A DNA stretch of 55,858 nt from a virus. Its lineage: Duplodnaviria > Caudoviricetes. The translations under genes and the position numbers were made by a program. Location of the stretch: the IMG/VR virus record IMGVR_UViG_3300019766_000001, positions 1 to 55,858 of that record. One strand, written 5' to 3'. Positions 1 to 55,858 of this stretch are shown here, piece after piece. Under the pieces are notes generated by a model. The model made no database searches and was not told where the DNA came from. It was given only the letters and a program-made list of their open reading frames with translations. How positions within the stretch are numbered: position 1 is the stretch's first letter; the number at the start of each line of letters is the position of its first letter.

Positions 1-123
1 AACTTCTCTGGCAAACCTTTAAACGTATTAAGATCAAACTCAATCATAGGGAACTCACCTTCAATCATTGGCAGTTCAATTGACCCGGTATTAACAGCTA
101 AACTTTTCATAATTCAAACTCCA
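1..123. repeat. Direct terminal repeat (copy 1); identical to 55736-55858, probably a circular-assembly overlap
   Basis: aacttctctggcaaacc...ttcaaactcca occurs at both ends and falls inside ORF 55249-55845. Confidence 0.95.
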
Positions 124-134
124 TGCGTGTGCGG

Positions 135-198
135 CTATAACAACAAAATGTTGTCGGATTGTTCGCTGCGGCTCACACCGCAAATTTAAGGGTTATTC
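135..198 (+). mobile_element. Integron attC site (attC-1)
   Basis: R'' CTATAAC (135-141), 5-nt spacer, L'' AAT(G)TTG(T)CGG pairing with CCG-CAA-ATT leaving two unpaired bases, 5-nt spacer, R' GTTATTC (192-198); 64 bp. Confidence 0.85.
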
Positions 199-510
199 GG
201 CTTTACTTAATAGAGCGGCCTTGGCCTTCTGGCACTGTTTGATCAGAACGTCTAAAGAGGCTGGGTTTTTTGTCAAAATCTGAAGATATGCTCCAATCTC
301 ATCAACCTTTCTGCCCCCTACGTTTTCAGTTTGATCGCCACCAACACCAAGGTTAACTTCTGCTTGACTAAAGCAGATACCACAAAACCCTTCATCTGTA
401 GTTACATCACTAATGACTGTCTCACCGTCACCCAGCTGTATGGTAGGAACTCCATAAGTAGCCATAAAAACTTGGTCGCTCGATGTTCCGATCAGTAAAC
501 TTGGTTTCAT
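193..510 (-). CDS. Hypothetical protein carried on integron cassette 2
   Basis: 105 aa ORF with RBS AAGGTGAG; its stop codon overlaps the GTT of the attC-1 R' box. Confidence 0.8.
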   Translation of the reverse strand: MKPSLLIGTSSDQVFMATYGVPTIQLGDGETVISDVTTDEGFCGICFSQAEVNLGVGGDQTENVGGRKVDEIGAYLQILTKNPASLDVLIKQCQKAKAALLSKAE

Positions 511-536
511 AATCTCACCTTCTTAGTTTTAAATCC

Positions 537-599
537 GAATAACAATTCGCTGTTGTCAGATGCTAGCTGTGACTCACACAGCAAAGCTCTGGGTTACAG
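537..599 (+). mobile_element. Integron attC site (attC-2)
   Basis: R'' GAATAAC (537-543), AATTC spacer, L'' GCT(G)TTG(T) pairing with CAA-AGC, TCTGG spacer, R' GTTACAG (593-599); CCGAATAAC is the exact complement of GTTATTCGG at 192-200. Confidence 0.85.
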
Positions 600-619
600 C
601 CCGACCTAAGCCGGGCTGT
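596..619 (-). terminator. Hairpin just downstream of ssb
   Basis: ACAGCCCGACCTAAGCCGGGCTGT GC-rich stem; no clear U-tract. Confidence 0.45.
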
Positions 620-624
620 TGTTG

Positions 625-1224
625 CTAAAAGGGTATGTTCTGGTCTTCATTGAAACTACCCGGCGGCATTTGCTGCTGGCCGTGCGGGTGTTGCTGGTTG
701 TACTGGTCTGCAGGCGGCAAGGCGTTGTTAGGGTTTTGCCGGTTAGCTGGAGCCGGTGCTTGCTGCTGCATCGGCTGCTGGTATTGTTGCTGAGGCTGCT
801 GGTATTGTTGCTGAGGTTGTGGCGCAGGCTGCTGATAGCCCTGTTGCTGTGATTGCTGTTGTCCTTGGCCGTCACCCTTGCTATCCAACATCTGCATTAC
901 ACCGCTAAAGCCATCGACAACGATCTCTGTTGTGTAGCGATCCTGGCCAGATTGATCCTGCCATTTGCGTGTTTTAAAATTACCGGATACAAATATTTTT
1001 GACCCCTTCGTTAAGTACTGGCCTGCTATTTCTGCAAGTTTTCCAAAAAAAACCACTGGTATCCAATCGGTTTTCTCTTGCTTCTGGCCAGACGATTTGT
1101 CAGTCCAAGAGCTTCCGCAGGCTATCGATATGTTAGTAACCTGCCCGCCGTTTGGAAGAAATTTTGTTTCAGGGTCTTTCCCTAAACGTCCAATAAATTG
1201 ACACTGATTTAAATCGTTAGCCAC
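625..1224 (-). CDS. ssb: Single-stranded DNA-binding protein
   Basis: N..FIGRLGKDPE, KGSKIFVSG, RKWQDQSGQDRYTTEIV motifs; Q-rich linker; acidic C-terminus ending IPF. Confidence 0.97.
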   Translation of the reverse strand: MANDLNQCQFIGRLGKDPETKFLPNGGQVTNISIACGSSWTDKSSGQKQEKTDWIPVVFFGKLAEIAGQYLTKGSKIFVSGNFKTRKWQDQSGQDRYTTEIVVDGFSGVMQMLDSKGDGQGQQQSQQQGYQQPAPQPQQQYQQPQQQYQQPMQQQAPAPANRQNPNNALPPADQYNQQHPHGQQQMPPGSFNEDQNIPF

Positions 1225-1720
1225 AAAGACGACCTCTCTTATCTCTATTTCTTTTGCTTATATTTTGCTTAGCATGCAAAGATGCATGCTCGCTTCTTGT
1301 CATTAACTGAAGGTTTTCAGGGTCGTTGTTGGCCCTGTTTTCATCTTTATGATGAACGCACTCGTTTGACGCAAGCCTTCTTCCTATTATCAACTCCATT
1401 ATTACAACATGCTCCAACCTACCCTTGTTTTCTCCCATCGTTATCTCTATATATCCACTAGGCTTTACAGATACACCAAGCCCCTTTCCGGTTTTTCCTT
1501 TTGAAATATTATTCTTCCACTCTTCTGTGAAAACCCTTTTCTTACCTCTAAGACCTGAACCTAATCGACCGTTTTTTGATGCGTTTTTAATGCCATCAGC
1601 CCTAGACCTTAATATTCCTGCTTTTTTAAACCTGAATCTCAGTGTTGATCTTGGTATCCCTGTCTCATCGCTTACCTCTGGTATGCTTTTTCCGTTGTTA
1701 TATAAATCATATTCATCCAT
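1217..1720 (-). CDS. HNH homing endonuclease with N-terminal HTH (free-standing)
   Basis: EHVVIME...ECVHHKDENRANNDPENLQLMTRSEHASLH HNH motif; own promoter-like TTGCCG-N16-TACTAT upstream. Confidence 0.9.
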   Translation of the reverse strand: MDEYDLYNNGKSIPEVSDETGIPRSTLRFRFKKAGILRSRADGIKNASKNGRLGSGLRGKKRVFTEEWKNNISKGKTGKGLGVSVKPSGYIEITMGENKGRLEHVVIMELIIGRRLASNECVHHKDENRANNDPENLQLMTRSEHASLHAKQNISKRNRDKRGRLCG

Positions 1721-1800
1721 ATAAGCCCCTTCTATATGTTAAATATAGTAACGAAAAAACGATTATACGGCAATAATTACTTTATTTATTCCGCGAGACA

Positions 1801-2394
1801 TTACTTACCCCATCCGTTAATGATTTGTTTAATTTGATCGAATTGATTAAAAGGTATTGCTGATAAACTCTGTATTTGCAGCGAATTGCACGCATCGGGC
1901 ACCGCGTACCCCCGGCTTACAATCAGCTCTTGAAGTTGAGCTGCCTGAGTCTTTGTGATCGCTTGTGCTGGACTGTTGTCCTGCTGCTGACGCTGCTCGT
2001 TTGTGTCAGCGTCCTTTGAGTCGTCAATTGCCAGTAGTCCATTCAAGGCGTACTTTCGTGCGTAGCTTGATGTTGATCCTGTGATCTGGCTATCATCCAT
2101 ACCTTTTTTTGTTGCAGCTTCCCTTGCCATGCCTACAGTTTCAACCGAGGTTTCGCCATCAGTTATTTTTGCGGTGGCCTTCAGGTATACCCGATCGCCA
2201 ATCTGCACGATCTCGTCTGACATTAAAAGATAAAGATCGCGATCAGCAAGCAATGGCTTGACCGCTTGAACAATATCTTCACAGCTACGGTAATTGTATT
2301 TACCGAAGGTGTTTTTCTGATTCTTTGGCGCATTAAGATTCGATTGAACCTCTGAAAGTTTTTTGTGAAAACTCACTTTTCCACCCTCTGCCAA
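1801..2394 (-). CDS. ERF-family single-strand annealing recombinase
   Basis: APKNQKNTFGKYNYRSCEDI and GMDDSQITGSTSSYARKYALNGL are ERF hallmarks. Confidence 0.93.
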   Translation of the reverse strand: MAEGGKVSFHKKLSEVQSNLNAPKNQKNTFGKYNYRSCEDIVQAVKPLLADRDLYLLMSDEIVQIGDRVYLKATAKITDGETSVETVGMAREAATKKGMDDSQITGSTSSYARKYALNGLLAIDDSKDADTNEQRQQQDNSPAQAITKTQAAQLQELIVSRGYAVPDACNSLQIQSLSAIPFNQFDQIKQIINGWGK

Positions 2395-3047
2395 TACTGA
2401 ATTGAATAGATAATATCCTCACCCATATCTGACTGATCAAAAATCCAGTTCACATAACCTGTATCAGCGATAACATCAGACATTGGTCTACCTTTGTACT
2501 TGCCGAAAGGCATTGTTTTTAGCAGTAATGGAGCGTTGCTAATTTCTATGGCCTCTTGATCAGTGAATCCAAACTGCTTTTGCATGTGTTTGTACAGCTC
2601 AGCACAGCAAATAGCATCATAAAGCGCCCGGTGTGGATGAAGGTGCTCGGGAGTATCAACCTCCAGCTTTATCCAGTACCGCAACACTTGGAGCTTGTGG
2701 TTAGGCGATCCAGGGTAAAAGTGTTTCGCCAGCTTCAAGGTGCAGATCCATGGCTTATCGGTTTCTGGCAGCATGCTGCGGTCAAACTTTGCATTATGAG
2801 CAACGAAAATATCAGCCTTGCCAGTGTACTTGCCCCATACGTCATGAAGCACTGGCTTTCCATGTAGATCAGAATCAACCAGGTGATGGACTGCACTTGC
2901 AGACGGCTCTATTCCTTCGCCTGGATAAACCAGATCTTCAATATGCAGATTGAAAGCAGGGTTTTCAGGGTTGAATACCGCCGCCCCAATCTCGCAGACC
3001 TTACCCTGTAAGCCCGTTGTTTCCGTATCAATTGCCATTAACCGCAT
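2373..3047 (-). CDS. DEDDh 3'-5' exonuclease (DnaQ / exonuclease X-like)
   Basis: IDTETTG, VAHNAKFD, WICTLKLA, HRALYDA; C-terminal MPFGKYKG motif. Confidence 0.92.
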   Translation of the reverse strand: MRLMAIDTETTGLQGKVCEIGAAVFNPENPAFNLHIEDLVYPGEGIEPSASAVHHLVDSDLHGKPVLHDVWGKYTGKADIFVAHNAKFDRSMLPETDKPWICTLKLAKHFYPGSPNHKLQVLRYWIKLEVDTPEHLHPHRALYDAICCAELYKHMQKQFGFTDQEAIEISNAPLLLKTMPFGKYKGRPMSDVIADTGYVNWIFDQSDMGEDIIYSIQYWQRVEK

Positions 3048-3220
3048 TGTGCTAAATCCTTCTGCTGTTGTTCGTATTCATTGCCAGCAACATGATTAAT
3101 CACTGTTGCAAGCGGTGTGTGTTTCGGGAATTCCTTGCCAGCATCTGACAGCACTTGTTTAACCGTGCTGCCAGCGCGTTGAGCTGCCTCCTCCAATAAA
3201 TGATCTGTTGCTGTCTTCAT
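3038..3220 (-). CDS. Hypothetical protein
   Basis: 60 aa ORF coupled to neighbours by overlaps. Confidence 0.7.
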   Translation of the reverse strand: MKTATDHLLEEAAQRAGSTVKQVLSDAGKEFPKHTPLATVINHVAGNEYEQQQKDLAQCG

Positions 3221-3354
3221 TTTTTACCCGCCTTTTCTAGTGAAGATGAAACCATGTAAGAAGAAAGGCTCATTCCCGCATCAGACGCAGCCTTTGATAG
3301 TTTTTCTTTCTGCTTATCCGTCATGTAAACAGACGATATTTTCTTCTTTTCCAT
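3217..3354 (-). CDS. Ribbon-helix-helix DNA-binding protein (45 aa; not in ORF track)
   Basis: MEKKKISSVYMTDKQKEKLSKAASDAGMSLSSYMVSSSLEKAGKK; AAGGAG RBS; ATGA overlap with next gene. Confidence 0.75.
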   Translation of the reverse strand: MEKKKISSVYMTDKQKEKLSKAASDAGMSLSSYMVSSSLEKAGKK

Positions 3355-3380
3355 TTCGCTCTCCTTGATTCGATAACTGC

Positions 3381-3429
3381 ATAGTAAATGTAAAACACTA
3401 TTGCGTCAATCGTTTTTATGGTGTAACTT
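3381..3429. promoter_or_regulatory. Back-to-back divergent sigma70 promoters with overlapping -35 boxes
   Basis: Plus strand TTGCGT-N17-TAACTT (3401-3429); minus strand TTGACG-N17-TACTAT; marks the main left/right transcription divergence. Confidence 0.75.
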
Positions 3430-3463
3430 TATATCCATCGGCAACGAAGATATGGGGTATAAA

Positions 3464-3778
3464 ATGAAAAGAATGGTTCCTATAAAAGTTGATCGCTTAA
3501 GGGTATTTAAGGAGCGTTGGCCAGATAGAGGGGTTAACCTGGAAAAGGAAAGCGCTGAGCTGGAAGGCTGGAAGGCGGCGAAGAAAGAGAGAATGCGCCG
3601 ATGGGTTTATAGCGTTGGCGGTGATATTAGAGATATTACGTCTTCAGACTCTTTTGAAGGCCCGACACCAAAAAAATCAGATGAAGTAAGACTTACTGTG
3701 TTTAACGTTTATTACACAGTGAACGGCATGAGAGACGCGAACGTCCGATACAGTCAGAAAATTAAGGCGGAGTTCTAA
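3464..3778 (+). CDS. Hypothetical protein
   Basis: First ORF of rightward arm; GGGGT RBS before ATG 3464. Confidence 0.65.
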   Translation: MKRMVPIKVDRLRVFKERWPDRGVNLEKESAELEGWKAAKKERMRRWVYSVGGDIRDITSSDSFEGPTPKKSDEVRLTVFNVYYTVNGMRDANVRYSQKIKAEF

Positions 3779-3961
3779 TGATTGAGCTAATTATTCCATC
3801 TGTTTTGCTGGTATTAACATTCATCTACTGCCTAGCATCTTTCGGAAATGAAGGGTTTAACGCAGAAATTAAGCTGCACTTTACGGTATACGGCTTGGCA
3901 CCGACCATGGTGTTAATCTTTCAAATGGCAATCAACAACATTAAACTTCAAGGTGACGACA

Positions 3962-4222
3962 ATGGCGAGTATTAAAAAAACAGTTTCAGGCCGCAAAGCA
4001 GCAACATTTACTGGCGTTCGTGGCACCTATATCGGTCAACCGTGCACTGAATGTGGCGCGATCCTAAAGCACTCTGACACTGATGATTGTGTTAGCTGTA
4101 CAAAGAAAGCAAGTCGCCCATTCAAGCCTGAGACGCAGTATGCTAAGCGCTTGATGATTGACGATATGAAAGCACTGGCTGAATTAAAAAAACTGGAGCG
4201 CGAACAATATGCAATCCTGTGA
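3962..4222 (+). CDS. Hypothetical Zn-finger-like protein
   Basis: CxxC...CxxC pattern; AGGTGA RBS. Confidence 0.6.
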   Translation: MASIKKTVSGRKAATFTGVRGTYIGQPCTECGAILKHSDTDDCVSCTKKASRPFKPETQYAKRLMIDDMKALAELKKLEREQYAIL

Positions 4223-4421
4223 ACGAGAATATCCAGAGCCGTACTACAAAGGTCACAGTGCCAGTGAAGACGGCGCAGGAATCAAGTCTTGCCCGTTCGG
4301 TGATCAGGTTTCAAAAGTCGGAGACGGCGCTTATTTGCGCGAAAAGTCCCAGCTATGCAAACGCCACTGGTGGCTTGCTGGCTGGCATGAATCGAGAAGA
4401 GAGCGAGGGCTTCTAGATTGA
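4209..4421 (+). CDS. Rmf/CrpP-fold (ribosome modulation factor-like) small protein
   Basis: YKGHSASEDG....SCPF...HWWLAGWHE resembles the RMF pattern G(Y)xAG..G.....CPY......WLGGW.E. Confidence 0.6.
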   Translation: MQSCEREYPEPYYKGHSASEDGAGIKSCPFGDQVSKVGDGAYLREKSQLCKRHWWLAGWHESRRERGLLD

Positions 4422-4567
4422 ATTCGCGAAGTCTTGAGCAGAAACGCCGCGCGTTCCGTGACTGGATGCGTGGCGCTGATCCTGATTTGGTGCCCTCACC
4501 TGTAAGGGTACCAAAGAAAAACAAACAGCCCGGCTACCGGGAAGAACAATTGAAACTGTGGTGATTT

Positions 4568-4828
4568 ATGAGTTTAAGTAAGGCTTTAGAGATTATTGGT
4601 GATGATAATATTGTATTTCAGTATCTTGATAACAGCACCGTAAACGTAAAAGATAAGAGTCAAACGAAAGATACCGATGTTACTTTTGCGACCAGAGAGA
4701 CAACATGCAATGACCATTACACGCAATCTGGAAAGATGGGTGTTGTTGTTTGGGTTGATAGGGATGATTGGGATAAGGCAGTAAAAGAGCTGGTAAGCAA
4801 TCGAGATAAAAACACATGCAAGGGTTAG
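4568..4828 (+). CDS. Hypothetical protein
   Basis: GGTGAT RBS; 86 aa. Confidence 0.7.
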   Translation: MSLSKALEIIGDDNIVFQYLDNSTVNVKDKSQTKDTDVTFATRETTCNDHYTQSGKMGVVVWVDRDDWDKAVKELVSNRDKNTCKG

Positions 4829-4839
4829 ATGGGTGATTT

Positions 4840-5145
4840 ATGAGTGAGTTTTATTTTAAGGTGGGTGAAGAGGCTATCCTTAAAAGCGATAATCAGCCAG
4901 AAAAAAACGGTGACTGCACTATTATTTTCCCCGTAGCACCAGGAGACGATTACAAATGCCCTCACTGCGGAGAATCTGGGCGTTTAATTCTAGGAGCAAG
5001 ACAAAGGGCGGGTTATTTTTTGAACATCCCTTCTGGAAATAACTGCTGCGCTCCGTGGGGTCAAAAGTCCCTACGCAAAAAGCACAAGCCGGGAGAGTCG
5101 TTTGATTCGCTTATGTCGTCACTAAAAATGACAGATAAAGTTTGA
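4840..5145 (+). CDS. Hypothetical protein (CPHCG motif)
   Basis: GGGTGAT RBS; 101 aa. Confidence 0.7.
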   Translation: MSEFYFKVGEEAILKSDNQPEKNGDCTIIFPVAPGDDYKCPHCGESGRLILGARQRAGYFLNIPSGNNCCAPWGQKSLRKKHKPGESFDSLMSSLKMTDKV

Positions 5146-5401
5146 GTGTATTTTAATCAACAAGAGTGGTGATGTGATGAAAGATACAAAAATATACCTG
5201 ATAACCTGTCAGACAGATGTATTGACCAAAGGTGTTCCGACGGGCAAAAAGGAAGCCGTGGTGTCTCATGGCGTAGGTAATAACACGCTGAAAAACTATA
5301 TACTGCCAACAGATCACCCTTCTAGCTTTAATCCTAAAAGAGATGATCAAGGGCTGTATATCACCGCATAAACCCCAAGCCGATTGAGTTCGGCTTTTTG
5401 T

Positions 5402-5430
5402 TTGACGCATAGATTAATATTTAGTAAAGT
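5402..5430 (+). promoter_or_regulatory. sigma70 promoter of the ArsR-family gene, directly after a terminator (5377-5399)
   Basis: TTGACG-N17-TAAAGT; upstream hairpin AAGCCGA-TTGAGT-TCGGCTT with T-run. Confidence 0.7.
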
Positions 5431-5455
5431 ATATTTAAACACAAGAGAGGTTATT

Positions 5456-5728
5456 ATGAACGTATCAAAAATGTTCGGGTGTATGTCGAACAAGTCGCGC
5501 AGACAGATCTTTATTGCCATTAAAAATGCAGGTGAGATTTCAGCGGGAGATATAAACAAGCTGGTTCCATCGCTATCACAGAGCGCCCTGTCTCAGCACT
5601 TAAAAGTGTTTCGTGACTCGGATATGGTGGAGACTCGAAGGGAGTCAACTGTGATTTATTATAAACTGAAGACTGGCCTTGAAATGAAGCGATTATCTGG
5701 ATTTATTGAAGATATTTGCGTTGCATAA
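5456..5728 (+). CDS. ArsR/SmtB-family winged-HTH regulator (HlyU/BigR-like)
   Basis: LSQSALSQHLKVFRDSDMVETRRESTVIYYKL; C-terminal Cys. Confidence 0.88.
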   Translation: MNVSKMFGCMSNKSRRQIFIAIKNAGEISAGDINKLVPSLSQSALSQHLKVFRDSDMVETRRESTVIYYKLKTGLEMKRLSGFIEDICVA

Positions 5729-5775
5729 AAAAGAAACCCGGCGAACCGGGCATAAATACACACGGGTAATTATAT

Positions 5776-6306
5776 ATGATTAAGTTTGAATCTGAAGCGC
5801 ATTTTGAAAAATTTATTATTGATCATCATAAAAAAACAGGGGAGCTGATAACTCACGATGAGAGCTGGATGTACCTGTATTCGCAAATGAAAATAGAGGG
5901 CGTTGGAATACCTGATTTGATAGCTATAAACCCAGGAGAAACTATACACGGAGGTATTCTTCCTAGCCTTCTTGTCCTTGAGTTAAAAAATCAACCAGTG
6001 CAAGAAAAAGATGTTGGTCAGCTTGCCAGATACATGTCGTATTTTGAAAGAAAACTTGAAGGGGTTGAGGTTAGAGGGGCGCTTGTTGTTCCTGAGACAA
6101 AATATACAGCAAGCGATTCTTGTTACTTAATGGACTCTATCGGAGATAAGGTTGATTTTATAACATTCAGCCTTGGGATTAACGGTATTGATTTCTCTTA
6201 TCGTGAGAATTTTTGTAATAACCGAGAGAATAATAACGCAGCAATACTTATGCTTGAAAAGCTTAACGAAGGGTACGGTCTAGCGCTTGTATCTGGGGAA
6301 GAGTAG
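5776..6306 (+). CDS. PD-(D/E)XK nuclease (NucS-like C-terminal domain)
   Basis: IPDLIA...VLELK...GQLARY catalytic and QxxxY pattern. Confidence 0.7.
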   Translation: MIKFESEAHFEKFIIDHHKKTGELITHDESWMYLYSQMKIEGVGIPDLIAINPGETIHGGILPSLLVLELKNQPVQEKDVGQLARYMSYFERKLEGVEVRGALVVPETKYTASDSCYLMDSIGDKVDFITFSLGINGIDFSYRENFCNNRENNNAAILMLEKLNEGYGLALVSGEE

Positions 6307-6308
6307 CA

Positions 6309-7235
6309 ATGAGTAATCATTTTTTTGATATCGGAGATGCAAAGGTTTACGGGGTTGACCAGGCTATCATTCTTGGCAATATGAGATTCTGGCTAGACCA
6401 TAACAAGGCTAATAAGACTAATGTTCACGATGGTTATTACTGGACTTATAATAGCGCTAAGGCGTTTGCCGAGCTATTTCCGTATTGGTCTAGCAATAAG
6501 CTGCAAAAGCTCCTGAAGAAGATGGAGATTGACGGTGTAATTATTACAGGTGAATTCAACAAGAAGGGGTACGACAGAACGAAGTGGTACACAATGCCAG
6601 CGTATGCCATTCAGCCAAATGGCGTAATGTATTCAGCCGATCCGCTGAATGCATCCAGCCAAACGGCTGAACCTATACCAGATATAAACACAGATAATAA
6701 ACCAGATAAAAAAACTACTGTTAAGCCGGAATCATTTAAGCAGTTCTTTGAGCAATACCCAGATCACAGGAAGGGCGGTACAGATTCGTATGCATGGAAG
6801 AAATGGAAGCAAGAGAAGCTAACAGAAGGTGATGCCAGTCTTGCTTTGTCCTGGATACTTAAGGCCAACGCTATACCAGGCTGGAGAGAGTCACAGTACA
6901 GGCTAGGCATTCCTAAATTTATTGAACAAAGAATCTGGTTGACACCAATAGAGGCGCAGAAAAATGAAATCAGCACAGGAATTAGCCAGAGCGCAAATAG
7001 CCAAGTCAAAGACGGCAGGTCATACGCAGACCGCCAGCGCGACAAGCTTAGCGAGTGGTACAAAGAGAACGGACTCAATGAAATCGATGGCGTACCTATG
7101 GGATCGGATGAATCAGCTTTACCCACAGGGCAAGTGGTCGAAGCAGGAAGGGGAGACGCCAACAGAGATATGGATCAAAGCGTTATCGACCTACGACCTG
7201 AGCAGGATTCGGATAGCTATTACCAAGGCGGTTGA
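6309..7235 (+). CDS. Replication initiator (lambda O-analogous), containing the origin iterons
   Basis: N-terminal wHTH-type WTYNSAKAFAELFPYWS...DRTKWY; internal iterons; C-terminal FKQFFEQYP domain. Confidence 0.85.
   Translation: MSNHFFDIGDAKVYGVDQAIILGNMRFWLDHNKANKTNVHDGYYWTYNSAKAFAELFPYWSSNKLQKLLKKMEIDGVIITGEFNKKGYDRTKWYTMPAYAIQPNGVMYSADPLNASSQTAEPIPDINTDNKPDKKTTVKPESFKQFFEQYPDHRKGGTDSYAWKKWKQEKLTEGDASLALSWILKANAIPGWRESQYRLGIPKFIEQRIWLTPIEAQKNEISTGISQSANSQVKDGRSYADRQRDKLSEWYKENGLNEIDGVPMGSDESALPTGQVVEAGRGDANRDMDQSVIDLRPEQDSDSYYQGG
6609..6714. repeat. Replication origin 1: three palindromic iterons at 22-bp period plus A-rich CAGATA repeats
   Basis: ATTCAGCCAAATGGCGTAAT / ATTCAGCCGATCCGCTGAAT / ATCCAGCCAAACGGCTGAAC at 6609, 6631 and 6653. 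Confidence 0.8.
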
Positions 7236-7680
7236 TAACGATCCTGATTGGCCGCCTACTCTGCCAAAGTTTCGTAAGTTCTGCGAGGTTGACGCTGAAG
7301 AACTCGGATTGCCATCTCTTGAAGTCGCTTGGCTGGAGGCTCAGAGATATTCCGCAGATCCTTTTCATGGTAAGTGGTCGCATCTGGCAATTAAGCAAGC
7401 CGCCAAAGAAACAGGCAACTGGGATATATCCAGAGCAACAAGTAAGGCTGAGCAGAAACGTTTAAAAGATGTGTTTGCGTCCTGCTATAACGATTTAGCA
7501 AAAGCTATGGCTAACGGTCATCAGTTGATCGAAAACGACGCACAGCACAATCAGGGGCGCGCTATGGCCGATAAAATGATCCGTGACGGTAATAAGCAGG
7601 CAGATGAGCAGGGTTTTACCGGAATCAAGGGTCAAGCTGCCATTGATCGAATGAAAGAAATGTTAAAGGGTAAGGGGTGA
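6964..7680 (+). CDS. Replication protein P-like (helicase loader)
   Basis: LWDRMNQLY..KW, WPPTLPKFRKFC, LGLPSLEVAW, WSHLAI motifs; follows and overlaps the initiator. Confidence 0.8.
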   Translation: MKSAQELARAQIAKSKTAGHTQTASATSLASGTKRTDSMKSMAYLWDRMNQLYPQGKWSKQEGETPTEIWIKALSTYDLSRIRIAITKAVDNDPDWPPTLPKFRKFCEVDAEELGLPSLEVAWLEAQRYSADPFHGKWSHLAIKQAAKETGNWDISRATSKAEQKRLKDVFASCYNDLAKAMANGHQLIENDAQHNQGRAMADKMIRDGNKQADEQGFTGIKGQAAIDRMKEMLKGKG

Positions 7681-8787
7681 TGTGTGTATGAAAATGCTGT
7701 TAAGTGCAAATCGTGCAAGTTTATCGAAAGAAGATTTCATAGCGCAGAGTTCTACAACTCATTTGGAAAGTATATTTGCGGCAATTGTGGCGCTGGAAAG
7801 GGTTGCTGGGTAGATGTAACGGTTGAGGTTGTCGATAACAGGAGGTTTTGGAATCCGCTTACATGGCGAGATGTACAGGTAAAAGAAGTTGGTGATAAGG
7901 GGTGATATATGGAAGATTCAGAGTTCCACGAAAAAATGATGAAGCTGACAAATTCTTTTAAGTCAGAAGAAAAAAAGATTCGTAAGCAGTACGCATTCAG
8001 TAGGAATACGGTGAAAGTTGGCGATATTATCCGAGATCACCAAGGATTCCTTGAGGTTGATTTAATTGGTGCCACAGAAAGCGGTCGATCAGACAGGATG
8101 CCGGAATGTATTTATAGAGGCTTCAGCATGACAAAAAATCAGGTCAGGCGGAAAGATGGTGAGAAGCGATGGATTATCCAGCGTTACGTTGAAGAGTGTA
8201 TCAATCAAGAGGGTGATGTATGAATAGCAATCAGGCCAAAAATACAATCAAGCGACGGAAGGCTTTAAAAAAAGAACAAAAGCGTCTTGGTGAATTGATA
8301 TGGAAAACCTCAATTAGCTCTAATTCTTACGCTGTGTATCAGCAGCGGTTAAAAGAAGTCGATAAAGAGTTGAGCGAGATGCATCCTGATTCTTTGTTTG
8401 CATTTCAGTCAATGCTAACAGTAGGGCAAAAGTCTAATTAGCATAAAAGGGTGATTTATGTGGGATTTAGCGGAAACAACAACGCCTGTAGCGAGAAAAG
8501 AATATCCGTGCGGCGCATGGGATTGGATTTGCAACGCTGGGCTCGATGAGCTGGATTACAAGCCTGAAGACTGGCGGGTAATTCAGGATGCAAAGAAAGA
8601 AGGCTGCAAAATATTAAAAGGGTCAAAGTACACGAAAACATCGGGTAAATATGATGGTGAGTTTTCGGTGTTTAGGGCTCGTATTGATCTGGATAAGATT
8701 TGCCAAGATTATGGCCTGTATCCAGAAAATTAAGCGATAAGTCTAATTAACAACAAGCCAAGGAAGGCGGAAAATAAGGGGTGATTT

Positions 8788-9108
8788 ATGTCGAGGCAAT
8801 GGAGCGATAAGGAGCTGGGTTATATAAAATCCAACGCGCTAACCATGACGGGCGAAGAGATGAGCCTAGAGTTAAGCAAGGAATATCCTAGAACCGCGTC
8901 AGCTGTAAGAACTAAGTTGAGTAATCTTGGTGTTGCTATGGGAAAGAGCGGCCCTAGAGGTAAGGCTGACCATGAGATAGCGGAGATGGTGAGGGTGCTG
9001 AAAGATAATGGTTATGGTGAGCGGATAATCAAGCGCTTTGCAGATGTAGCTGCCCGGATGTCGTTTGAGGCGATCAGAGATATTGCTCAGTACAGATCCT
9101 GGAGATAG
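8788..9108 (+). CDS. Putative HTH/Myb-like DNA-binding protein, paralog A
   Basis: RQWSDKE...MTGEEMS..L..RTASAV; ends YRSWR. Confidence 0.65.
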   Translation: MSRQWSDKELGYIKSNALTMTGEEMSLELSKEYPRTASAVRTKLSNLGVAMGKSGPRGKADHEIAEMVRVLKDNGYGERIIKRFADVAARMSFEAIRDIAQYRSWR

Positions 9109-9360
9109 CTATAAGGGGGCGGTTATGCGACAAACATTTAACAAAATGCCGGACGTTATTCGGTGCCAGCAAAACGCATGGGGAAACATCGGACGATGGC
9201 GCGGAAGGCTTCACTTAGTCGGGCTGGCTAAATATTACCGCAAGAAATGGGTTGCACGTTGCGAGTGCGGAAAGTACGCATTGATATCTCTGAAATCGTT
9301 TAATGAGAGTGGCGAGTTCGGATTACAGTGCGGTGAATGCCAGGATAATAAGGGGGTTGC

Positions 9361-9678
9361 ATGAGGGGGAGAGCCTGGTCTTTATTAGAAAAGAAATTCC
9401 TGTCTGACTACCCGATGATGAGCGGAAAAGATATGGCTGACAGATTGGAAAGGACAGAGGCATCGGTAAGTGGTAAGCGGTACAAGATGGGGATAGCAAC
9501 AAAGAAAAACGGAGAGAGCCATCGTAATTCAAAAATAACAGCAGAGCATGCTGAGATGATGCGGATTTTGAGCGATAACGGTTATAAGGCAGGAAAAATA
9601 AAAAGCTTAGGGGCTGCGATTGAAAGTATAGCGGTTCAGTCTGTAGACGATGTTATAAATTATAGGAGCTGGAGATAA
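9361..9678 (+). CDS. Putative HTH/Myb-like DNA-binding protein, paralog B
   Basis: RAWSLLE...MSGKDMA..L.RTEASV; ends YRSWR. Confidence 0.65.
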   Translation: MRGRAWSLLEKKFLSDYPMMSGKDMADRLERTEASVSGKRYKMGIATKKNGESHRNSKITAEHAEMMRILSDNGYKAGKIKSLGAAIESIAVQSVDDVINYRSWR

Positions 9679-9690
9679 AACGGGTGCTAT

Positions 9691-10164
9691 ATGGCTAAAA
9701 ACGATGTGATGATTATCATTGAAAACGCCGGTCAGCTTAGGGCTAAAATGAAGTACTGCTGGCAAGTGGTCAGTACGATAATTCAGGGTGGCCCGCTTGA
9801 GATATTGATCAGGATGCCCAGTAAGTCGCGGATCATGGAAAAAAAATACCATGCAATGATTCGTGATGTTGTTAAGAGCGTGAAGCCTGGAGGTGTTGAG
9901 TATTCAGCTGAAGCCTGGAAGCGGTTGCTGGTTGATCAGTTTGAAATGGAGCTGAACAGCCAAGGTGAGAAGCTAAGCCATCCTAGTAGGACTGTGATAA
10001 GCCTAGACGGTAAAAGGGCCATAACGCTGAGCCCTAGCACTACGCAATTCAGAAAAGCCGAGGCTGGCGATTTTATAGCGTTTCTGTACGCATTTGGCGC
10101 AGAGCATAAAGTACCGTGGTCAGAGCCTGCGCTACGGGTATTTGAAGAGTATAACGTGAGGTGA
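9691..10164 (+). CDS. NinB/Orf-family recombination protein
   Basis: SRIMEKKYHAMIRDV...EAWKRLL...STTQFRKAEAGDFIAFLYAFGAEHKVPWS. Confidence 0.8.
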   Translation: MAKNDVMIIIENAGQLRAKMKYCWQVVSTIIQGGPLEILIRMPSKSRIMEKKYHAMIRDVVKSVKPGGVEYSAEAWKRLLVDQFEMELNSQGEKLSHPSRTVISLDGKRAITLSPSTTQFRKAEAGDFIAFLYAFGAEHKVPWSEPALRVFEEYNVR

Positions 10165-10621
10165 TTATGAGTGTTCGTATTTTTATGCTTAGGGCTCTTA
10201 TTGGATGGTGGTGTATACCTGCGTTCTTTGCTGTAGCCTTTCCTATGATCTGGTTGATTACAAGTGATATAAATGAGGCTATTGACGAAAATAGGCTATT
10301 TGTAAATTTCTTATGGCACGGTAAATCATAGCGTGAGGGGTTAGGTATGACTTGCACCATTGTTTTTGGCGGTGTTATTTGCACAAATACAAATCACTAT
10401 AAACTGAGGATTTCTGATGGTCGCAGAGTTTTTATCGAGTGGCACGAGCATTGCGGCCCGGTAGTATACGTGGACAAGGCGATGAATAGAGAGCTGGAAA
10501 ACTGGTGGGAGGATAATCTGGTATGTAGCGCTATCAACTGGTTCGTCGGTAGAGGGTGCAAAGCTTGATTAAGACCATCGTCTAATAACACTCCTGCAAG
10601 TTAATTTGCTATATTTGTTTT

Positions 10622-11780
10622 ACGCCATCGCGGCGGGACTTGATCGACAGCTCAGCAGAGAGTTAAAAAGCCGAGTCACTGGCGTAACCAGTGTGCATTA
10701 AAAATCAAGCTGTTTTAAGTGTTGTGAGTATACATGGCGCTGGCACCCTCCTGGTCGACGGGGCGGGCTATAAGCAGGCTGCAGCTTGAGTAGGCGTCAT
10801 TAGGTGGACGCGATCATCGGTTGGGAATTTGGTCTTCAGCTTGATTTTTAATGCACAGATTCACCGGCTAAGCGGTGTGTATTGGATAGCTGTTTTTCGA
10901 TAGATATGTTGGTACGGATGAAACGAAAATGAATCCGTTATAAAGGCTGGGTGAATTAACGCTCTGTTATTTGAATTAACTTCACACCAACATCGTAAGA
11001 CAGCTATACCAGTACAGCGAAAGAATGCTGTGAAGCTTTGAATATCAAAGTGGAGCAAAGTAGCTGTATTGTTCGCCATCCAGCGAAAGCAAGGAGGTGA
11101 TCAACGTTAAGCGGTCGGGTTCGTAACCGGCAAGTCAACTCTGTGAAGCGTGGGCGAATTTAAGCTGAAGTGGGGAAACTGGAAAACCCGCCTTTGTTCG
11201 CATTGGTATTGCGTCGGTTCGAATCCGGCCTTCAGCACCATTAAGGCCCTAACATTATAGAGTTTTCGATTGATTGTTTTTTAATATGCTCGTCTGAAAA
11301 ATTAGCATATTTATCAATTTATTCTCTGGTTGTGCCGTTATTTCGTGGTGTACGAGCACCATCATCTGTAATCAGTTTGGCTGATTTGTAACGGTCCCGG
11401 TTCGATCCCGGTTATGGGTCATCAGTAATGGCTTTCGACGAGAGTTATTACTAGTGCGCTTTGCCAATAACTAATATTAACAAAAGAGTCAATAGTTCCA
11501 GTTAGTTGATTTTTAGTTGATTTATGTAAATTGGGAGCGTCAGAGCGCATTGCAATTTCTTGCTAATACCCTACATCAGGGCGCGGATCTGGCATTATGC
11601 CCGCGATAATTAGCCTTGTGTAGCTATGACGCTGCTGTCAATAAGGTTTACATGTTTCCTTCTTGGCAGACCTTACAGAAGAGCACGCAAGGCCGAATAA
11701 ATATGCAAGTAGGCAGGGTTCTATTTTCCCTTTCATGGTCTGGCCCGGATTCCTGCGGCAGGGCGTTTACTTTTACAGGT
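10622..11780 (+). ncRNA. Large structured non-coding region (series of long hairpins plus tRNA-like elements)
   Basis: No credible ORF; TGCTATATT extended -10 at 10607; perfect 21-bp inverted repeat 10692-10712 / 10837-10857; further nested stems at about 10878-11016, 11258-11328 and 11424-11551. Confidence 0.55.
11164..11240 (+). tRNA. tRNA-like gene, Arg(TCG)-like, with a defective anticodon stem
   Basis: Acceptor GCTGAAG/CTTCAGC+ACCA, D-arm GGG..TGG..CCC, T-arm GTCGG-TTCGAAT-CCGGC; anticodon arm poorly paired. Confidence 0.7.
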
Positions 11781-13825
11781 GATGAATGTTTAAACCGATT
11801 ATTCCGAAGGTTGTGCTTGACTACTGTCAGGCGCGACCGGGATGCAAAGACTGCAACATCTGCGATGACAAGCCAGTTAAGGCTGATAAATATTGGTTGG
11901 AGCAGAAGATTAAACAGGTAGTGTCATATCAGGGTTTAAGAACGGCTCCAGAGTGGCGCAAAGAGCTTGGCGTAGGGTTAAGTCATCCGTGGCGGTTTAG
12001 TGATTTCGAGCTGAAATATCAACGCATCTCTAAAGAAGAGTTTTTATTGAGAGCTGAGCATGGTAGTTCTAACCATAACGCTAACCCTTAATTTCATCAG
12101 CTACGAAAACACACCGTCCGTTAGCCGGACGTATTACGATGATCTTGATGAATGCCAAAGGGTAGCGAATAACTTCCTATACGGGCCTTCTGTTGATGTG
12201 TCGAAGCTTCCAGGTGTTGAGTCAGTAACAAGCACGGCAAAATGTGAATAGGTGTGATTATGAAAAAAGTGGTTCCTTTTTGGTTTCTGGCTAGAGCTGT
12301 ATTGATAGCTCCAGCCGTGGTCATGTCGATAATTGGTATTATTGGCGAAAGATGGATGGATGCTGTAGATAGGCATCTGCCAAGAGCTAGAAAGCATGTA
12401 AATCCAGAAAATCACGGGGGAGAGTGATGCGTATTTTATGGAATTTGTTGTTAGTTTTCACAGGGCTGATGGAATTGTTAGTATTCCCCCCCTTGATCCT
12501 GATTAACTTAGTGCTGTACTTCATGTTTAAAGCTAAGCCTGAGCCTCCAGCGCCAACGGTCGTGGTGATCAAAGAAGGCAAAGGCTAAAGTCGAATACCA
12601 ATAAATACTAATAACGGTAGTATTCGAGATCTAAATAAACGAACGGGTGATAATGATGGAATTAAAAATAAATCAAGGCGACAGGGTTAGGGTCGATGGC
12701 GGTTACGGTAAAGCAGATAACTTTATAGATATAAGCAAGGCTGGGTTTTCTGGGTTATGCACAACTCTGTTTACTGGGTTTCAGTATATTGAGATAAGAA
12801 AGAAAGGTGATCAATTAAGAGTTTATACTTTCCCTAAAAAATCGCACAAGGAAGAATATGATTTTGAACACTGGAAAGATGCCGAAGTGGTATTCTCGCT
12901 GAATGAGCAGATTATGCACAAGTGATCATTCTGGTTCAACTGCCAACTAAAAGTTGACAGCTGAACCTGTAAGTAATCGTTACAAGCTGGATTAAGGGGT
13001 AGGGTATGTCAGAGTTAACTGAGTTTTTACGGTGTGATGCGGATGGCTGCGGCCACGTTGAGCTTATTGAGAAGATCGAACAATCATTAGTCGGTAAAGC
13101 ATGCCCTAAGTGCGGTGAAAGCCTGCTAACACAGCCTGATTTCGATGAATGGACGGCTAGCGTTGCTCCTATGTTGGCGCTGGCAAAACAGATGGCTGGT
13201 GAAGCTGAAGACGATATGACCGACGAAGAAAAGCTTAATGCCTACGAGCACCATATATCGGTTAACCTGGTTGACGGTAAGCTGAAGGTAAACGTTGGTG
13301 ATGACGTTGCCAAAAGGGTTGACGACAGCTAAGCATAAATAAGGGGTGTAAAATGCTAAGGCGATTAAAAATATTATGGCTAAAAAACCTTGTGCGAATG
13401 GCTGACCTACTGATCAAATACGAAGAGTACGCGCCAGACCAGGGAGAGGTAAACGATGTCGTGGCAACTCGAAACAGGATACAGAAGGATCTTGAGCGGA
13501 TAAACGGTTTTACAATGTAGCTTGCCAAAGTATGAGTATAAATAAGGGGTGTATTGTGAGTGAAAAAAGATGCGCAAAGTGTGATGCATGGGCTCAGTAT
13601 CAAGGGTTATTCCCGTCTGAGGTAGGGTGTAGCTGCAAAAAGACATTGCCAAAGTCTAAGCATAAATAAAGGGTTGTTATGATTGAATATTGCATTTATT
13701 GCGGAGAAGAGATCGTTCCTAGCGATGAGCGCGTAGAAAAGATGTTTGGCGCTGCTCATTTTGAGTGCTCAGAAACAGAAGACCCGGAGGAGCTTGATTA
13801 AATTTAAGCATAAAGTATAATTGTC

Positions 13826-14272
13826 AGTGCTGATTGGGGTGGTATCCAAGTAGGCGAAAGGGTTTATAGTGTGTTTTCTGATCAGGCTCCCCAGCTCTGA
13901 TATACCACCAGAATCACACTGTAAGCCCTTTTTTTATGTAAGTTCCCGCCCCACGTCCCGAAGCCAGAAACGGTTAAAGGGATTACTCCGAGCAATCCCA
14001 CGTAATCAGCTAGACCAGTATGTCGGTTAAAACCGGTGCGTACTGGTGACAATCCCGCTACATGGCACAGAGAGCAAGCGGGAGCGCCTAAGAGTTGCCT
14101 TAACGGGTGTAGGTCTAGCGCATGACTCTGGTGGTTCATTGACCATACTGACCTAAGTCTATTAGACCATGATCGAATAGACTGCCTAACGTCCCAAGAT
14201 GTACTGTGACGAGCATAGGGTGTAACAACTAAACCTTACACCTGTAGGGCTTAGAGTTGTTATGCCTGTCAG
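13826..14272 (+). ncRNA. Second structured non-coding region (attenuator-like leader plus multibranch structure)
   Basis: TATAAT at 13816; ~24-bp stem 13857-13932 with U-tract; many hairpins from 13979 to 14272. Confidence 0.5.
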
Positions 14273-14308
14273 AACCCAGAAACCAGTTCAGAGCATATAG
14301 GTGTAGAG

Positions 14309-14704
14309 ATGAATAAACACGAATACCGCCACTACCTAAGAAAGGGAGAGGAAAGGCTTGATTATCCAGTTGAGGTAGATCAGCTAAGAAAAAAGGTTTT
14401 AGAGATAGGCAGGGTTATATCAAAAATAAAGTCTGATAGTGATAACGGATGGAAGGGAGGGGTCAAAAGTACTTCTTACAGGTATTCGTCAGACAGTCTT
14501 TCATGGGGCGGATGGTCTGCCGACTGCGAATCTATGTGGTCACTTACAGCAGAGGGAGCTGTTGTTGCAAGGGTTTACGATTGCCACGGCCAAGGGTGGT
14601 TTGAGTTTATGAACGTCAAGACCATTGATAAAATTTATGATCAGGTGATGGCTTTTAAATCTGAATACGATAGCAATATTGCCGATACTTCGAGCCACCA
14701 ATAG
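14309..14704 (+). CDS. Hypothetical protein
   Basis: AGGTG RBS; 131 aa. Confidence 0.7.
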   Translation: MNKHEYRHYLRKGEERLDYPVEVDQLRKKVLEIGRVISKIKSDSDNGWKGGVKSTSYRYSSDSLSWGGWSADCESMWSLTAEGAVVARVYDCHGQGWFEFMNVKTIDKIYDQVMAFKSEYDSNIADTSSHQ

Positions 14705-15396
14705 TCATATAGGGTTAAAGATATGAAGCTGCCAAGAGTACAGAAAGACCAGTTAGAGCCGGGTAAAATGTATATATGGAGCACGCCCGACGGAGAGCCA
14801 AGGGTTGTATGGGTTAACAATGATGATCCAAATACGATTGATGAATGGGGTGATTGCTGGGAGCGTGCAAGATTGAAAGGTAAATTCTACGGGCCGGTAG
14901 AGCTGGAAGATTAACACCCGCTATCCGGTGGGTTCAGAGTAATTAAGGGGTAGAGTGATGATTTACACGGTAAATAACACTAACGCAATAGGAGTGCCTG
15001 TTGATGTATTTGTTAACGGGAACCTAGTTAAGTACCCGAGCACAGCTGACACGGATCGCGGTGTTGTGGTTTATTATCCTGATCCTATCAGGGTTACAAA
15101 TCGAGGTGACGCCATTTACACGAGAAAACTGAAGGGGGTTGTTACGGTAAAACCGATCAATAACCGGTGATCAATCGGTTTTATCTATTAAGCCTGCTGA
15201 TTGGTCGGTGATATAATTAAATCTCTACAAGGCATCCTTAAATCTGAAGCCTCAGAGCCTGCAAAGGTGGTTCCGCCTCGTTCCAGCGTTAAAATCCCTC
15301 CTTAAATGTTTATTGATCCATTATCAAACTAAGCTTGACCTTATTATTTAGATTCCTTATTATTATACTCAAGGTTATTAAATAAGGGTTAATCTT

Positions 15397-16026
15397 ATGA
15401 AAACGGCAGTGGTAATGGAGCGGAAGCTTTGCGGAAAGGTGGTCAGGCAGAATCACAAGACGCGAATGTTCAATGCAAACGATCTTCACTTGGTTGGTAA
15501 TGACCTGAGAAAGCAAGCCGGGTTGACTCAAAAGCAGGCGGCTTCTTATTTTAATCTGGATTCAACTAAGGAGTTGATCAATCAGATCTGCATCATTGAA
15601 AACCTTTCATCAGACGACGTTAAGAAATCTACTCGCGGCAAGTACGGCGGAACATGGGTTCACCCTATTTTATTTGCCGATATGGCCATGTGGTACAGCC
15701 CTGAGCTAAAAGTAAAAATCCTGAAGTGGGTAATGGATGGCCTGCTTGATGTTCGTGATAACTCCGGTGATAGCTACAAGAAAATGGCGTCTGCTCTAAA
15801 GCAGTCTTTCACCAAAGAATTCACGCCTTTGAAAATGGCAGAGGTGGCCAACACTATTGCGGCCGAGTGTCGAGTGGGAAACGGTTCCGGCCGGTGGGAG
15901 AAAGCATCTCAGGTGCAGCTTGATAAACGTGACAGTATTCAAAGCGCAGTGGCCTTGATAGCGGATATGTGCCCGAACATTGGCACGGCCGTAAGCAAGG
16001 CGATCATAAAAACAAAGCATGTCTAA
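15397..16026 (+). CDS. KilA-N domain protein
   Basis: MFNANDL...TKELI...RGKYGGTWVHPILFADMAMWYSPELKV; own promoter TTGACC-N17-TATTAT. Confidence 0.9.
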   Translation: MKTAVVMERKLCGKVVRQNHKTRMFNANDLHLVGNDLRKQAGLTQKQAASYFNLDSTKELINQICIIENLSSDDVKKSTRGKYGGTWVHPILFADMAMWYSPELKVKILKWVMDGLLDVRDNSGDSYKKMASALKQSFTKEFTPLKMAEVANTIAAECRVGNGSGRWEKASQVQLDKRDSIQSAVALIADMCPNIGTAVSKAIIKTKHV

Positions 16027-16554
16027 GCACGAAAGCAATTACCTGGAGGGTTAGAATGAATCATCAGCCAAAGGGCGGCATGTGCGCCGTCTGCGCCAAT
16101 AAGCACAAAGACTGTAGCGGTTTAAAGTTTGATGAGATGCCGATTTACTGCAGCTACAAGGTGGGCATGGTCAAAAGCAATATTGTAATTTGCACTGAGT
16201 TTAAGCGAGAGAAGGAATTAGAGACATGAGTGAGTGGATAAGCGTGAAATCAAGGGTTCCTGTGATACACGATAATTGCTGGAGAACATCTTTGCCTTAC
16301 CCTGTAGATGTTGAGGGCTTTGGCTTGTGTTATGCCTACTTTTGTACAAACAGTGACGGATATACTTATTGGACTCATTCTCTGACGCTTGGTCGTGACG
16401 ATGGAGGCAGGCCGGATAGCGCTGGCGCAAGAGAGGAGATTTTAGGCGTGAAAAGCTGGTATGAAATATCTAACCCTAATGCCAAAGACTAACGTCTAAT
16501 ACCAAAACGCAACCACGGTGATAAGCTGGGGATTCATTTTAAGGGGTAACAACG

Positions 16555-16827
16555 ATGTCGAAATTAAATATCGCAGGAAAGAATAAAGCTGAAGTTCTAG
16601 CGAAACTTTATAACGCAAGTAAGCCTTTAGGTATGGGCGTGCTTCACTTTGATCCTTCAGAGATGACGGTAGATCAGGCCCAAGAAATTATCGATAAGGA
16701 AGGGCTTCGGTTTGACTACCTCAAGGGTCGTGTAATGAAGGTAAATCTTGAGGGTGATGAGCTTAGTGTATCTGGTTTTGATCGCGATAATGGTCAAGGT
16801 GCGGCAGAGCGAGCTATTAACGGTTAA
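16555..16827 (+). CDS. Hypothetical phage protein
   Basis: KAEVLAKLYNAS..GMG...FDYLKGRVMKV...DRDNGQGAA; TAAGGGGT RBS. Confidence 0.75.
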   Translation: MSKLNIAGKNKAEVLAKLYNASKPLGMGVLHFDPSEMTVDQAQEIIDKEGLRFDYLKGRVMKVNLEGDELSVSGFDRDNGQGAAERAING

Positions 16828-17145
16828 GCGTGAAATTTTAAGGGGTAGGTTATGAAAAACGCAGATAAGCCAGCAATGCCGTTAACAGAAGATATGGATG
16901 CGGCGATTTCAAGCAGTAAGGACAGGGATCAGTACTACACTGGCCTAACAAAGCGCGAGCACTTTGCAGGTCTGGCTATGCAGGGTTTTTCAGGTTTAGA
17001 GGAAGACCATTTTGTAACCGTGCAAGAAATGGCCGTTACCGCAGTAAAGTACGCGGACGCTCTACTTGATGCGCTGGAAAAGTCGAAAGGCCGCGAAGAA
17101 GCGGAAGTTAAATCAACAATAGCAAGTAGCACTAAGGGGTGAATA

Positions 17146-18177
17146 ATGGAAAATCAATTGGTAGTAATCGAGCAGAAAAACGTATTAGCAGTATTTAGCC
17201 AAGACGACGGACTGGAGTACGTAATCAATCAGGCAAAAGATGTTGTAAACAGTTTTGAGCATGACCTTTTGACCGATGCAGGGCGTAAGCGTACAGCTTC
17301 ACTGGCTAATAAAGTTGCCAAGCTGAAGGTTCAGCTCGACAACATGGGCAAGGCTTCTGTTGCAGATCTAGCAGCACGTAAAAAGGCTGTTGACTCTAAC
17401 CGAAAGGCGATGCGTGACGAGCTTGACGAGTTAAAGCGGGAGGCCAGAAAGCCTCTAACTGACTGGGAAGAAGAGCAGAAAGAAATAAAGGCCAAAGAAG
17501 AAGCTGAGCGTCTTGAAGCTGAGCGCAAAGAACAAATTGACCGAGATCATGAGCTTGGTGATTTGACGAACAAAGAGCATGATCGTCTTGCCGAAGAGTC
17601 GCGCAAAGAAGCTGCCGAGTCTGAGCGTCTGCGCATTGAACGTGAAGCTAAGGAAAAGACTGAGCGTGAAGAACGATTAAAGAAAGAAGCTGCTGAAAAC
17701 GCACGTCTTGAAGCTGAACGTAAGGCCAAAGAAGAAAAAGACCGCATTGAACGTGAAAAACAAGAGGCTGAGCAAGCAAAAGTTCGCGCAGAAGAGCAAG
17801 CCGCGCAAGCTGAGCGTAACCGTATAGCTGCAGAAGAACGGGCTAAAGCTCAAGCGGAATTAGCAGAGCAGCGAAGAAAAGAAGAGGCTGAGCGAGTAGA
17901 AAAAGCCAGAATTGAGGCTGAGGCAAAGGCTAAGCGTGATCAGGCGATTGCTGCAGAAAAAGCTAAGCAAGACGAAATCGACCGGCAGAATGCAGAAGCT
18001 GCACGGGTCAAGCAGGAGCAGGAGCAGCGAGAAGCAAATAAACGCCATGTAGGCTCTATTCGCAAAGCGGCAAAAGAGGATCTAATGCAGATTGCTGGTG
18101 TGACGGAAGAAATCGCTAAGGCCATTGTATTAAAGATTAATGCCGGTGAAGTTCGTAACGTTGAAATCAAATATTAA
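17146..18177 (+). CDS. Coiled-coil early protein (E/K/A/R-rich)
   Basis: GRKRTASLANKVAK N-terminal domain, long charged helical repeat region. Confidence 0.85.
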   Translation: MENQLVVIEQKNVLAVFSQDDGLEYVINQAKDVVNSFEHDLLTDAGRKRTASLANKVAKLKVQLDNMGKASVADLAARKKAVDSNRKAMRDELDELKREARKPLTDWEEEQKEIKAKEEAERLEAERKEQIDRDHELGDLTNKEHDRLAEESRKEAAESERLRIEREAKEKTEREERLKKEAAENARLEAERKAKEEKDRIEREKQEAEQAKVRAEEQAAQAERNRIAAEERAKAQAELAEQRRKEEAERVEKARIEAEAKAKRDQAIAAEKAKQDEIDRQNAEAARVKQEQEQREANKRHVGSIRKAAKEDLMQIAGVTEEIAKAIVLKINAGEVRNVEIKY

Positions 18178-18265
18178 CAACTGGGACTGGGAGGCCAAGA
18201 GATTGTTCTCCCGCATTCAAAAGCAGCGTAAAGCGGATAAATTAAATCAGTATAGGGGTGATGGA

Positions 18266-19240
18266 ATGAACCGGTTCAGCGAAGAGTTAAAGCAGATTGT
18301 ACGGGATACTAAAGGGGTTTGGGCAGACGACTCTAAAGAGGTGTGTTTATTGTGGCTTGGTGTAAGCGTCGTTGAATGGCTGCCAGAAGAGGAGGTTTGT
18401 AAGCGTGGCTATGTCGAATATTACAGTCGCCCAGAATACGAGCGCTGCTTGATGCATATGACCGGAAGGCCGAAGGTTGATAGATGGAATAATAATACTC
18501 GTGAAATTAGATATACAGCTAATGGTGAGTGGCTTTCGTATGATGAAGATAGGCACGAGAACGTATTTTACGGTCAAGGTGAAAAAATGGATGGGTTTTG
18601 CATTGTCATTACCCGAGAAGAAGCCTTGGAGCGCGAACGTATTGCTTTTGGTGGTGAGAAGAAAGCGCCAATCAAGCCGGGGCAGTCTATGAAAGAAGCT
18701 TATGAGGAAAACTTTGGCTCCATGGCCAGCGGTGGGAGTATCGAGCAGGCAGAGGCGGATATAGCGGGACTGACTGTTGTTTCCGAGGGCTCTATCGGTG
18801 ATATAGGTATTGATCAGAATACGATTAGCATAGAGTTTGACGGGGCTGATGATTATCTTGAGCGTAATAATGACTGGTTCCGTAACGGTGATATGCCGCC
18901 TATTGGTGAGAAGTTAGTTGTTCTGCGTGGTAAAAAGAACAATCTAAAGCCTGTTAAAATGTCTGTTCTTAGCTCATGGTCTGGAAGTAAAAAACAGCAT
19001 TCGCGTATTTGGCTGACGGATAATGACAGCCGGTTCTGCACGGTAAAAGATGGGTCTATTTATCCGACGAATTTTAACTTTGGCCAAATGTATCTTGATG
19101 CTATCGAAGAAGATGTCATCAGAGATAAAAAGTCAGAATTATTCACTATGATTATGGATGTGATGGCAAGCGAGGAGTATTTTGATGCAGAGGTTCTGGC
19201 TGGTAAATTATTCGACCAAGGTTGCCGTATCGTAAAATAA
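18266..19240 (+). CDS. Hypothetical multidomain protein
   Basis: AGGGGTGAT RBS before MNRFSEEL. Confidence 0.7.
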   Translation: MNRFSEELKQIVRDTKGVWADDSKEVCLLWLGVSVVEWLPEEEVCKRGYVEYYSRPEYERCLMHMTGRPKVDRWNNNTREIRYTANGEWLSYDEDRHENVFYGQGEKMDGFCIVITREEALERERIAFGGEKKAPIKPGQSMKEAYEENFGSMASGGSIEQAEADIAGLTVVSEGSIGDIGIDQNTISIEFDGADDYLERNNDWFRNGDMPPIGEKLVVLRGKKNNLKPVKMSVLSSWSGSKKQHSRIWLTDNDSRFCTVKDGSIYPTNFNFGQMYLDAIEEDVIRDKKSELFTMIMDVMASEEYFDAEVLAGKLFDQGCRIVK

Positions 19241-19256
19241 AAGGTAAAGTAAGACT

Positions 19257-19348
19257 ATAAATCACTCTCTCGCTTGATATCTTACTCCTTTGTTGTTGAT
19301 GTGACATGTTGAAACCCGCTACCGACCCCTTACGGAAGCGGGTTTTTT
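19257..19348 (+). ncRNA. Candidate anti-Shine-Dalgarno small RNA
   Basis: TTGCCG-N17-TAAAGT promoter (19222-19250), intrinsic terminator 19312-19348, no ORF; contains ATCACTCTC, ACTCCTTT and ACCCCTTA. Confidence 0.55.
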
Positions 19349-19391
19349 AATGCCTACTATTTGATGCTACAATGCAGGTAACGCGCGGGGT

Positions 19392-19937
19392 GTGGCTATG
19401 TGGGTGCTATATAAAACACGGATCGTTAGAAAGCTAAAATCTACAGTCATCGCCATCTCTATTTATTTTATGTTGCCTGAGGTTATAGGGTTTATGTCTG
19501 ATGCTGCCGATACTATTAGGGAGATAATAGCCAACCCTAAAACCATGGGTGGTGCTGCCGGTACTGGATGGATAGCAACACTATGGGAATCTATTAACTC
19601 TGCTGCACCAGATCTATTGCTATTCCTGTCTATATTCGCAACATGCCTAACTATCTGGGCTTTTTTCAGCAATCGAAAACGGCAGAAGGCCAGAGATGCT
19701 TACGAAAAAGAGGTCAGGGATAGGGAGGAAGAGAGGAAAGAAGAGCTACACCAAAAGCAGATAAAAATATTAGAAGAGGCTGCAGCAAAAGAAAAAGCAA
19801 AGCGCGTTGAGTCAGAGAGAAAGCATGAGCTAATGGAGGAGATCAGCGTTCTGTCAAAAAAGGACATTGACCCTGTTGCCTTGGGGGAAATGATGGGAAA
19901 AGTTACTAAATTCGAGCCAAAGAAAAGAGAAGCGTGA
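19392..19937 (+). CDS. Holin-like membrane protein (alternative start at 19494)
   Basis: Hydrophobic segments (GAAGTGWIATLW; LLLFLSIFATCLTIWAFF) followed by a highly charged tail; TGCTACAAT promoter at 19365. Confidence 0.5.
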   Translation: MAMWVLYKTRIVRKLKSTVIAISIYFMLPEVIGFMSDAADTIREIIANPKTMGGAAGTGWIATLWESINSAAPDLLLFLSIFATCLTIWAFFSNRKRQKARDAYEKEVRDREEERKEELHQKQIKILEEAAAKEKAKRVESERKHELMEEISVLSKKDIDPVALGEMMGKVTKFEPKKREA

Positions 19938-19948
19938 TATAATAAATG

Positions 19949-20031
19949 TGCGGCAGGGGATTGCAAGCCCCGGTAGAGTTGAACGCCTACCAGCCGCATC
20001 CTTTCAGTTCACCTAGTTCGAGGATTCAAAG
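19949..20031 (+). promoter_or_regulatory. Structured leader RNA, copy A
   Basis: TGCGGC/GCCGCA closing stem; loop TGAAC complementary to GTTCA and GTTCG; CCT..AGG hairpin over the RBS. Confidence 0.6.
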
Positions 20032-20502
20032 ATGAAAAAGCGCAATATTTCCCGTGAGACAGAGTTAAAAGTATTACAGTTGGCGTCAACTATTTTACGG
20101 ATGCATGCAGAGATTGCAGGTGATCGCATCTGCCAAGACTGGAGCGCTGGCGATGACGTTTCCCCGCTATCGGTTCTTAGCGATCAAGAGTGTGACGACC
20201 TTGATTATAACTTCCAGATAGAAAACTCAGGCCTTGATGATTACGACCTTGATCATAATCCAATGGGCGATGAGATGTCCGCATCTTTTGTTCTTGCTGA
20301 AGCTCTGGATAATATCCGTGAAGACCTAGAATCCGAAACGCTAAGCCGGTATAAGAAAAGGATAGATCGCCTAGAGTACGGCCTTCAGCATGCTGTTGAT
20401 CAACTGATTTATAGAGATGACACTCCAGAGCAAAAGGCATACAGGGAAGGCAAGAGAATTGCTATTCAGGTGCTAAACGAAGGACTTGAGCAATCAAAAT
20501 GA
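20032..20502 (+). CDS. Hypothetical protein
   Basis: 156 aa ORF downstream of leader A. Confidence 0.75.
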   Translation: MKKRNISRETELKVLQLASTILRMHAEIAGDRICQDWSAGDDVSPLSVLSDQECDDLDYNFQIENSGLDDYDLDHNPMGDEMSASFVLAEALDNIREDLESETLSRYKKRIDRLEYGLQHAVDQLIYRDDTPEQKAYREGKRIAIQVLNEGLEQSK

Positions 20503-21603
20503 ACACTCTAACCCTATCTATCCCATACCCTACGCTAGAGCAGCTGATTAACTTTGCTGGCATGTATTCCATGTTTGTTATTTTTGGCTTGATACTTTTG
20601 GTATTGTTCGCTTTGGTTTTCGGTATAGATGATACCGTTTATGGCTTGGGTGACTTTTTGTTATGGGTATTTGGCTTGGCCGGATTTGTTGCTTTGATAC
20701 CAATATCTATGTTGCCGGTAATGAAAGATTTTGATTGGTCAAGGCGGATTGTTTACTCCATAACAACATCTTCAACTTTCGTCGTATTCTACATTTCTGC
20801 GCTATGCGGCATAATCTAGCTTTAACTGAGGGTGATGGTATGAGTAGCGAATGGATAGACTGGGAAGGCGGGCTGCCTCCAGTTGATTGTGATGTAAAGG
20901 TTGACGCTATCGAAAACACTGGGGCTATTCGTATAGCGTTTCATGCCAGTAACATCGACTGGTCAAAAGAATGTGCGAGTAAAAAGAATTATCCTATATC
21001 AAAATACCGTATCTGGATTCCAGACCCCCGCAAAGAGTGGGTAAAGATTCAGGAAGGGTGTCCGATGCCTGGAGAGGATTCTAGTTACCTATATTTGTTT
21101 GTAGATGGTGAGCAGGTGATAGGTGGGTGTGATAATGATGATGGGTGGTGGCAATGGAATCCTAATAGCCGTTACGGTAGTTTGTCTAACCCAACACACT
21201 GGCGCTACCCTCACCCTGACCCGGAGGATTGATTATGGATGGTATCGAGATTGAGGTAGTCGGAGAGCTTAACTGCTGCGAAGGCCAGAAGCTGAAGGAT
21301 GCGCTAATAGAATACGGGTTTGAAGATACTGGTGAGATGAATGAAGCTGACAGCGCGGGTATATTGGGCGTGTTGATGAAGGATTTAGATAAATTCGATC
21401 ACGGGTTTGATTTTAAGCAAGATTCCCATAACAAGATGCGAGACGACTTTATCCGACATAAGACATACGGTCGTAAGCGGTGGTAAAAGTTACACTATAA
21501 CATGCCTCGGATAACCGGGGCTTTTTTACGTCTGATTGTTTTGTGTTAAACTAAAGACTAACGCGCAGGGCGCAAAACATAAACTGCAGGGCAGTGAGTG
21601 TGT

Positions 21604-22038
21604 ATGACCACCGGAAGACCTTCGAGCTATAAAGAAGAGTTTGCTGAGCAAGCCAAGAAGCTATGTAAGCTTGGTGCTACAGATATTGATTTAGCTGATT
21701 TCTTTGAAGTTCACTTGGCAACTATTAACAGATGGAAGCACAGATATCCAGAGTTTCGCGAGTCCTTAAATGAATACAAGGTTTTTGCTAATGCTAATGT
21801 TGAGCGGTCTTTGTATCAAAGGGCCACCGGGTATGACTGCGTTGAAACCAAGGTATTCAATAATCAGGGTGAGATAGTCACTCATGATGTTATTAAGCAT
21901 TTCCCTCCAGATCCTACCTCTATGATCTTCTGGCTTAAGAATCGAGACCCTGATAACTGGCGTGACAAGCCTAATTCAGAAGGCGGTGATGATCTTGCAG
22001 AAGTAGTTTGTAAGCTGATAGATAAGCTTCCTTCATGA
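21604..22038 (+). CDS. Terminase small subunit
   Basis: GRPSSY..E..EQAKKLCKLGATD..LADFF.V...TINRWK; PPDPTSMIFWLKNR; directly upstream of TerL. Confidence 0.92.
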   Translation: MTTGRPSSYKEEFAEQAKKLCKLGATDIDLADFFEVHLATINRWKHRYPEFRESLNEYKVFANANVERSLYQRATGYDCVETKVFNNQGEIVTHDVIKHFPPDPTSMIFWLKNRDPDNWRDKPNSEGGDDLAEVVCKLIDKLPS

Positions 22039-23363
22039 GTGCTTTGGAGACTGGGAATTTCGCGTTAGATAGGCAGCTTGCTAGGTGGTATGAATTAAAA
22101 GACCATCCTGTTCAGCTTGCCTTGATTCAATCCGTTCTTGACGGCCTTAGATTCCCTCTTGTTCCCGCCGGCCGTAGATCTGGTAAAACCGAACGGTTCA
22201 AACGGTTCCTGGTTAAGCAGGCTAATCGTACACCTGGTATTTACTTTGCTGCAGCACCTACCCATGACCAGGCAAAGAAAATATTCTGGGATGATTTAAA
22301 GGCGTTATCGCTATCTGTCACCCACTCTAAGCAGCCATCTGAATCAAACCGCATTATCTTTATGAATAACGGTTCAGAGATTCATGTTATCGGGCTGGAT
22401 AAGCCGCAGCGGATAGAAGGGATTCCCTGGACGGGTGGCGGCATTGATGAGTTTGCTGATATCAAAGGACAGTCATGGGAGGCCAATATTTATCCTGCCT
22501 TGAATACGGTTAATCCAACTAGACCCGATTACCGCGCTTGGTGTTGGCTGCTTGGCGTTCCTGATGGCTTGAATCACTATTACAAGCTGTGTCAAAAGGC
22601 TAAATCTGACCCTGATTCCGGTATGAAAGTATTTCACTGGATGACTGAAGAGATATTTCCTGAAATGGCCGCAGAGGCCAGAAAGGTGATGTCTGAAAAA
22701 CAATACAATCAGGAATTCAGGGCGGCATTTGAAACCGCCTCAGGTCGTATTTATGAAGACTTCGGAGATCACAACTTAACATCGGAAGAAATACAACCTC
22801 ATGAGCAGTTAATGTGGATGCATGATCAGAACTACACGCCACTATCATCATCTGTTGGTGTTCGCCGTGGCGATGATCTTTATTTGCTTGATGAAATTGT
22901 TTTGCTTTCCGCTATTAGTCGTCAGTCTGCAATGGAGTTTGTCGACAAGTTCAAGGATCACAAAAACAAGCATGTTCTGGTTTATGGTGATCCTGCTGGC
23001 CGTGCCGGAGAAAAACATGGTCACGCATCTGACTACACCGAAATAGAGGATGTTCTTAAAGATAACGGTTGGACGTATAGCCGGAAGGTTAAGATGTCTC
23101 ACCCGTCTATCAAAGACCGTCAAAACGCAGTCAGAGCTAAGATCAAGACGGCTGACGGTAGCGTTTCTTTGTACGTAAACCCTAAGACTGCGCCATGGTC
23201 ACATGAAGGCTTGGCAACGGTTCAGCTTCAAGAGGGTTCGACGTTTCAAGAAGACCAAAAGAACGACTATCAGCATATTACAACGGCAATAGGTTACTGT
23301 ATTGATGTCGAGTGGCCGATACATAAACCATTGACCAGCATAAACGTGGAGTGGGCGAGATAA
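22035..23363 (+). CDS. Terminase large subunit
   Basis: Walker A AGRRSGKT, Walker B GGIDE, C-terminal RNase H-like domain (YGDPAG). Confidence 0.96.
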   Translation: MSALETGNFALDRQLARWYELKDHPVQLALIQSVLDGLRFPLVPAGRRSGKTERFKRFLVKQANRTPGIYFAAAPTHDQAKKIFWDDLKALSLSVTHSKQPSESNRIIFMNNGSEIHVIGLDKPQRIEGIPWTGGGIDEFADIKGQSWEANIYPALNTVNPTRPDYRAWCWLLGVPDGLNHYYKLCQKAKSDPDSGMKVFHWMTEEIFPEMAAEARKVMSEKQYNQEFRAAFETASGRIYEDFGDHNLTSEEIQPHEQLMWMHDQNYTPLSSSVGVRRGDDLYLLDEIVLLSAISRQSAMEFVDKFKDHKNKHVLVYGDPAGRAGEKHGHASDYTEIEDVLKDNGWTYSRKVKMSHPSIKDRQNAVRAKIKTADGSVSLYVNPKTAPWSHEGLATVQLQEGSTFQEDQKNDYQHITTAIGYCIDVEWPIHKPLTSINVEWAR

Positions 23364-23728
23364 TGAAGAAGATCAAAAAGAACTGGTTTAAACTGGACTG
23401 CGGCTTTTTTCCGGTAAATATACATCTAATCGGATCAGAAAAAGCGCTATACAAGTGCGCAAAAAAAGAAGGGTTCTCCGTTTCGGATTTGGGCGATACA
23501 AGCAAGGTGGATGCTTATTTTTCACAAATAGAATGCGATGACGGTCTTTATATATCGTTTATTTTCTGCCCAAAAGGGACGAGTATTGATATTCTTTTGC
23601 ACGAGATAGTTCACGCTGTTGATTATGTTTTTATGGATCTTGGTGTTGACCATTCCGCTGAAAACACAGAAACAAGGGCATATTTAACGCAGCACTTATT
23701 CAAGCAAGCGCTATCAATCGAGAATTAA
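23363..23728 (+). CDS. Hypothetical HExxH (zincin-like) protein
   Basis: LLHEIVHAV...ETRAYL. Confidence 0.6.
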   Translation: MKKIKKNWFKLDCGFFPVNIHLIGSEKALYKCAKKEGFSVSDLGDTSKVDAYFSQIECDDGLYISFIFCPKGTSIDILLHEIVHAVDYVFMDLGVDHSAENTETRAYLTQHLFKQALSIEN

Positions 23729-23731
23729 ACA

Positions 23732-24754
23732 ATGTCGGCTAACCAGCACCTAATTGAATCTCAAGTCAGGCACCAAATATTCCTGTTGCGTCGCGGCGGA
23801 GGAATGGCTAAAGATCTGGTTCCCGTGATTCAGGAGATATTGCGGAAAGTTGCCGGTGACATTGCGACCACTCCCGATCAGCTGGCACGACAGAGGGCGA
23901 TGATTCAGGAGATCGAAGCTTTCTTGTTGGCCGCTACTTCTGACTGGTCTGATGAGCTGTTGCAAGAGTCGCTTGAGCTGGCTGCTTATGAGGCAGGATT
24001 TCAGCAAACCTTATTGAATGGTGTTGCTACCGTTGATTTCGCTGCTCCTGCGGCGGTTCAGTTGGCCCAGGCTGTAGAGTTTAGCCCGTCGATACAGACG
24101 AAAGGGCAAGAAGTTAGTCTAAGGAGTGCGTTAGACCAGTACGACCGCCAGATTGTTGATATGACAATGCAGACGATTCGTGACGGTATTGTTCAGCAGA
24201 AGACTAATGCAGAGATCTCCAAAGATGTTCAGGCCATCATTCCGTTGCAAAAACAAAGGGCTGAATCACTGGTTAGGACTGCTGCCAATGCATCTGCAAA
24301 CGTGGCAAAAGAGGAATTCAATAAGCAGAATTCTGAATTCCTGAAGGGCGAACGGTTTCTTAACACCTTAGATATTCGCACGACTAAACTTTGCATTGAG
24401 GCTGGTCAAGGCGGTGTAAACGGTGACGGCATATACCCTGTCGGTGTTGGGCCTAAAGCGCCCCAGCATTATAATTGTCGTAGTCTCAGGGTGTCCGTGC
24501 TTGCCGATGAATACCAATTACCCGGCTTTGAAGGTGAGCGCCCCGCAGTTGGTGCCGATGGCCCTGGTGTGATCGGTGCCAATACCACTTATGCCGGATT
24601 CCTTCGCATGCAGCCTGTAGAGTTTCAGGACGAGGTTTTAGGCCGTGACGTTGCTAAGTTATGGAGAGCCGGAAAGATTGATTTGAAGCGATTGACCGAC
24701 CCGTTCGGGCGACCTTTGACCGCTGAAGAGCTTGAGGCATCTGCCGGAGTTTAG
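23732..24754 (+). CDS. Minor head morphogenesis protein (Mu gpF / SPP1 gp7-like)
   Basis: LVRTAAN...TLDIRTTKLC...PQHYNCRS; FQDEVLG. Confidence 0.9.
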   Translation: MSANQHLIESQVRHQIFLLRRGGGMAKDLVPVIQEILRKVAGDIATTPDQLARQRAMIQEIEAFLLAATSDWSDELLQESLELAAYEAGFQQTLLNGVATVDFAAPAAVQLAQAVEFSPSIQTKGQEVSLRSALDQYDRQIVDMTMQTIRDGIVQQKTNAEISKDVQAIIPLQKQRAESLVRTAANASANVAKEEFNKQNSEFLKGERFLNTLDIRTTKLCIEAGQGGVNGDGIYPVGVGPKAPQHYNCRSLRVSVLADEYQLPGFEGERPAVGADGPGVIGANTTYAGFLRMQPVEFQDEVLGRDVAKLWRAGKIDLKRLTDPFGRPLTAEELEASAGV

Positions 24755-24767
24755 TGTATAATGTATT

Positions 24768-24855
24768 GGCGGCTATCCCGACGGGGAGAAAGCACGGAAC
24801 GTAGACCGTGTTGCCGCTACATTTCTTCTACGCCGACTAACTACGAGGTCTGTAT
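24768..24855 (+). promoter_or_regulatory. Structured leader RNA, copy B
   Basis: GGCGGC/GCCGCT stem, TCCC-GACG-GGGA hairpin, GAAA linker, loop CGTAGA complementary to TCTACG and CTACG(AGGT). Confidence 0.65.
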
Positions 24856-25317
24856 ATGCCTTCCATCCCGTTTTTTAATTGTGATAATAAAACAAAGAAA
24901 GAAAAATCAATGCCGCCTTCATGGTTTGTTCAGAGGGCGCGTGAATACAAAGTATGGTGCAATGTAAATGTATGCAAGTCATGTGGGCGAAGGGCAAAAT
25001 ATGAGGACATGCACTCGGCTAACCCTTGCCCTGAGTGTGGCAATAAGGTCAAGGAGTTTGTCGGAAAATGGACTGGTGAATACTGGCTCATAAAAGGTGA
25101 AGATCTTTTTTTAGACGCTGAAGTTGTCACCGAAGAACCGGCTATGATAGACCTGGCTCCAGAGAGCGAACCTGAAGATAGCGTTAGGAAAGAAAGCGAA
25201 TCAAAGCATAGCTTCAGTAATAAAGAGTTGATGATAGAGTATGGCCGTATGTTTGCGTTAGGAGTTTTAGCTGGCGTTTTCACAGGATTCTATATTGCTG
25301 GATATCAGGTTTTTTAA
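24856..25317 (+). CDS. Zn-ribbon protein with C-terminal TM segment
   Basis: CKSCG...CPECG; hydrophobic C-terminus. Confidence 0.7.
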   Translation: MPSIPFFNCDNKTKKEKSMPPSWFVQRAREYKVWCNVNVCKSCGRRAKYEDMHSANPCPECGNKVKEFVGKWTGEYWLIKGEDLFLDAEVVTEEPAMIDLAPESEPEDSVRKESESKHSFSNKELMIEYGRMFALGVLAGVFTGFYIAGYQVF

Positions 25318-25333
25318 TCTGATACACTGTATT

Positions 25334-25423
25334 GGCGGCTAGGGCATGCAACCCGAAAACCCGTTACGTCTGACAGGCTTGCCGCTTCACTTCACAGACG
25401 ACAATACCAATGACGAGGTATTT
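25334..25423 (+). promoter_or_regulatory. Structured leader RNA, copy C
   Basis: GGCGGC/GCCGCT stem; loop CGTCTG complementary to CAGACG and GACG(AGGT); AATACC/GGTATT hairpin over the RBS. Confidence 0.65.
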
Positions 25424-26053
25424 ATGGTTAAGCTAATAAAAGCTGATTTTAACGGTCAGCAAATTCAGTTCAATGATTCCGGCTGGTTTAATGCCACCAA
25501 GATTGCAGAGCAGCACGGAAAGCGTTTAGATCACTTCCTTTCAAGCAAAGAAACCAAAGATTATATCGATGTTTTAAATACCCGAAATTTGGGGAGTTTA
25601 ATTCAGGCTAAAAAGGGTCGTAATGGCGGAACTTGGTTGCACCCAAAGCTTGCGGTTATGTTTGCCCGTTATGTTTCGGCAGAGTTTGCCGTGTGGTGTG
25701 ATGAGCAGATAGAAAAAATCATTCATGGTGAGGCTGATTCAATAGACTGGAAAGCAATGCGTCATGCTGCCAAGTCATCAAATAAAGTTCAGAATCAAGT
25801 CTTACAGCTAATAAGGCAGGATGCTGGTAAAGATACCAGCCATTTCCATTATGCCAATGAAGCTAAGCTAGTTAACTTTGCACTAAAAGGCGAATACAAA
25901 AGCATTGAGCGTGAATCTCTGAGTGGTAGCGAGTTAGACCTACTGGCAAAAATGGAATCACGTAACGCCGTATTGCTTGCTCGTGGCGTTGATCGTGATA
26001 CGCGCCGTGAAGTGCTTTGCTCGATGAATGAGCATTTAGGTCTGCAGGGTTGA
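25424..26053 (+). CDS. KilA-N domain protein
   Basis: GWFNATKIA...KGRNGGTWLHPKLAVMFARYVSAEFAVWCDEQI. Confidence 0.92.
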   Translation: MVKLIKADFNGQQIQFNDSGWFNATKIAEQHGKRLDHFLSSKETKDYIDVLNTRNLGSLIQAKKGRNGGTWLHPKLAVMFARYVSAEFAVWCDEQIEKIIHGEADSIDWKAMRHAAKSSNKVQNQVLQLIRQDAGKDTSHFHYANEAKLVNFALKGEYKSIERESLSGSELDLLAKMESRNAVLLARGVDRDTRREVLCSMNEHLGLQG

Positions 26054-26537
26054 TTATGGAATCTATTGTATTTTTTGCCCTTGCTAATATTTCCGCCCTG
26101 ATATCGGCGTTAGGGGTTATTTTTTCCGTGGAGATACTTTTCCATGAGGGAGTAAGATTGTTTGAACGGGCTGTTATCAACCTTCCTACCTCTCTAGCCC
26201 TGTTATTATTGTCATTTTTGACATCTGAGGTTGCTAATTATTTCTACGACAAGGCGGTGATGCTATGAGTGATTATATTTTTGCCGACTGGTTTTTTGTT
26301 TCGGGGTCGATTATCAGTTTGTTGGTATCCTTAAAGGCATTGCTGGATATAAATGATAGGCCGTTTACAGTAGTTATGATGACTTTTTTGTGTTTGATTT
26401 ACGGTGTGATTTCTGGCGATCGTTACTCTAACTGGGTTGATCACGGTTATTTTATGGTTAAAAACATTCAACAATAACGCCAAAACACTCCTATCTCGGC
26501 CTAAACCGGCTGCTTAGAAAGCACGGTATTTAACATT

Positions 26538-26561
26538 AAGCCCCTTAATTGGGGCTTTTTT
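26538..26561 (+). terminator. Intrinsic terminator
   Basis: AAGCCCC-TTAATT-GGGGCTT plus T-run. Confidence 0.8.
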
Positions 26562-26593
26562 ATGCCCGCCACCTTTGTTTAATTAAAATAATC

Positions 26594-26643
26594 GGCCTAT
26601 CTGCACTTTTTCTATTGATTCTTAGGTCTATCCGCACTATTAT
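26594..26643 (+). promoter_or_regulatory. sigma70 promoter overlapped by two direct-repeat operators
   Basis: TTGATT-N17-TATTAT; GGCCTATCTGCACT (26594) and GGTCTATCCGCACT (26625). Confidence 0.7.
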
Positions 26644-26682
26644 ATATCCATACCAACGACAAACAACAACGGAAACGCAGCC

Positions 26683-27135
26683 ATGAACGTATTTACTAAA
26701 GCTTGGGAAATCGCAAAAGAAGCAGTCATTAAGTTCGGCGGCAAGGCTTCTGAATTCTTCGCTGAAGCATTACGCATGGCATGGGTTATCAAAAAAGGTG
26801 GCAATATGAAAGGTTCGGAAAAACAGATTGCATGGGCAGAAGATATTATCAAAGACGGCCAAGCTAGATGGAATAAAGTTGCCAAAGACCAGCTTAAAAG
26901 ATATGAGGACGAGGTAGAGCATTATCTGGATGAGTCTAATGGCGAGATAGATAGATTTGTTAATCTTGCTATGAAAAAAGTTGACCGTGTTAAGGCTGTT
27001 ATTGAATTTATATTCTCCGATCACGCAGACGCAGAGCTAGCTATTGAAATGAGAGGTGTATTTCTTATCTCTAGCTGGGATGATAATGCGGTTGATGGTG
27101 CTTCAATTGAATACAGTAAAAAGGTGTCGGTATGA
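26683..27135 (+). CDS. Hypothetical protein, first gene of a putatively autoregulated small-gene operon
   Basis: AWEIAK..FGGK..EFFAEALRMAW and GSEKQIAWAEDI motifs. Confidence 0.8.
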   Translation: MNVFTKAWEIAKEAVIKFGGKASEFFAEALRMAWVIKKGGNMKGSEKQIAWAEDIIKDGQARWNKVAKDQLKRYEDEVEHYLDESNGEIDRFVNLAMKKVDRVKAVIEFIFSDHADAELAIEMRGVFLISSWDDNAVDGASIEYSKKVSV

Positions 27136-27355
27136 ATATCAAAGAATCATTCGGTAATTACACAGTAGAAGGCGTGCAAGGAAGGTTTAAAAAGGTAGAT
27201 CGGGGAGGTTTTTTTAAAATTACTCATTATGGAGGCGTGTCCGGTGCTCCTCAGTTGGTAGGTAGTGTTAGCTCTGGTGATTGGGGTAATAGAGTGCCAA
27301 ACAGGACTGCTAATCAGCAGGTGCTAGATAAAATTAAACGTTATTGCGAGGCGCT

Positions 27356-27544
27356 ATGACTCCAGCGGTAATAGCAAAGCAGGCAGGACTGAAAAGTCTT
27401 GCCGAGCTATCAGAGATAACCATGTTTAGCGTTGACTCATTAAAACGGATGTCTCAAAACCATACGAAGCGATTCAACCGGCTGTGTGAGATGGCCGTAC
27501 TGTACAAAGCACAACTAACGTCGAATACCAATAAACCGGCGTGA
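27356..27544 (+). CDS. Small HTH protein
   Basis: MTPAVIAKQAGLKSLAELSEITMFSVDSLKR HTH-like pattern. Confidence 0.6.
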   Translation: MTPAVIAKQAGLKSLAELSEITMFSVDSLKRMSQNHTKRFNRLCEMAVLYKAQLTSNTNKPA

Positions 27545-28261
27545 TGGTATGGTGTGGTGATAATGCAGTGTTATAAATATTGAGGATTTGATATGAGTTT
27601 TGTAAAAAAGTACGTGGATGCAAGACAGAAAGCCGACGAATTACGAGAAAAGGCAAACGATATTGAAAGCGCCGCAGAGAGAGACGCTGAGCTTGCACAG
27701 CTACCGGGAAATCTAAGAGAGGCTGTGCCAGAGGATATTATTGTTGGCGCTGCCATTTGGTATCCGGGGTGGCGTGAGAATGATCCAGGAAGCCGGTGCT
27801 GGAATATTGTAGATAAAGTGTTACGCCCTAACGATCCATTTAAAGCTTATTGCGCGCACGATGGGTGCAGGTACGGCTTAGACGGTGCGTTTGTAGAGCT
27901 ATAGATGTTATCGAATAGTTTAATTGTGAGGGTGATAGATGAGTAATTTATCTGAGGTGTCGGATTTTGATATAAACGAGCAAATAGCTATTCTACATGG
28001 ATCAGAAGATTATGACGGCCAGGTTAGATATGGGGCAATTTCATACACAGATAAAGACGGAGTAGATAGGTATTCAGACTGGTGCAACAACTGGGCAGAC
28101 GCAGGACATCTGATGGCTGATCTTAAAGATAGCGGATTTATGATCGTTATCGACAGCCAAGGCACAGGTATATTTGGAGAGGAGGCAGACTTTCAGTCAG
28201 AGTCAGAAAATACATGTCGAGGAATGGCAGAGTGCTACCTGATGGCTAAAGGAGTGGTGTG

Positions 28262-28462
28262 ATGGACGGCTGGATTGATTGTAATGATAGACTGCCTGAA
28301 TCAAAGAAAGGCGAATGGTCTAGGGATGTTATCGCACTGACTGATTCCGGTGATGTTTTCAGGCTGGCAATTCAAGGGGCGTATTGGTAAAGATCGGGTG
28401 ATTTTGTTCGATCTGAGTCAACGAAAGTAACTCACTGGATGCCGCTTAATTACCCTGACTAA
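28262..28462 (+). pseudogene. DUF551-like gene with a premature TAA at 28388
   Basis: MDGWIDCNDRLPE...AYW*RSG...KVTHWMPL in a single frame. Confidence 0.75.
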
Positions 28463-28549
28463 TAGCGAACACAAAGACCCGGCACTGTCCGGGTTTTTTT
28501 ACACCTGCTATATGCTACAATATCCGAAAGTCTAATTGACGGATATAAA

Positions 28550-29938
28550 ATGCCAGTCAACGCAGAACACCCGCAATATACAGAGAAGAAAGACGAATGG
28601 CAGCGCAACAATGATTGTGATGCTGGAGATATTGCGATCAAGAAAGGCAAGGATAAGTATTTGCCCATGCCGGAGAAGGATAACGAAGAGCGATACAAAG
28701 ACTTTCTAACGTCTGCGCTGTTCACTAACTACACTGGAACCAAGCGTCGTGATTTAGTTGGCAAGGTATTCAGGAGGCCTCCTGTTGTAACGCTTCCTCC
28801 TGAGCTTGAGTACATCAAACAGAAAGCCGATAACGGTAATGTGACCCTTGAAACAATGGGTCAAAGAGCTGTTGGCAACGTCTGGCTTAATGGTCGTTAT
28901 GCTTTGGTTGCAACATTCCCTGATATTGAAATGCCTTTAAATGAGGACGGGAACCCTGTTGCATTAACCGCCGAACAGTCAGAGGGTCTTCAGGCTTATA
29001 TCGCAACATATCCAGCCTTATCGGTTAGAAATTGGCGTGATGTTAATGGCCAATTGACCATGGTTGTCCTGCATGAAATTGACTACGACATGACGGACGA
29101 GTTCACGCGAACAGCTATAAATATGTTTCGTGTTTATAGGCTGGTCGAGTCTGACGGGCGCAAGAGAGTAACGTTCCAAGTTTACCGAGAAACAACCGCT
29201 TTAGGCGATCCTAAAGAGATAATCTTTAACGGCGTTCCCGCTGAAGAAATCCCGGTTGTTCTTGTCGGATCTGAAGATAACAACCCTGATTGCGACTTTG
29301 CCCCAGCATCTGATATCTGCGCTAATAATATTGCTGACTATCAAATGTTTGCCATTTGCGCTGAAAACGGATTTGTTGGAGGTCAGGGTACTATGCATAT
29401 AGATTCCGGGCTGACTAATGCAGCTGATTTTTCAGCTGCAAACCCTATGATCAAAGTCGGTAATCGCAATGCAATTATTACCCAGGGCGGCAATGCAGAA
29501 ATATTCACCCAGAAAGAGAACACTATCGCTAGAGCTCTGACGCAGGATATTAAAAACACCCTGTATGATCTAGGTGTTAATTCAGGCGGCGCTCAGAAAG
29601 GCACAGAGACAGCAGAAGCAGCAATAATCAGGGCTGCTTCCGATGCTGCTGTCATGAACGTGATTGCTCAGAATGTTTCCGATGGTTTTACGCAGGTCTT
29701 GAAGTGGTGCGCCATGTTTATGGGTGGCGATCCTGATAAAGTTGAATTTGAGCTGAACAGAAACTTTTTCCCTGTTCGGCTAGACCCTCAGTTATTGCAG
29801 CAGCTTTCTTCTTTGGCTGCTCTTGGGGATATCCCTCGTCAGGTTATTTACAATTATCTTCGAGAGTCTTCTGATCTATTAAATGGGATCGATGATGAAA
29901 CTCTTGGCGTTATGATTGAGCATCAGCCGCCTATTTAG
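28550..29938 (+). CDS. Portal protein (DUF4055-type)
   Basis: 462 aa; KYLP..ERY...A.F.NYT..LVG.VFR, ETAEAA, EFELNRNF; directly upstream of scaffold and capsid genes. Confidence 0.88.
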   Translation: MPVNAEHPQYTEKKDEWQRNNDCDAGDIAIKKGKDKYLPMPEKDNEERYKDFLTSALFTNYTGTKRRDLVGKVFRRPPVVTLPPELEYIKQKADNGNVTLETMGQRAVGNVWLNGRYALVATFPDIEMPLNEDGNPVALTAEQSEGLQAYIATYPALSVRNWRDVNGQLTMVVLHEIDYDMTDEFTRTAINMFRVYRLVESDGRKRVTFQVYRETTALGDPKEIIFNGVPAEEIPVVLVGSEDNNPDCDFAPASDICANNIADYQMFAICAENGFVGGQGTMHIDSGLTNAADFSAANPMIKVGNRNAIITQGGNAEIFTQKENTIARALTQDIKNTLYDLGVNSGGAQKGTETAEAAIIRAASDAAVMNVIAQNVSDGFTQVLKWCAMFMGGDPDKVEFELNRNFFPVRLDPQLLQQLSSLAALGDIPRQVIYNYLRESSDLLNGIDDETLGVMIEHQPPI

Positions 29939-30009
29939 TAAATAATTATTTACAGTGCTATACTTTCAATAACCGAGCCAGAGGCTCAAACATCTAACAC
30001 CAGGGGTGA

Positions 30010-30687
30010 ATGATGAGCGGTACAGATACAGATAACACCGAACAGCAGACGGCTAATACCGATACAGGCCAACAGCAAACCGAGCAGCCGAAAGAGCAGA
30101 AAACTTACACTGAAGATGAAGTCCAAGCGATGATCTCCGGTTTAAAGTCGAAAAACGATGAGCTGAAAGGTGAGAAGGTCAAAGTTTCCGAACGGTTAAC
30201 GGCGCTTGAGCAGCAGAAGAGAGATCAAGAAAAAAGCGATCTTGAAAGCAATCAGCAATTTCAGTCGCTTTATGAGCTGGAGCAAGCCAATACCAAAGAA
30301 GCATTGAAAAAAGCTGCCGATGCAAACGAAAGAGTAGCCGCCCTTGAAAGAGAGCGTGAAGAAGGAAAGGTTAAGTCTGCTGCAAGTGCTATCGGCTCAA
30401 AGCTGGCAAAGACAGATCCAGGTAGGGCAGAGATCCTTGCAGAAAAGGCTGAGAAATTCGCAAAACACACCGAAGATGGAATTAAGTACGAAATCGGCGG
30501 CGTAGAAGTTACAGAAGAAAAAGTATCTGAGCACTTGAAAGCAAAATATCCATTTTTGATTGACGGCTTAGGTTCTAACGGCGGCGGGGCTGCTGGTAAT
30601 CGTGGCGGTGGTGCTGCTGCGACACAAAAAGGCGCTGATGCAAAAGCAAACGGCGACCTAACAGGCTTTATTAAGGCTCAATTTTAG
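30010..30687 (+). CDS. Capsid scaffolding protein
   Basis: Acidic N-terminus, GLKSKNDELKGEK coiled coil, GGGAAG C-terminal motif; upstream of MCP. Confidence 0.85.
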   Translation: MMSGTDTDNTEQQTANTDTGQQQTEQPKEQKTYTEDEVQAMISGLKSKNDELKGEKVKVSERLTALEQQKRDQEKSDLESNQQFQSLYELEQANTKEALKKAADANERVAALEREREEGKVKSAASAIGSKLAKTDPGRAEILAEKAEKFAKHTEDGIKYEIGGVEVTEEKVSEHLKAKYPFLIDGLGSNGGGAAGNRGGGAAATQKGADAKANGDLTGFIKAQF

Positions 30688-30703
30688 TTAACGAGGAAGC
30701 CCC

Positions 30704-31873
30704 ATGGCTAACGAACAAACAAGCGGTATTTTGGCCGCAGCACTAAACGATGAAGTTGTTAACGCAGCGTTTGATATAGCCCGGTCAAACCGTACCGGCA
30801 TTTTAAGTGTTATTGGTGGCTTTGGTGCTGCTAGATCGCCTTTTGATGGCTATAAGATGAGCTGGCTTGATTTCCAGATCGATGCAACCAGCTCTGATCT
30901 TGACGGCGCAAAACTGGCTGCAGATGTCACGCTTACGGTTGATGATGGTGCCAAGTTCCGTCCCGGCATGATTATCGGTGCCGCTGGTTCTGATGAGGTA
31001 ATTCTTGTTACTGCCGTGACCGGCAATGACTTGACGGTCGTTCGCGGGTTTGGTGGTACTACAGCTGCAGATATCGCTGATAACGTTACGCTGACCATTG
31101 ACTCTACGTCGCGCGAAGAGAACTCTACAGCAGAGAATGACGGTATTTTCCAACCTGATAAGGTCGAAAATTACTTTCAGACCATGGATACCGCCGTTGA
31201 ATTCTCCCGCCGTGCATTAGCAACGGCGCAATTTGGCGCAACAAATGATCTTGCATTCCAGATTTCAGAGCGTATTCGGCAGCTGACAATCCAGATGGAT
31301 CGGGCGCTGGTTCGCGGTCGTCGTGCCACTGCAACTATTGGCGGCAAAGAACATACTTATACTGGTGGTATGCGATTCTTTACCGATCAACCTGGTGCTA
31401 TCACTGTTGATAACGCTGCCGCTGCTCTAACACTGGATCAAATTAACACACTGAACGCTCAGATTGTGGCTACTGGTGGCATGGCTGACACTGTTGCTGT
31501 TGGTATTGGCCAGGCTCGTAAGCTGAACGCCTTGGTATCTGCTAACTACAGCTCCCAGCGCCTAGGTGAGTGGCAGGCCGATGAGGGTTCTGTTCTGCAG
31601 CTGCCAACCGACTTGCCTTTGGTGGGTAATGTTAACCGCATTGTAGTTGATACTAACCTGTCAGATGATGAGTTGATGATCTTTGATTCAGGCTCTATTA
31701 ACATTATCCCTATGGGTGCTGGCAACGGTGAAAACGGCGGAAACTGGCGTACACTGGATTCAACCCAAAAAGGTCAGGATGGCGAAAGCGTCCGTATTGT
31801 TGGCGATTTCGCTATGGAGATTCGCCAGAGCAAAAACAATATGGCTCGTCTTTATAACATTGCACCGGCATAA
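30704..31873 (+). CDS. Major capsid protein (SU10/DUF5309-like, with inserted beta domain)
   Basis: 389 aa; NYFQ..TAVEFS, DRALVRG, TGG; position after scaffold. Confidence 0.88.
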   Translation: MANEQTSGILAAALNDEVVNAAFDIARSNRTGILSVIGGFGAARSPFDGYKMSWLDFQIDATSSDLDGAKLAADVTLTVDDGAKFRPGMIIGAAGSDEVILVTAVTGNDLTVVRGFGGTTAADIADNVTLTIDSTSREENSTAENDGIFQPDKVENYFQTMDTAVEFSRRALATAQFGATNDLAFQISERIRQLTIQMDRALVRGRRATATIGGKEHTYTGGMRFFTDQPGAITVDNAAAALTLDQINTLNAQIVATGGMADTVAVGIGQARKLNALVSANYSSQRLGEWQADEGSVLQLPTDLPLVGNVNRIVVDTNLSDDELMIFDSGSINIIPMGAGNGENGGNWRTLDSTQKGQDGESVRIVGDFAMEIRQSKNNMARLYNIAPA

Positions 31874-31884
31874 GGGGTTGAGCT

Positions 31885-32052
31885 ATGAGGTTTACATCGG
31901 TCAAGCCAGACAAGATGGTGATGTTTGGCGGCAAGGTTATTAAGTTCCGCCAGGGCAGCTACGACACAGAGGACAAGGCAGAAATTGAGCTGCTAAAAAA
32001 AGTCTCTGGGGTTGAAGCTGAAAAGAAAACCCGCCCGGCATCTGCTGAGTAA
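31885..32052 (+). CDS. Small head-associated protein (55 aa; not in ORF track)
   Basis: TAAGGGGT RBS; MRFTSVKP...IKFRQGSYDTEDKAEIELL; followed by terminator 32058-32078. Confidence 0.75.
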   Translation: MRFTSVKPDKMVMFGGKVIKFRQGSYDTEDKAEIELLKKVSGVEAEKKTRPASAE

Positions 32053-32087
32053 ATGGAAGGCCCCTTCGGGGGCTTTTTGGTGTTTAT

Positions 32088-33326
32088 ATGGCTGAAGATT
32101 ATCAAAATTCCTGGTTTAACTCTGGGCTTGTAGACCCTATCACCGGGGCATTAAGGACGGTCAATTCTGGCACGTCGTCAACATCTGCGGCGGTTGAAGG
32201 TATTGACCCAGGAGGTAGGGCGCGCGTATCTCAGCTGACAACCTTGTTTGATGGAAAGACGCTTGACGTTGATGATGATCGTATCTGGGAGAATGTGGGC
32301 ACCGGAACCGCCGTATTCTCTACTAATCAAACCGCCCTGTCAGTAGCTATTGGGGAATACCTTGTACGCAGGGGGCGTTATAAGTGCCCTTACGCATCAG
32401 GCAAGCCGACTATTGTTGAATTTACCGCTGACAATATTGATGCTGATCCGGGCTTTTTAAATATGGTCGGGTATTTTTCTTCCGTCAATGTTGCGCCTTA
32501 CGATTCTAATTATGATGGCTTCTGGCTGGAGAATAATGGCGGTCAAATAGCTATCAAGGCATTCAGAAGCGGCACTCCGACGATGTCGATTAATTTTGAA
32601 GACTGGACTAATTACGGTCTGCTTCAAGATTACAATTGGTCTAACTTCACGGTTGGTTTTTTCGACTTCCTTTGGCTTGGCGGTACAGGCCTTAGACTTT
32701 TCATTAAGACGGATATGGGATTTATTCTTGCTCATGAGGAGCCGTGGGCCGGTAATGCGCAAGGTACTTTTATTGACTCTCCGTGTCACTCGGTACGCTA
32801 CGAGATAAGAAGCACGACAGGTACTGGTCAGATGAATGCAATTTGCTCTCAGGTGGCCACAGAGGGTGCAATAGAGCAGATAGGCAAGTCTTTCACTCTA
32901 CCGATAACTGATGCAGTGACAACAAACTCTGTCGGTACTATTTACGCCTTGAAAGGTATGAAAATTAGATCTGGCCGGGAAAATATCCCGATCAAAATTT
33001 CAAGCGCTTCGATTGTGAATACAACAGGCAATGATTTTGGGATCGTAATGGTTTACCGGAACCCCGTCTTGTCATCTGCCCTTAGCTATTCAGATTCTGG
33101 TAATGTTCAAGCCGGGGTTGGCGATGGTACGCAACTTGTCACTTCTGGCGATCCTATTGCTGCTGCACCTGCCGCTGAAACAGGTATTGCCACTGATCTT
33201 GAGAACAACTTCCTTTCGTTTATCGGTGCTGACATTGACGGCAATTCAGATGAGTATGTTTTAGCTTATATGCCTACATCGTCAAACCAGAGTGTCAGGG
33301 CTATATTCTCTGGCAAGGAGTTCTAA
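32088..33326 (+). CDS. Putative virion accessory/decoration protein (beta-rich)
   Basis: 412 aa; shares N-terminal MAEDYQNSWFNS with the next gene. Confidence 0.7.
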   Translation: MAEDYQNSWFNSGLVDPITGALRTVNSGTSSTSAAVEGIDPGGRARVSQLTTLFDGKTLDVDDDRIWENVGTGTAVFSTNQTALSVAIGEYLVRRGRYKCPYASGKPTIVEFTADNIDADPGFLNMVGYFSSVNVAPYDSNYDGFWLENNGGQIAIKAFRSGTPTMSINFEDWTNYGLLQDYNWSNFTVGFFDFLWLGGTGLRLFIKTDMGFILAHEEPWAGNAQGTFIDSPCHSVRYEIRSTTGTGQMNAICSQVATEGAIEQIGKSFTLPITDAVTTNSVGTIYALKGMKIRSGRENIPIKISSASIVNTTGNDFGIVMVYRNPVLSSALSYSDSGNVQAGVGDGTQLVTSGDPIAAAPAAETGIATDLENNFLSFIGADIDGNSDEYVLAYMPTSSNQSVRAIFSGKEF

Positions 33327-33328
33327 AT

Positions 33329-33901
33329 ATGGCAGAGGACTACCAGAATAGCTGGTTTAATAGCCAGCTAGCCACAGGTGCGGAGGGAGACCGCAGGCTA
33401 AAGACCTATTGTGCATCTTTGTCAGAAAAGGCTAACCGTGACGGCACCTTTCGCAGGGGTTATGATCGGGTAAATATTTCGGCTGGCGGGAAGGCTTACT
33501 GGGCTATCTCAATTCCTTCTGATCCGACTATTTCAGCATTACTTAGCCGCACTTTATCTAGCTTTGATATTGGAGGTATTGAATACCGGGTTTACGGTGG
33601 CGTGACAGATATCAATTCGACCGGGGGCCCTGTTTATATTTCAGGCAATGCACTGGTTGGATGGGATCGAATTTCACTGCCTTCAGATCTTGTTGCCAAT
33701 GGCGTAGAGCTTGATTATACCGAGATACCAACATCTGGTAGTGGTGCATCAGCTCCAGGCGGCCTTCTTGGCGGCGAGGATTTGCGTATTCAGCCGGTTG
33801 ATACCGTGTTTGTGCTTGAAGCGTTCAACCGTTCAAATCAGGCGACAGACTTTCTTGTCTATCTAACTTGGATTGAAACGCTGAGCCTTGAATCTATTTA
33901 G
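33329..33901 (+). CDS. Putative virion accessory protein
   Basis: 190 aa; N-terminal MAEDYQNSWFNS. Confidence 0.7.
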   Translation: MAEDYQNSWFNSQLATGAEGDRRLKTYCASLSEKANRDGTFRRGYDRVNISAGGKAYWAISIPSDPTISALLSRTLSSFDIGGIEYRVYGGVTDINSTGGPVYISGNALVGWDRISLPSDLVANGVELDYTEIPTSGSGASAPGGLLGGEDLRIQPVDTVFVLEAFNRSNQATDFLVYLTWIETLSLESI

Positions 33902-33910
33902 CGTTATAGA

Positions 33911-33935
33911 AAAAGCCCCTTAACGGGGCTTCTTT
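33911..33935. terminator. Bidirectional terminator between convergent genes
   Basis: AAAAGCCCC-TTAAC-GGGGCTTCTTTT. Confidence 0.8.
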
Positions 33936-35176
33936 TAATCCTCTGGCGCACCGGGCGACAGCATGTAGTGGGTTACTGTTACGCCAGACACTTTATATTT
34001 GTGGCCATGGCAATTGTAGAACTCACCATTTTTAAACGTCATATTTAAAGCTCTGCGACCTGTATTAATCCAAACATCATAAACTCTACCCTCTTCTGGA
34101 TCTTCCCAGAGTAAGTTTTTCCATCCGCTCATGATTCACCCCTTGCTTTGGCCAGCGCCTCTTGAATAGAATCTAGATCAAAAGTCAAATCCATCCCGGA
34201 TTCGACAATTAGGTCTGCCACTTCCTTTAGTGCTGCATACATCTCAGGAGCAGCGGCAATCAGGCTGGCGTTTGCCTCTTGCTGCTCTTCTTGCACACCA
34301 CCAATTGATTCAACTACCAGTGCCGCTACATTACCATATTCGTCTGAAACTCCAACGAATCCAGACATGCTTGAGTTTGCATCTTCAGCATGCCAGCCGT
34401 CACAATCAATATAACGGCCATTTTGTTTTGTCACCCACGGCCCCGGTGTAAATTTAGTCTCGCTCATCTCCTGCCTCCTTTTCACTGTACTCTGCCATAA
34501 GATCACAAGATCCATTCGCGTTTATCAACTGCATTTTGTTTAAAAATGAAACATGATACTGTTCGGCTACGTTATATCGGCCACCGGGATCTGATTTAAT
34601 GCTGAACTTCACGCTTCCCGGCTTAATTTCCAGCCAATCTATTTCTTTTGCATCGATAAACATTCCGTCTTGATATTTAACTAAATACATAAATCACCCT
34701 TAATTTTATCTTCTTGCTCGTTAATTATTTATATCCATGCCGCCATGTAAAAGCTAGCTCGGATCATTTGCCTTAATAAAGAATCGATATAGATCACTGG
34801 CCACCCCTTTAAAAGCCTAGCCATTATCACCCTTTAGACATTCGCTAGACATTCGACTTTGGTTTATTGCTAAGAATCGCCATCTAGCATCTGATGCAAA
34901 GCCTCAAGCGCCTCACTGGCAACAGAGCCATCCTCTACGCAGACGGCGCCATCTTCTGTCCAGCCTTTTTTATGAACCTGGTATGCTGGATTTTTTTCTG
35001 TAAATCTTTCAGCGTTACAGTCATTGCTAAATAATTGCTCATGCTCTTGTTCTGCGTAAAATTCGAGTGCTTTTACAGTTAAAGCAATTGCATCGGAATT
35101 ATTTGAATTACTCATGTTTACTCCCCTATCCTCGGAACCCTAACCGCTTCCGCATAAACGCTAACCTGCTCTTTGG

Positions 35177-35878
35177 CTAGCCGTCATAGCACCCGCAAAT
35201 TATATCCGTTTCCAAATACATATCTGGGAACATGTCATCTGTAGCTATAAGTGAAGACCATGCATAAGTCCGTCCAAGCCCCTTGTTAACTGTTAAGTCT
35301 GCGTTTTTCTCCATTGCTATTGCACGATCCATTAAATCTGGGTGCTGTACTGAAAGGGCTCTAATCTCATGCGCCTTCATTGCCGGGCAGAAAAAACAGC
35401 TGCTCTTTCCTGGCAGCGGCAAACCTTCAGCCCTTATTGCTTCTATGCACTTTTTTCGCCCCCACCCCCAGTCATAAAGCGGGAACTCCGTTTTGCTGTC
35501 GTCTTTGACTCGATGGCTTTCATCTGCATCTATACCGACAAAAAACACATCAACCTTAATACCTTGCTGCTTTAACCATCTTTTTTGCGGTCTGATTTTG
35601 AAGTGTTCGCTGCAACTTTTAAACCCGTAAGCAAGCCCAGGCAGTGCGTTTCTGTTCAGGCAATCTTGCTCTAAAGTCTGCTTTTCTGAGCAAATTGATA
35701 TTTCGGGAAACCCGTTATCCTTGCACCATTTCTGCATAATTTCTAAATGCGCGTAGGTTTCCGGCTTTTCCCCGCCGGTATCAGCAAATAAAATAACATC
35801 AGGCTTAATTCCTTTTTGCTTAAACCCTACCAGCATTGCAACACTGTTTGTGCCTGCTCCGTAGCTTAATACATTCAT
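35177..35878 (-). CDS. PAPS-reductase / PP-loop family protein
   Basis: LSYGAGTNS PP-loop, FADTGGE.PETY, FPLYDWGW, KSSCFFCP. Confidence 0.85.
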   Translation of the reverse strand: MNVLSYGAGTNSVAMLVGFKQKGIKPDVILFADTGGEKPETYAHLEIMQKWCKDNGFPEISICSEKQTLEQDCLNRNALPGLAYGFKSCSEHFKIRPQKRWLKQQGIKVDVFFVGIDADESHRVKDDSKTEFPLYDWGWGRKKCIEAIRAEGLPLPGKSSCFFCPAMKAHEIRALSVQHPDLMDRAIAMEKNADLTVNKGLGRTYAWSSLIATDDMFPDMYLETDIICGCYDG

Positions 35879-36851
35879 ATTCCTACCCCTTGGGTTCTTG
35901 GTGCTTTTTAATTTCGCTGTAAAGATCCCGGCTTATCTCCTGCCAATCCATTTCGCCGCAATAACTAATAGACCAGAAATACCGACCTTTTTGCTCTGCT
36001 ATATACAGAAACCCTTCATTATTCCCTGGAAGGCTTGATATAAGAGTTATATCTTCGTTTTCAGGATCTATCACGTCTTGGGCGCCAAAATATTCTATTC
36101 GCTGCTCGTCACTCATTGCTATATTCACTCTGTTGTTATCATCGGAATAATTGTTGGTCGCAAGCCCGGCGCGTGCCGGGTTGCGGGGTTTAGTCGCTTT
36201 GATTGGATTCAATCCAGAAATCATCAGGATCATGCTTGCAGTTATTGATATCTATTAGCTCAATTACCTCGCTAAAGTGACAGCGATCAATTTTTCCGCA
36301 AACATCTAGCCTCATTAAACCGGTTTTAACACACAGCGATTCAATCCATAGCTCACTTCCGCCGCACATCTTTGCGGTCACAGGGCCTGGAAGTGCGTTA
36401 AACTTTGCGATATCTAAAATATCACCCTCTTGAACCTCGTTAACATCATTGGCTGAGCGCGCTCTTTCTTCCGGTGTTGTAATAACCATTCTATCCTTCC
36501 CCTATCATTGGAATTCGTACCGCATCTGCATACTGATTTGCCTTAAGCCTTGCTACTTGTGAACCGGTTTAAATAACTCGTCAATGTTAAGGTGCTTGAT
36601 ATTCCGCCCCTTCATTGCTTTGGCCATAGATCGAAGGTAAAGGCCCATTCTGTCGATAGCTTCCTCTGGCGTTTCCTGTGCCGGCATATCGCAAAACATC
36701 ATTTCAGCCGTCCATCCATTCCCGTATTTATTCTCAAGGGTTACGTCTGTTTCAAATCCAGTAGAGCCTCTGGTGTCAAGATTTACATGGAAATTGATTC
36801 TAGCCACATCTGCCTGAATTAACTTTGCCTTTATTGTCGTCATGCCGCACC

Positions 36852-37490
36852 TCACAGTTTGCTAATGATTTCTTTCAGATGGTCGTAGTTACGGATAAGG
36901 CTAAGGCGCAGCATCTCGCATAATTTGTGCTCCCAGTCATAGCGCATATGCGTTTGATCAACCGAGGCAAAATCCCAGTCGCCCGCTTTTGAGTCATGGC
37001 TAATAATACGGCCGCGCAACTGTTTGGCGGTCTGGATAAATACGCCCTTGTTATCTTTGCCGTCACGGCCGGGAAGATACTGGTCGATAGCTGCATTAAG
37101 CTTCATAAACTCAGTACCGCCCCGCTCACGGAATTCTAATAGCTTACCCTCTACAAATACCCGGTGTACGTGGGCATGAAATCGTGGGCTGATAGATTCG
37201 GCCGCAAGCATGGCAATGCTTATATGGGCGTAAGTTCTTGTCTTGGCCCCTTTGCCCTCTTTCTTGATAAAGTCTTCTTTCGGGATGTTCCACTCTTCTG
37301 CAGCGGCTTCCTTATATTCAATTAAAGACTTTGAGCCAAGAAACGAGCTCATCTGTAGCGCGGGCTTGCTGTTTGATAGCCGGTAAGCGTTGCCAGCCAT
37401 GAACAAATCATTAAGACATACCCGGCTTCCGTCGGTTTGAGCTCTGACTGTATTGCCAAAGAAATCTACCGATAAAGTATGGTTGCTCAT
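36852..37490 (-). CDS. KilA-N-like DNA-binding protein
   Basis: VCLNDLF..GN..R, GKG..TRTYAHISIAML; own promoter TTGAAA-N17-TATTAT. Confidence 0.75.
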   Translation of the reverse strand: MSNHTLSVDFFGNTVRAQTDGSRVCLNDLFMAGNAYRLSNSKPALQMSSFLGSKSLIEYKEAAAEEWNIPKEDFIKKEGKGAKTRTYAHISIAMLAAESISPRFHAHVHRVFVEGKLLEFRERGGTEFMKLNAAIDQYLPGRDGKDNKGVFIQTAKQLRGRIISHDSKAGDWDFASVDQTHMRYDWEHKLCEMLRLSLIRNYDHLKEIISKL

Positions 37491-37671
37491 ATAAAAACAA
37501 TCTCCTTCGTGTGAAATCTTATAATAACCGCTCCATTATATTATTTCAAGTAAGCTTTGATGTAATTTCACGTATACGAAGGTCTAATAAGATATGGTAG
37601 AATAGACAGGAAAAAGAAAACCCGCATCAAAGGAGCGCCAACTCCTAGCGGGTTAAACATTAGATATGTGA

Positions 37672-38415
37672 GTGAATTATACAATGACTGTCCGCAAAAT
37701 CACAGACATCAAGTCTGCCTATTCTGTTGTGCCCAATAAAACCGCCACCGATACCAATCTGTCATGGGAAGCAAGAGGAATGCTCTTGTACCTCTATTCC
37801 AAGCCTGAAGACTGGGAGGTGTGTCTTTCCGATCTGGTTAATCAGACTGAAGGATCCCGAAAACATTCCCGCAGAGACTCTTGCAGGGCCATATTAAAGG
37901 AGCTTGAGCAGAACGGTTACATTCAGAAAACTAAGCAGGAAAGAACCAGGGGTAAGTTTACAGGTATTGATATTCAGGTCTGCATTGTACCGTTTACGGA
38001 TTTGCCGTATACGGTTGAACCGTCAACGGTGGATCCAACACAACAAAGTAAAGAAGAAACAAAGTACAGAGAGAACAAAGTAAACATTTCAGACAACGTT
38101 AACCACGTTGATGAATATTCAATCTCTGAATTATGTCCTGAATCATTTGAACATTGTCATGCAATAACATCGGCAATGGTTGAGCTGAAAGAGCAGGGTG
38201 AAAGGTTAACGGTATGCAAGCTAAGACTGGAAGAGTGGGAAACCTGCGAGAATTTAATGATTGATGTTGGTATGGATGATCACTACCAGTTTATATCGGA
38301 CTGGCTGGAGATGTACGGCAGCGGGTTTAAAAAGAAGCCATCACTGCCGAACATTGTTGTAGAAGAGGTTAACGGGGTGCCTTGGGTGCAGTTCTATGAG
38401 ATTGCTATGAATTAA
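37672..38415 (+). CDS. Second replication-initiator-like wHTH protein with internal iterons
   Basis: YSVVPN..D.NLSWEARGMLLYLYSKPEDW...LKELEQNGYI; palindromic repeats mid-gene. Confidence 0.8.
   Translation: MNYTMTVRKITDIKSAYSVVPNKTATDTNLSWEARGMLLYLYSKPEDWEVCLSDLVNQTEGSRKHSRRDSCRAILKELEQNGYIQKTKQERTRGKFTGIDIQVCIVPFTDLPYTVEPSTVDPTQQSKEETKYRENKVNISDNVNHVDEYSISELCPESFEHCHAITSAMVELKEQGERLTVCKLRLEEWETCENLMIDVGMDDHYQFISDWLEMYGSGFKKKPSLPNIVVEEVNGVPWVQFYEIAMN
37990..38082. repeat. Putative origin 2: three CCGTNNACGG palindromes (15-bp period) plus three AACAAAGTA repeats (16-bp period)
   Basis: CCGTTTACGG 37990, CCGTATACGG 38005, CCGTCAACGG 38020; AACAAAGTA at 38042, 38058 and 38074. Confidence 0.7.
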
Positions 38416-38649
38416 GGTTACCAACCTCAAGCTCACGCTCTAGCAGGCGCGCCATCTCTTTTAATTTAATGATAACTTCTTCAGGGCTGCCGTCTACCAA
38501 TTGCAGGCTTTGGTGCCTGTCGTTATCCCAGTCAATGCGGATCTCTTTTTTGTTGTCGAATTCATTTGTCCAAATTTTAGCTAATCTAGCCATGGTTAAT
38601 TACCTTTTAACTGTTAACGGGGTAGAGTTTTACCAGTGGTACGGTACGG

Positions 38650-39363
38650 CTATGAATTGTTATTGATTCTATATTCTGCCGTCTTGAAATAATTAATGTC
38701 TTTTTCTATCCCTATAAATTCACGGCCTGTATTTACACAGGCAACACCGGTGGTACCGCTGCCCATTGTAAAGTCCAAAACCGTTTCGCCTTCGTTTGTG
38801 TAGGTTTTTATCAGATACTCCATTAGAGCCACTGGTTTTTGGGTGGGATGGAAATTCCCCTTCTGTTTATCGCTGGAAAAGAATTGAACGCTTCTTGGGT
38901 ACCGTTCTGTCGAGTCGTAAAGACTCTTAGATACATCCTTCCCGTAGCATTCGGATTCAACAACTTTTTTCTTTGCCGTACTTCTTTTGTGGTCTTTTGT
39001 TTTCTGCGGGTTATATGTAGGCAGGCTATCGTAAAATACAAGAACTGATTCGTGAGCCCTTAAAGGCATCTTCTTTGCGTTAAAGAATCCTGTCGCATTA
39101 CCTTTCTCCCATACCCAATCATATCGGTACCATTCTGGACAGCTCATAACTAGGGCGCTAGTGAATGGCTGGCTAGCTGTTAAGACTATCGCGCCACCAG
39201 GTTTTATTATCCTTTTTAACTGTATCCACATTAAATCAAGCGGTACCACTGAATCCCATTTGCACTTAGTGGTACCGTAAGGGGGGTCTGTTAATATTAA
39301 ATCGACTGACTTATCAGGTATCCCGATCATTGAATCTATGCAATCGCCGTTTATCAGTTTCAT
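38650..39363 (-). CDS. DNA N6-adenine/N4-cytosine methyltransferase (beta class), orphan
   Basis: LTDPPYG motif IV, HPTQKPV, VLDFTMGSGTT motif I. Confidence 0.95.
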   Translation of the reverse strand: MKLINGDCIDSMIGIPDKSVDLILTDPPYGTTKCKWDSVVPLDLMWIQLKRIIKPGGAIVLTASQPFTSALVMSCPEWYRYDWVWEKGNATGFFNAKKMPLRAHESVLVFYDSLPTYNPQKTKDHKRSTAKKKVVESECYGKDVSKSLYDSTERYPRSVQFFSSDKQKGNFHPTQKPVALMEYLIKTYTNEGETVLDFTMGSGTTGVACVNTGREFIGIEKDINYFKTAEYRINNNS

Positions 39364-39448
39364 ATGGCACCATATTGTAAAATTTCCCACAGCTTACCTT
39401 TGATGGCAGTCGTGCTACAATTAGACCAAAGTATTGGGAGCTTGATTG

Positions 39449-39937
39449 ATGGCTGTAATTGTTGAAACGGGAAGCGGTGATAACCCTCTGGCTAATAGCT
39501 ATGGTGACGAGGTTGGATTGCAGGATTATGCAGATGCACGGGGCACTGTAATTGCCGGTGATCTATCTCAGTTGCTCATTAGAGCGATGGATTACGCAGA
39601 AACACTAGATTACAAGGGGTCGAAAGTTCAGCCCGGTGTACAGCCTCTACAGCACCCTAGATCAGGCCTGGTAATTGACGGTTACAGCGTGCCTTCTGAC
39701 TCTATTGCTATTGAGATGATTACGGCCCAGTACGTTACGGCTTTATCTATTGATGCTGGCCTTGATCCATTGGCAACAGTTGAGCCTGCGGTTAAACGGG
39801 AAAAAGTTGATGTGCTAGAGGTTGAGTATCAAGACGGGGCAAGTTCTAGCTCTTACAACCCTGAGATCAACCGGGCATATTCCAAGCTAGTTACCGGATC
39901 AGGTGGCGGCAATCAAATCAGCGTGGTACGCGCCTAA
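39449..39937 (+). CDS. Head-tail adaptor protein
   Basis: IVETGSG..ANSY, L..AMDY, Q.L..PR, VKREKVDVLEVEY; position in cluster. Confidence 0.8.
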   Translation: MAVIVETGSGDNPLANSYGDEVGLQDYADARGTVIAGDLSQLLIRAMDYAETLDYKGSKVQPGVQPLQHPRSGLVIDGYSVPSDSIAIEMITAQYVTALSIDAGLDPLATVEPAVKREKVDVLEVEYQDGASSSSYNPEINRAYSKLVTGSGGGNQISVVRA

Positions 39938-40299
39938 TGGCCTTTAATTACACTAAATCAGCCGCTACAGCTCGAAAGCTACTAACCAACTTCGGCCAGG
40001 ATTTAACATTTACCAAGGCCAGTGTTTCAGGCGGACAGGATCAATTTGGCGATCCGTTGCCCGGTACTACTGAGCTAACAGTTACCGGTAAAGGCGTTGC
40101 GCTTGAGTATAAGCGGTCTGAAATTGATGGTACTAACATCGTAATGGGTGATCAGAAGTTAATTCTTGAGGCTACTAACGATGCACCAGAGATTGAAATG
40201 ACGGTTCCGATTCAGGGTAAAACGTTCAGAGTCATGGATGTTATGCCGTTGGAGCCAGCCGGAACCACTGTAATTTATACTTTACAGGTGAGAATCTAA
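39937..40299 (+). CDS. Head-closure / head-tail joining protein
   Basis: A.KLL..FGQ, IDGT.I..GD, Y.LQVR. Confidence 0.75.
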   Translation: MAFNYTKSAATARKLLTNFGQDLTFTKASVSGGQDQFGDPLPGTTELTVTGKGVALEYKRSEIDGTNIVMGDQKLILEATNDAPEIEMTVPIQGKTFRVMDVMPLEPAGTTVIYTLQVRI

Positions 40300-40739
40300 T
40301 GGCCAGATCATTTGCTCAACAGATGCAGGACTTTATTGATAATAAAGTCGAGCGGCCTAGTCGTGATATTGTTGCGGCCGCTGGAATTCAAATATTCGCC
40401 AGCGTTATCCAGAGAACTCCGGTAAAGACCGGTCGAGCGCGTGGCAACTGGAATGCTGCAATTAATGAACTAGACGGATCTGTGAGCGAGTCAAAAACAG
40501 AGCAGGCAGCAATGCAGGTAGTTGAGCAGAAAGCCGCTCAGTTAGAATTAGGTGATTCATTCACTCTAACAAACGGTCTGCCCTACATCCGCAAACTAGA
40601 ATACGGCGGATACCCTCAGCCCGGTACGGAGAAAACGGTTAACGGGTTCAGCGCTCAGGCTCCTGCGGGAATGGTAGGTGTGACAGTGACAGAATTTAAA
40701 CGGGCAGTCAGACAGGCGGTGATAGATGAGCGTCGATAG
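40299..40739 (+). CDS. Neck protein (HK97 gp10-like)
   Basis: TPVKTGRARGNW, NGLPYIRKLEYG, SAQAPAGMV. Confidence 0.85.
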   Translation: MARSFAQQMQDFIDNKVERPSRDIVAAAGIQIFASVIQRTPVKTGRARGNWNAAINELDGSVSESKTEQAAMQVVEQKAAQLELGDSFTLTNGLPYIRKLEYGGYPQPGTEKTVNGFSAQAPAGMVGVTVTEFKRAVRQAVIDERR

Positions 40740-41139
40740 AGATATAAGAATAGCGCTGTCAAAGCATCTGTTTAACACTCCAGGGCTACCTACCGTAACA
40801 TCATGGGAGGCTGGCAGAACGGTTAAGCCTGTTAATGGCCAAGTTTTTATTCAGGAGTTTATCCTACCTGCAGAAACCGCCCCGGTATCACTCGGAGACA
40901 ACGACCCTAACGAGTACCTAGGTATTTATCAGGTATCCGTATTTGTTCCGGATGGTTATGGTGCTCCCGCAGCGATGGAAGAGGCTGGAAAAATAAAAAG
41001 CCAGTTCTCAAGAGGCACTGAGCTTACAGAAAGCACATCAAGAGTAAGAATCGACAGGATGCCAAGCATAGGCCCTGCGGAAGATAATGGTGCCTGGTGG
41101 ATGTACCCCGTTAGAATTCGTTACCGTGTTATCATATAA
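40726..41139 (+). CDS. Tail terminator protein
   Basis: GIYQVSVFVP.G.G, F.RG, PVRIRY; position in cluster. Confidence 0.78.
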   Translation: MSVDRDIRIALSKHLFNTPGLPTVTSWEAGRTVKPVNGQVFIQEFILPAETAPVSLGDNDPNEYLGIYQVSVFVPDGYGAPAAMEEAGKIKSQFSRGTELTESTSRVRIDRMPSIGPAEDNGAWWMYPVRIRYRVII

Positions 41140-41176
41140 TACCAATGTCGATATTGACTTATTAGAGGTAATTACC

Positions 41177-41539
41177 ATGCCTGCAGTTACAGGTACAACG
41201 CTAAATCAGTCAGGGGTATTTACTCCGACGCAAATTACGCTTGACGGCTCGACAGATACAGTTGTCTTTGATCCGTCAAAAAACCAGGTTTTAACAATTT
41301 TCAACCCTACCGTTGGTGCTGTCGGCCCTGTAACCATTACTGGTGACGCAAATAGTGCGACGTTCCCAGTACCAGGCTCAGATCAGACTGTCGATAATAC
41401 AGTTCCTCTGCAGCTTCACGCCTCTCTGCCAGCAGGTGAGCAAGTATCTGTTAAATTAAATACGATTGAAAATCGGCTTGTTGGTGCCGTAACGCTAGCT
41501 GGCGGCGCAACACTGGTCGCAACATTGGAGGAATTCTAA
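41177..41539 (+). CDS. Putative virion structural protein
   Basis: GAGGT RBS; T/V/G-rich; lies between terminator and tube genes. Confidence 0.65.
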   Translation: MPAVTGTTLNQSGVFTPTQITLDGSTDTVVFDPSKNQVLTIFNPTVGAVGPVTITGDANSATFPVPGSDQTVDNTVPLQLHASLPAGEQVSVKLNTIENRLVGAVTLAGGATLVATLEEF

Positions 41540-41540
41540 T

Positions 41541-42002
41541 ATGACTGATCAAATCCGCTCATCTGCAGGATCATGTTTTGCATTGACTACCGCGCCGTTT
41601 ATCCCGGCCACTTTCGATCAGTCAGGGTATGAGGCCGGTACTTATCAGATTGTTGGTAATGTAGACCAGATCCCGCAATTTGGCGCAAGCCGTAACACGG
41701 TTACTTTCAATCCTTTGAAAGATATCGATGTTGTAAAAATCAAAGGTTCGCGTGATAACGGCACCATTGATATCTCGCTTGCGTTGGTTGAAGACGATGT
41801 AAGCATCCCTATTCTAGAAGCTGCAGAAGATTCAGACGAATCCTTCTCTTTCTACGCACAAACACAGTCTGGTGCAAAGCGCTATTTTGTCGGCAAGGTA
41901 ATGTCTTTACAGACCACCATCGGCGGCGTTGATGATGTTACCATGGCTAACTTTACGGTTGAGCTGGAGAAAAAGCCATTTAAGGTTCTTCCAACCCCTT
42001 AA
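41541..42002 (+). CDS. Major tail tube protein
   Basis: PATFDQSGY, VG.V..IPQFG, KIKGS.D.G, YF.GKVMS. Confidence 0.85.
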   Translation: MTDQIRSSAGSCFALTTAPFIPATFDQSGYEAGTYQIVGNVDQIPQFGASRNTVTFNPLKDIDVVKIKGSRDNGTIDISLALVEDDVSIPILEAAEDSDESFSFYAQTQSGAKRYFVGKVMSLQTTIGGVDDVTMANFTVELEKKPFKVLPTP

Positions 42003-42009
42003 TCTAATT

Positions 42010-42095
42010 ATGACTGGATAGGTTGATCACCGAAGGCGTCACACCCTGCGCCGCTCCAGTCATTTTTCAGGGTGATTGCTTTGAGGGTAATAGCA
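42010..42095 (+). promoter_or_regulatory. Structured leader RNA, copy D
   Basis: ATGACTGGA/TCCAGTCAT stem, GGT-TGATC-ACC hairpin, GAA linker, loop CACCCTG complementary to CAGGGTG and AGGGT; ATTGCT/AGCAAT hairpin over RBS and start. Confidence 0.65.
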
Positions 42096-42608
42096 ATGCA
42101 GTTTAATGAATTATCGTCAATGGTTCGCGCTTCAGAGCCCGAGTCAATGCCTTTTATTGATCATATTACTGGAGAGCCTGCAAAAGACGAAAATGGAGAC
42201 GCCATAGTCTTTATGATTGTTGGCGCAGGATCAAAAGAGCTAAGAGAATCAGTTGTCGAAATAAATCGGCTGGAATCAGAGGGTAACGTCCTTTCCGATG
42301 ATCAGAAACACGCATTGCAAGCAGCCTATGCCGTGACCAGTTATACCGGGTGTCTTCAGGTTGGCGAAAGCCCTCTGGATATCTCTGATAAAAAGAAATT
42401 ATCAGACATGCTTTTAAGTGACCCTAACTTTGAGCTGTTAAATCAGATTTTGAGTTTTGCCGGAAAAAAGCAGGCAAGAGCGATCAGCTCGGTATCATCC
42501 AGAAATACCAAAAACTCGCCTGGCTCCAAGCGACAACGGACGACAAGTGGAAGCCGCGCCAAAAAACAAGAGGCGACAGAAGACCAGGCGACAAGCCGCC
42601 AGTCGTAG
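42096..42608 (+). CDS. Tail assembly chaperone (gpG-like)
   Basis: Between tube and tape measure genes; contains slippery A AAA AAG. Confidence 0.8.
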   Translation: MQFNELSSMVRASEPESMPFIDHITGEPAKDENGDAIVFMIVGAGSKELRESVVEINRLESEGNVLSDDQKHALQAAYAVTSYTGCLQVGESPLDISDKKKLSDMLLSDPNFELLNQILSFAGKKQARAISSVSSRNTKNSPGSKRQRTTSGSRAKKQEATEDQATSRQS

Positions 42609-42904
42609 AAGGTTATGGACATATTGATGCATGGCTGAATGATATCGGTTTGTGCATGTCTGGCGGTATGGGAATGTCTCCGTTGACCCATCAAGAGGTA
42701 AGGGCAGCAATTGATAATCTGCAGATAGATCCAACACCTGATGAGGTTAGGCTGATAATGGCGATTAGCCGGGAGTATGTTTCATGGTATAACAAGTCAT
42801 CAAATCCGGCCCAAAGAGATCCTACATATAAACATAGCGAGATAGATCAAGCTGCATTGTCTGATGCAATTGACGACGCTTTTGATAGAGCTTTCGATGA
42901 TTAG
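42464..42904 (+). CDS. Tail chaperone -1 frameshift extension (gpGT-like)
   Basis: A AAA AAG at 42464-42470; the -1 frame is open (AGKSDQ...LAWLQA...DIGLCMSGGMGMSPL) through to 42904. Confidence 0.8.
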   Translation, partial: KKAGKSDQLGIIQKYQKLAWLQATTDDKWKPRQKTRGDRRPGDKPPVVEGYGHIDAWLNDIGLCMSGGMGMSPLTHQEVRAAIDNLQIDPTPDEVRLIMAISREYVSWYNKSSNPAQRDPTYKHSEIDQAALSDAIDDAFDRAFDD

Positions 42905-42986
42905 CCCGGAATGACCGGGCTTTTTTACGTCTGCAACATCATAAACAACAATGCTACAATTAGACCAATTGATTAGAGGTGCCGAT

Positions 42987-45900
42987 ATGGTAGATATTGC
43001 AGAGCTAGGTATTAGAATTGATTCCTCTGGCGTAAAGAAAGCCACTAAAGATTTAGATCAGATGGCGGATAGCTCCAGAAAGCTTGAGCAGTCAACTGAT
43101 AGTGTAGGGAAGGCATCCGAAAAGGCATCTGCTGAAGTTGACAGGTTCGGTAATGCGCTTACCGATGCCGACAAAGAGATGGGCCGGTTTATCGATAAAT
43201 CCGGCAAGATGCGAGAGAAAAATGGACAATTTGTTAAGGGGATGAGAGAGGCGGCGATTGCTGCAGGCACTTACTCTGAGGAGGTAAAAGAGGGTGCAAA
43301 AAGAACCGTAGATCTATCATCAAACCTTCCAGCCGTAGCAAATGGCGCATTAAAGATTGCAGCAGCAATGGCGGCAGCCGCTACCGCTGCAGCTGGCCTT
43401 GTTGCCGTTGTTGGTGAACAGGTAAAAGAAAACGATGATCTGGCCAAGTCTTTAGGGATAAGCACGACAAAACTACAGCAATTCCAAGCAGTCGCAAAAA
43501 CTGTCGGACTTACTGCAGAGGATATGGGCGGCATTTTAAGTGATGCATCTGAAAAAATCGGTGATTTCCTAACAAATGATGGCGGTGAAGCTGAGGATAT
43601 TTTCGAGAATCTCGCCGTTAGTGCCAAAGACCTACAGAACCTAGACCCTGCTGACCAACTTAGAGCTATAGGTAAAGCCCTACAAGACGTGGAAAGTAGA
43701 TCAGAACAGATATTTTTTCTTGAATCCCTTGGTTCTGATGCAAAACTTTTACTCCCGCTGCTAACAGATAACACAGAAGAGTTAGACCGCCTGCTGGATA
43801 AATCGCTAGAAACAGGTGCCGCCCTATCATCGTTCGACAATACAGCTCTAATCCAAGCCTCAGAAGGTTTTGAGGATATGGGCAATGCTATTAGCGGTGC
43901 ATCTCGTTTGCTTGCCGCTGAAATGTCCCCTGCTGTTATTCTGGTGCAAGAAAAAGTTGAGCAGATGATAGCAGCATTCGACAAAGACGATATTGAGTCA
44001 TTTGTTGAGTTTGGCGTCGATGCTATTGGCGTACTTCTTGATGTGATCCAGACTTATGAGATGGCTATGAGACTGTCTGCCGTGTCGTGGACTAGAATTG
44101 CTGCTGCTGCCACTGGCGCTATGGCAGAGTCTGCTGATGCAGTTGCGGGGCTTGTTAACTTTGCTCTTAAGCCACTTTTGGTTGTGCTGGAGAACGTTGC
44201 AGAGGGCTGGAGTATTATCACGGGGGCTTTAGCTGACATAACACCAGGCACAGTGTCAGACGGGTTCAGATCTGCTTCAGAGTCGCTTGCATCATTTAGT
44301 GATCAGGTTGCAAATTTCACGGTAACATCTGGCGACATAAAAGATGCCAATGAGGCTGTAAACAAATCATTACAAGAGCAAATTCAAGCGCTTGATGATC
44401 TTGCAAATTCCCCCGCTTACTCTGAACAGTTTAAAGCCAATCTAAAGGCCATCCGAAAAGAGATAGAAGCCAAAGCGGTTGCTGACGAGAAGGCCAGAAA
44501 AGAATCACTAGGCCTGGCCACGCAAACCGAGAAAACCGCAGCAGAGATAGACGCAGAGGCAAAAGCCAAGGCTAAAGCTGCTGAAGAAGCTAAAAAGCTC
44601 GCAGCTAAAAACAAAGATGCAGCTGAAAGATTTAAAGATCTTGTTAGACCTGTTCGCGCCGTTATACGCGAATATGAAGAGGCAAAACGACTTTTCGATA
44701 AAGGGTTGTTATCAGAAGAAGATTTTAAGGCAACCAAAAAGCGCCTAGGCGGTATTGCTGCAGAGCTTGGAGGGCTAAGCGACGAAGCCGGAGGTGCCGG
44801 AGAGAAAACCGGGTTTGAGTTTGCAGAGGCGTTAAGCAGTTCTCTTGAGCGTCAAGATTTTACATCTGTTGGCGCGATGATAGGTGAACAGATAGGTGGT
44901 GAAGTTGGCTCTGCTATCGGCGCGGTAATTGGATCTCTTGCCAGCGACAGCCAAAGCGATTTGCAGAAGGCGGGGACGGTAATCGGTACAGCAATAGGTG
45001 CTTATTTCGGTGGCGCTAAAGGGGCCACTCAAGGGGCGCAGGCAGGTAGCGCTATTGGCGGCCTATTAACCACATCAAAGCAAAAGATCGGAGAAGGATT
45101 TGATGTAAATATTGTTAGCAACACCATCGCAGAAGCGTTCAGTACAAAGACGATAAAAAAGACAAGCTTATGGAATAAGAGGACAACCACATACAGAAAG
45201 GCTGTCGATGACGCGACAATTGGCGTTATACAGAATACATTCGATGCCGTTTCTGACGGGTTGTCTGATACAGCAAAATCTCTCGGCGCAGGAATAGGCT
45301 CCTTTACCGGAGAGATAAAAATAAAAAATGGAGACTTGAATGCCGCAATATCTGAGTTTTCAAATCAATCTGTTGAGGCCGCTTTTGGGGCGCTTGAGGA
45401 TTTCAGGCTAATCGGCGAGCAATCAGTTCAAACTTTCGGACGGCTTGCTAGTGATGCGGAGTTGGTCGGTGATGCGCTTTCCGCTATAGATCTTACTATC
45501 GACGGAGCAGGGGATATAGAGGCGCAGACGCAGGAATTCAAACAGATATACACCGATCAGTTTGAGGTATTGTTTTCCAGAAGAGAAGAGATTGCCGTAC
45601 TAGACCAAGCGTTAAAGTCAGAGCTTGAGGGGCTTGATGGTGCTATTGCTGGCCGCGCGATTAAAAGCATTAAAGGCGAGTTGAGATCACTGTTCAAAGA
45701 GGCGGCGGCGCTAGATGATGAGCTGGCCGAGTTCACATCCAGGTTCAACACTGCAGACGTTGAGGCTGTCTCCGGATTTACTCAATCCCTCCTTTCGGTG
45801 GTTGACGATTTAACAGGGGTTGGGATAGAGAGCGCAGGGGCAGAGTTAAATAGACTTACAGCAAATTACTCGGAAAACTTTTTTTCAGCTTCGGAACAGG

Positions 45901-48119
45901 TAGAGTCTGCAATTGAGTCGGCAGTTATTGATCTTGAGAAATTCAGTAGTATAGGCGTTACAACCGAGACTAGTTTTGAAACTCTGCGAGATTCAATCGA
46001 GAGATTCAAAGACTCTGACACATTCACGCCAGAAGGTTTGGCGCGATATCTTGCGGCGGCCAGCGCGCTATCTGTTTACTCAGAGTCCGTTACTGATCAA
46101 GCAAATTTGCTAAAAGCCGAAGCAAACGCAATAGAAGATTCAAACAGTATTATAGAATCATCATTGGCAAAACTTGAGGAAACAATAGACACCTCAAGCG
46201 TGACAGTAGAAGGCGCTCAGTCGGGGCAGGATTTACCGGGGATCATGGCCGGTATTAAAGACGAGTTTCGTGGTGTTATTAATTTTATCGGCGGCATGAG
46301 AGTGTCTGCCGAAGAGCTTGAGGCGGCCTATAATTCTGCTACAACCGCAGGCTTAACGCTGGTCGAGCCTCTGAGTGACACGGGGATCCAGATAGCACAG
46401 GTTTACCAAGATGTTTTGGGTCGATTGCCAGACCAGGGCGGCTTAGATTTCTGGAAAAGCGAACTTGAGAGTGGAGCGTTATCGTTCCAGCAATTCTTTG
46501 ATCTCGTCACAACGTCAGATGAAGCCAAGCTTAAAGACCGATTCGACGGGCTCCTAGGTGCGTTCAACGCATATGACGCTATTGCAAAACTACCGCCGCC
46601 GCCAGTTGAGCCGGTTCAGGATGTAGTTGATATAATAACGTCAGTTGCCGATATCGGTTTAAGTGAGCGTGATTTAGGCCGGTTACGTGACCTGCTCGAC
46701 ACTCTGCGTGGTGTTTCTGAGCAAGACCGGGCGCTTGAAAACTTGAATTTAACCGCTGATGGTATTGATGAATTTCTTAGTGTTATTGGCGGGATTGGAC
46801 AGACTCCTGAAAACCTAGCAGCACTTGCAGATGGCCTTGGATTATCTGTAAACGAGTTTGTTGATAGCGTTGAAACCATCGCTGAAGCAGTGAAAGAAAC
46901 CGCCGTTGAATTATTCGACTTTGCTGCACAGGTTGATAGAGCTACATCAGATGCAGAGCGTGCCGTTGCAGCTGAATCGGATAGATTGACTGATAGCTAT
47001 CAAGATCAGATTGACGCGATTAGAGGTACGCAGGAAGCGGAAGAGGATCTTTCCGATCAGCGAAAAGACGCAGCAAGAAGCACGATATCAAACCTGAAGG
47101 ATATCCAGCGCCTGCTTAAGTCATCTGCCTCAGCTGTCCGTGCGTCATCTTTAGAAATAGATATGGCAAGGCAGCAAGCGGCCAGCTCAAGGATTGGGGC
47201 TATTATCGCAGGTGGTACGCTGCCGGGTAGTGATGAGCTGGAATCATTGCTTGGGGATCTAACCAATATATCTGAAGACCAATTTAGAACGCAGGAAGAT
47301 TTTGCATTTGCTCAAGCCGTGGCAGCAAATCAGATTAAAGCGCTAGAACAAAAAACAGTGGAGCAATTATCGGTTGAAGAAAAAACCCTGCTGGAGCTAG
47401 AGGATGGCAGGACTGAAGCGAACGAATCGGCAGACCGGCAAATAGAGCTGCTAATAGAAGAGCGTGATAATGCTATCGCCGCAAATCAAGCCCAGCTTGA
47501 CGCACTGCTGGGTATTGATGATTCAGTTATGTCTGTTGCTGATGCATTAGTTGCTCTATCTAATTCAATATCTCAATTACAGGCGTCGCAATCTGTCGGG
47601 TCATTTTCTGAAAGCAAGATCATAAGTCAGGTTGGTAGCGGATCAGGCGTTTCAACAGTATTTCAAGACCCATCAGGATCGATTGGTGTTATTGATACAG
47701 GCGCATTCAATCAGCCGCTAGAAACGGCGTCAGCTCAAGCAAGCGGTGTTGACTTGACGCCTGCTGAGATAGCGGCAGTATTGGGTCTTCCTGCATTTGC
47801 ATCTGGCGGTGATCACTCCGGCGGCCCTATGCTCGTCGGTGAGAATGGCGCAGAAATAGTTAATACCGGCCCTAGCCGTATATTCAACGCTGCAGAAACA
47901 TCGGCAATGATGAACCCTGCTGACTTATACCGTCAGCCTGTTACAATAGACGTTAGTAGTATTGTAAATAAAATCTCAGGACTGGAGGCAACTATGTCTG
48001 GATTGCTAACATCAATAAGCATTTCATCCAATGAGTCCGCAAATATACTAGACGACTTCCAGGTTGATGGAATCAGGATAAATACAGATGACGAGCCTGT
48101 ATCGGTGAATCAAGTATGA
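42987..48119 (+). CDS. Tail tape measure protein
   Basis: ~1710 aa Ala/Gly-rich; N-terminal DIAELGIRIDSS, C-terminal FASGG.H.GG..LVGENGAE. Confidence 0.93.
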   Translation: MVDIAELGIRIDSSGVKKATKDLDQMADSSRKLEQSTDSVGKASEKASAEVDRFGNALTDADKEMGRFIDKSGKMREKNGQFVKGMREAAIAAGTYSEEVKEGAKRTVDLSSNLPAVANGALKIAAAMAAAATAAAGLVAVVGEQVKENDDLAKSLGISTTKLQQFQAVAKTVGLTAEDMGGILSDASEKIGDFLTNDGGEAEDIFENLAVSAKDLQNLDPADQLRAIGKALQDVESRSEQIFFLESLGSDAKLLLPLLTDNTEELDRLLDKSLETGAALSSFDNTALIQASEGFEDMGNAISGASRLLAAEMSPAVILVQEKVEQMIAAFDKDDIESFVEFGVDAIGVLLDVIQTYEMAMRLSAVSWTRIAAAATGAMAESADAVAGLVNFALKPLLVVLENVAEGWSIITGALADITPGTVSDGFRSASESLASFSDQVANFTVTSGDIKDANEAVNKSLQEQIQALDDLANSPAYSEQFKANLKAIRKEIEAKAVADEKARKESLGLATQTEKTAAEIDAEAKAKAKAAEEAKKLAAKNKDAAERFKDLVRPVRAVIREYEEAKRLFDKGLLSEEDFKATKKRLGGIAAELGGLSDEAGGAGEKTGFEFAEALSSSLERQDFTSVGAMIGEQIGGEVGSAIGAVIGSLASDSQSDLQKAGTVIGTAIGAYFGGAKGATQGAQAGSAIGGLLTTSKQKIGEGFDVNIVSNTIAEAFSTKTIKKTSLWNKRTTTYRKAVDDATIGVIQNTFDAVSDGLSDTAKSLGAGIGSFTGEIKIKNGDLNAAISEFSNQSVEAAFGALEDFRLIGEQSVQTFGRLASDAELVGDALSAIDLTIDGAGDIEAQTQEFKQIYTDQFEVLFSRREEIAVLDQALKSELEGLDGAIAGRAIKSIKGELRSLFKEAAALDDELAEFTSRFNTADVEAVSGFTQSLLSVVDDLTGVGIESAGAELNRLTANYSENFFSASEQVESAIESAVIDLEKFSSIGVTTETSFETLRDSIERFKDSDTFTPEGLARYLAAASALSVYSESVTDQANLLKAEANAIEDSNSIIESSLAKLEETIDTSSVTVEGAQSGQDLPGIMAGIKDEFRGVINFIGGMRVSAEELEAAYNSATTAGLTLVEPLSDTGIQIAQVYQDVLGRLPDQGGLDFWKSELESGALSFQQFFDLVTTSDEAKLKDRFDGLLGAFNAYDAIAKLPPPPVEPVQDVVDIITSVADIGLSERDLGRLRDLLDTLRGVSEQDRALENLNLTADGIDEFLSVIGGIGQTPENLAALADGLGLSVNEFVDSVETIAEAVKETAVELFDFAAQVDRATSDAERAVAAESDRLTDSYQDQIDAIRGTQEAEEDLSDQRKDAARSTISNLKDIQRLLKSSASAVRASSLEIDMARQQAASSRIGAIIAGGTLPGSDELESLLGDLTNISEDQFRTQEDFAFAQAVAANQIKALEQKTVEQLSVEEKTLLELEDGRTEANESADRQIELLIEERDNAIAANQAQLDALLGIDDSVMSVADALVALSNSISQLQASQSVGSFSESKIISQVGSGSGVSTVFQDPSGSIGVIDTGAFNQPLETASAQASGVDLTPAEIAAVLGLPAFASGGDHSGGPMLVGENGAEIVNTGPSRIFNAAETSAMMNPADLYRQPVTIDVSSIVNKISGLEATMSGLLTSISISSNESANILDDFQVDGIRINTDDEPVSVNQV

Positions 48120-49048
48120 GTAGAGCCTATATGATCAAGCCGGTGGCCATTACACCGGCAATGATCACCGATACCGATATACCAGAGCCAGAGCTGCCAG
48201 ACTACCCGGAGTGGAATGTATCCACTCCTTACGTTATTAATGGCACTGTATCCATTGCCGCTGAGGGGCGCAGGTATAGGTGCGTTATAGCGAATACAGG
48301 TGATTCTCCTCCAGCAAACCTAACCAATAATGCATCAGGAAATGAGAGCTGGACAGACATTGGTGCAACCAATCTAATGGCGCCGTTTGATGAGATTATA
48401 GGTAATCAGTCTGTGGGTTCTGGCTCTGTGTTTTGGGAAATAACCACAGGCACTAGATACAACTCGCTGTCCGTGCAAAACATTGATGCAACAGAGGTTA
48501 CGGTTACAGCTACCACGGTAACTGGTGGCGTTGATTACGACTATAGTAAAACAGTAAATACGGGCGGATACAGAGGAGGCGGCTGGGCTAATTTCTTTAG
48601 GTCTGGAGAGCGCAGGCCTGTAAGAAACATAGAGTTTACAGGTCTGCCTAAATTTGACGACACCATCCTTACTATTACGTTCACAGGATATTCCGGTGTA
48701 GGATTAATAGTTCCCGGTAACGAGTTTTTGATAGGCCAGACGCATGCAGGTGTTAGGCCTAGAATAAAGTCGTTTAGTGTTAAAAAGTTTGATACAAATT
48801 TCGGATACCCGATACTAGTTCCAAGACTGCCAGCTGTACGTTTATCTGTATCTGTTCAGATAGATACATCAAGACAAGACCTTGTGTTCAACACGCTAAA
48901 AGAGTTTGAGTCTAAGTCTGCAGTGTGGGTTTTTGGGGTGTACTCTATAGCGACAACTTACGGATGGCTTGATGACTACACGCCCATACTTGCCGCCAAG
49001 CCTGTTATTTCGTCACCGGCCCAAATTAAGATAAAAGGTTTTCAATAA
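48116..49048 (+). CDS. Tail tip / baseplate protein
   Basis: IKP.AIT, W.DIGATN..FD; directly after TMP. Confidence 0.75.
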   Translation: MSRAYMIKPVAITPAMITDTDIPEPELPDYPEWNVSTPYVINGTVSIAAEGRRYRCVIANTGDSPPANLTNNASGNESWTDIGATNLMAPFDEIIGNQSVGSGSVFWEITTGTRYNSLSVQNIDATEVTVTATTVTGGVDYDYSKTVNTGGYRGGGWANFFRSGERRPVRNIEFTGLPKFDDTILTITFTGYSGVGLIVPGNEFLIGQTHAGVRPRIKSFSVKKFDTNFGYPILVPRLPAVRLSVSVQIDTSRQDLVFNTLKEFESKSAVWVFGVYSIATTYGWLDDYTPILAAKPVISSPAQIKIKGFQ

Positions 49049-49827
49049 TGGCTATTACCACAGTTTTTAACCCTCCGTTAGTGTCTGATGATGATGCAAC
49101 TTTTGACACTAAAGCGTTTGACACTATGGGGAAATACAACCCGTGGTCAACAGAGGCCAACGCGCTGGCCGTTGAAGTAAACGATGATGCTACAGCGGCG
49201 GCTTTAAGCGAAACTAACGCAGCATCCTCTGCTGTGGCGGCTCAAGATGCTGCGGCATCGGCAGAGGCGATAGCAAACTATAAAGGCGAGTGGTCAGCGC
49301 TGACAGGTGCATTAAGTAAACCTGCATCTGTAGATCATAACTCTAAAACTTGGCGACTTGAGAACAATTTGGCAGACGTAACGCTGTCAGAGCCCGGTGT
49401 TACAGCGGATTGGACTGATATAACTAGCGTTAAATCCGATACAGATAACACTTTTACCGGAGTCAACACCTTCAGCGCCGCCATTAATGAAGCCGGATCT
49501 ACGGTTACATCTACTGCAAACTCTCTTGTTATTGATTGCAGCCTAGGTAATAAATTTACCCATGTGCTGACAGAAAACACAACCTTGAGCTTTATAAACC
49601 CTCCTGCTAACGGTGTCGAATACTCGTTTCGATTAGATATTATTCAGGATGCTGGCGCTAGCGGCTTTGTGTTGACCCTGCATTCTGGTGTTAGCTGGGA
49701 TAATCTGACCGCCCCTACGTTAACCTCTACAGCAGATGCCCGCGACGTTCTAGTGTTTAGTACTGATGATGGTTTTACTACGTCTGACGGTTTCACTCCA
49801 GGTCAGAACATGGCAGTGCCTGCGTAA
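49048..49827 (+). CDS. Tail fibre / adaptor protein
   Basis: Ala-rich coil, ANYKGEWS.L, C-terminal IDCSLGN.F..LTEN.T.SF.NPP domain. Confidence 0.75.
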   Translation: MAITTVFNPPLVSDDDATFDTKAFDTMGKYNPWSTEANALAVEVNDDATAAALSETNAASSAVAAQDAAASAEAIANYKGEWSALTGALSKPASVDHNSKTWRLENNLADVTLSEPGVTADWTDITSVKSDTDNTFTGVNTFSAAINEAGSTVTSTANSLVIDCSLGNKFTHVLTENTTLSFINPPANGVEYSFRLDIIQDAGASGFVLTLHSGVSWDNLTAPTLTSTADARDVLVFSTDDGFTTSDGFTPGQNMAVPA

Positions 49828-50879
49828 TGAGTAACGCTAATAAATTACTGATGGCTGCCAGTGGTTCAGCCGGAGGTGGCGGTGAACCTGTTGCCGAGGG
49901 CGTTAGTTTTGATGGTGTTAGTGACTTTCTGAACGGTCAGTCATTTGTAGGGACAAACCTAGAATTCGATGTTTATTATGTCAGTGGTACTATGCCATTT
50001 GGAGTGCCTGTAACAGCTAAAAATACGTGGATTCGCGTATCAGTATCAGGTAGTTATACAGTAGAAAACATAGGTTTGAATTTCAAAGGTAGGCTCGCCA
50101 ATATCACGCTAGATTCATCTGTTGATATGCCAATGAAAGACGCTGATACAGCAGGTGTTAACCTAGGAACTGGCGGTGACTTCGTTGTTAACGGTGTTCT
50201 GGATGACGCTCAGAGAGGGCCAAATCAAAATAACTGCGTTGCGTCTGAGTTTGATGGTAGTAATGATTATTTGAGCAGGTCTAGTGTCACCGCGCCGGAC
50301 GGAAAGCAATTTACTTTTAGCTGTATTTTTGAAAGCGATAATTTTTCTGGAGACTATATATTTGGGTTATCCCGGCTTAGCGTCAATCTAAATAGTGGAC
50401 GAATTCAGATTGCTGCTGTAGGGGTTGGAGGGGGTAGCAACGTTGTTAGATTTTATTACACGCTACCCAGCCAGAGTACCAATATCTCATATAGCGTGTC
50501 GTGCTCTGTGGATGTGTCCGCTACAACTGTAATAAATATGTTTGTCAACGGTGTTGATGTTTCTGGTGATATAGTCATACAAGATGATTTTAATGCGGAT
50601 ATTGAATTTTCAGACACATCGGCGTTGACGTATGTTGGGTCTTATTTTTCAACAGGCAATGTGTTTAACGGAGGTACATTAGGTGAACTCTATTTCGACA
50701 CAACCTACACTGACCTATCAGCCGATAACCCATTCTGGGACTACAATACCAACAAGCCTAAACCTATACGTCAGGTGCTTGAAGAGACTGGTAATACACC
50801 TCTAATCGCTATGCCTATCTCTGCTGATAATCCCGGTAAGAACTACGGTACTAGTGGGGACTTTACTGTTAATGGTTAG
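49827..50879 (+). CDS. Receptor-binding / lectin-like tail protein, N-terminal fragment
   Basis: Repeated FDG..DYL and N.GT.GDF.VNG modules; stops mid-module at NG*. Confidence 0.75.
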   Translation: MSNANKLLMAASGSAGGGGEPVAEGVSFDGVSDFLNGQSFVGTNLEFDVYYVSGTMPFGVPVTAKNTWIRVSVSGSYTVENIGLNFKGRLANITLDSSVDMPMKDADTAGVNLGTGGDFVVNGVLDDAQRGPNQNNCVASEFDGSNDYLSRSSVTAPDGKQFTFSCIFESDNFSGDYIFGLSRLSVNLNSGRIQIAAVGVGGGSNVVRFYYTLPSQSTNISYSVSCSVDVSATTVINMFVNGVDVSGDIVIQDDFNADIEFSDTSALTYVGSYFSTGNVFNGGTLGELYFDTTYTDLSADNPFWDYNTNKPKPIRQVLEETGNTPLIAMPISADNPGKNYGTSGDFTVNG

Positions 50880-50936
50880 AGCAAGCTAGAGGTTGACGGA
50901 GTTTATGGTATAATGTGTAATATAAAAGGAGTAGAA

Positions 50937-51488
50937 ATGATTTTAGAAGAATTCCCAAAGTACGATATTACACAAGATGGTAAGGTTATAAGCCTTAACT
51001 ATAACAACACAGGTAAGCCTAAAGAGATGTCTCAAAGGCTTAATAAGTTCGGATATATGCAAATAGGTATAACAAATAAAGACGGCAAGCGTAAATTCAT
51101 GCAAGTACATAGGTTGGTTGCTATGGCTTTTGTAGATAATGCAGATAATAAACCAGAGGTTAATCATGTAGATGGCAACAAGACTAACAACGTATCAAGT
51201 AACTTAGAGTGGTGTACTTCATCTGAGAACCAAAGACACGCCTTTGACACAGGGCTTAACAAGGCTCATAAAAGCAATGTAAATGGAAATTATCAAGGCG
51301 AGAAGTGCATACATTCAAAGCTTACTGAGCAAGATGTAATAGATATTAGAAAGCGTCACAAGAATGGCGAAAGGACTAAAGACATGGCTGTAGAATATGG
51401 AATAAGCAAGAACAGTTTAGATTTAGCAGTAAGTCGTAAAGCAAGGATGAGAACATGGAAACATGTACCTTATCCAGAGGAGGTTTAA
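50937..51488 (+). CDS. NUMOD4-type HNH homing endonuclease
   Basis: Y.ITQDG.V.S, VHRLVAMAF..N..NKPEVNHVDGNKTNN..SNLEWCT.SEN..HA, SKLTE..V..I; own TGGTATAAT and AAGGAG RBS. Confidence 0.95.
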   Translation: MILEEFPKYDITQDGKVISLNYNNTGKPKEMSQRLNKFGYMQIGITNKDGKRKFMQVHRLVAMAFVDNADNKPEVNHVDGNKTNNVSSNLEWCTSSENQRHAFDTGLNKAHKSNVNGNYQGEKCIHSKLTEQDVIDIRKRHKNGERTKDMAVEYGISKNSLDLAVSRKARMRTWKHVPYPEEV

Positions 51489-51489
51489 T

Positions 51490-51924
51490 ATGGCACTTAC
51501 AGGAGCGAGGTCAATGAGTGAGTATATTGCCAGAGGTGCAGTTGTTGACGGTACTAACTATCTAACAGGGTCTATATTCTGCCAATCGTTAGTAAAATGG
51601 CTGTCTGTTGACTCTGGCGTAACTTGGACACCAACATATGCTAACGCTGTAACTGTGACCAATATTGGCAACGGTACCGACAATGGTGTCGTAGCGTACT
51701 ATTTTGGAACATCTGAAAATATCAACTGGGCGCTAGAAGAGAATAAAAATAGATTCACAGATCAGTTAGGGTTTCCGAAAGATATGGATCAAGTTTTAGC
51801 TGACAATCCGAGTGCCGTTCTTGCGCTGGATTTCTCAGATACCGGAGATTTCGGATTCAATAAAGCGGGTACCGACTACACGGAAACCGGAACAATTACA
51901 GCTGGTGCGGACGTTACAGCGTAA
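51490..51924 (+). CDS. Receptor-binding tail protein, C-terminal fragment
   Basis: ALTGARSMSEYIARGAVVDGTNYL continues the module register; GGAGG RBS supplied by the end of the HNH gene. Confidence 0.7.
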   Translation: MALTGARSMSEYIARGAVVDGTNYLTGSIFCQSLVKWLSVDSGVTWTPTYANAVTVTNIGNGTDNGVVAYYFGTSENINWALEENKNRFTDQLGFPKDMDQVLADNPSAVLALDFSDTGDFGFNKAGTDYTETGTITAGADVTA

Positions 51925-51933
51925 GGGGTTGAT

Positions 51934-52554
51934 ATGAAGATTAGAATGCGAATTGACGGTAGTATTACTACACAAAAAAGACTGATCAAGTCTTTGAACG
52001 GATCAATGGTTTTACCTAAGATCTGGACAGAAAACACTTTTAATGCTGTAGGTGCTGACCCTGTTCTACCCACACCTAAACCAGCTATTACAGAGTTGCA
52101 AGTCGTACAGCCAAACGGTGTAGAGCAGGACTTGCAAGGTAACTGGGTTGAGGCTTGGTTAGTAGTTGATAAGTTCAGCGATTACACAGACGAGAATGAT
52201 TTTTTAGTAACTAAAGCTGCACAAGAAGCTACTCACTTAGCTAACTTACAGGCTGAGGCTAATAAGCAGGCTCTTGATGCTATGGTTACAGCTATCGAAA
52301 CATTAATACAAGCTCGGGTTGATACTTATAATGAAGCTCAAGGTGTATTGTTCAAGAACGTAGATGCTTGTGCTAAGTATCTGAATACGCCCACCTACAC
52401 CCACTATCAGTTCTGTAATGATGTAATCGTTTGGCAGACAGATGTGTGGGAAGCTGCACGTACTATCCAGACTGATGTTGTAGCAGGTAATCGCACTATG
52501 CCTACTGTAGATGGGCTGCTTGCTGAGCTGCCTGTTTATGGTGGTTCTGTATAA
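51934..52554 (+). CDS. Tail fibre assembly-associated protein
   Basis: GADPVL.TPKP, NGVEQD..GNW; C-terminal W..VW...PT...L.AELP. Confidence 0.65.
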   Translation: MKIRMRIDGSITTQKRLIKSLNGSMVLPKIWTENTFNAVGADPVLPTPKPAITELQVVQPNGVEQDLQGNWVEAWLVVDKFSDYTDENDFLVTKAAQEATHLANLQAEANKQALDAMVTAIETLIQARVDTYNEAQGVLFKNVDACAKYLNTPTYTHYQFCNDVIVWQTDVWEAARTIQTDVVAGNRTMPTVDGLLAELPVYGGSV

Positions 52555-52631
52555 AAAGGGAACCAAGTACAGGGACGTACTAGCCAAAAGGAAATTAACA
52601 TGAAACTGGTAATACTATTGATGGCAGCGTT

Positions 52632-52955
52632 ATGATAGGGCCAAAACTTCAACCGATACCAGGCTCTGACTTATGGTTAGTGCTGGAAGATTGGGAATGG
52701 CGCGGATTTATTGTGCCGAAAGGTTTCAAGTCGAATCTTGACAGTATTCCGCCAATACCGGGTATACACGCATGGCTTAAAGGGCGTACAAGATGTGCCG
52801 CGCTTTTGCACGATTATCTCTATCATATCAAACATGACAGAGCCGATGCGGATAAGCAGTTCAAGCTCTGCATGATTGACGAAGGGGTTGAGATGCGACA
52901 TGTTAGGCCGATTTATGCCGGTGTTCGGGCTTTTGGATGGACAAGATATTTATGA
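52632..52955 (+). CDS. DUF1353-like protein
   Basis: VPKGF.S.L.SIP, AALLHDYLY, R..AD..F, YAGVRAFG. Confidence 0.85.
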   Translation: MIGPKLQPIPGSDLWLVLEDWEWRGFIVPKGFKSNLDSIPPIPGIHAWLKGRTRCAALLHDYLYHIKHDRADADKQFKLCMIDEGVEMRHVRPIYAGVRAFGWTRYL

Positions 52956-53347
52956 GTAGTTTTAAATTCAGCAGTACATCATTAGAGCGAATGGCCGGAG
53001 TCGATCCCCGTTTAATAGAGATTGCCAATCTTGCGCTAAAGCTAACAAAGTTTGATTTTGGCATCCCCGAGCACGGCGGAATCCGTACCGCTGGCGAGCA
53101 ATACGAATTATTCAGAGATGGCAAATCTAAATGTGACGGCTACAACAAGCCAAGCAATCACCAGTCAGGTTTAGCTTTGGACGTTTACGCATATGTTAAC
53201 GGTGCCGCAAGCTGGCGAGAGTATCACTTGGCCATGGTTGCCGCCGCAATGCTCCAGGCCGCCGCAATGCTCGGGTATAAGTTGAGCTGGGGCGGACTTT
53301 GGGACTGGCAGGATATGCCGCATTTTGAATTGTTAGAGGATATTTAA
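52952..53347 (+). CDS. Endolysin, M15 (L-Ala-D-Glu) peptidase
   Basis: S.ERMAGVDPRL, G.RT..EQ..L, SNHQSGLALD, WGG.W...DMPHFEL. Confidence 0.93.
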   Translation: MSSFKFSSTSLERMAGVDPRLIEIANLALKLTKFDFGIPEHGGIRTAGEQYELFRDGKSKCDGYNKPSNHQSGLALDVYAYVNGAASWREYHLAMVAAAMLQAAAMLGYKLSWGGLWDWQDMPHFELLEDI

Positions 53348-53590
53348 ATGAAGTCGTGGATTGTTAAGCTTTTATTGAAAATCGCATTCAAAGCAGCGAC
53401 AGATAAAAACCTTCGTGCCGCCGTTGTTAAAGCGGTGTCGAATCAGGAAGGCGCAGATAAAAACGGTGCGGACAAAATGAAAGGGGCCATTGAGGCGGTT
53501 AGAAAAGAATCCCCCGCAGCTTTTGTTAGGGCAGGTAAAAAGCAGGTCAGAATGATGATCGAGGCAGAGCTGTCTGATTTGCTAGGGTGA
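53348..53590 (+). CDS. Hypothetical lysis-region protein
   Basis: 80 aa, GAGGA RBS, last gene before a convergent hairpin at 53595-53611. Confidence 0.7.
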   Translation: MKSWIVKLLLKIAFKAATDKNLRAAVVKAVSNQEGADKNGADKMKGAIEAVRKESPAAFVRAGKKQVRMMIEAELSDLLG

Positions 53591-54306
53591 CATAAGGGGC
53601 ATTAAGCCCCTATCTCTGAAAACTGCAGCACTGTTAGAGTGCTGTAAGTATCGATAGCTCTGGTAAAATCCTCGGTCTTATCAGTCATGTTTTTATCATC
53701 GGACTGATTAAAAGCCTCACATGTAACTACAGCTTTTATGATCTGATCAGACGTTTCTATAGCGTCCGACCCAACAATAAACCAGAGCCCGTTATACATT
53801 GCAGAGGCAACTGCAAGCCCTTTTGCAATAAGATATTGCTCTGCATAGTGTTTACCTCTGTCACCAATGCACTTTTCTATAACAATTGCATTACTCATGC
53901 TCTGATTGCTCCATATCCTCAATCTTACGCTTCAGCTTTTCGGCCTCCGCATTAATCTTTATCGCAATCTCTTTCATTGCGTCAGGATCGTGCATAAATA
54001 ACTCCAGCTCTGACCCCGTACTATCTGTTAGCGTTATACAGCTGTACGCCCTGTTTCGAGATTCAGAGACAGAGCTTGACGATATGCTAGCGTCATGCAT
54101 GTGAGCTTTCATAGATTAAGCGCCTTTTTAATCGCCCTATGAGCTGTATCCCCGAGCTTTAAATAGTGAATAGCTGACACTTCCGCATCCGCCAGTTTTT
54201 GATGGTCTTTTATCTTATGCCTGATAACCGATGTTACTGCTGATTGCCTGCGCATGTTCGACCCTCCGTTTTTTCTTATTGTGCGCCTAATTATAATGGT
54301 GCGGTA

Positions 54307-54669
54307 TTAGACCTTGGTAGCTATCTTTATCTGGCCGGTATCGCCCCATATCTTTGTTGTCCTGATATCCCATATACCAGAATCATCGTCATATATGGCG
54401 TCAAGTAGCGCCTTAGTCAGGTTGTCGATATCTGGCGTCTGCTGGTGCGGCTCTCCTTTCATCTCTGCCTTTTTTTTCTTTGACCACGACTTAGGCATAG
54501 GCATAACAAAAGTAACGTGAGATCCGCTTTCAGGGACTATTACGCGCTTTAGCTTAACTTCAGCTTTAAAGGCCCAATAATCAGATGTAGCCTTTCTTTT
54601 ATGCCACTTATCACGCTGGGTCATGCGCGGTTTTCGCATCGGTGTGATGTCGTAAATAACTTCAGGCAT
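54307..54669 (-). CDS. RusA-like Holliday junction resolvase
   Basis: KPRMTQRD, MPMPKSWSKKK, PDIDNLTKALLDA..DD. Confidence 0.9.
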   Translation of the reverse strand: MPEVIYDITPMRKPRMTQRDKWHKRKATSDYWAFKAEVKLKRVIVPESGSHVTFVMPMPKSWSKKKKAEMKGEPHQQTPDIDNLTKALLDAIYDDDSGIWDIRTTKIWGDTGQIKIATKV

Positions 54670-54958
54670 TCAATATCTCCTTAACCTGTTCAAGTAGTTC
54701 AACCTCAGTGCCAAAACGACGCTCCCAAGTTGATTTGCCCGAGTGAACCGAGTGGCCGTAACCGCCTGTCCGGTGATGAAAATGGCAAAGAGGTATCACG
54801 CTGTAATTGTCAGAGCGCAACCCCATTCCGTGAGCGTTAACGTGATGCAGCTCAGCGGGTGAATGGTCAATGCCTTGGTTCAGGCATGCAATACAGCCAA
54901 TCTCAGCTACAGCGTTCATGTGATCGGATTCAGCTTTGGTTTTGCTTTTCTTTGCCAT
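54662..54958 (-). CDS. Ref/DUF968-like HNH-fold nuclease
   Basis: GCIAC...ELHH...PLCHFHHR...HSG...WERRFGTE..LL. Confidence 0.85.
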   Translation of the reverse strand: MAKKSKTKAESDHMNAVAEIGCIACLNQGIDHSPAELHHVNAHGMGLRSDNYSVIPLCHFHHRTGGYGHSVHSGKSTWERRFGTEVELLEQVKEILNA

Positions 54959-55248
54959 CCGCCTTCTTCTCCTGGTGCTTCTGCATTAACTTTGCGCTTA
55001 GCATTGCAAGCTCATATGCTGGACGGTACTCTTTATTTTGCTTGGTTATCATTTCTCACCCCGATGACTATAAATCTCATTGCTAGCATTCCAGCGCCAA
55101 AACAAACAGCAGAACAAAAACCCCTGATAACAGGGTCTTCGTTTAGTACGATTGTTATCATTGCCGGAATAAAAACGTAGATCATAAGTATTTCTTTAAT
55201 CATAAATAACACCTCAATAACATAGACCTTCGGCTATGTATTTCTCTG

Positions 55249-55845
55249 TTATAACGCACTGCCTGTATAGCGGTGATCCTCAGGCATTGTTATTCGAGCA
55301 AAAACCCTGTGCACATCATCCTTCATCGGTAGTGATTCGTGAATAAAGTGATTGTTCCCGTAATAAACTTGATCTGGCTGTAATTCAAAAGGCTCATCCA
55401 AATCAAAGTGCGTACAGTCTCCGCCTTTCTGAGGTACGCCCTCATATTCACCAATCCAGCCGTTGCAAGCCCTGTAATTTGAGGCTAGTACAATGCCTCC
55501 AGTTTCCTTTGTGAACTGTCGCTCATGTATCGGGTGTCCAGGCTCTCTGCCTTCTTCGCCTACCTTCCAGCCGCCGCCGCCAAAGCTCATCACGTGGGGT
55601 TCATAATTACCATCTATGTGCGCCCCGCCTCTGCGCAGAGTTTCGCCCTTTTTAAGCTTCTTTCCATGCATAGTGAAGTAAGCCTTACCACCTTCATGCT
55701 TTATGCCTTGCATCATGTCTTTTGCAATGCCTAGAAACTTCTCTGGCAAACCTTTAAACGTATTAAGATCAAACTCAATCATAGGGAACTCACCTTCAAT
55801 CATTGGCAGTTCAATTGACCCGGTATTAACAGCTAAACTTTTCAT
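55249..55845 (-). CDS. 2OG-Fe(II) dioxygenase-like protein carried on integron cassette 1
   Basis: RRGGAHIDG (HxD) ... IHESLP (H) ... R.F.RI pattern; GGAG RBS; stop overlaps GTTATAA at 55248. Confidence 0.7.
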   Translation of the reverse strand: MKSLAVNTGSIELPMIEGEFPMIEFDLNTFKGLPEKFLGIAKDMMQGIKHEGGKAYFTMHGKKLKKGETLRRGGAHIDGNYEPHVMSFGGGGWKVGEEGREPGHPIHERQFTKETGGIVLASNYRACNGWIGEYEGVPQKGGDCTHFDLDEPFELQPDQVYYGNNHFIHESLPMKDDVHRVFARITMPEDHRYTGSAL

Positions 55846-55858
55846 AATTCAAACTCCA
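55736..55858. repeat. Direct terminal repeat (copy 2)
   Basis: Identical to 1-123. Confidence 0.95.

What the first reader, a model, noticed from the sequence alone, without database searches (positions are those of the whole stretch)
135..599. Phage carries a tandem array of integron gene cassettes with antisense genes and no integrase
Seen: two ~63-bp attC-shaped sites (135-198, 537-599), each with R''(AAC), a 5-nt spacer, L'' with unpaired G and T, L' and R'(GTT). The hallmark of integrated cassettes is present. The R'' of attC-2 (CCGAATAAC) is the exact 9-bp complement of the start of its own cassette (GTTATTCGG, 192-200). The R'' region of attC-1 (GTGCGGCTATAAC) complements GTTATAACGCAC at 55248 across the circular join. 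Cassette 1 is therefore 55249 to 192 (dioxygenase-like gene) and cassette 2 is 193-593. Both ORFs lie antisense to the attC top strand, co-directional with the phage leftward operon, and their stop codons are built into the GTT. Established: IntI recombines folded attC bottom strands at G|TT and can use secondary non-att sites. Inference: the phage gains or shuffles genes using a host integron integrase, and antisense cassettes suit its transcription direction.
Basis: partly seen in the sequence, partly recalled or inferred. Interest (0 to 1): 0.9.

Follow-up and report, generated by a model that had tools for sequence, protein, structure and literature searches.

The report
Phage integron cassettes, genes reversed
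A marine phage carries two swappable gene units bounded by genuine integron recombination sites but has no integrase of its own, a layout already reported in a few phages; its genes lie on the opposite strand to ordinary bacterial cassettes.

Summary
Observation confirmed. Window 135-198 and 537-599 (+) are two copies of one structured element. They are the only two in the 55.7-kb circular phage contig.

They belong to an attC family that forms co-oriented arrays next to integron integrase genes in marine Gammaproteobacteria. A covariance model built only from bacterial array sites scores them 43.3 and 31.9 bits.

The cassette hallmark holds. The 9 bases from G|TT of site 1 are the exact complement of R'' of site 2. 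In 13 adjacent site pairs from 7 phage arrays the mean match is 4.15 of 5, against 1.97 of 5 in 367 non-adjacent pairs.

The phage has no tyrosine or serine recombinase, so this is a two-cassette CALIN that would need a host IntI in trans. That step is inferred, not shown.

Both genes are antisense to the attC top strand. In bacterial loci 105 of 110 cassettes are sense. Every phage array I examined is antisense, including the published Pseudoalteromonas phage H101 CALIN.

Phage CALINs are in print (Qi et al. 2023). In what I read of that paper the reversed polarity is not mentioned.

This scan's earlier AI notes describe the same reversed layout on many other phage DNAs (167 notes in at least 142 genomes match my six search words; the 8 displayed describe it).

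Not done: no empty-site relative was found, and no excision joints were seen in contigs.

The parts
135..198 (+). attC site 1 (top strand); belongs to cassette 1; crossover G|TT between 192 and 193
   Evidence: R1 66.8 bits; bacterial-only model R2 43.3 bits, E 2.4e-9; sequence
537..599 (+). attC site 2 (top strand); belongs to cassette 2; crossover G|TT between 593 and 594
   Evidence: R1 57.4 bits; R2 31.9 bits, E 3.7e-6
193..593 (+). Cassette 2 (401 bp): TTATTCGG..., antisense ORF and attC 2 up to the G
   Evidence: 9 of 9 complement between 192-200 and R'' at 535-543; GC 43.1% against 44.8% for the genome
193..510 (-). 105-aa gene of cassette 2, unknown function; its stop TAA is the complement of TTA at 193-195
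   Evidence: No Pfam hit above cutoff and no PHROG hit. 22 relatives. A 69%-identical relative lies between antisense attC-like sites in L291.
55249..55735 (+). Cassette 1, first part (679 bp in all; continues at 1-192 across the circular join)
   Evidence: junction strings; homology to L240 ends at window 55247
1..192 (+). Cassette 1, second part, including attC 1 up to the G at 192
55249..55845 (-). 198-aa gene of cassette 1 (phrog_8970, unknown function; invariant H-x-D and later His residues; weak 2-oxoglutarate dioxygenase-like fold)
   Evidence: E 5e-44; pLDDT 88.4
55241..55252 (+). Left junction ...TTTCTCTG|TTATAACG: phage backbone joined to cassette 1 at a GTT, with no significant attC model hit upstream
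   Evidence: Weak hits at 55249-55295(-), 13.5 and 11.5 bits, E 0.81 and 1.8.
586..621 (+). Right junction ...CTCTGGG|TTACAGCCCG and the hairpin that follows ssb
625..1224 (-). ssb gene, the backbone gene upstream in the leftward operon (context)

Best explanation
The locus is a two-cassette cluster of integron attC sites lacking an integrase (a CALIN). It sits between ssb and a small downstream gene in the leftward early operon of a circularly assembled 55.7-kb marine phage.

Each unit runs from TT of one G|TT to the G of the next. Read on the attC top strand, each holds one gene on the opposite strand followed by its attC. In the sense of the phage mRNA, each gene is therefore preceded by its own attC, and its TAA stop is the first three bases of the cassette.

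Shown: the sites belong to an attC family used by chromosomal integrons; the boundaries obey the cassette rule; no recombinase is encoded.

Inferred: the units entered, one after the other, by host IntI-catalysed recombination of a folded attC bottom strand with a GTT secondary site, or with the resident attC, and host IntI can excise or reshuffle them during infection. They are expressed by read-through from the phage operon. I found no promoter-like or terminator-like site on the - strand in 1-1400, and both genes have their own ribosome-binding sites.
For: (1) Family. A pattern taken from the two sites hit at least 120 stretches of bacterial genomes, nearly all marine Gammaproteobacteria. 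The model R1 found 143 matches in 100 of those loci, often as co-oriented arrays, for example L108 x4 and L133 x4.

(2) Integrase link. TIGR02249 scored over its cutoff in 4 of 5 genomes tested. In five integrons (G001 one, G002 three, G004 one) the sites begin just beyond the 5' end of intI and all read model-forward away from it.

(3) A model built only from 13 bacterial sites scores the window sites 43.3 and 31.9 bits. The next hit is 15.2 bits, E 0.17.

(4) Cassette rule. It is 9 of 9 in the window. In 13 adjacent pairs from 7 phage arrays the mean is 4.15 of 5 (six at 5 of 5). In 367 non-adjacent pairs it is 1.97 of 5 (three at 5 of 5).

(5) Unit mobility. The ORF198 unit is 78% identical over 649 nt to L240, from inside attC 1 to window 55247, one base past G|TT. 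An ORF105 relative sits between antisense attC-like sites in L291.

(6) No tyrosine or serine recombinase in the window at E up to 1.

(7) Literature. IntI1 recombined 5 of 6 attC sites taken from virulent phages (PMC9892861, section 3.4). IntI inserts cassettes at 5'-GWT-3' genome sites (bioRxiv 10.1101/2022.09.11.507474, passages). The left junction CTCTG|TTA fits GWT.
Against: No recombination event was observed. Contigs of four runs show no joint that removes a cassette, and contigs drop rare variants.

No relative with an empty site was found.

The predicted probability that the bottom strand closes its R box is 9e-4 for site 1 and 4e-3 for site 2. It is 0.13-0.56 for five of eight bacterial sites. 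Three bacterial sites and one H101 site are equally low.

The bottom-strand extrahelical bases are C and A, not the textbook G and T (recalled). The bacterial family members share this.

The bacterial sequences used for the models were collected with a pattern derived from the window, so the model scores are not fully independent. The link to intI is independent.

The host, and whether it has an integron, is unknown. A BLAST search with site 1 found nothing in 401 Vibrionaceae-family and 301 Alteromonadaceae-family genomes. That search also missed a known divergent family member in G005, so it detects only near-identical copies.
Confidence: 0.75

Rival explanations
1. The sites are genuine attC sites, but the array is now a fixed relic. 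The cassettes arrived once, the hairpins fold poorly, and the genes are simply domesticated phage genes that no longer move.
For: Low predicted folding probability of both bottom strands. No joints in contigs of four runs. The homologous unit in L240 has a decayed R'' with no AAC. GC is like the rest of the phage.
Against: R'' of site 2 still matches its cassette start 9 of 9, which drift would erode. The same attC types occur with other flanks in the same communities (loose ends at 136 and 538). Some bona fide sites fold equally poorly in silico.
Confidence: 0.15
2. The array is a fragment of the host's chromosomal integron picked up by illegitimate recombination or imprecise excision, as described for Vibrio anguillarum prophages.
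For: Such captures are published (PMC9892861, section 3.1). The attC family is bacterial.
Against: Gene polarity is the reverse of bacterial cassettes: 105 of 110 are sense. ORF198 is a phage family (phrog_8970; relatives in jumbo and Vibrio phages). Both ends lie exactly at G|TT. The site-1 type was found only in phage-like contigs with antisense genes. The window has no integrase and hence no sign of lysogeny.
Confidence: 0.04
3. The hairpins are phage regulatory or processing elements such as terminators, RNA stability sites or recombination hot spots for phage mosaicism, and they resemble attC by convergence.
For: They lie between genes of one operon. In several arrays the start codon lies in the complement of R''. 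[quoted passage not shown]
Against: They align base for base with sites in arrays beside intI. The cassette rule across adjacent sites has no regulatory rationale. There is no U-tract, and the terminator scan finds nothing on the - strand in 1-1400.
Confidence: 0.03
4. A recombinase other than IntI, such as a host Xer-like enzyme or an unrecognised phage enzyme, moves these units.
For: An earlier AI note of this scan (e1-5841109, unchecked) reports similar phage arrays whose host sites lie beside a Xer-like recombinase. The extrahelical bases differ from the textbook ones.
Against: In the genomes tested here the family sits beside TIGR02249-class integrases over the curated cutoff. The window encodes no tyrosine or serine recombinase.
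Confidence: 0.03

Closest known systems
CALINs in virulent phages (Qi, Rajabal, Ghaly, Tetu, Gillings 2023, PMC9892861), especially Pseudoalteromonas phage H101/PH101 (NC_029094)
   Same: Both are clusters of at least 2 attC sites without an integrase in a phage with no sign of lysogeny. My bacterial-only model finds 4 co-oriented sites in H101 (31.6-37.6 bits), so the attC family is the same. All annotated genes there are on the opposite strand. The cassette rule holds at 4, 5 and 4 of 5.
   Different: The phage is unrelated: 55.7 kb against 132 kb, and there is no DNA match in the phage collection. It has two cassettes and different cargo. The paper does not mention the reversed gene polarity: 0 occurrences of antisense, opposite or reverse. 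Its supplementary tables could not be opened.
Cassettes inserted outside integrons at attG sites (SALINs and small CALINs; Loot et al. preprint, bioRxiv 10.1101/2022.09.11.507474)
   Same: No attI or intI nearby. The left junction is at a GTT that fits the 5'-GWT-3' consensus. The array has two cassettes, and in that preprint 1362 of 2961 CALINs have only 2 cassettes.
   Different: That work concerns bacterial chromosomes. In the passages I saw, phage appears only in a comparison with lambda integrase. Here the target is a phage genome and the genes are reversed.
Sedentary chromosomal integrons of marine Gammaproteobacteria (for example the array beside intI in G001, a Marinobacter chromosome)
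   Same: The same attC family and the same R''/L''/L'/R' layout, with a top-strand unpaired G.
   Different: They have intI and genes sense to attC (105 of 110), and mostly longer, better-folding sites.

Membership tests
integron attC site | Inverse core sites R'' (..AAC) and R' (GTT..) at the two ends | tested here: met
   TAAC and GTTA are invariant in 13 of 13 aligned members, including both window sites
integron attC site | Imperfect L''/L' inverted repeat with unpaired bases on the R''-L'' arm, kept by covariation | tested here: met
   96.2% of cells paired against 27-46% when slid; 3 pairs with changes on both sides; unpaired G and T at fixed columns
integron attC site | Identity of the bottom-strand extrahelical bases (G and T in textbook sites; recalled, from no call) | tested here: not met
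   The bottom strand has C and A here. The same is true in bacterial members beside intI, so the feature is not universal in real arrays.
integron attC site | Hit by an attC covariance model | tested here: met
   IntegronFinder's model was not available. My own model, built from 13 bacterial array sites, gives 43.3 and 31.9 bits, and no other hit has E < 0.1. Caveat: 9 of the 13 training sites were collected with a window-derived pattern.
integron attC site | The family occurs in co-oriented arrays next to an integron integrase | tested here: met
   TIGR02249 over its cutoff in 4 of 5 genomes; arrays start beside intI in 5 integrons, all reading away from intI
integron attC site | The bottom strand folds and is recombined by IntI at G|TT | not testable with these tools
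   In-silico folding is inconclusive (P 9e-4 and 4e-3). The assay is the attC x attI suicide conjugation.
integron gene cassette | Bases after G|TT of the preceding site complement R'' of the cassette's own attC | tested here: met
   Cassette 2: 9 of 9. Cassette 1: 3 of 5 ungapped. 13 adjacent pairs average 4.15 of 5 against 1.97 of 5 in controls.
integron gene cassette | Promoterless gene on the same strand as the attC top strand, with attC after the gene | tested here: not met
   Both genes are antisense. In bacterial loci 105 of 110 are sense.
complete integron | intI gene with adjacent attI and Pc | tested here: not met
   No TIGR02249, PF00589 or PF00239 match at E up to 1 in the whole record
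[quoted passage not shown] | At least 2 attC sites close together with no integrase nearby | tested here: met
   Two sites 402 bp apart start to start; no integrase in the 55.7-kb genome

The most novel reading that the evidence does not exclude
Reverse-coded cassettes are a selected, phage-specific architecture and not an accident of this genome. Phages keep their own pool of cassettes, with their own attC subtypes, in which attC precedes the gene and the recombinogenic bottom strand is the coding (non-template) strand.

Phage genes may become cassettes because a TAA-C stop codon is, on the other strand, the G|TTA crossover site. Host IntI then serves as the phage's engine for swapping accessory early genes between phages.

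Evidence that leaves this open: the site-1 subtype was found only in phage-like contigs with antisense genes (4 viral contigs and 11 metagenome contigs, one of which looks like a viral contig already counted). It was not found in the 702 genomes searched by BLAST. In 15 of 20 sites on the 10 metagenome contigs I analysed, an antisense ORF stops exactly in the TTA of GTTA. ORF198 belongs to a phage protein family that is cassette-borne in only a minority of phages: attC-like hits in 4 of 28 loci.
Probability: 0.4. Interest if true: 0.75.

Novelty: new variant of a known kind. Interest (0 to 1): 0.55.

Why it matters
Integrons are studied as bacterial gene-capture devices. Phage-borne attC clusters were first reported in 2023, from 17 CALINs among the 21 phages found to carry integron components.

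This locus adds a clean case with exact G|TT boundaries. Together with the other arrays examined here, it shows that phage cassettes of this attC family are consistently coded on the strand opposite to bacterial cassettes.

If that is a rule, phages and bacteria keep largely separate cassette pools while using the same recombinase. Cassette orientation would then become a marker for phage against bacterial origin. It would also make testable how new cassettes are born, through stop codon TAA-C acting as a secondary site.

It also hints that the phage's host carries an integron.

Tried and rejected
Rfam search of 1-1300 at E up to 10: only chance-level hits and no attC family.

MFE folding of 76-nt windows: the attC-type hairpin is not the minimum-energy fold. 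Z-scores were -0.58 and -1.96 for site 1 and -3.83 and -3.48 for site 2.

Empty-site search: an exact 16-mer spanning the predicted empty site gave 2 hits in viral contigs, both with unrelated flanks.

Relatives through the neighbouring 98-aa gene: 18 loci, best 57% identity, too distant for breakpoint mapping. None of them gave a hit with model R1 at E up to 1 (18 of the 26 sources searched).

Single-protein locus searches: ORF105 gave none and ORF198 gave one. Alignment-based searches gave 3 and 31 loci.

Host or donor search: BLAST with site 1 found 0 of 401 and 0 of 301 genomes. This detects only near-identical copies, so it says little.

Sequencing runs: contigs of X1-X4 show no joints. 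X1 may be the source sample. Parts without cover are not evidence.

The phage collection has no DNA match to 120-620.

I first doubted the strand assignment, because textbook attC sites (recalled) carry G and T on the bottom strand. The orientation of the arrays relative to intI and the sense genes in bacterial arrays settled that + is the top strand.

The model's '+' call for the weak site L240/L243 1916-1967 is unreliable. The unpaired A lies on the other strand's 5' arm (my reading), so I counted it as antisense.

The supplementary tables of PMC9892861 (the list of 17 CALINs and their boundaries) were not opened. They may show gene orientation.

Full report
What is there. The window is a complete viral contig with a 123-base terminal overlap (1-123 equals 55736-55858), so it is a 55,735-bp circle with 44.8% GC. 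At 135-198 and 537-599 on the + strand lie two copies of a roughly 62-base element. Each half of the shared pattern is found at 0 mismatches only at these two places, and 0 of 100 shuffles reached the observed count. Scanning every position of the window with two covariance models finds only these two sites.

Anatomy. On the + strand each site reads TAAC, a 4-5 nt spacer, 3-4 pairs, an unpaired G, TTG, an unpaired T, CGG or CAG, a variable loop, the complement CCG/CAG-CAA, 3-4 pairs, a spacer, and GTTA. The outer L-box pairs differ between the two sites in a compensating way. In an alignment with 11 relatives, 96.2% of cells pair, against 27-46% when one arm is slid, and three pairs change on both sides.

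Genes. The genes are 193-510 (105 aa) and 55249-55845 (198 aa; equivalently 55249-55735 plus 1-110). Both lie on the - strand, in line with ssb (625-1224), an HNH gene and erf. Each gene's TAA stop is the complement of the TTA in G|TTA.

Is it an attC? Rfam gave nothing. A pattern from the two sites found the element in other viral contigs. A model (R1) found 143 matches in 100 of these loci, often several on one strand 0.5-3 kb apart.

The integrase link. The NCBIfam integron-integrase model TIGR02249 scored over its curated cutoff in 4 of 5 genomes tested. In five integrons the array begins just beyond the 5' end of intI, and every site reads model-forward away from intI. In the Marinobacter array each site follows a + strand ORF. 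So the family is a genuine attC family, and the + strand of the window is the attC top strand.

An independent model. A second model (R2), built only from 13 bacterial sites, scores the window sites 43.3 bits (E 2.4e-9) and 31.9 bits (E 3.7e-6). The next hit is 15.2 bits. Nine of those 13 training sites were collected with a window-derived pattern, so the score is not fully independent. The association with intI is.

A difference from textbook sites. As I recall them, textbook attC sites carry G and T as bottom-strand extrahelical bases. Here G and T are on the top strand. The bacterial members beside intI also have a top-strand G, then A, T or G, then A. This is a trait of the family.

The cassette hallmark. 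IntI crosses over at G|TT, so the bases after GTT belong to the next cassette and should complement that cassette's own R''. In the window the match is 9 of 9: GTTATTCGG at 192-200 against CCGAATAAC at 535-543. I measured the 5 bases beyond GTTA in 13 adjacent pairs from 7 phage arrays. The mean match was 4.15 of 5, with six pairs perfect. In 367 non-adjacent pairs it was 1.97 of 5, with three perfect.

Cassette limits. Cassette 2 is 193-593. For cassette 1 the complement is partial (3 of 5 ungapped; 11 of 13 with one indel, by my reading). A comparison helps here. A different viral contig (L240) carries the same gene at 84% protein identity. DNA homology of 78% over 649 nt runs from inside attC 1 to window 55247, one base past the predicted crossover, and then stops.

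The left junction. CTCTG|TTA has no significant attC hit upstream; the weak hits of 13.5 and 11.5 bits have E 0.81 and 1.8. It fits the 5'-GWT-3' secondary-site consensus reported for IntI (bioRxiv 10.1101/2022.09.11.507474, passages seen).

No integrase. The whole record has no match to TIGR02249, Pfam Phage_integrase or Resolvase at E up to 1, while the control genomes respond. The locus is therefore a CALIN, and any recombination must use a host enzyme. That is inference.

Gene polarity. In the bacterial loci, 110 of the 124 pattern-matched sites had at least 700 nt upstream. In 105 of those 110 the longest upstream ORF is sense to attC, with its stop a median 9 nt from the site. The phage arrays are different.
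- In the window, L018, L040 and L055 the longest upstream ORF is antisense, 4 of 4.
- L240/L243 and L257 have weaker attC-like hits (E 0.0014-0.064) antisense to the genes.
- L291 has one strong hit (E 1.3e-6) and two weak ones, also antisense.
- A metagenome scan for the site-1 subtype returned 11 contigs. I analysed 10, because L282 appears to be the same contig as L055. In 15 of their 20 sites an antisense ORF ends exactly in the TTA of GTTA.
- The published CALIN of Pseudoalteromonas phage H101 has four sites on + by my model, and all nine annotated genes in the stretch are on -.
- Two 'viral' contigs from isolate genomes (L054, L067) carry the common bacterial subtype with sense genes.

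Cargo. The 198-aa protein matches phrog_8970, of unknown function (E 5e-44). It has 259 relatives in the large protein collection and relatives in Vibrio phage phi50-12 and in Erwinia and Pseudomonas jumbo phages. Only 4 of 28 viral loci with a relative show attC-like hits, so it is an ordinary phage gene that is cassette-borne in a minority of phages.

A confident model (pLDDT 88.4) resembles Fe(II)/2-oxoglutarate dioxygenases only weakly: best E 1.2e-3, TM about 0.35, and no match at E of 0.001 or lower. An invariant H-x-D and later histidines fit that idea. The 105-aa protein has no family and 22 relatives. Cassette GC (43.1% and 45.8%) is like the phage.

Evidence against, and gaps. With DNA parameters the attC-type hairpin is not the favoured fold. 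The probability that the bottom strand closes its R box is 9e-4 for site 1 and 4e-3 for site 2. It is 0.13-0.56 for five of eight bacterial sites, but three bacterial sites and one H101 site are as low.

Contigs of four public runs show no joint across a cassette. They do show both attC subtypes with other flanks in the same microbial-mat communities. They also show a related 55.2-kb contig that shares 863-1300 and diverges before 863.

No empty-site relative was found.

What is known. Qi et al. 2023 (PMC9892861) reported 17 CALINs in phages and showed that IntI1 recombines 5 of 6 attC sites from virulent phages. I read the abstract and sections 3.1 and 3.4, and ran a term search. The words antisense, opposite and reverse do not occur in the main text. 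I could not open the supplements.

They returned no paper whose listed title or abstract describes reversed polarity of phage cassettes. I did not read those other papers.

The scan's own earlier AI notes report the same reversed layout on other phage DNA. 167 notes in at least 142 genomes match my six search words, and all 8 displayed concern phage attC arrays. These notes are unchecked and are not independent evidence.

Verdict. The kind of element (a phage CALIN) is already published. The consistent reversed coding is a variant that I did not find described.

Noticed in passing
window 1217-1720 (-): An HNH endonuclease gene sits between ssb and erf. It has 68% DNA identity to HNH genes of Klebsiella and Escherichia phages, while the neighbouring genes match only Vibrio phages. 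It is probably a free-standing homing endonuclease.
   Followed up: no
window 55213-55295: Just outside and inside the left cassette limit there are short TAAC...GTTA hairpins. The weak model hits at 55249-55295 (-) score 13.5 and 11.5 bits. They could be a decayed attC rather than a plain GTT secondary site.
   Followed up: partly
window 863-1300 (ssb 5' part and beyond): A 55,186-nt contig in run X3 (depth 83.6) matches 863-1300 with 4 differences and diverges before 863. This indicates a mosaic breakpoint inside ssb in a related phage.
   Followed up: no
window 773-793: One contig of run X4 lacks 21 bases in the Gln-rich repeat of the ssb tail. The same region holds 21-nt direct repeats (family D1).
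   Followed up: no
L095 and about 100 other bacterial loci: One 66-nt attC sequence is identical in 15 of the 124 pattern-matched sites and nearly identical in many genera. The genera include Shewanella, Halomonas, Thiomicrorhabdus and Enterovibrio, and a few MAGs labelled Verrucomicrobiaceae or Erysipelothrix. This attC subtype is shared far beyond one species.
   Followed up: partly
L040 6491-6608; L055 6087-6214 and 6421-6497: Here the antisense ORFs start inside the attC loop or at an ATG in the complement of R'' (GTTATG). Several proteins therefore begin with, or contain, a shared ...(E/G)RVVM peptide coded by the antisense of L''-R''.
   Followed up: partly
L054, L067 (viral contigs from isolate genomes): These 'viral' records hold the common bacterial attC subtype with sense genes. 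They may be chromosomal integron pieces inside or beside predicted prophages.
   Followed up: no
G002 C2 2745820-2750334: A co-oriented cluster of four attC sites lies far from the three intI genes of that genome, so it is a bacterial CALIN.
   Followed up: no

Follow-up and report, generated by a model that had tools for sequence, protein, structure and literature searches.

The closest described systems to the locus analysed here are short phage RNAs produced at operon ends. Lambda LPR1/PreS is about 88 nt long and ends at the early-left terminator tL2a. The evidence for PreS comes from Northern blot and Hfq RIL-seq, host targets have been described, and Hfq also binds lambda 6S (bioRxiv 10.1101/2024.10.31.621285). 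Short PR'-tR' RNAs are known for lambda, 21, phi80, 82 and P22, and StxS, a PR'-tR' by-product, represses stx1B by pairing at its RBS (PMC7547250).

We analysed a locus of an uncultivated environmental phage, for which the initial annotation had proposed a small RNA acting as a multi-target silencer of early genes. The predicted RNA is similar to PreS in its comparable size, its place in the operon and its early-operon terminator with a U tail. It shows no sequence similarity to it (blastn, 50,697 phage records). The PreS transcript has been demonstrated, whereas the RNA described here is predicted from sequence alone, and the targets given in that preprint are those of the host, not the phage's own early-gene RBSs. 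With lambda 6S and StxS, the locus shares the same lambda-like map place and the layout of promoter, short RNA and terminator. It differs from them in that no Q-type antiterminator was found (PHROGs, Pfam), in the separate conserved promoter sequence past the hairpin, and in size, since the 92 nt predicted here compare with 194 nt in lambda 6S, while StxS is 258 nt long before it is processed to 74 nt. An ordinary terminator followed by an extended -10 restart promoter is resembled in the GC-rich hairpin, the U6 tract and the TGn plus TACAAT placed 16 nt further on. The differences from such a pair are a 73-nt tail included in the homology with a related phage and a loop that is the exact complement of the commonest RBS 8-mer.

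Results

Gene order and position of the locus

The window, that is the whole stretch of DNA analysed, is a virus record of 55,858 bp representing a complete phage with direct terminal repeats. Family scans with PHROGs and Pfam gave a lambda-like gene order:

Leftward genes: SSB, HNH endonuclease, Erf, exonuclease
6309, rightward early arm: O-like initiator
6964, rightward early arm: P-like loader
9691, rightward early arm: NinB
15397, rightward early arm: KilA-N
17146-18177, rightward early arm: PHROG-1376 protein
18140-19240, plus strand: last gene of the rightward early arm (ORF list), 366 aa from the first ATG
19387-19937, plus strand: first gene past the junction, with SD GGGGTG at 19387-19392, ATG at 19398, 179 aa
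21604: terminase small subunit
22035: terminase large subunit

Since the O-like, P-like, NinB and KilA-N genes lie upstream and the terminase genes 2.2 kb downstream, the locus had been rightly placed directly after the last rightward early gene. The gap had also been described as free of ORFs, and it contains no plus-strand ORF of 25 aa or more. Several small proteins without family are encoded between the 179-aa gene and the terminase.

An alternative, SD-preceded ATG at 18266 would shorten the 366-aa protein to 324 aa. This protein has no Pfam or PHROG family match, and a search of 5.8 billion proteins gave only three hits at E<=0.001, including the phage's own copy. Its AlphaFold model was unusable (mean pLDDT 36, 4-row alignment), and an Atlas search gave no usable result. 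The 179-aa protein has hydrophobic stretches, as judged by eye, and no family match.

A single related phage

The sole relative found has a genome of 55,279 bp and comes from a habitat of the same type. It was retrieved from IMG/VR with protein and DNA patterns, four of the latter being used, and a metagenome scan led to the same contig. Neither megablast nor blastn gave a match among 50,697 phage records, the upstream 366-aa protein had no tblastn match in the phage collection, two scans of genome contigs returned no relative, and the distant homologue P0004 was not found in IMG/VR. Three DNA sequencing runs contained only the phage's own form and that of the relative.

The two genomes are mosaic, with about 19.2 kb aligning in 49 pieces at 70-100% identity, and several of these pieces are short islands at gene junctions. 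At our locus, where the block 19233-19395 is conserved, the island extends from the last conserved codons of the upstream gene to the next start codon; other conserved junction islands are 21542-21602, 28472-28557 and 42902-43012. The C-terminal half of the upstream protein is 40% identical in the relative, while the relative's protein starting at the place of the 179-aa gene is a different one, without BLASTP similarity. At our locus the 73-nt tail is part of the homologous stretch. The conserved island of the 28.5-kb cassette does not start before the terminator, and the 42.9-kb cassette has no tail, because its hairpin follows the stop codon.

The relative was also informative for other candidates in and around the gap. 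A minus-strand ORF of 51 aa (19152-19307) is reduced to 24 aa there, with five residue changes and one deletion. Two tiny plus-strand ORFs lack an SD, and one is interrupted by a stop codon in the relative. The sequence of a nut-like boxA candidate, picked by eye, differs between the two phages. We rejected all of these.

Terminator and putative restart promoter

Downstream of the early arm, the following elements were recognized:

19312-19348, plus strand: intrinsic terminator, arms 19312-19324 and 19333-19345, U6/T6 tail 19343-19348
19325-19332: terminator loop, 8 nt, which is motif 3 (DNA ACCCCTTA, RNA ACCCCUUA)
19365-19373, plus strand: P2, predicted extended -10 promoter TGCTACAAT, with TG at 19365-19366 and TACAAT at 19368-19373
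19365, 28513, 39413 and 42952, plus strand: copies of TGCTACAAT

An intrinsic terminator had been proposed, and its parts are all present: a GC-rich hairpin, directly followed by a U tract, 3' of a gene. The 13-nt arms are 92% complementary, with one internal A.A mismatch, and the hairpin scan gave -15.1 kcal/mol. It lies 73 nt past the stop codon of the upstream gene (19238-19240), and it is the strongest plus-strand hairpin plus T-run in that scan between the one at 5.4 kb and 21.5 kb.

P2 begins 16 nt past the terminator. It shows the sigma-70 extended -10 pattern, a TG at -15/-14 next to a hexamer whose second base is A and whose sixth is T, with a predicted start near 19380. The four copies of TGCTACAAT, all on the plus strand, compare with 0.62 expected, and none of 100 shuffles had as many. 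All four are intergenic, have a start codon 27-40 nt downstream and are matched in position in the relative; three directly follow terminators, and those other than 19365 precede late gene blocks. The looser pattern TGNTANAAT is not enriched (13 against 11.45 expected), its 13 occurrences all being on the plus strand.

Plus-strand terminators recur across the late region, at about 21.5, 26.5, 28.5, 32.1, 33.9 and 42.9 kb, and the design of a terminator plus a restart promoter is repeated at about 28.5 and 42.9 kb. Given this recurrence of terminators and TGCTACAAT copies, module borders appear to be points where the phage ends one transcript and begins the next, and our locus would be one such border. 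The sequence CCCCTTA has four plus-strand copies, three of them within terminator hairpins (19326, 26541, 33916). As two other terminator hairpins carry it, motif 3 is less special than it appears, although at 19325-19332 the motif makes up the whole loop and not part of a stem.

The untranslated tail and its candidate promoter

Upstream of the terminator, the features considered were:

19222-19250, plus strand: candidate promoter P1, TTGCCG at 19222-19227, 17-nt spacer, TAAAGT at 19245-19250
19257-19348, plus strand: predicted RNA of about 92 nt, from P1 if it fires; otherwise the untranslated early-mRNA tail from 19241
19261-19269, plus strand: motif 1, AUCACUCUC, in the unpaired 5' end
19271-19303, plus strand: weak stem-loop 1, 19271-19279 pairing with 19294-19303 in the two-copy consensus fold
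19284-19298, plus strand: motif 2, ACUCCUUUGUUGUUG, in and beside the loop of stem-loop 1
19248-19254 and 19280-19286, plus strand: inverted repeat AGTAAGA / TCTTACT

P1, with a predicted start at A19257, had been called a good promoter, a description that did not hold. It scores 8/12 and was not listed by the promoter scan. The plus strand has 134 sites that score at least as well and the minus strand 166, the mean in shuffles being 162; equal or better sites being as common in shuffles, P1 is no better than chance. Both of its hexamers are nevertheless identical in the relative, where the end of the upstream gene that overlaps P1 is read in a different frame and the 4 nt just past the -35 differ. 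At the predicted transcript start there is also a -10-like TATAAA (19256-19261), which presumably resembles sigma-dependent pause elements; it reads TATCAA in the relative.

The predicted folding energy of the 92-nt RNA is -24.2 kcal/mol (z = -3.75), and none of 200 shuffles folds as well; the relative's copy has a z of -4.06. The predicted order is an unpaired 5' end, the weak stem-loop and the terminator. The three C/U-rich motifs are present at the places where they had been reported, and they are mostly unpaired in the predicted ensemble. The minimum-energy structure predicted for the 3' end of the early mRNA contains the inverted repeat, which would mask motif 2 in transcripts entering from upstream.

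Conservation is uneven along the module, as the differences from the relative indicate:

RNA body, 57 nt: 6 substitutions and a 3-nt deletion
Terminator, 35 nt: 2 substitutions, confined to the internal mismatch (19321 and 19336)
P2 and leader, 49 nt: 1 substitution and 1 insertion

The RNA body varies most, and the terminator and P2, with fewer differences, are the constrained parts of the module. All seven mutational events in the RNA fall at unpaired positions of the consensus fold (p ~0.01). Stem 1 is free of changes, which alone is not significant (p ~0.15), and 0/22 pairs are changed on both sides, in a comparison of only two sequences about 90% alike.

Conservation of the motifs, judged from this one relative about 90% alike, looks mixed. 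Motif 3 and ACUCCUUUG are kept, while motif 1 carries two changes (CA to TG at 19263-19264) and motif 2 is shortened by a 3-nt deletion (19290-19292). The unpaired 5' end is the most changed part of the RNA, at 3/13 positions. The relative has no GCAATTGAT-type RBS matching its altered motif 1, while GGTGATTTATG start regions persist there. Within the inverted repeat, one pair is changed on both sides (A19254G, T19280C) and the adjoining pair is broken (C19281G).

Complementarity to ribosome-binding sites

The RBS bias pointed out in the initial annotation is pronounced: TAAGGGGT has 14 matches against 1.22 expected, a number reached in none of 100 shuffles. All 12 plus-strand copies stand 5-8 nt before start codons, 10 of them within the early arm (7.6-17.2 kb). 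The terminator loop is indeed the exact complement of this commonest RBS 8-mer. Pairing with CAACAACAAAGGAGT-type leaders had been claimed as well; the plus strand has 0 copies of the long form CAACAAAGGAG, and what it does contain is the short AAGGAGT, in 6 copies. Motif 1 together with the preceding AUAA is complementary to GGTGATTTATG start regions, four on the plus strand and one on the minus strand.

Heptamers of the RNA are Watson-Crick complementary to 30/96 start regions, a count within the top 0.15% for 92-nt windows of the plus strand. The 96 regions were hand-picked from 133 ORFs, short nested or antisense ORFs being dropped and some starts taken from another list. Only four other plus-strand loci match at least as many, two CCCCTTA terminators and two stretches antisense to minus-strand genes. 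Since the locus had been preselected as the most striking of 55 kb, its rank in the top 0.2% is weaker evidence than it appears. With an automatic gene set (non-overlapping ORFs of at least 50 aa with an SD-like motif), the RNA matches 23/81 start regions and 3/1000 dinucleotide shuffles do as well; for the relative's copy, the figures are 20/86 and 15/1000. These match counts are not independent, because one anti-SD-like heptamer matches many regions at once.

Motifs 1 and 3 each form at least 7 bp with 13/33 early start regions against 5/63 of the others (Fisher p = 0.0005), while motif 2 has no early-gene bias. The best matches among early start regions are those of the genes that start at 8458, 8788, 16555 and 17146. 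RNAduplex energies were discarded, as they ignore intramolecular folding and put 90/96 start regions at -10 kcal/mol or better.

Similarity to RybB

A narrow cmscan of the 221-nt region around the locus returned RybB (RF00110) at 25.7 bits (E 0.002), in a match covering the whole model, and the relative's copy reached 28.0 bits (E 0.0005). Both are below the Rfam gathering cut-off of 40 bits, and the E value becomes about 0.5 when scaled arithmetically to the whole 55.9-kb record. The match was not picked up by the whole-record gathering scan or by a genome-wide RybB search. Three terminator regions of the same length served as controls:

26420-26640: best match RyhB, 22.6 bits, E 0.034
28360-28580: best match AbsR28, E 0.5
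21400-21620: no match

Both copies thus stand 3-6 bits over the best terminator control. Trp_leader (20.5 bits) and Pseudomon-1/ErsA (21.6 bits) also matched our region, with scores like those of a control terminator, and were set aside.

The unpaired 5' part and the terminator of the RybB model align with 19284-19351, sharing ACU.CUUU, UUGAUGU, CAU.UUGA and CCCGC...GCGGG with a U tail. The conserved seed of the sigma-E family, to which MicV and VrrA also belong, is CRCUGCUUUU (PMC6694218), and UACUCCUUUG agrees with it at 7/10 positions by eye. Apart from its score, the locus differs from the family in its internal start, as the aligned part begins 27 nt inside the predicted P1 transcript, and in that no sigma-E-like promoter was seen by eye before that part. 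The alignment is therefore a lead and does not establish family membership.

Discussion

We consider that the locus is best explained as a junction cassette between the early operon and the next transcription unit, with a tail that has no dedicated trans role, and we give this explanation about an even chance of being right. The strong intrinsic terminator at 19312-19348 would stop transcription coming from upstream, and the extended -10 promoter TGCTACAAT (19365-19373) would restart it to serve the gene that begins at 19398. The early mRNA would have as its tail the 73 untranslated bases upstream of the hairpin; a few RNA copies may also start at the weak P1, and the C/U-rich stretches would play no dedicated silencing role. 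The two genomes directly show the hairpin and the repeated promoter 9-mer as well as the conservation of both, and we infer termination at the hairpin, firing of P2 and a tail without trans function.

As the terminator and P2 are the best conserved parts and the 9-mer is repeated after terminators, the core of the module looks like an ordinary cassette of a terminator and a restart promoter. Its setting agrees with this, in a lambda-like order with Erf and exonuclease leftward, the O-like, P-like, NinB and KilA-N genes rightward and terminase 2.2 kb downstream, at the strongest plus-strand terminator between 5.4 and 21.5 kb. The enrichment of TGCTACAAT in intergenic positions after terminators, its retention in the relative, and other junctions that are likewise short conserved islands in this mosaic pair point the same way. 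So do the chance-level score of P1, the presence of CCCCTTA in three terminator hairpins, the loss of motif 1 in the relative, and constraint that falls on the terminator and P2 and not on the RNA body. However, several observations fit a simple cassette less well. The anti-SD heptamers exceed what composition gives in both phages, the P1 hexamers are kept even though the relative reads the overlapping gene end in another frame, all seven mutational events in the RNA are at unpaired positions, and RybB scores higher here than any family does at the control terminators. Unlike the cassettes at 28.5 and 42.9 kb, this one includes the 73-nt tail in the homology.

A trans-acting base-pairing sRNA that ends at the shared terminator, and is either transcribed from P1 or processed out of the early mRNA's 3' end, is a tentative alternative to the junction cassette. 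Its unpaired C/U-rich stretches would pair with G-rich SD sequences (TAAGGGGT, GGGTGAT) and block ribosomes, mainly on early genes. The heptamer enrichment, the early-gene bias of motifs 1 and 3, the exposure of the motifs in the predicted fold, the terminator with its U6 tail and the retained P1 hexamers suggest such a role, as do the sub-threshold RybB scores of both copies and the precedents of PreS and StxS. Against it, P1 is at chance level, conservation within the module is lowest in the RNA body, and the unpaired 5' end, the usual place of a seed, is the most changed. The relative lacks motif 1, with no corresponding change in its RBSs, CCCCTTA is found in two other terminator hairpins, and the conserved P2 right past the terminator gives the cassette an ordinary job. 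The heptamer counts are not independent, the RybB match is below the cut-off with an incomplete seed and is missed genome-wide, and covariation is absent in two sequences so alike.

Within this alternative, the specific proposal of a multi-target early silencer or early-to-late switch is in our opinion unlikely. It would have a dedicated RNA of about 92 nt carry the ribosome's anti-Shine-Dalgarno sequence in three partial copies. Sites of the TAAGGGGT or GGGTGAT type are used by early genes and not by most late ones; given this difference in RBS class, the RNA would, as it accumulates, bind and shut off the early class. We regard the developmental switch as a hypothesis. A second form of the sRNA alternative, a RybB-like RNA acting on host envelope-protein mRNAs, is very improbable, with a match that scores below the family cut-off and a seed that agrees only in part.

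It is rather improbable that the locus is a late control region of the lambda PR'-tR' type, in which P1 would be the late promoter, the hairpin would stop transcription to leave a 6S-like by-product, and a phage antiterminator would later let polymerase read through into the late genes. The position just after the early arm and before the block leading to terminase is the expected one, and the anatomy of promoter, short leader and terminator fits, including the -10-like TATAAA; such short RNAs are known in lambda and the other phages named above. But no antiterminator family match was found among the 22 rightward early ORFs (PHROGs) and the Pfam-scanned proteins, and the gene just upstream has no family match. 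A conserved promoter sequence follows the hairpin, with terminator-promoter pairs at 21.5, 28.5 and 42.9 kb. The recurrence of such pairs along the late region speaks for restart rather than read-through, and stopping and restarting at module borders argues against a single antiterminated late transcript. In addition, P1 is weak and the TATAAA is altered in the relative.

We find it just as improbable that the sequence acts as a cis element of read-in or read-through mRNA, as a protein-binding decoy or as a DNA-level site. A cis element could work by masking and unmasking through the repeat 19248-19254 / 19280-19286, or by pairing with the downstream SD. The whole block 19233-19395 is conserved, and the inverted repeat is part of the minimum-energy fold with one pair changed on both sides, but the adjoining pair is broken in the relative. 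The loop pairs with the downstream SD over only 5 contiguous pairs (by eye), and the predicted fold of the read-through RNA keeps the terminator hairpin, the downstream SD remaining unpaired with the loop. By eye, there is no upstream G-rich partner for an antiterminator.

If the RNA is trans-acting, it would make this uncultivated environmental phage one of the few known to have operon-end sRNAs, such as lambda PreS, 6S and StxS, and it would raise the idea that early and late translation are separated by RBS class. If it is only the tail of the early mRNA, the locus belongs to routine phage annotation, and it would still be a clean example of terminator-plus-restart cassettes as islands between mosaic genes.

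A repeated late promoter candidate

The extended -10 9-mer TGCTACAAT occurs four times in the window, always on the plus strand and each time upstream of a late gene block:
19365-19373, plus strand, TGCTACAAT
within 28477-28521, plus strand, TGCTACAAT
39413-39421, plus strand, TGCTACAAT
within 42904-42960, plus strand, TGCTACAAT
A terminator lies immediately 5' of three of these copies, and the sole related phage found retains each of the four. The 9-mer looks like the phage's late promoter class.

Organization of the late region

An identical 13-base sequence, TTTTTTACGTCTG, follows two distinct terminator hairpins (21522-21534 and 42920-42932). A 630-nt stretch (26054-26682), whose ORFs are all tiny, contains two terminator-like hairpins:
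26077-26125, terminator-like hairpin
26511-26561, terminator-like hairpin
The latter gave several matches to sRNAs and leaders, all of them sub-threshold. Within the late region there is also a mainly minus-strand coding island (33935-39390), including:
35177-35878, PAPS-reductase-like gene
38650-39390, DNA methyltransferase gene

In 42072-42903 one ORF stops at 42608 while a different frame stays open until the stop at 42901-42903, shortly 5' of a gene of tape-measure size (1722 aa). From this arrangement, the two frames look like the usual tail-chaperone frameshift pair.

Two proteins match PHROG 6095:
15397-16026, plus strand, PHROG 6095 match, also with a Pfam KilA-N domain (the Pfam scan of the pair covered this protein only)
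36852-37490, minus strand, PHROG 6095 match
This PHROG carries the label 'amidase', which is probably misleading.

Possible RNA genes

About 1.2 kb (10569-11785) lacks a convincing ORF. Rfam matches a tRNA there at 11164-11237 (37.6 bits), with an acceptor-like stem and CCA at its end, whereas ARAGORN detected no tRNA at these positions. The segment 11138-11236 is 94% identical in the related phage, and a second T-arm-like segment lies at about 11393-11420. Rfam also reports int-alpA RNA at 24766-24833, barely over the cut-off (37 against 35.8 bits); the match is flanked by two late genes, an odd location for this motif.

Ribosome-binding-site classes

Ribosome-binding sites of the TAAGGGGT type, the window's commonest 8-mer of this kind, or of the GGGTGAT type are much commoner on early (7671-17140) than on late genes, with 10 of the 12 TAAGGGGT copies falling inside that early interval. 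This bias may be the consequence of module ancestry rather than of regulation.
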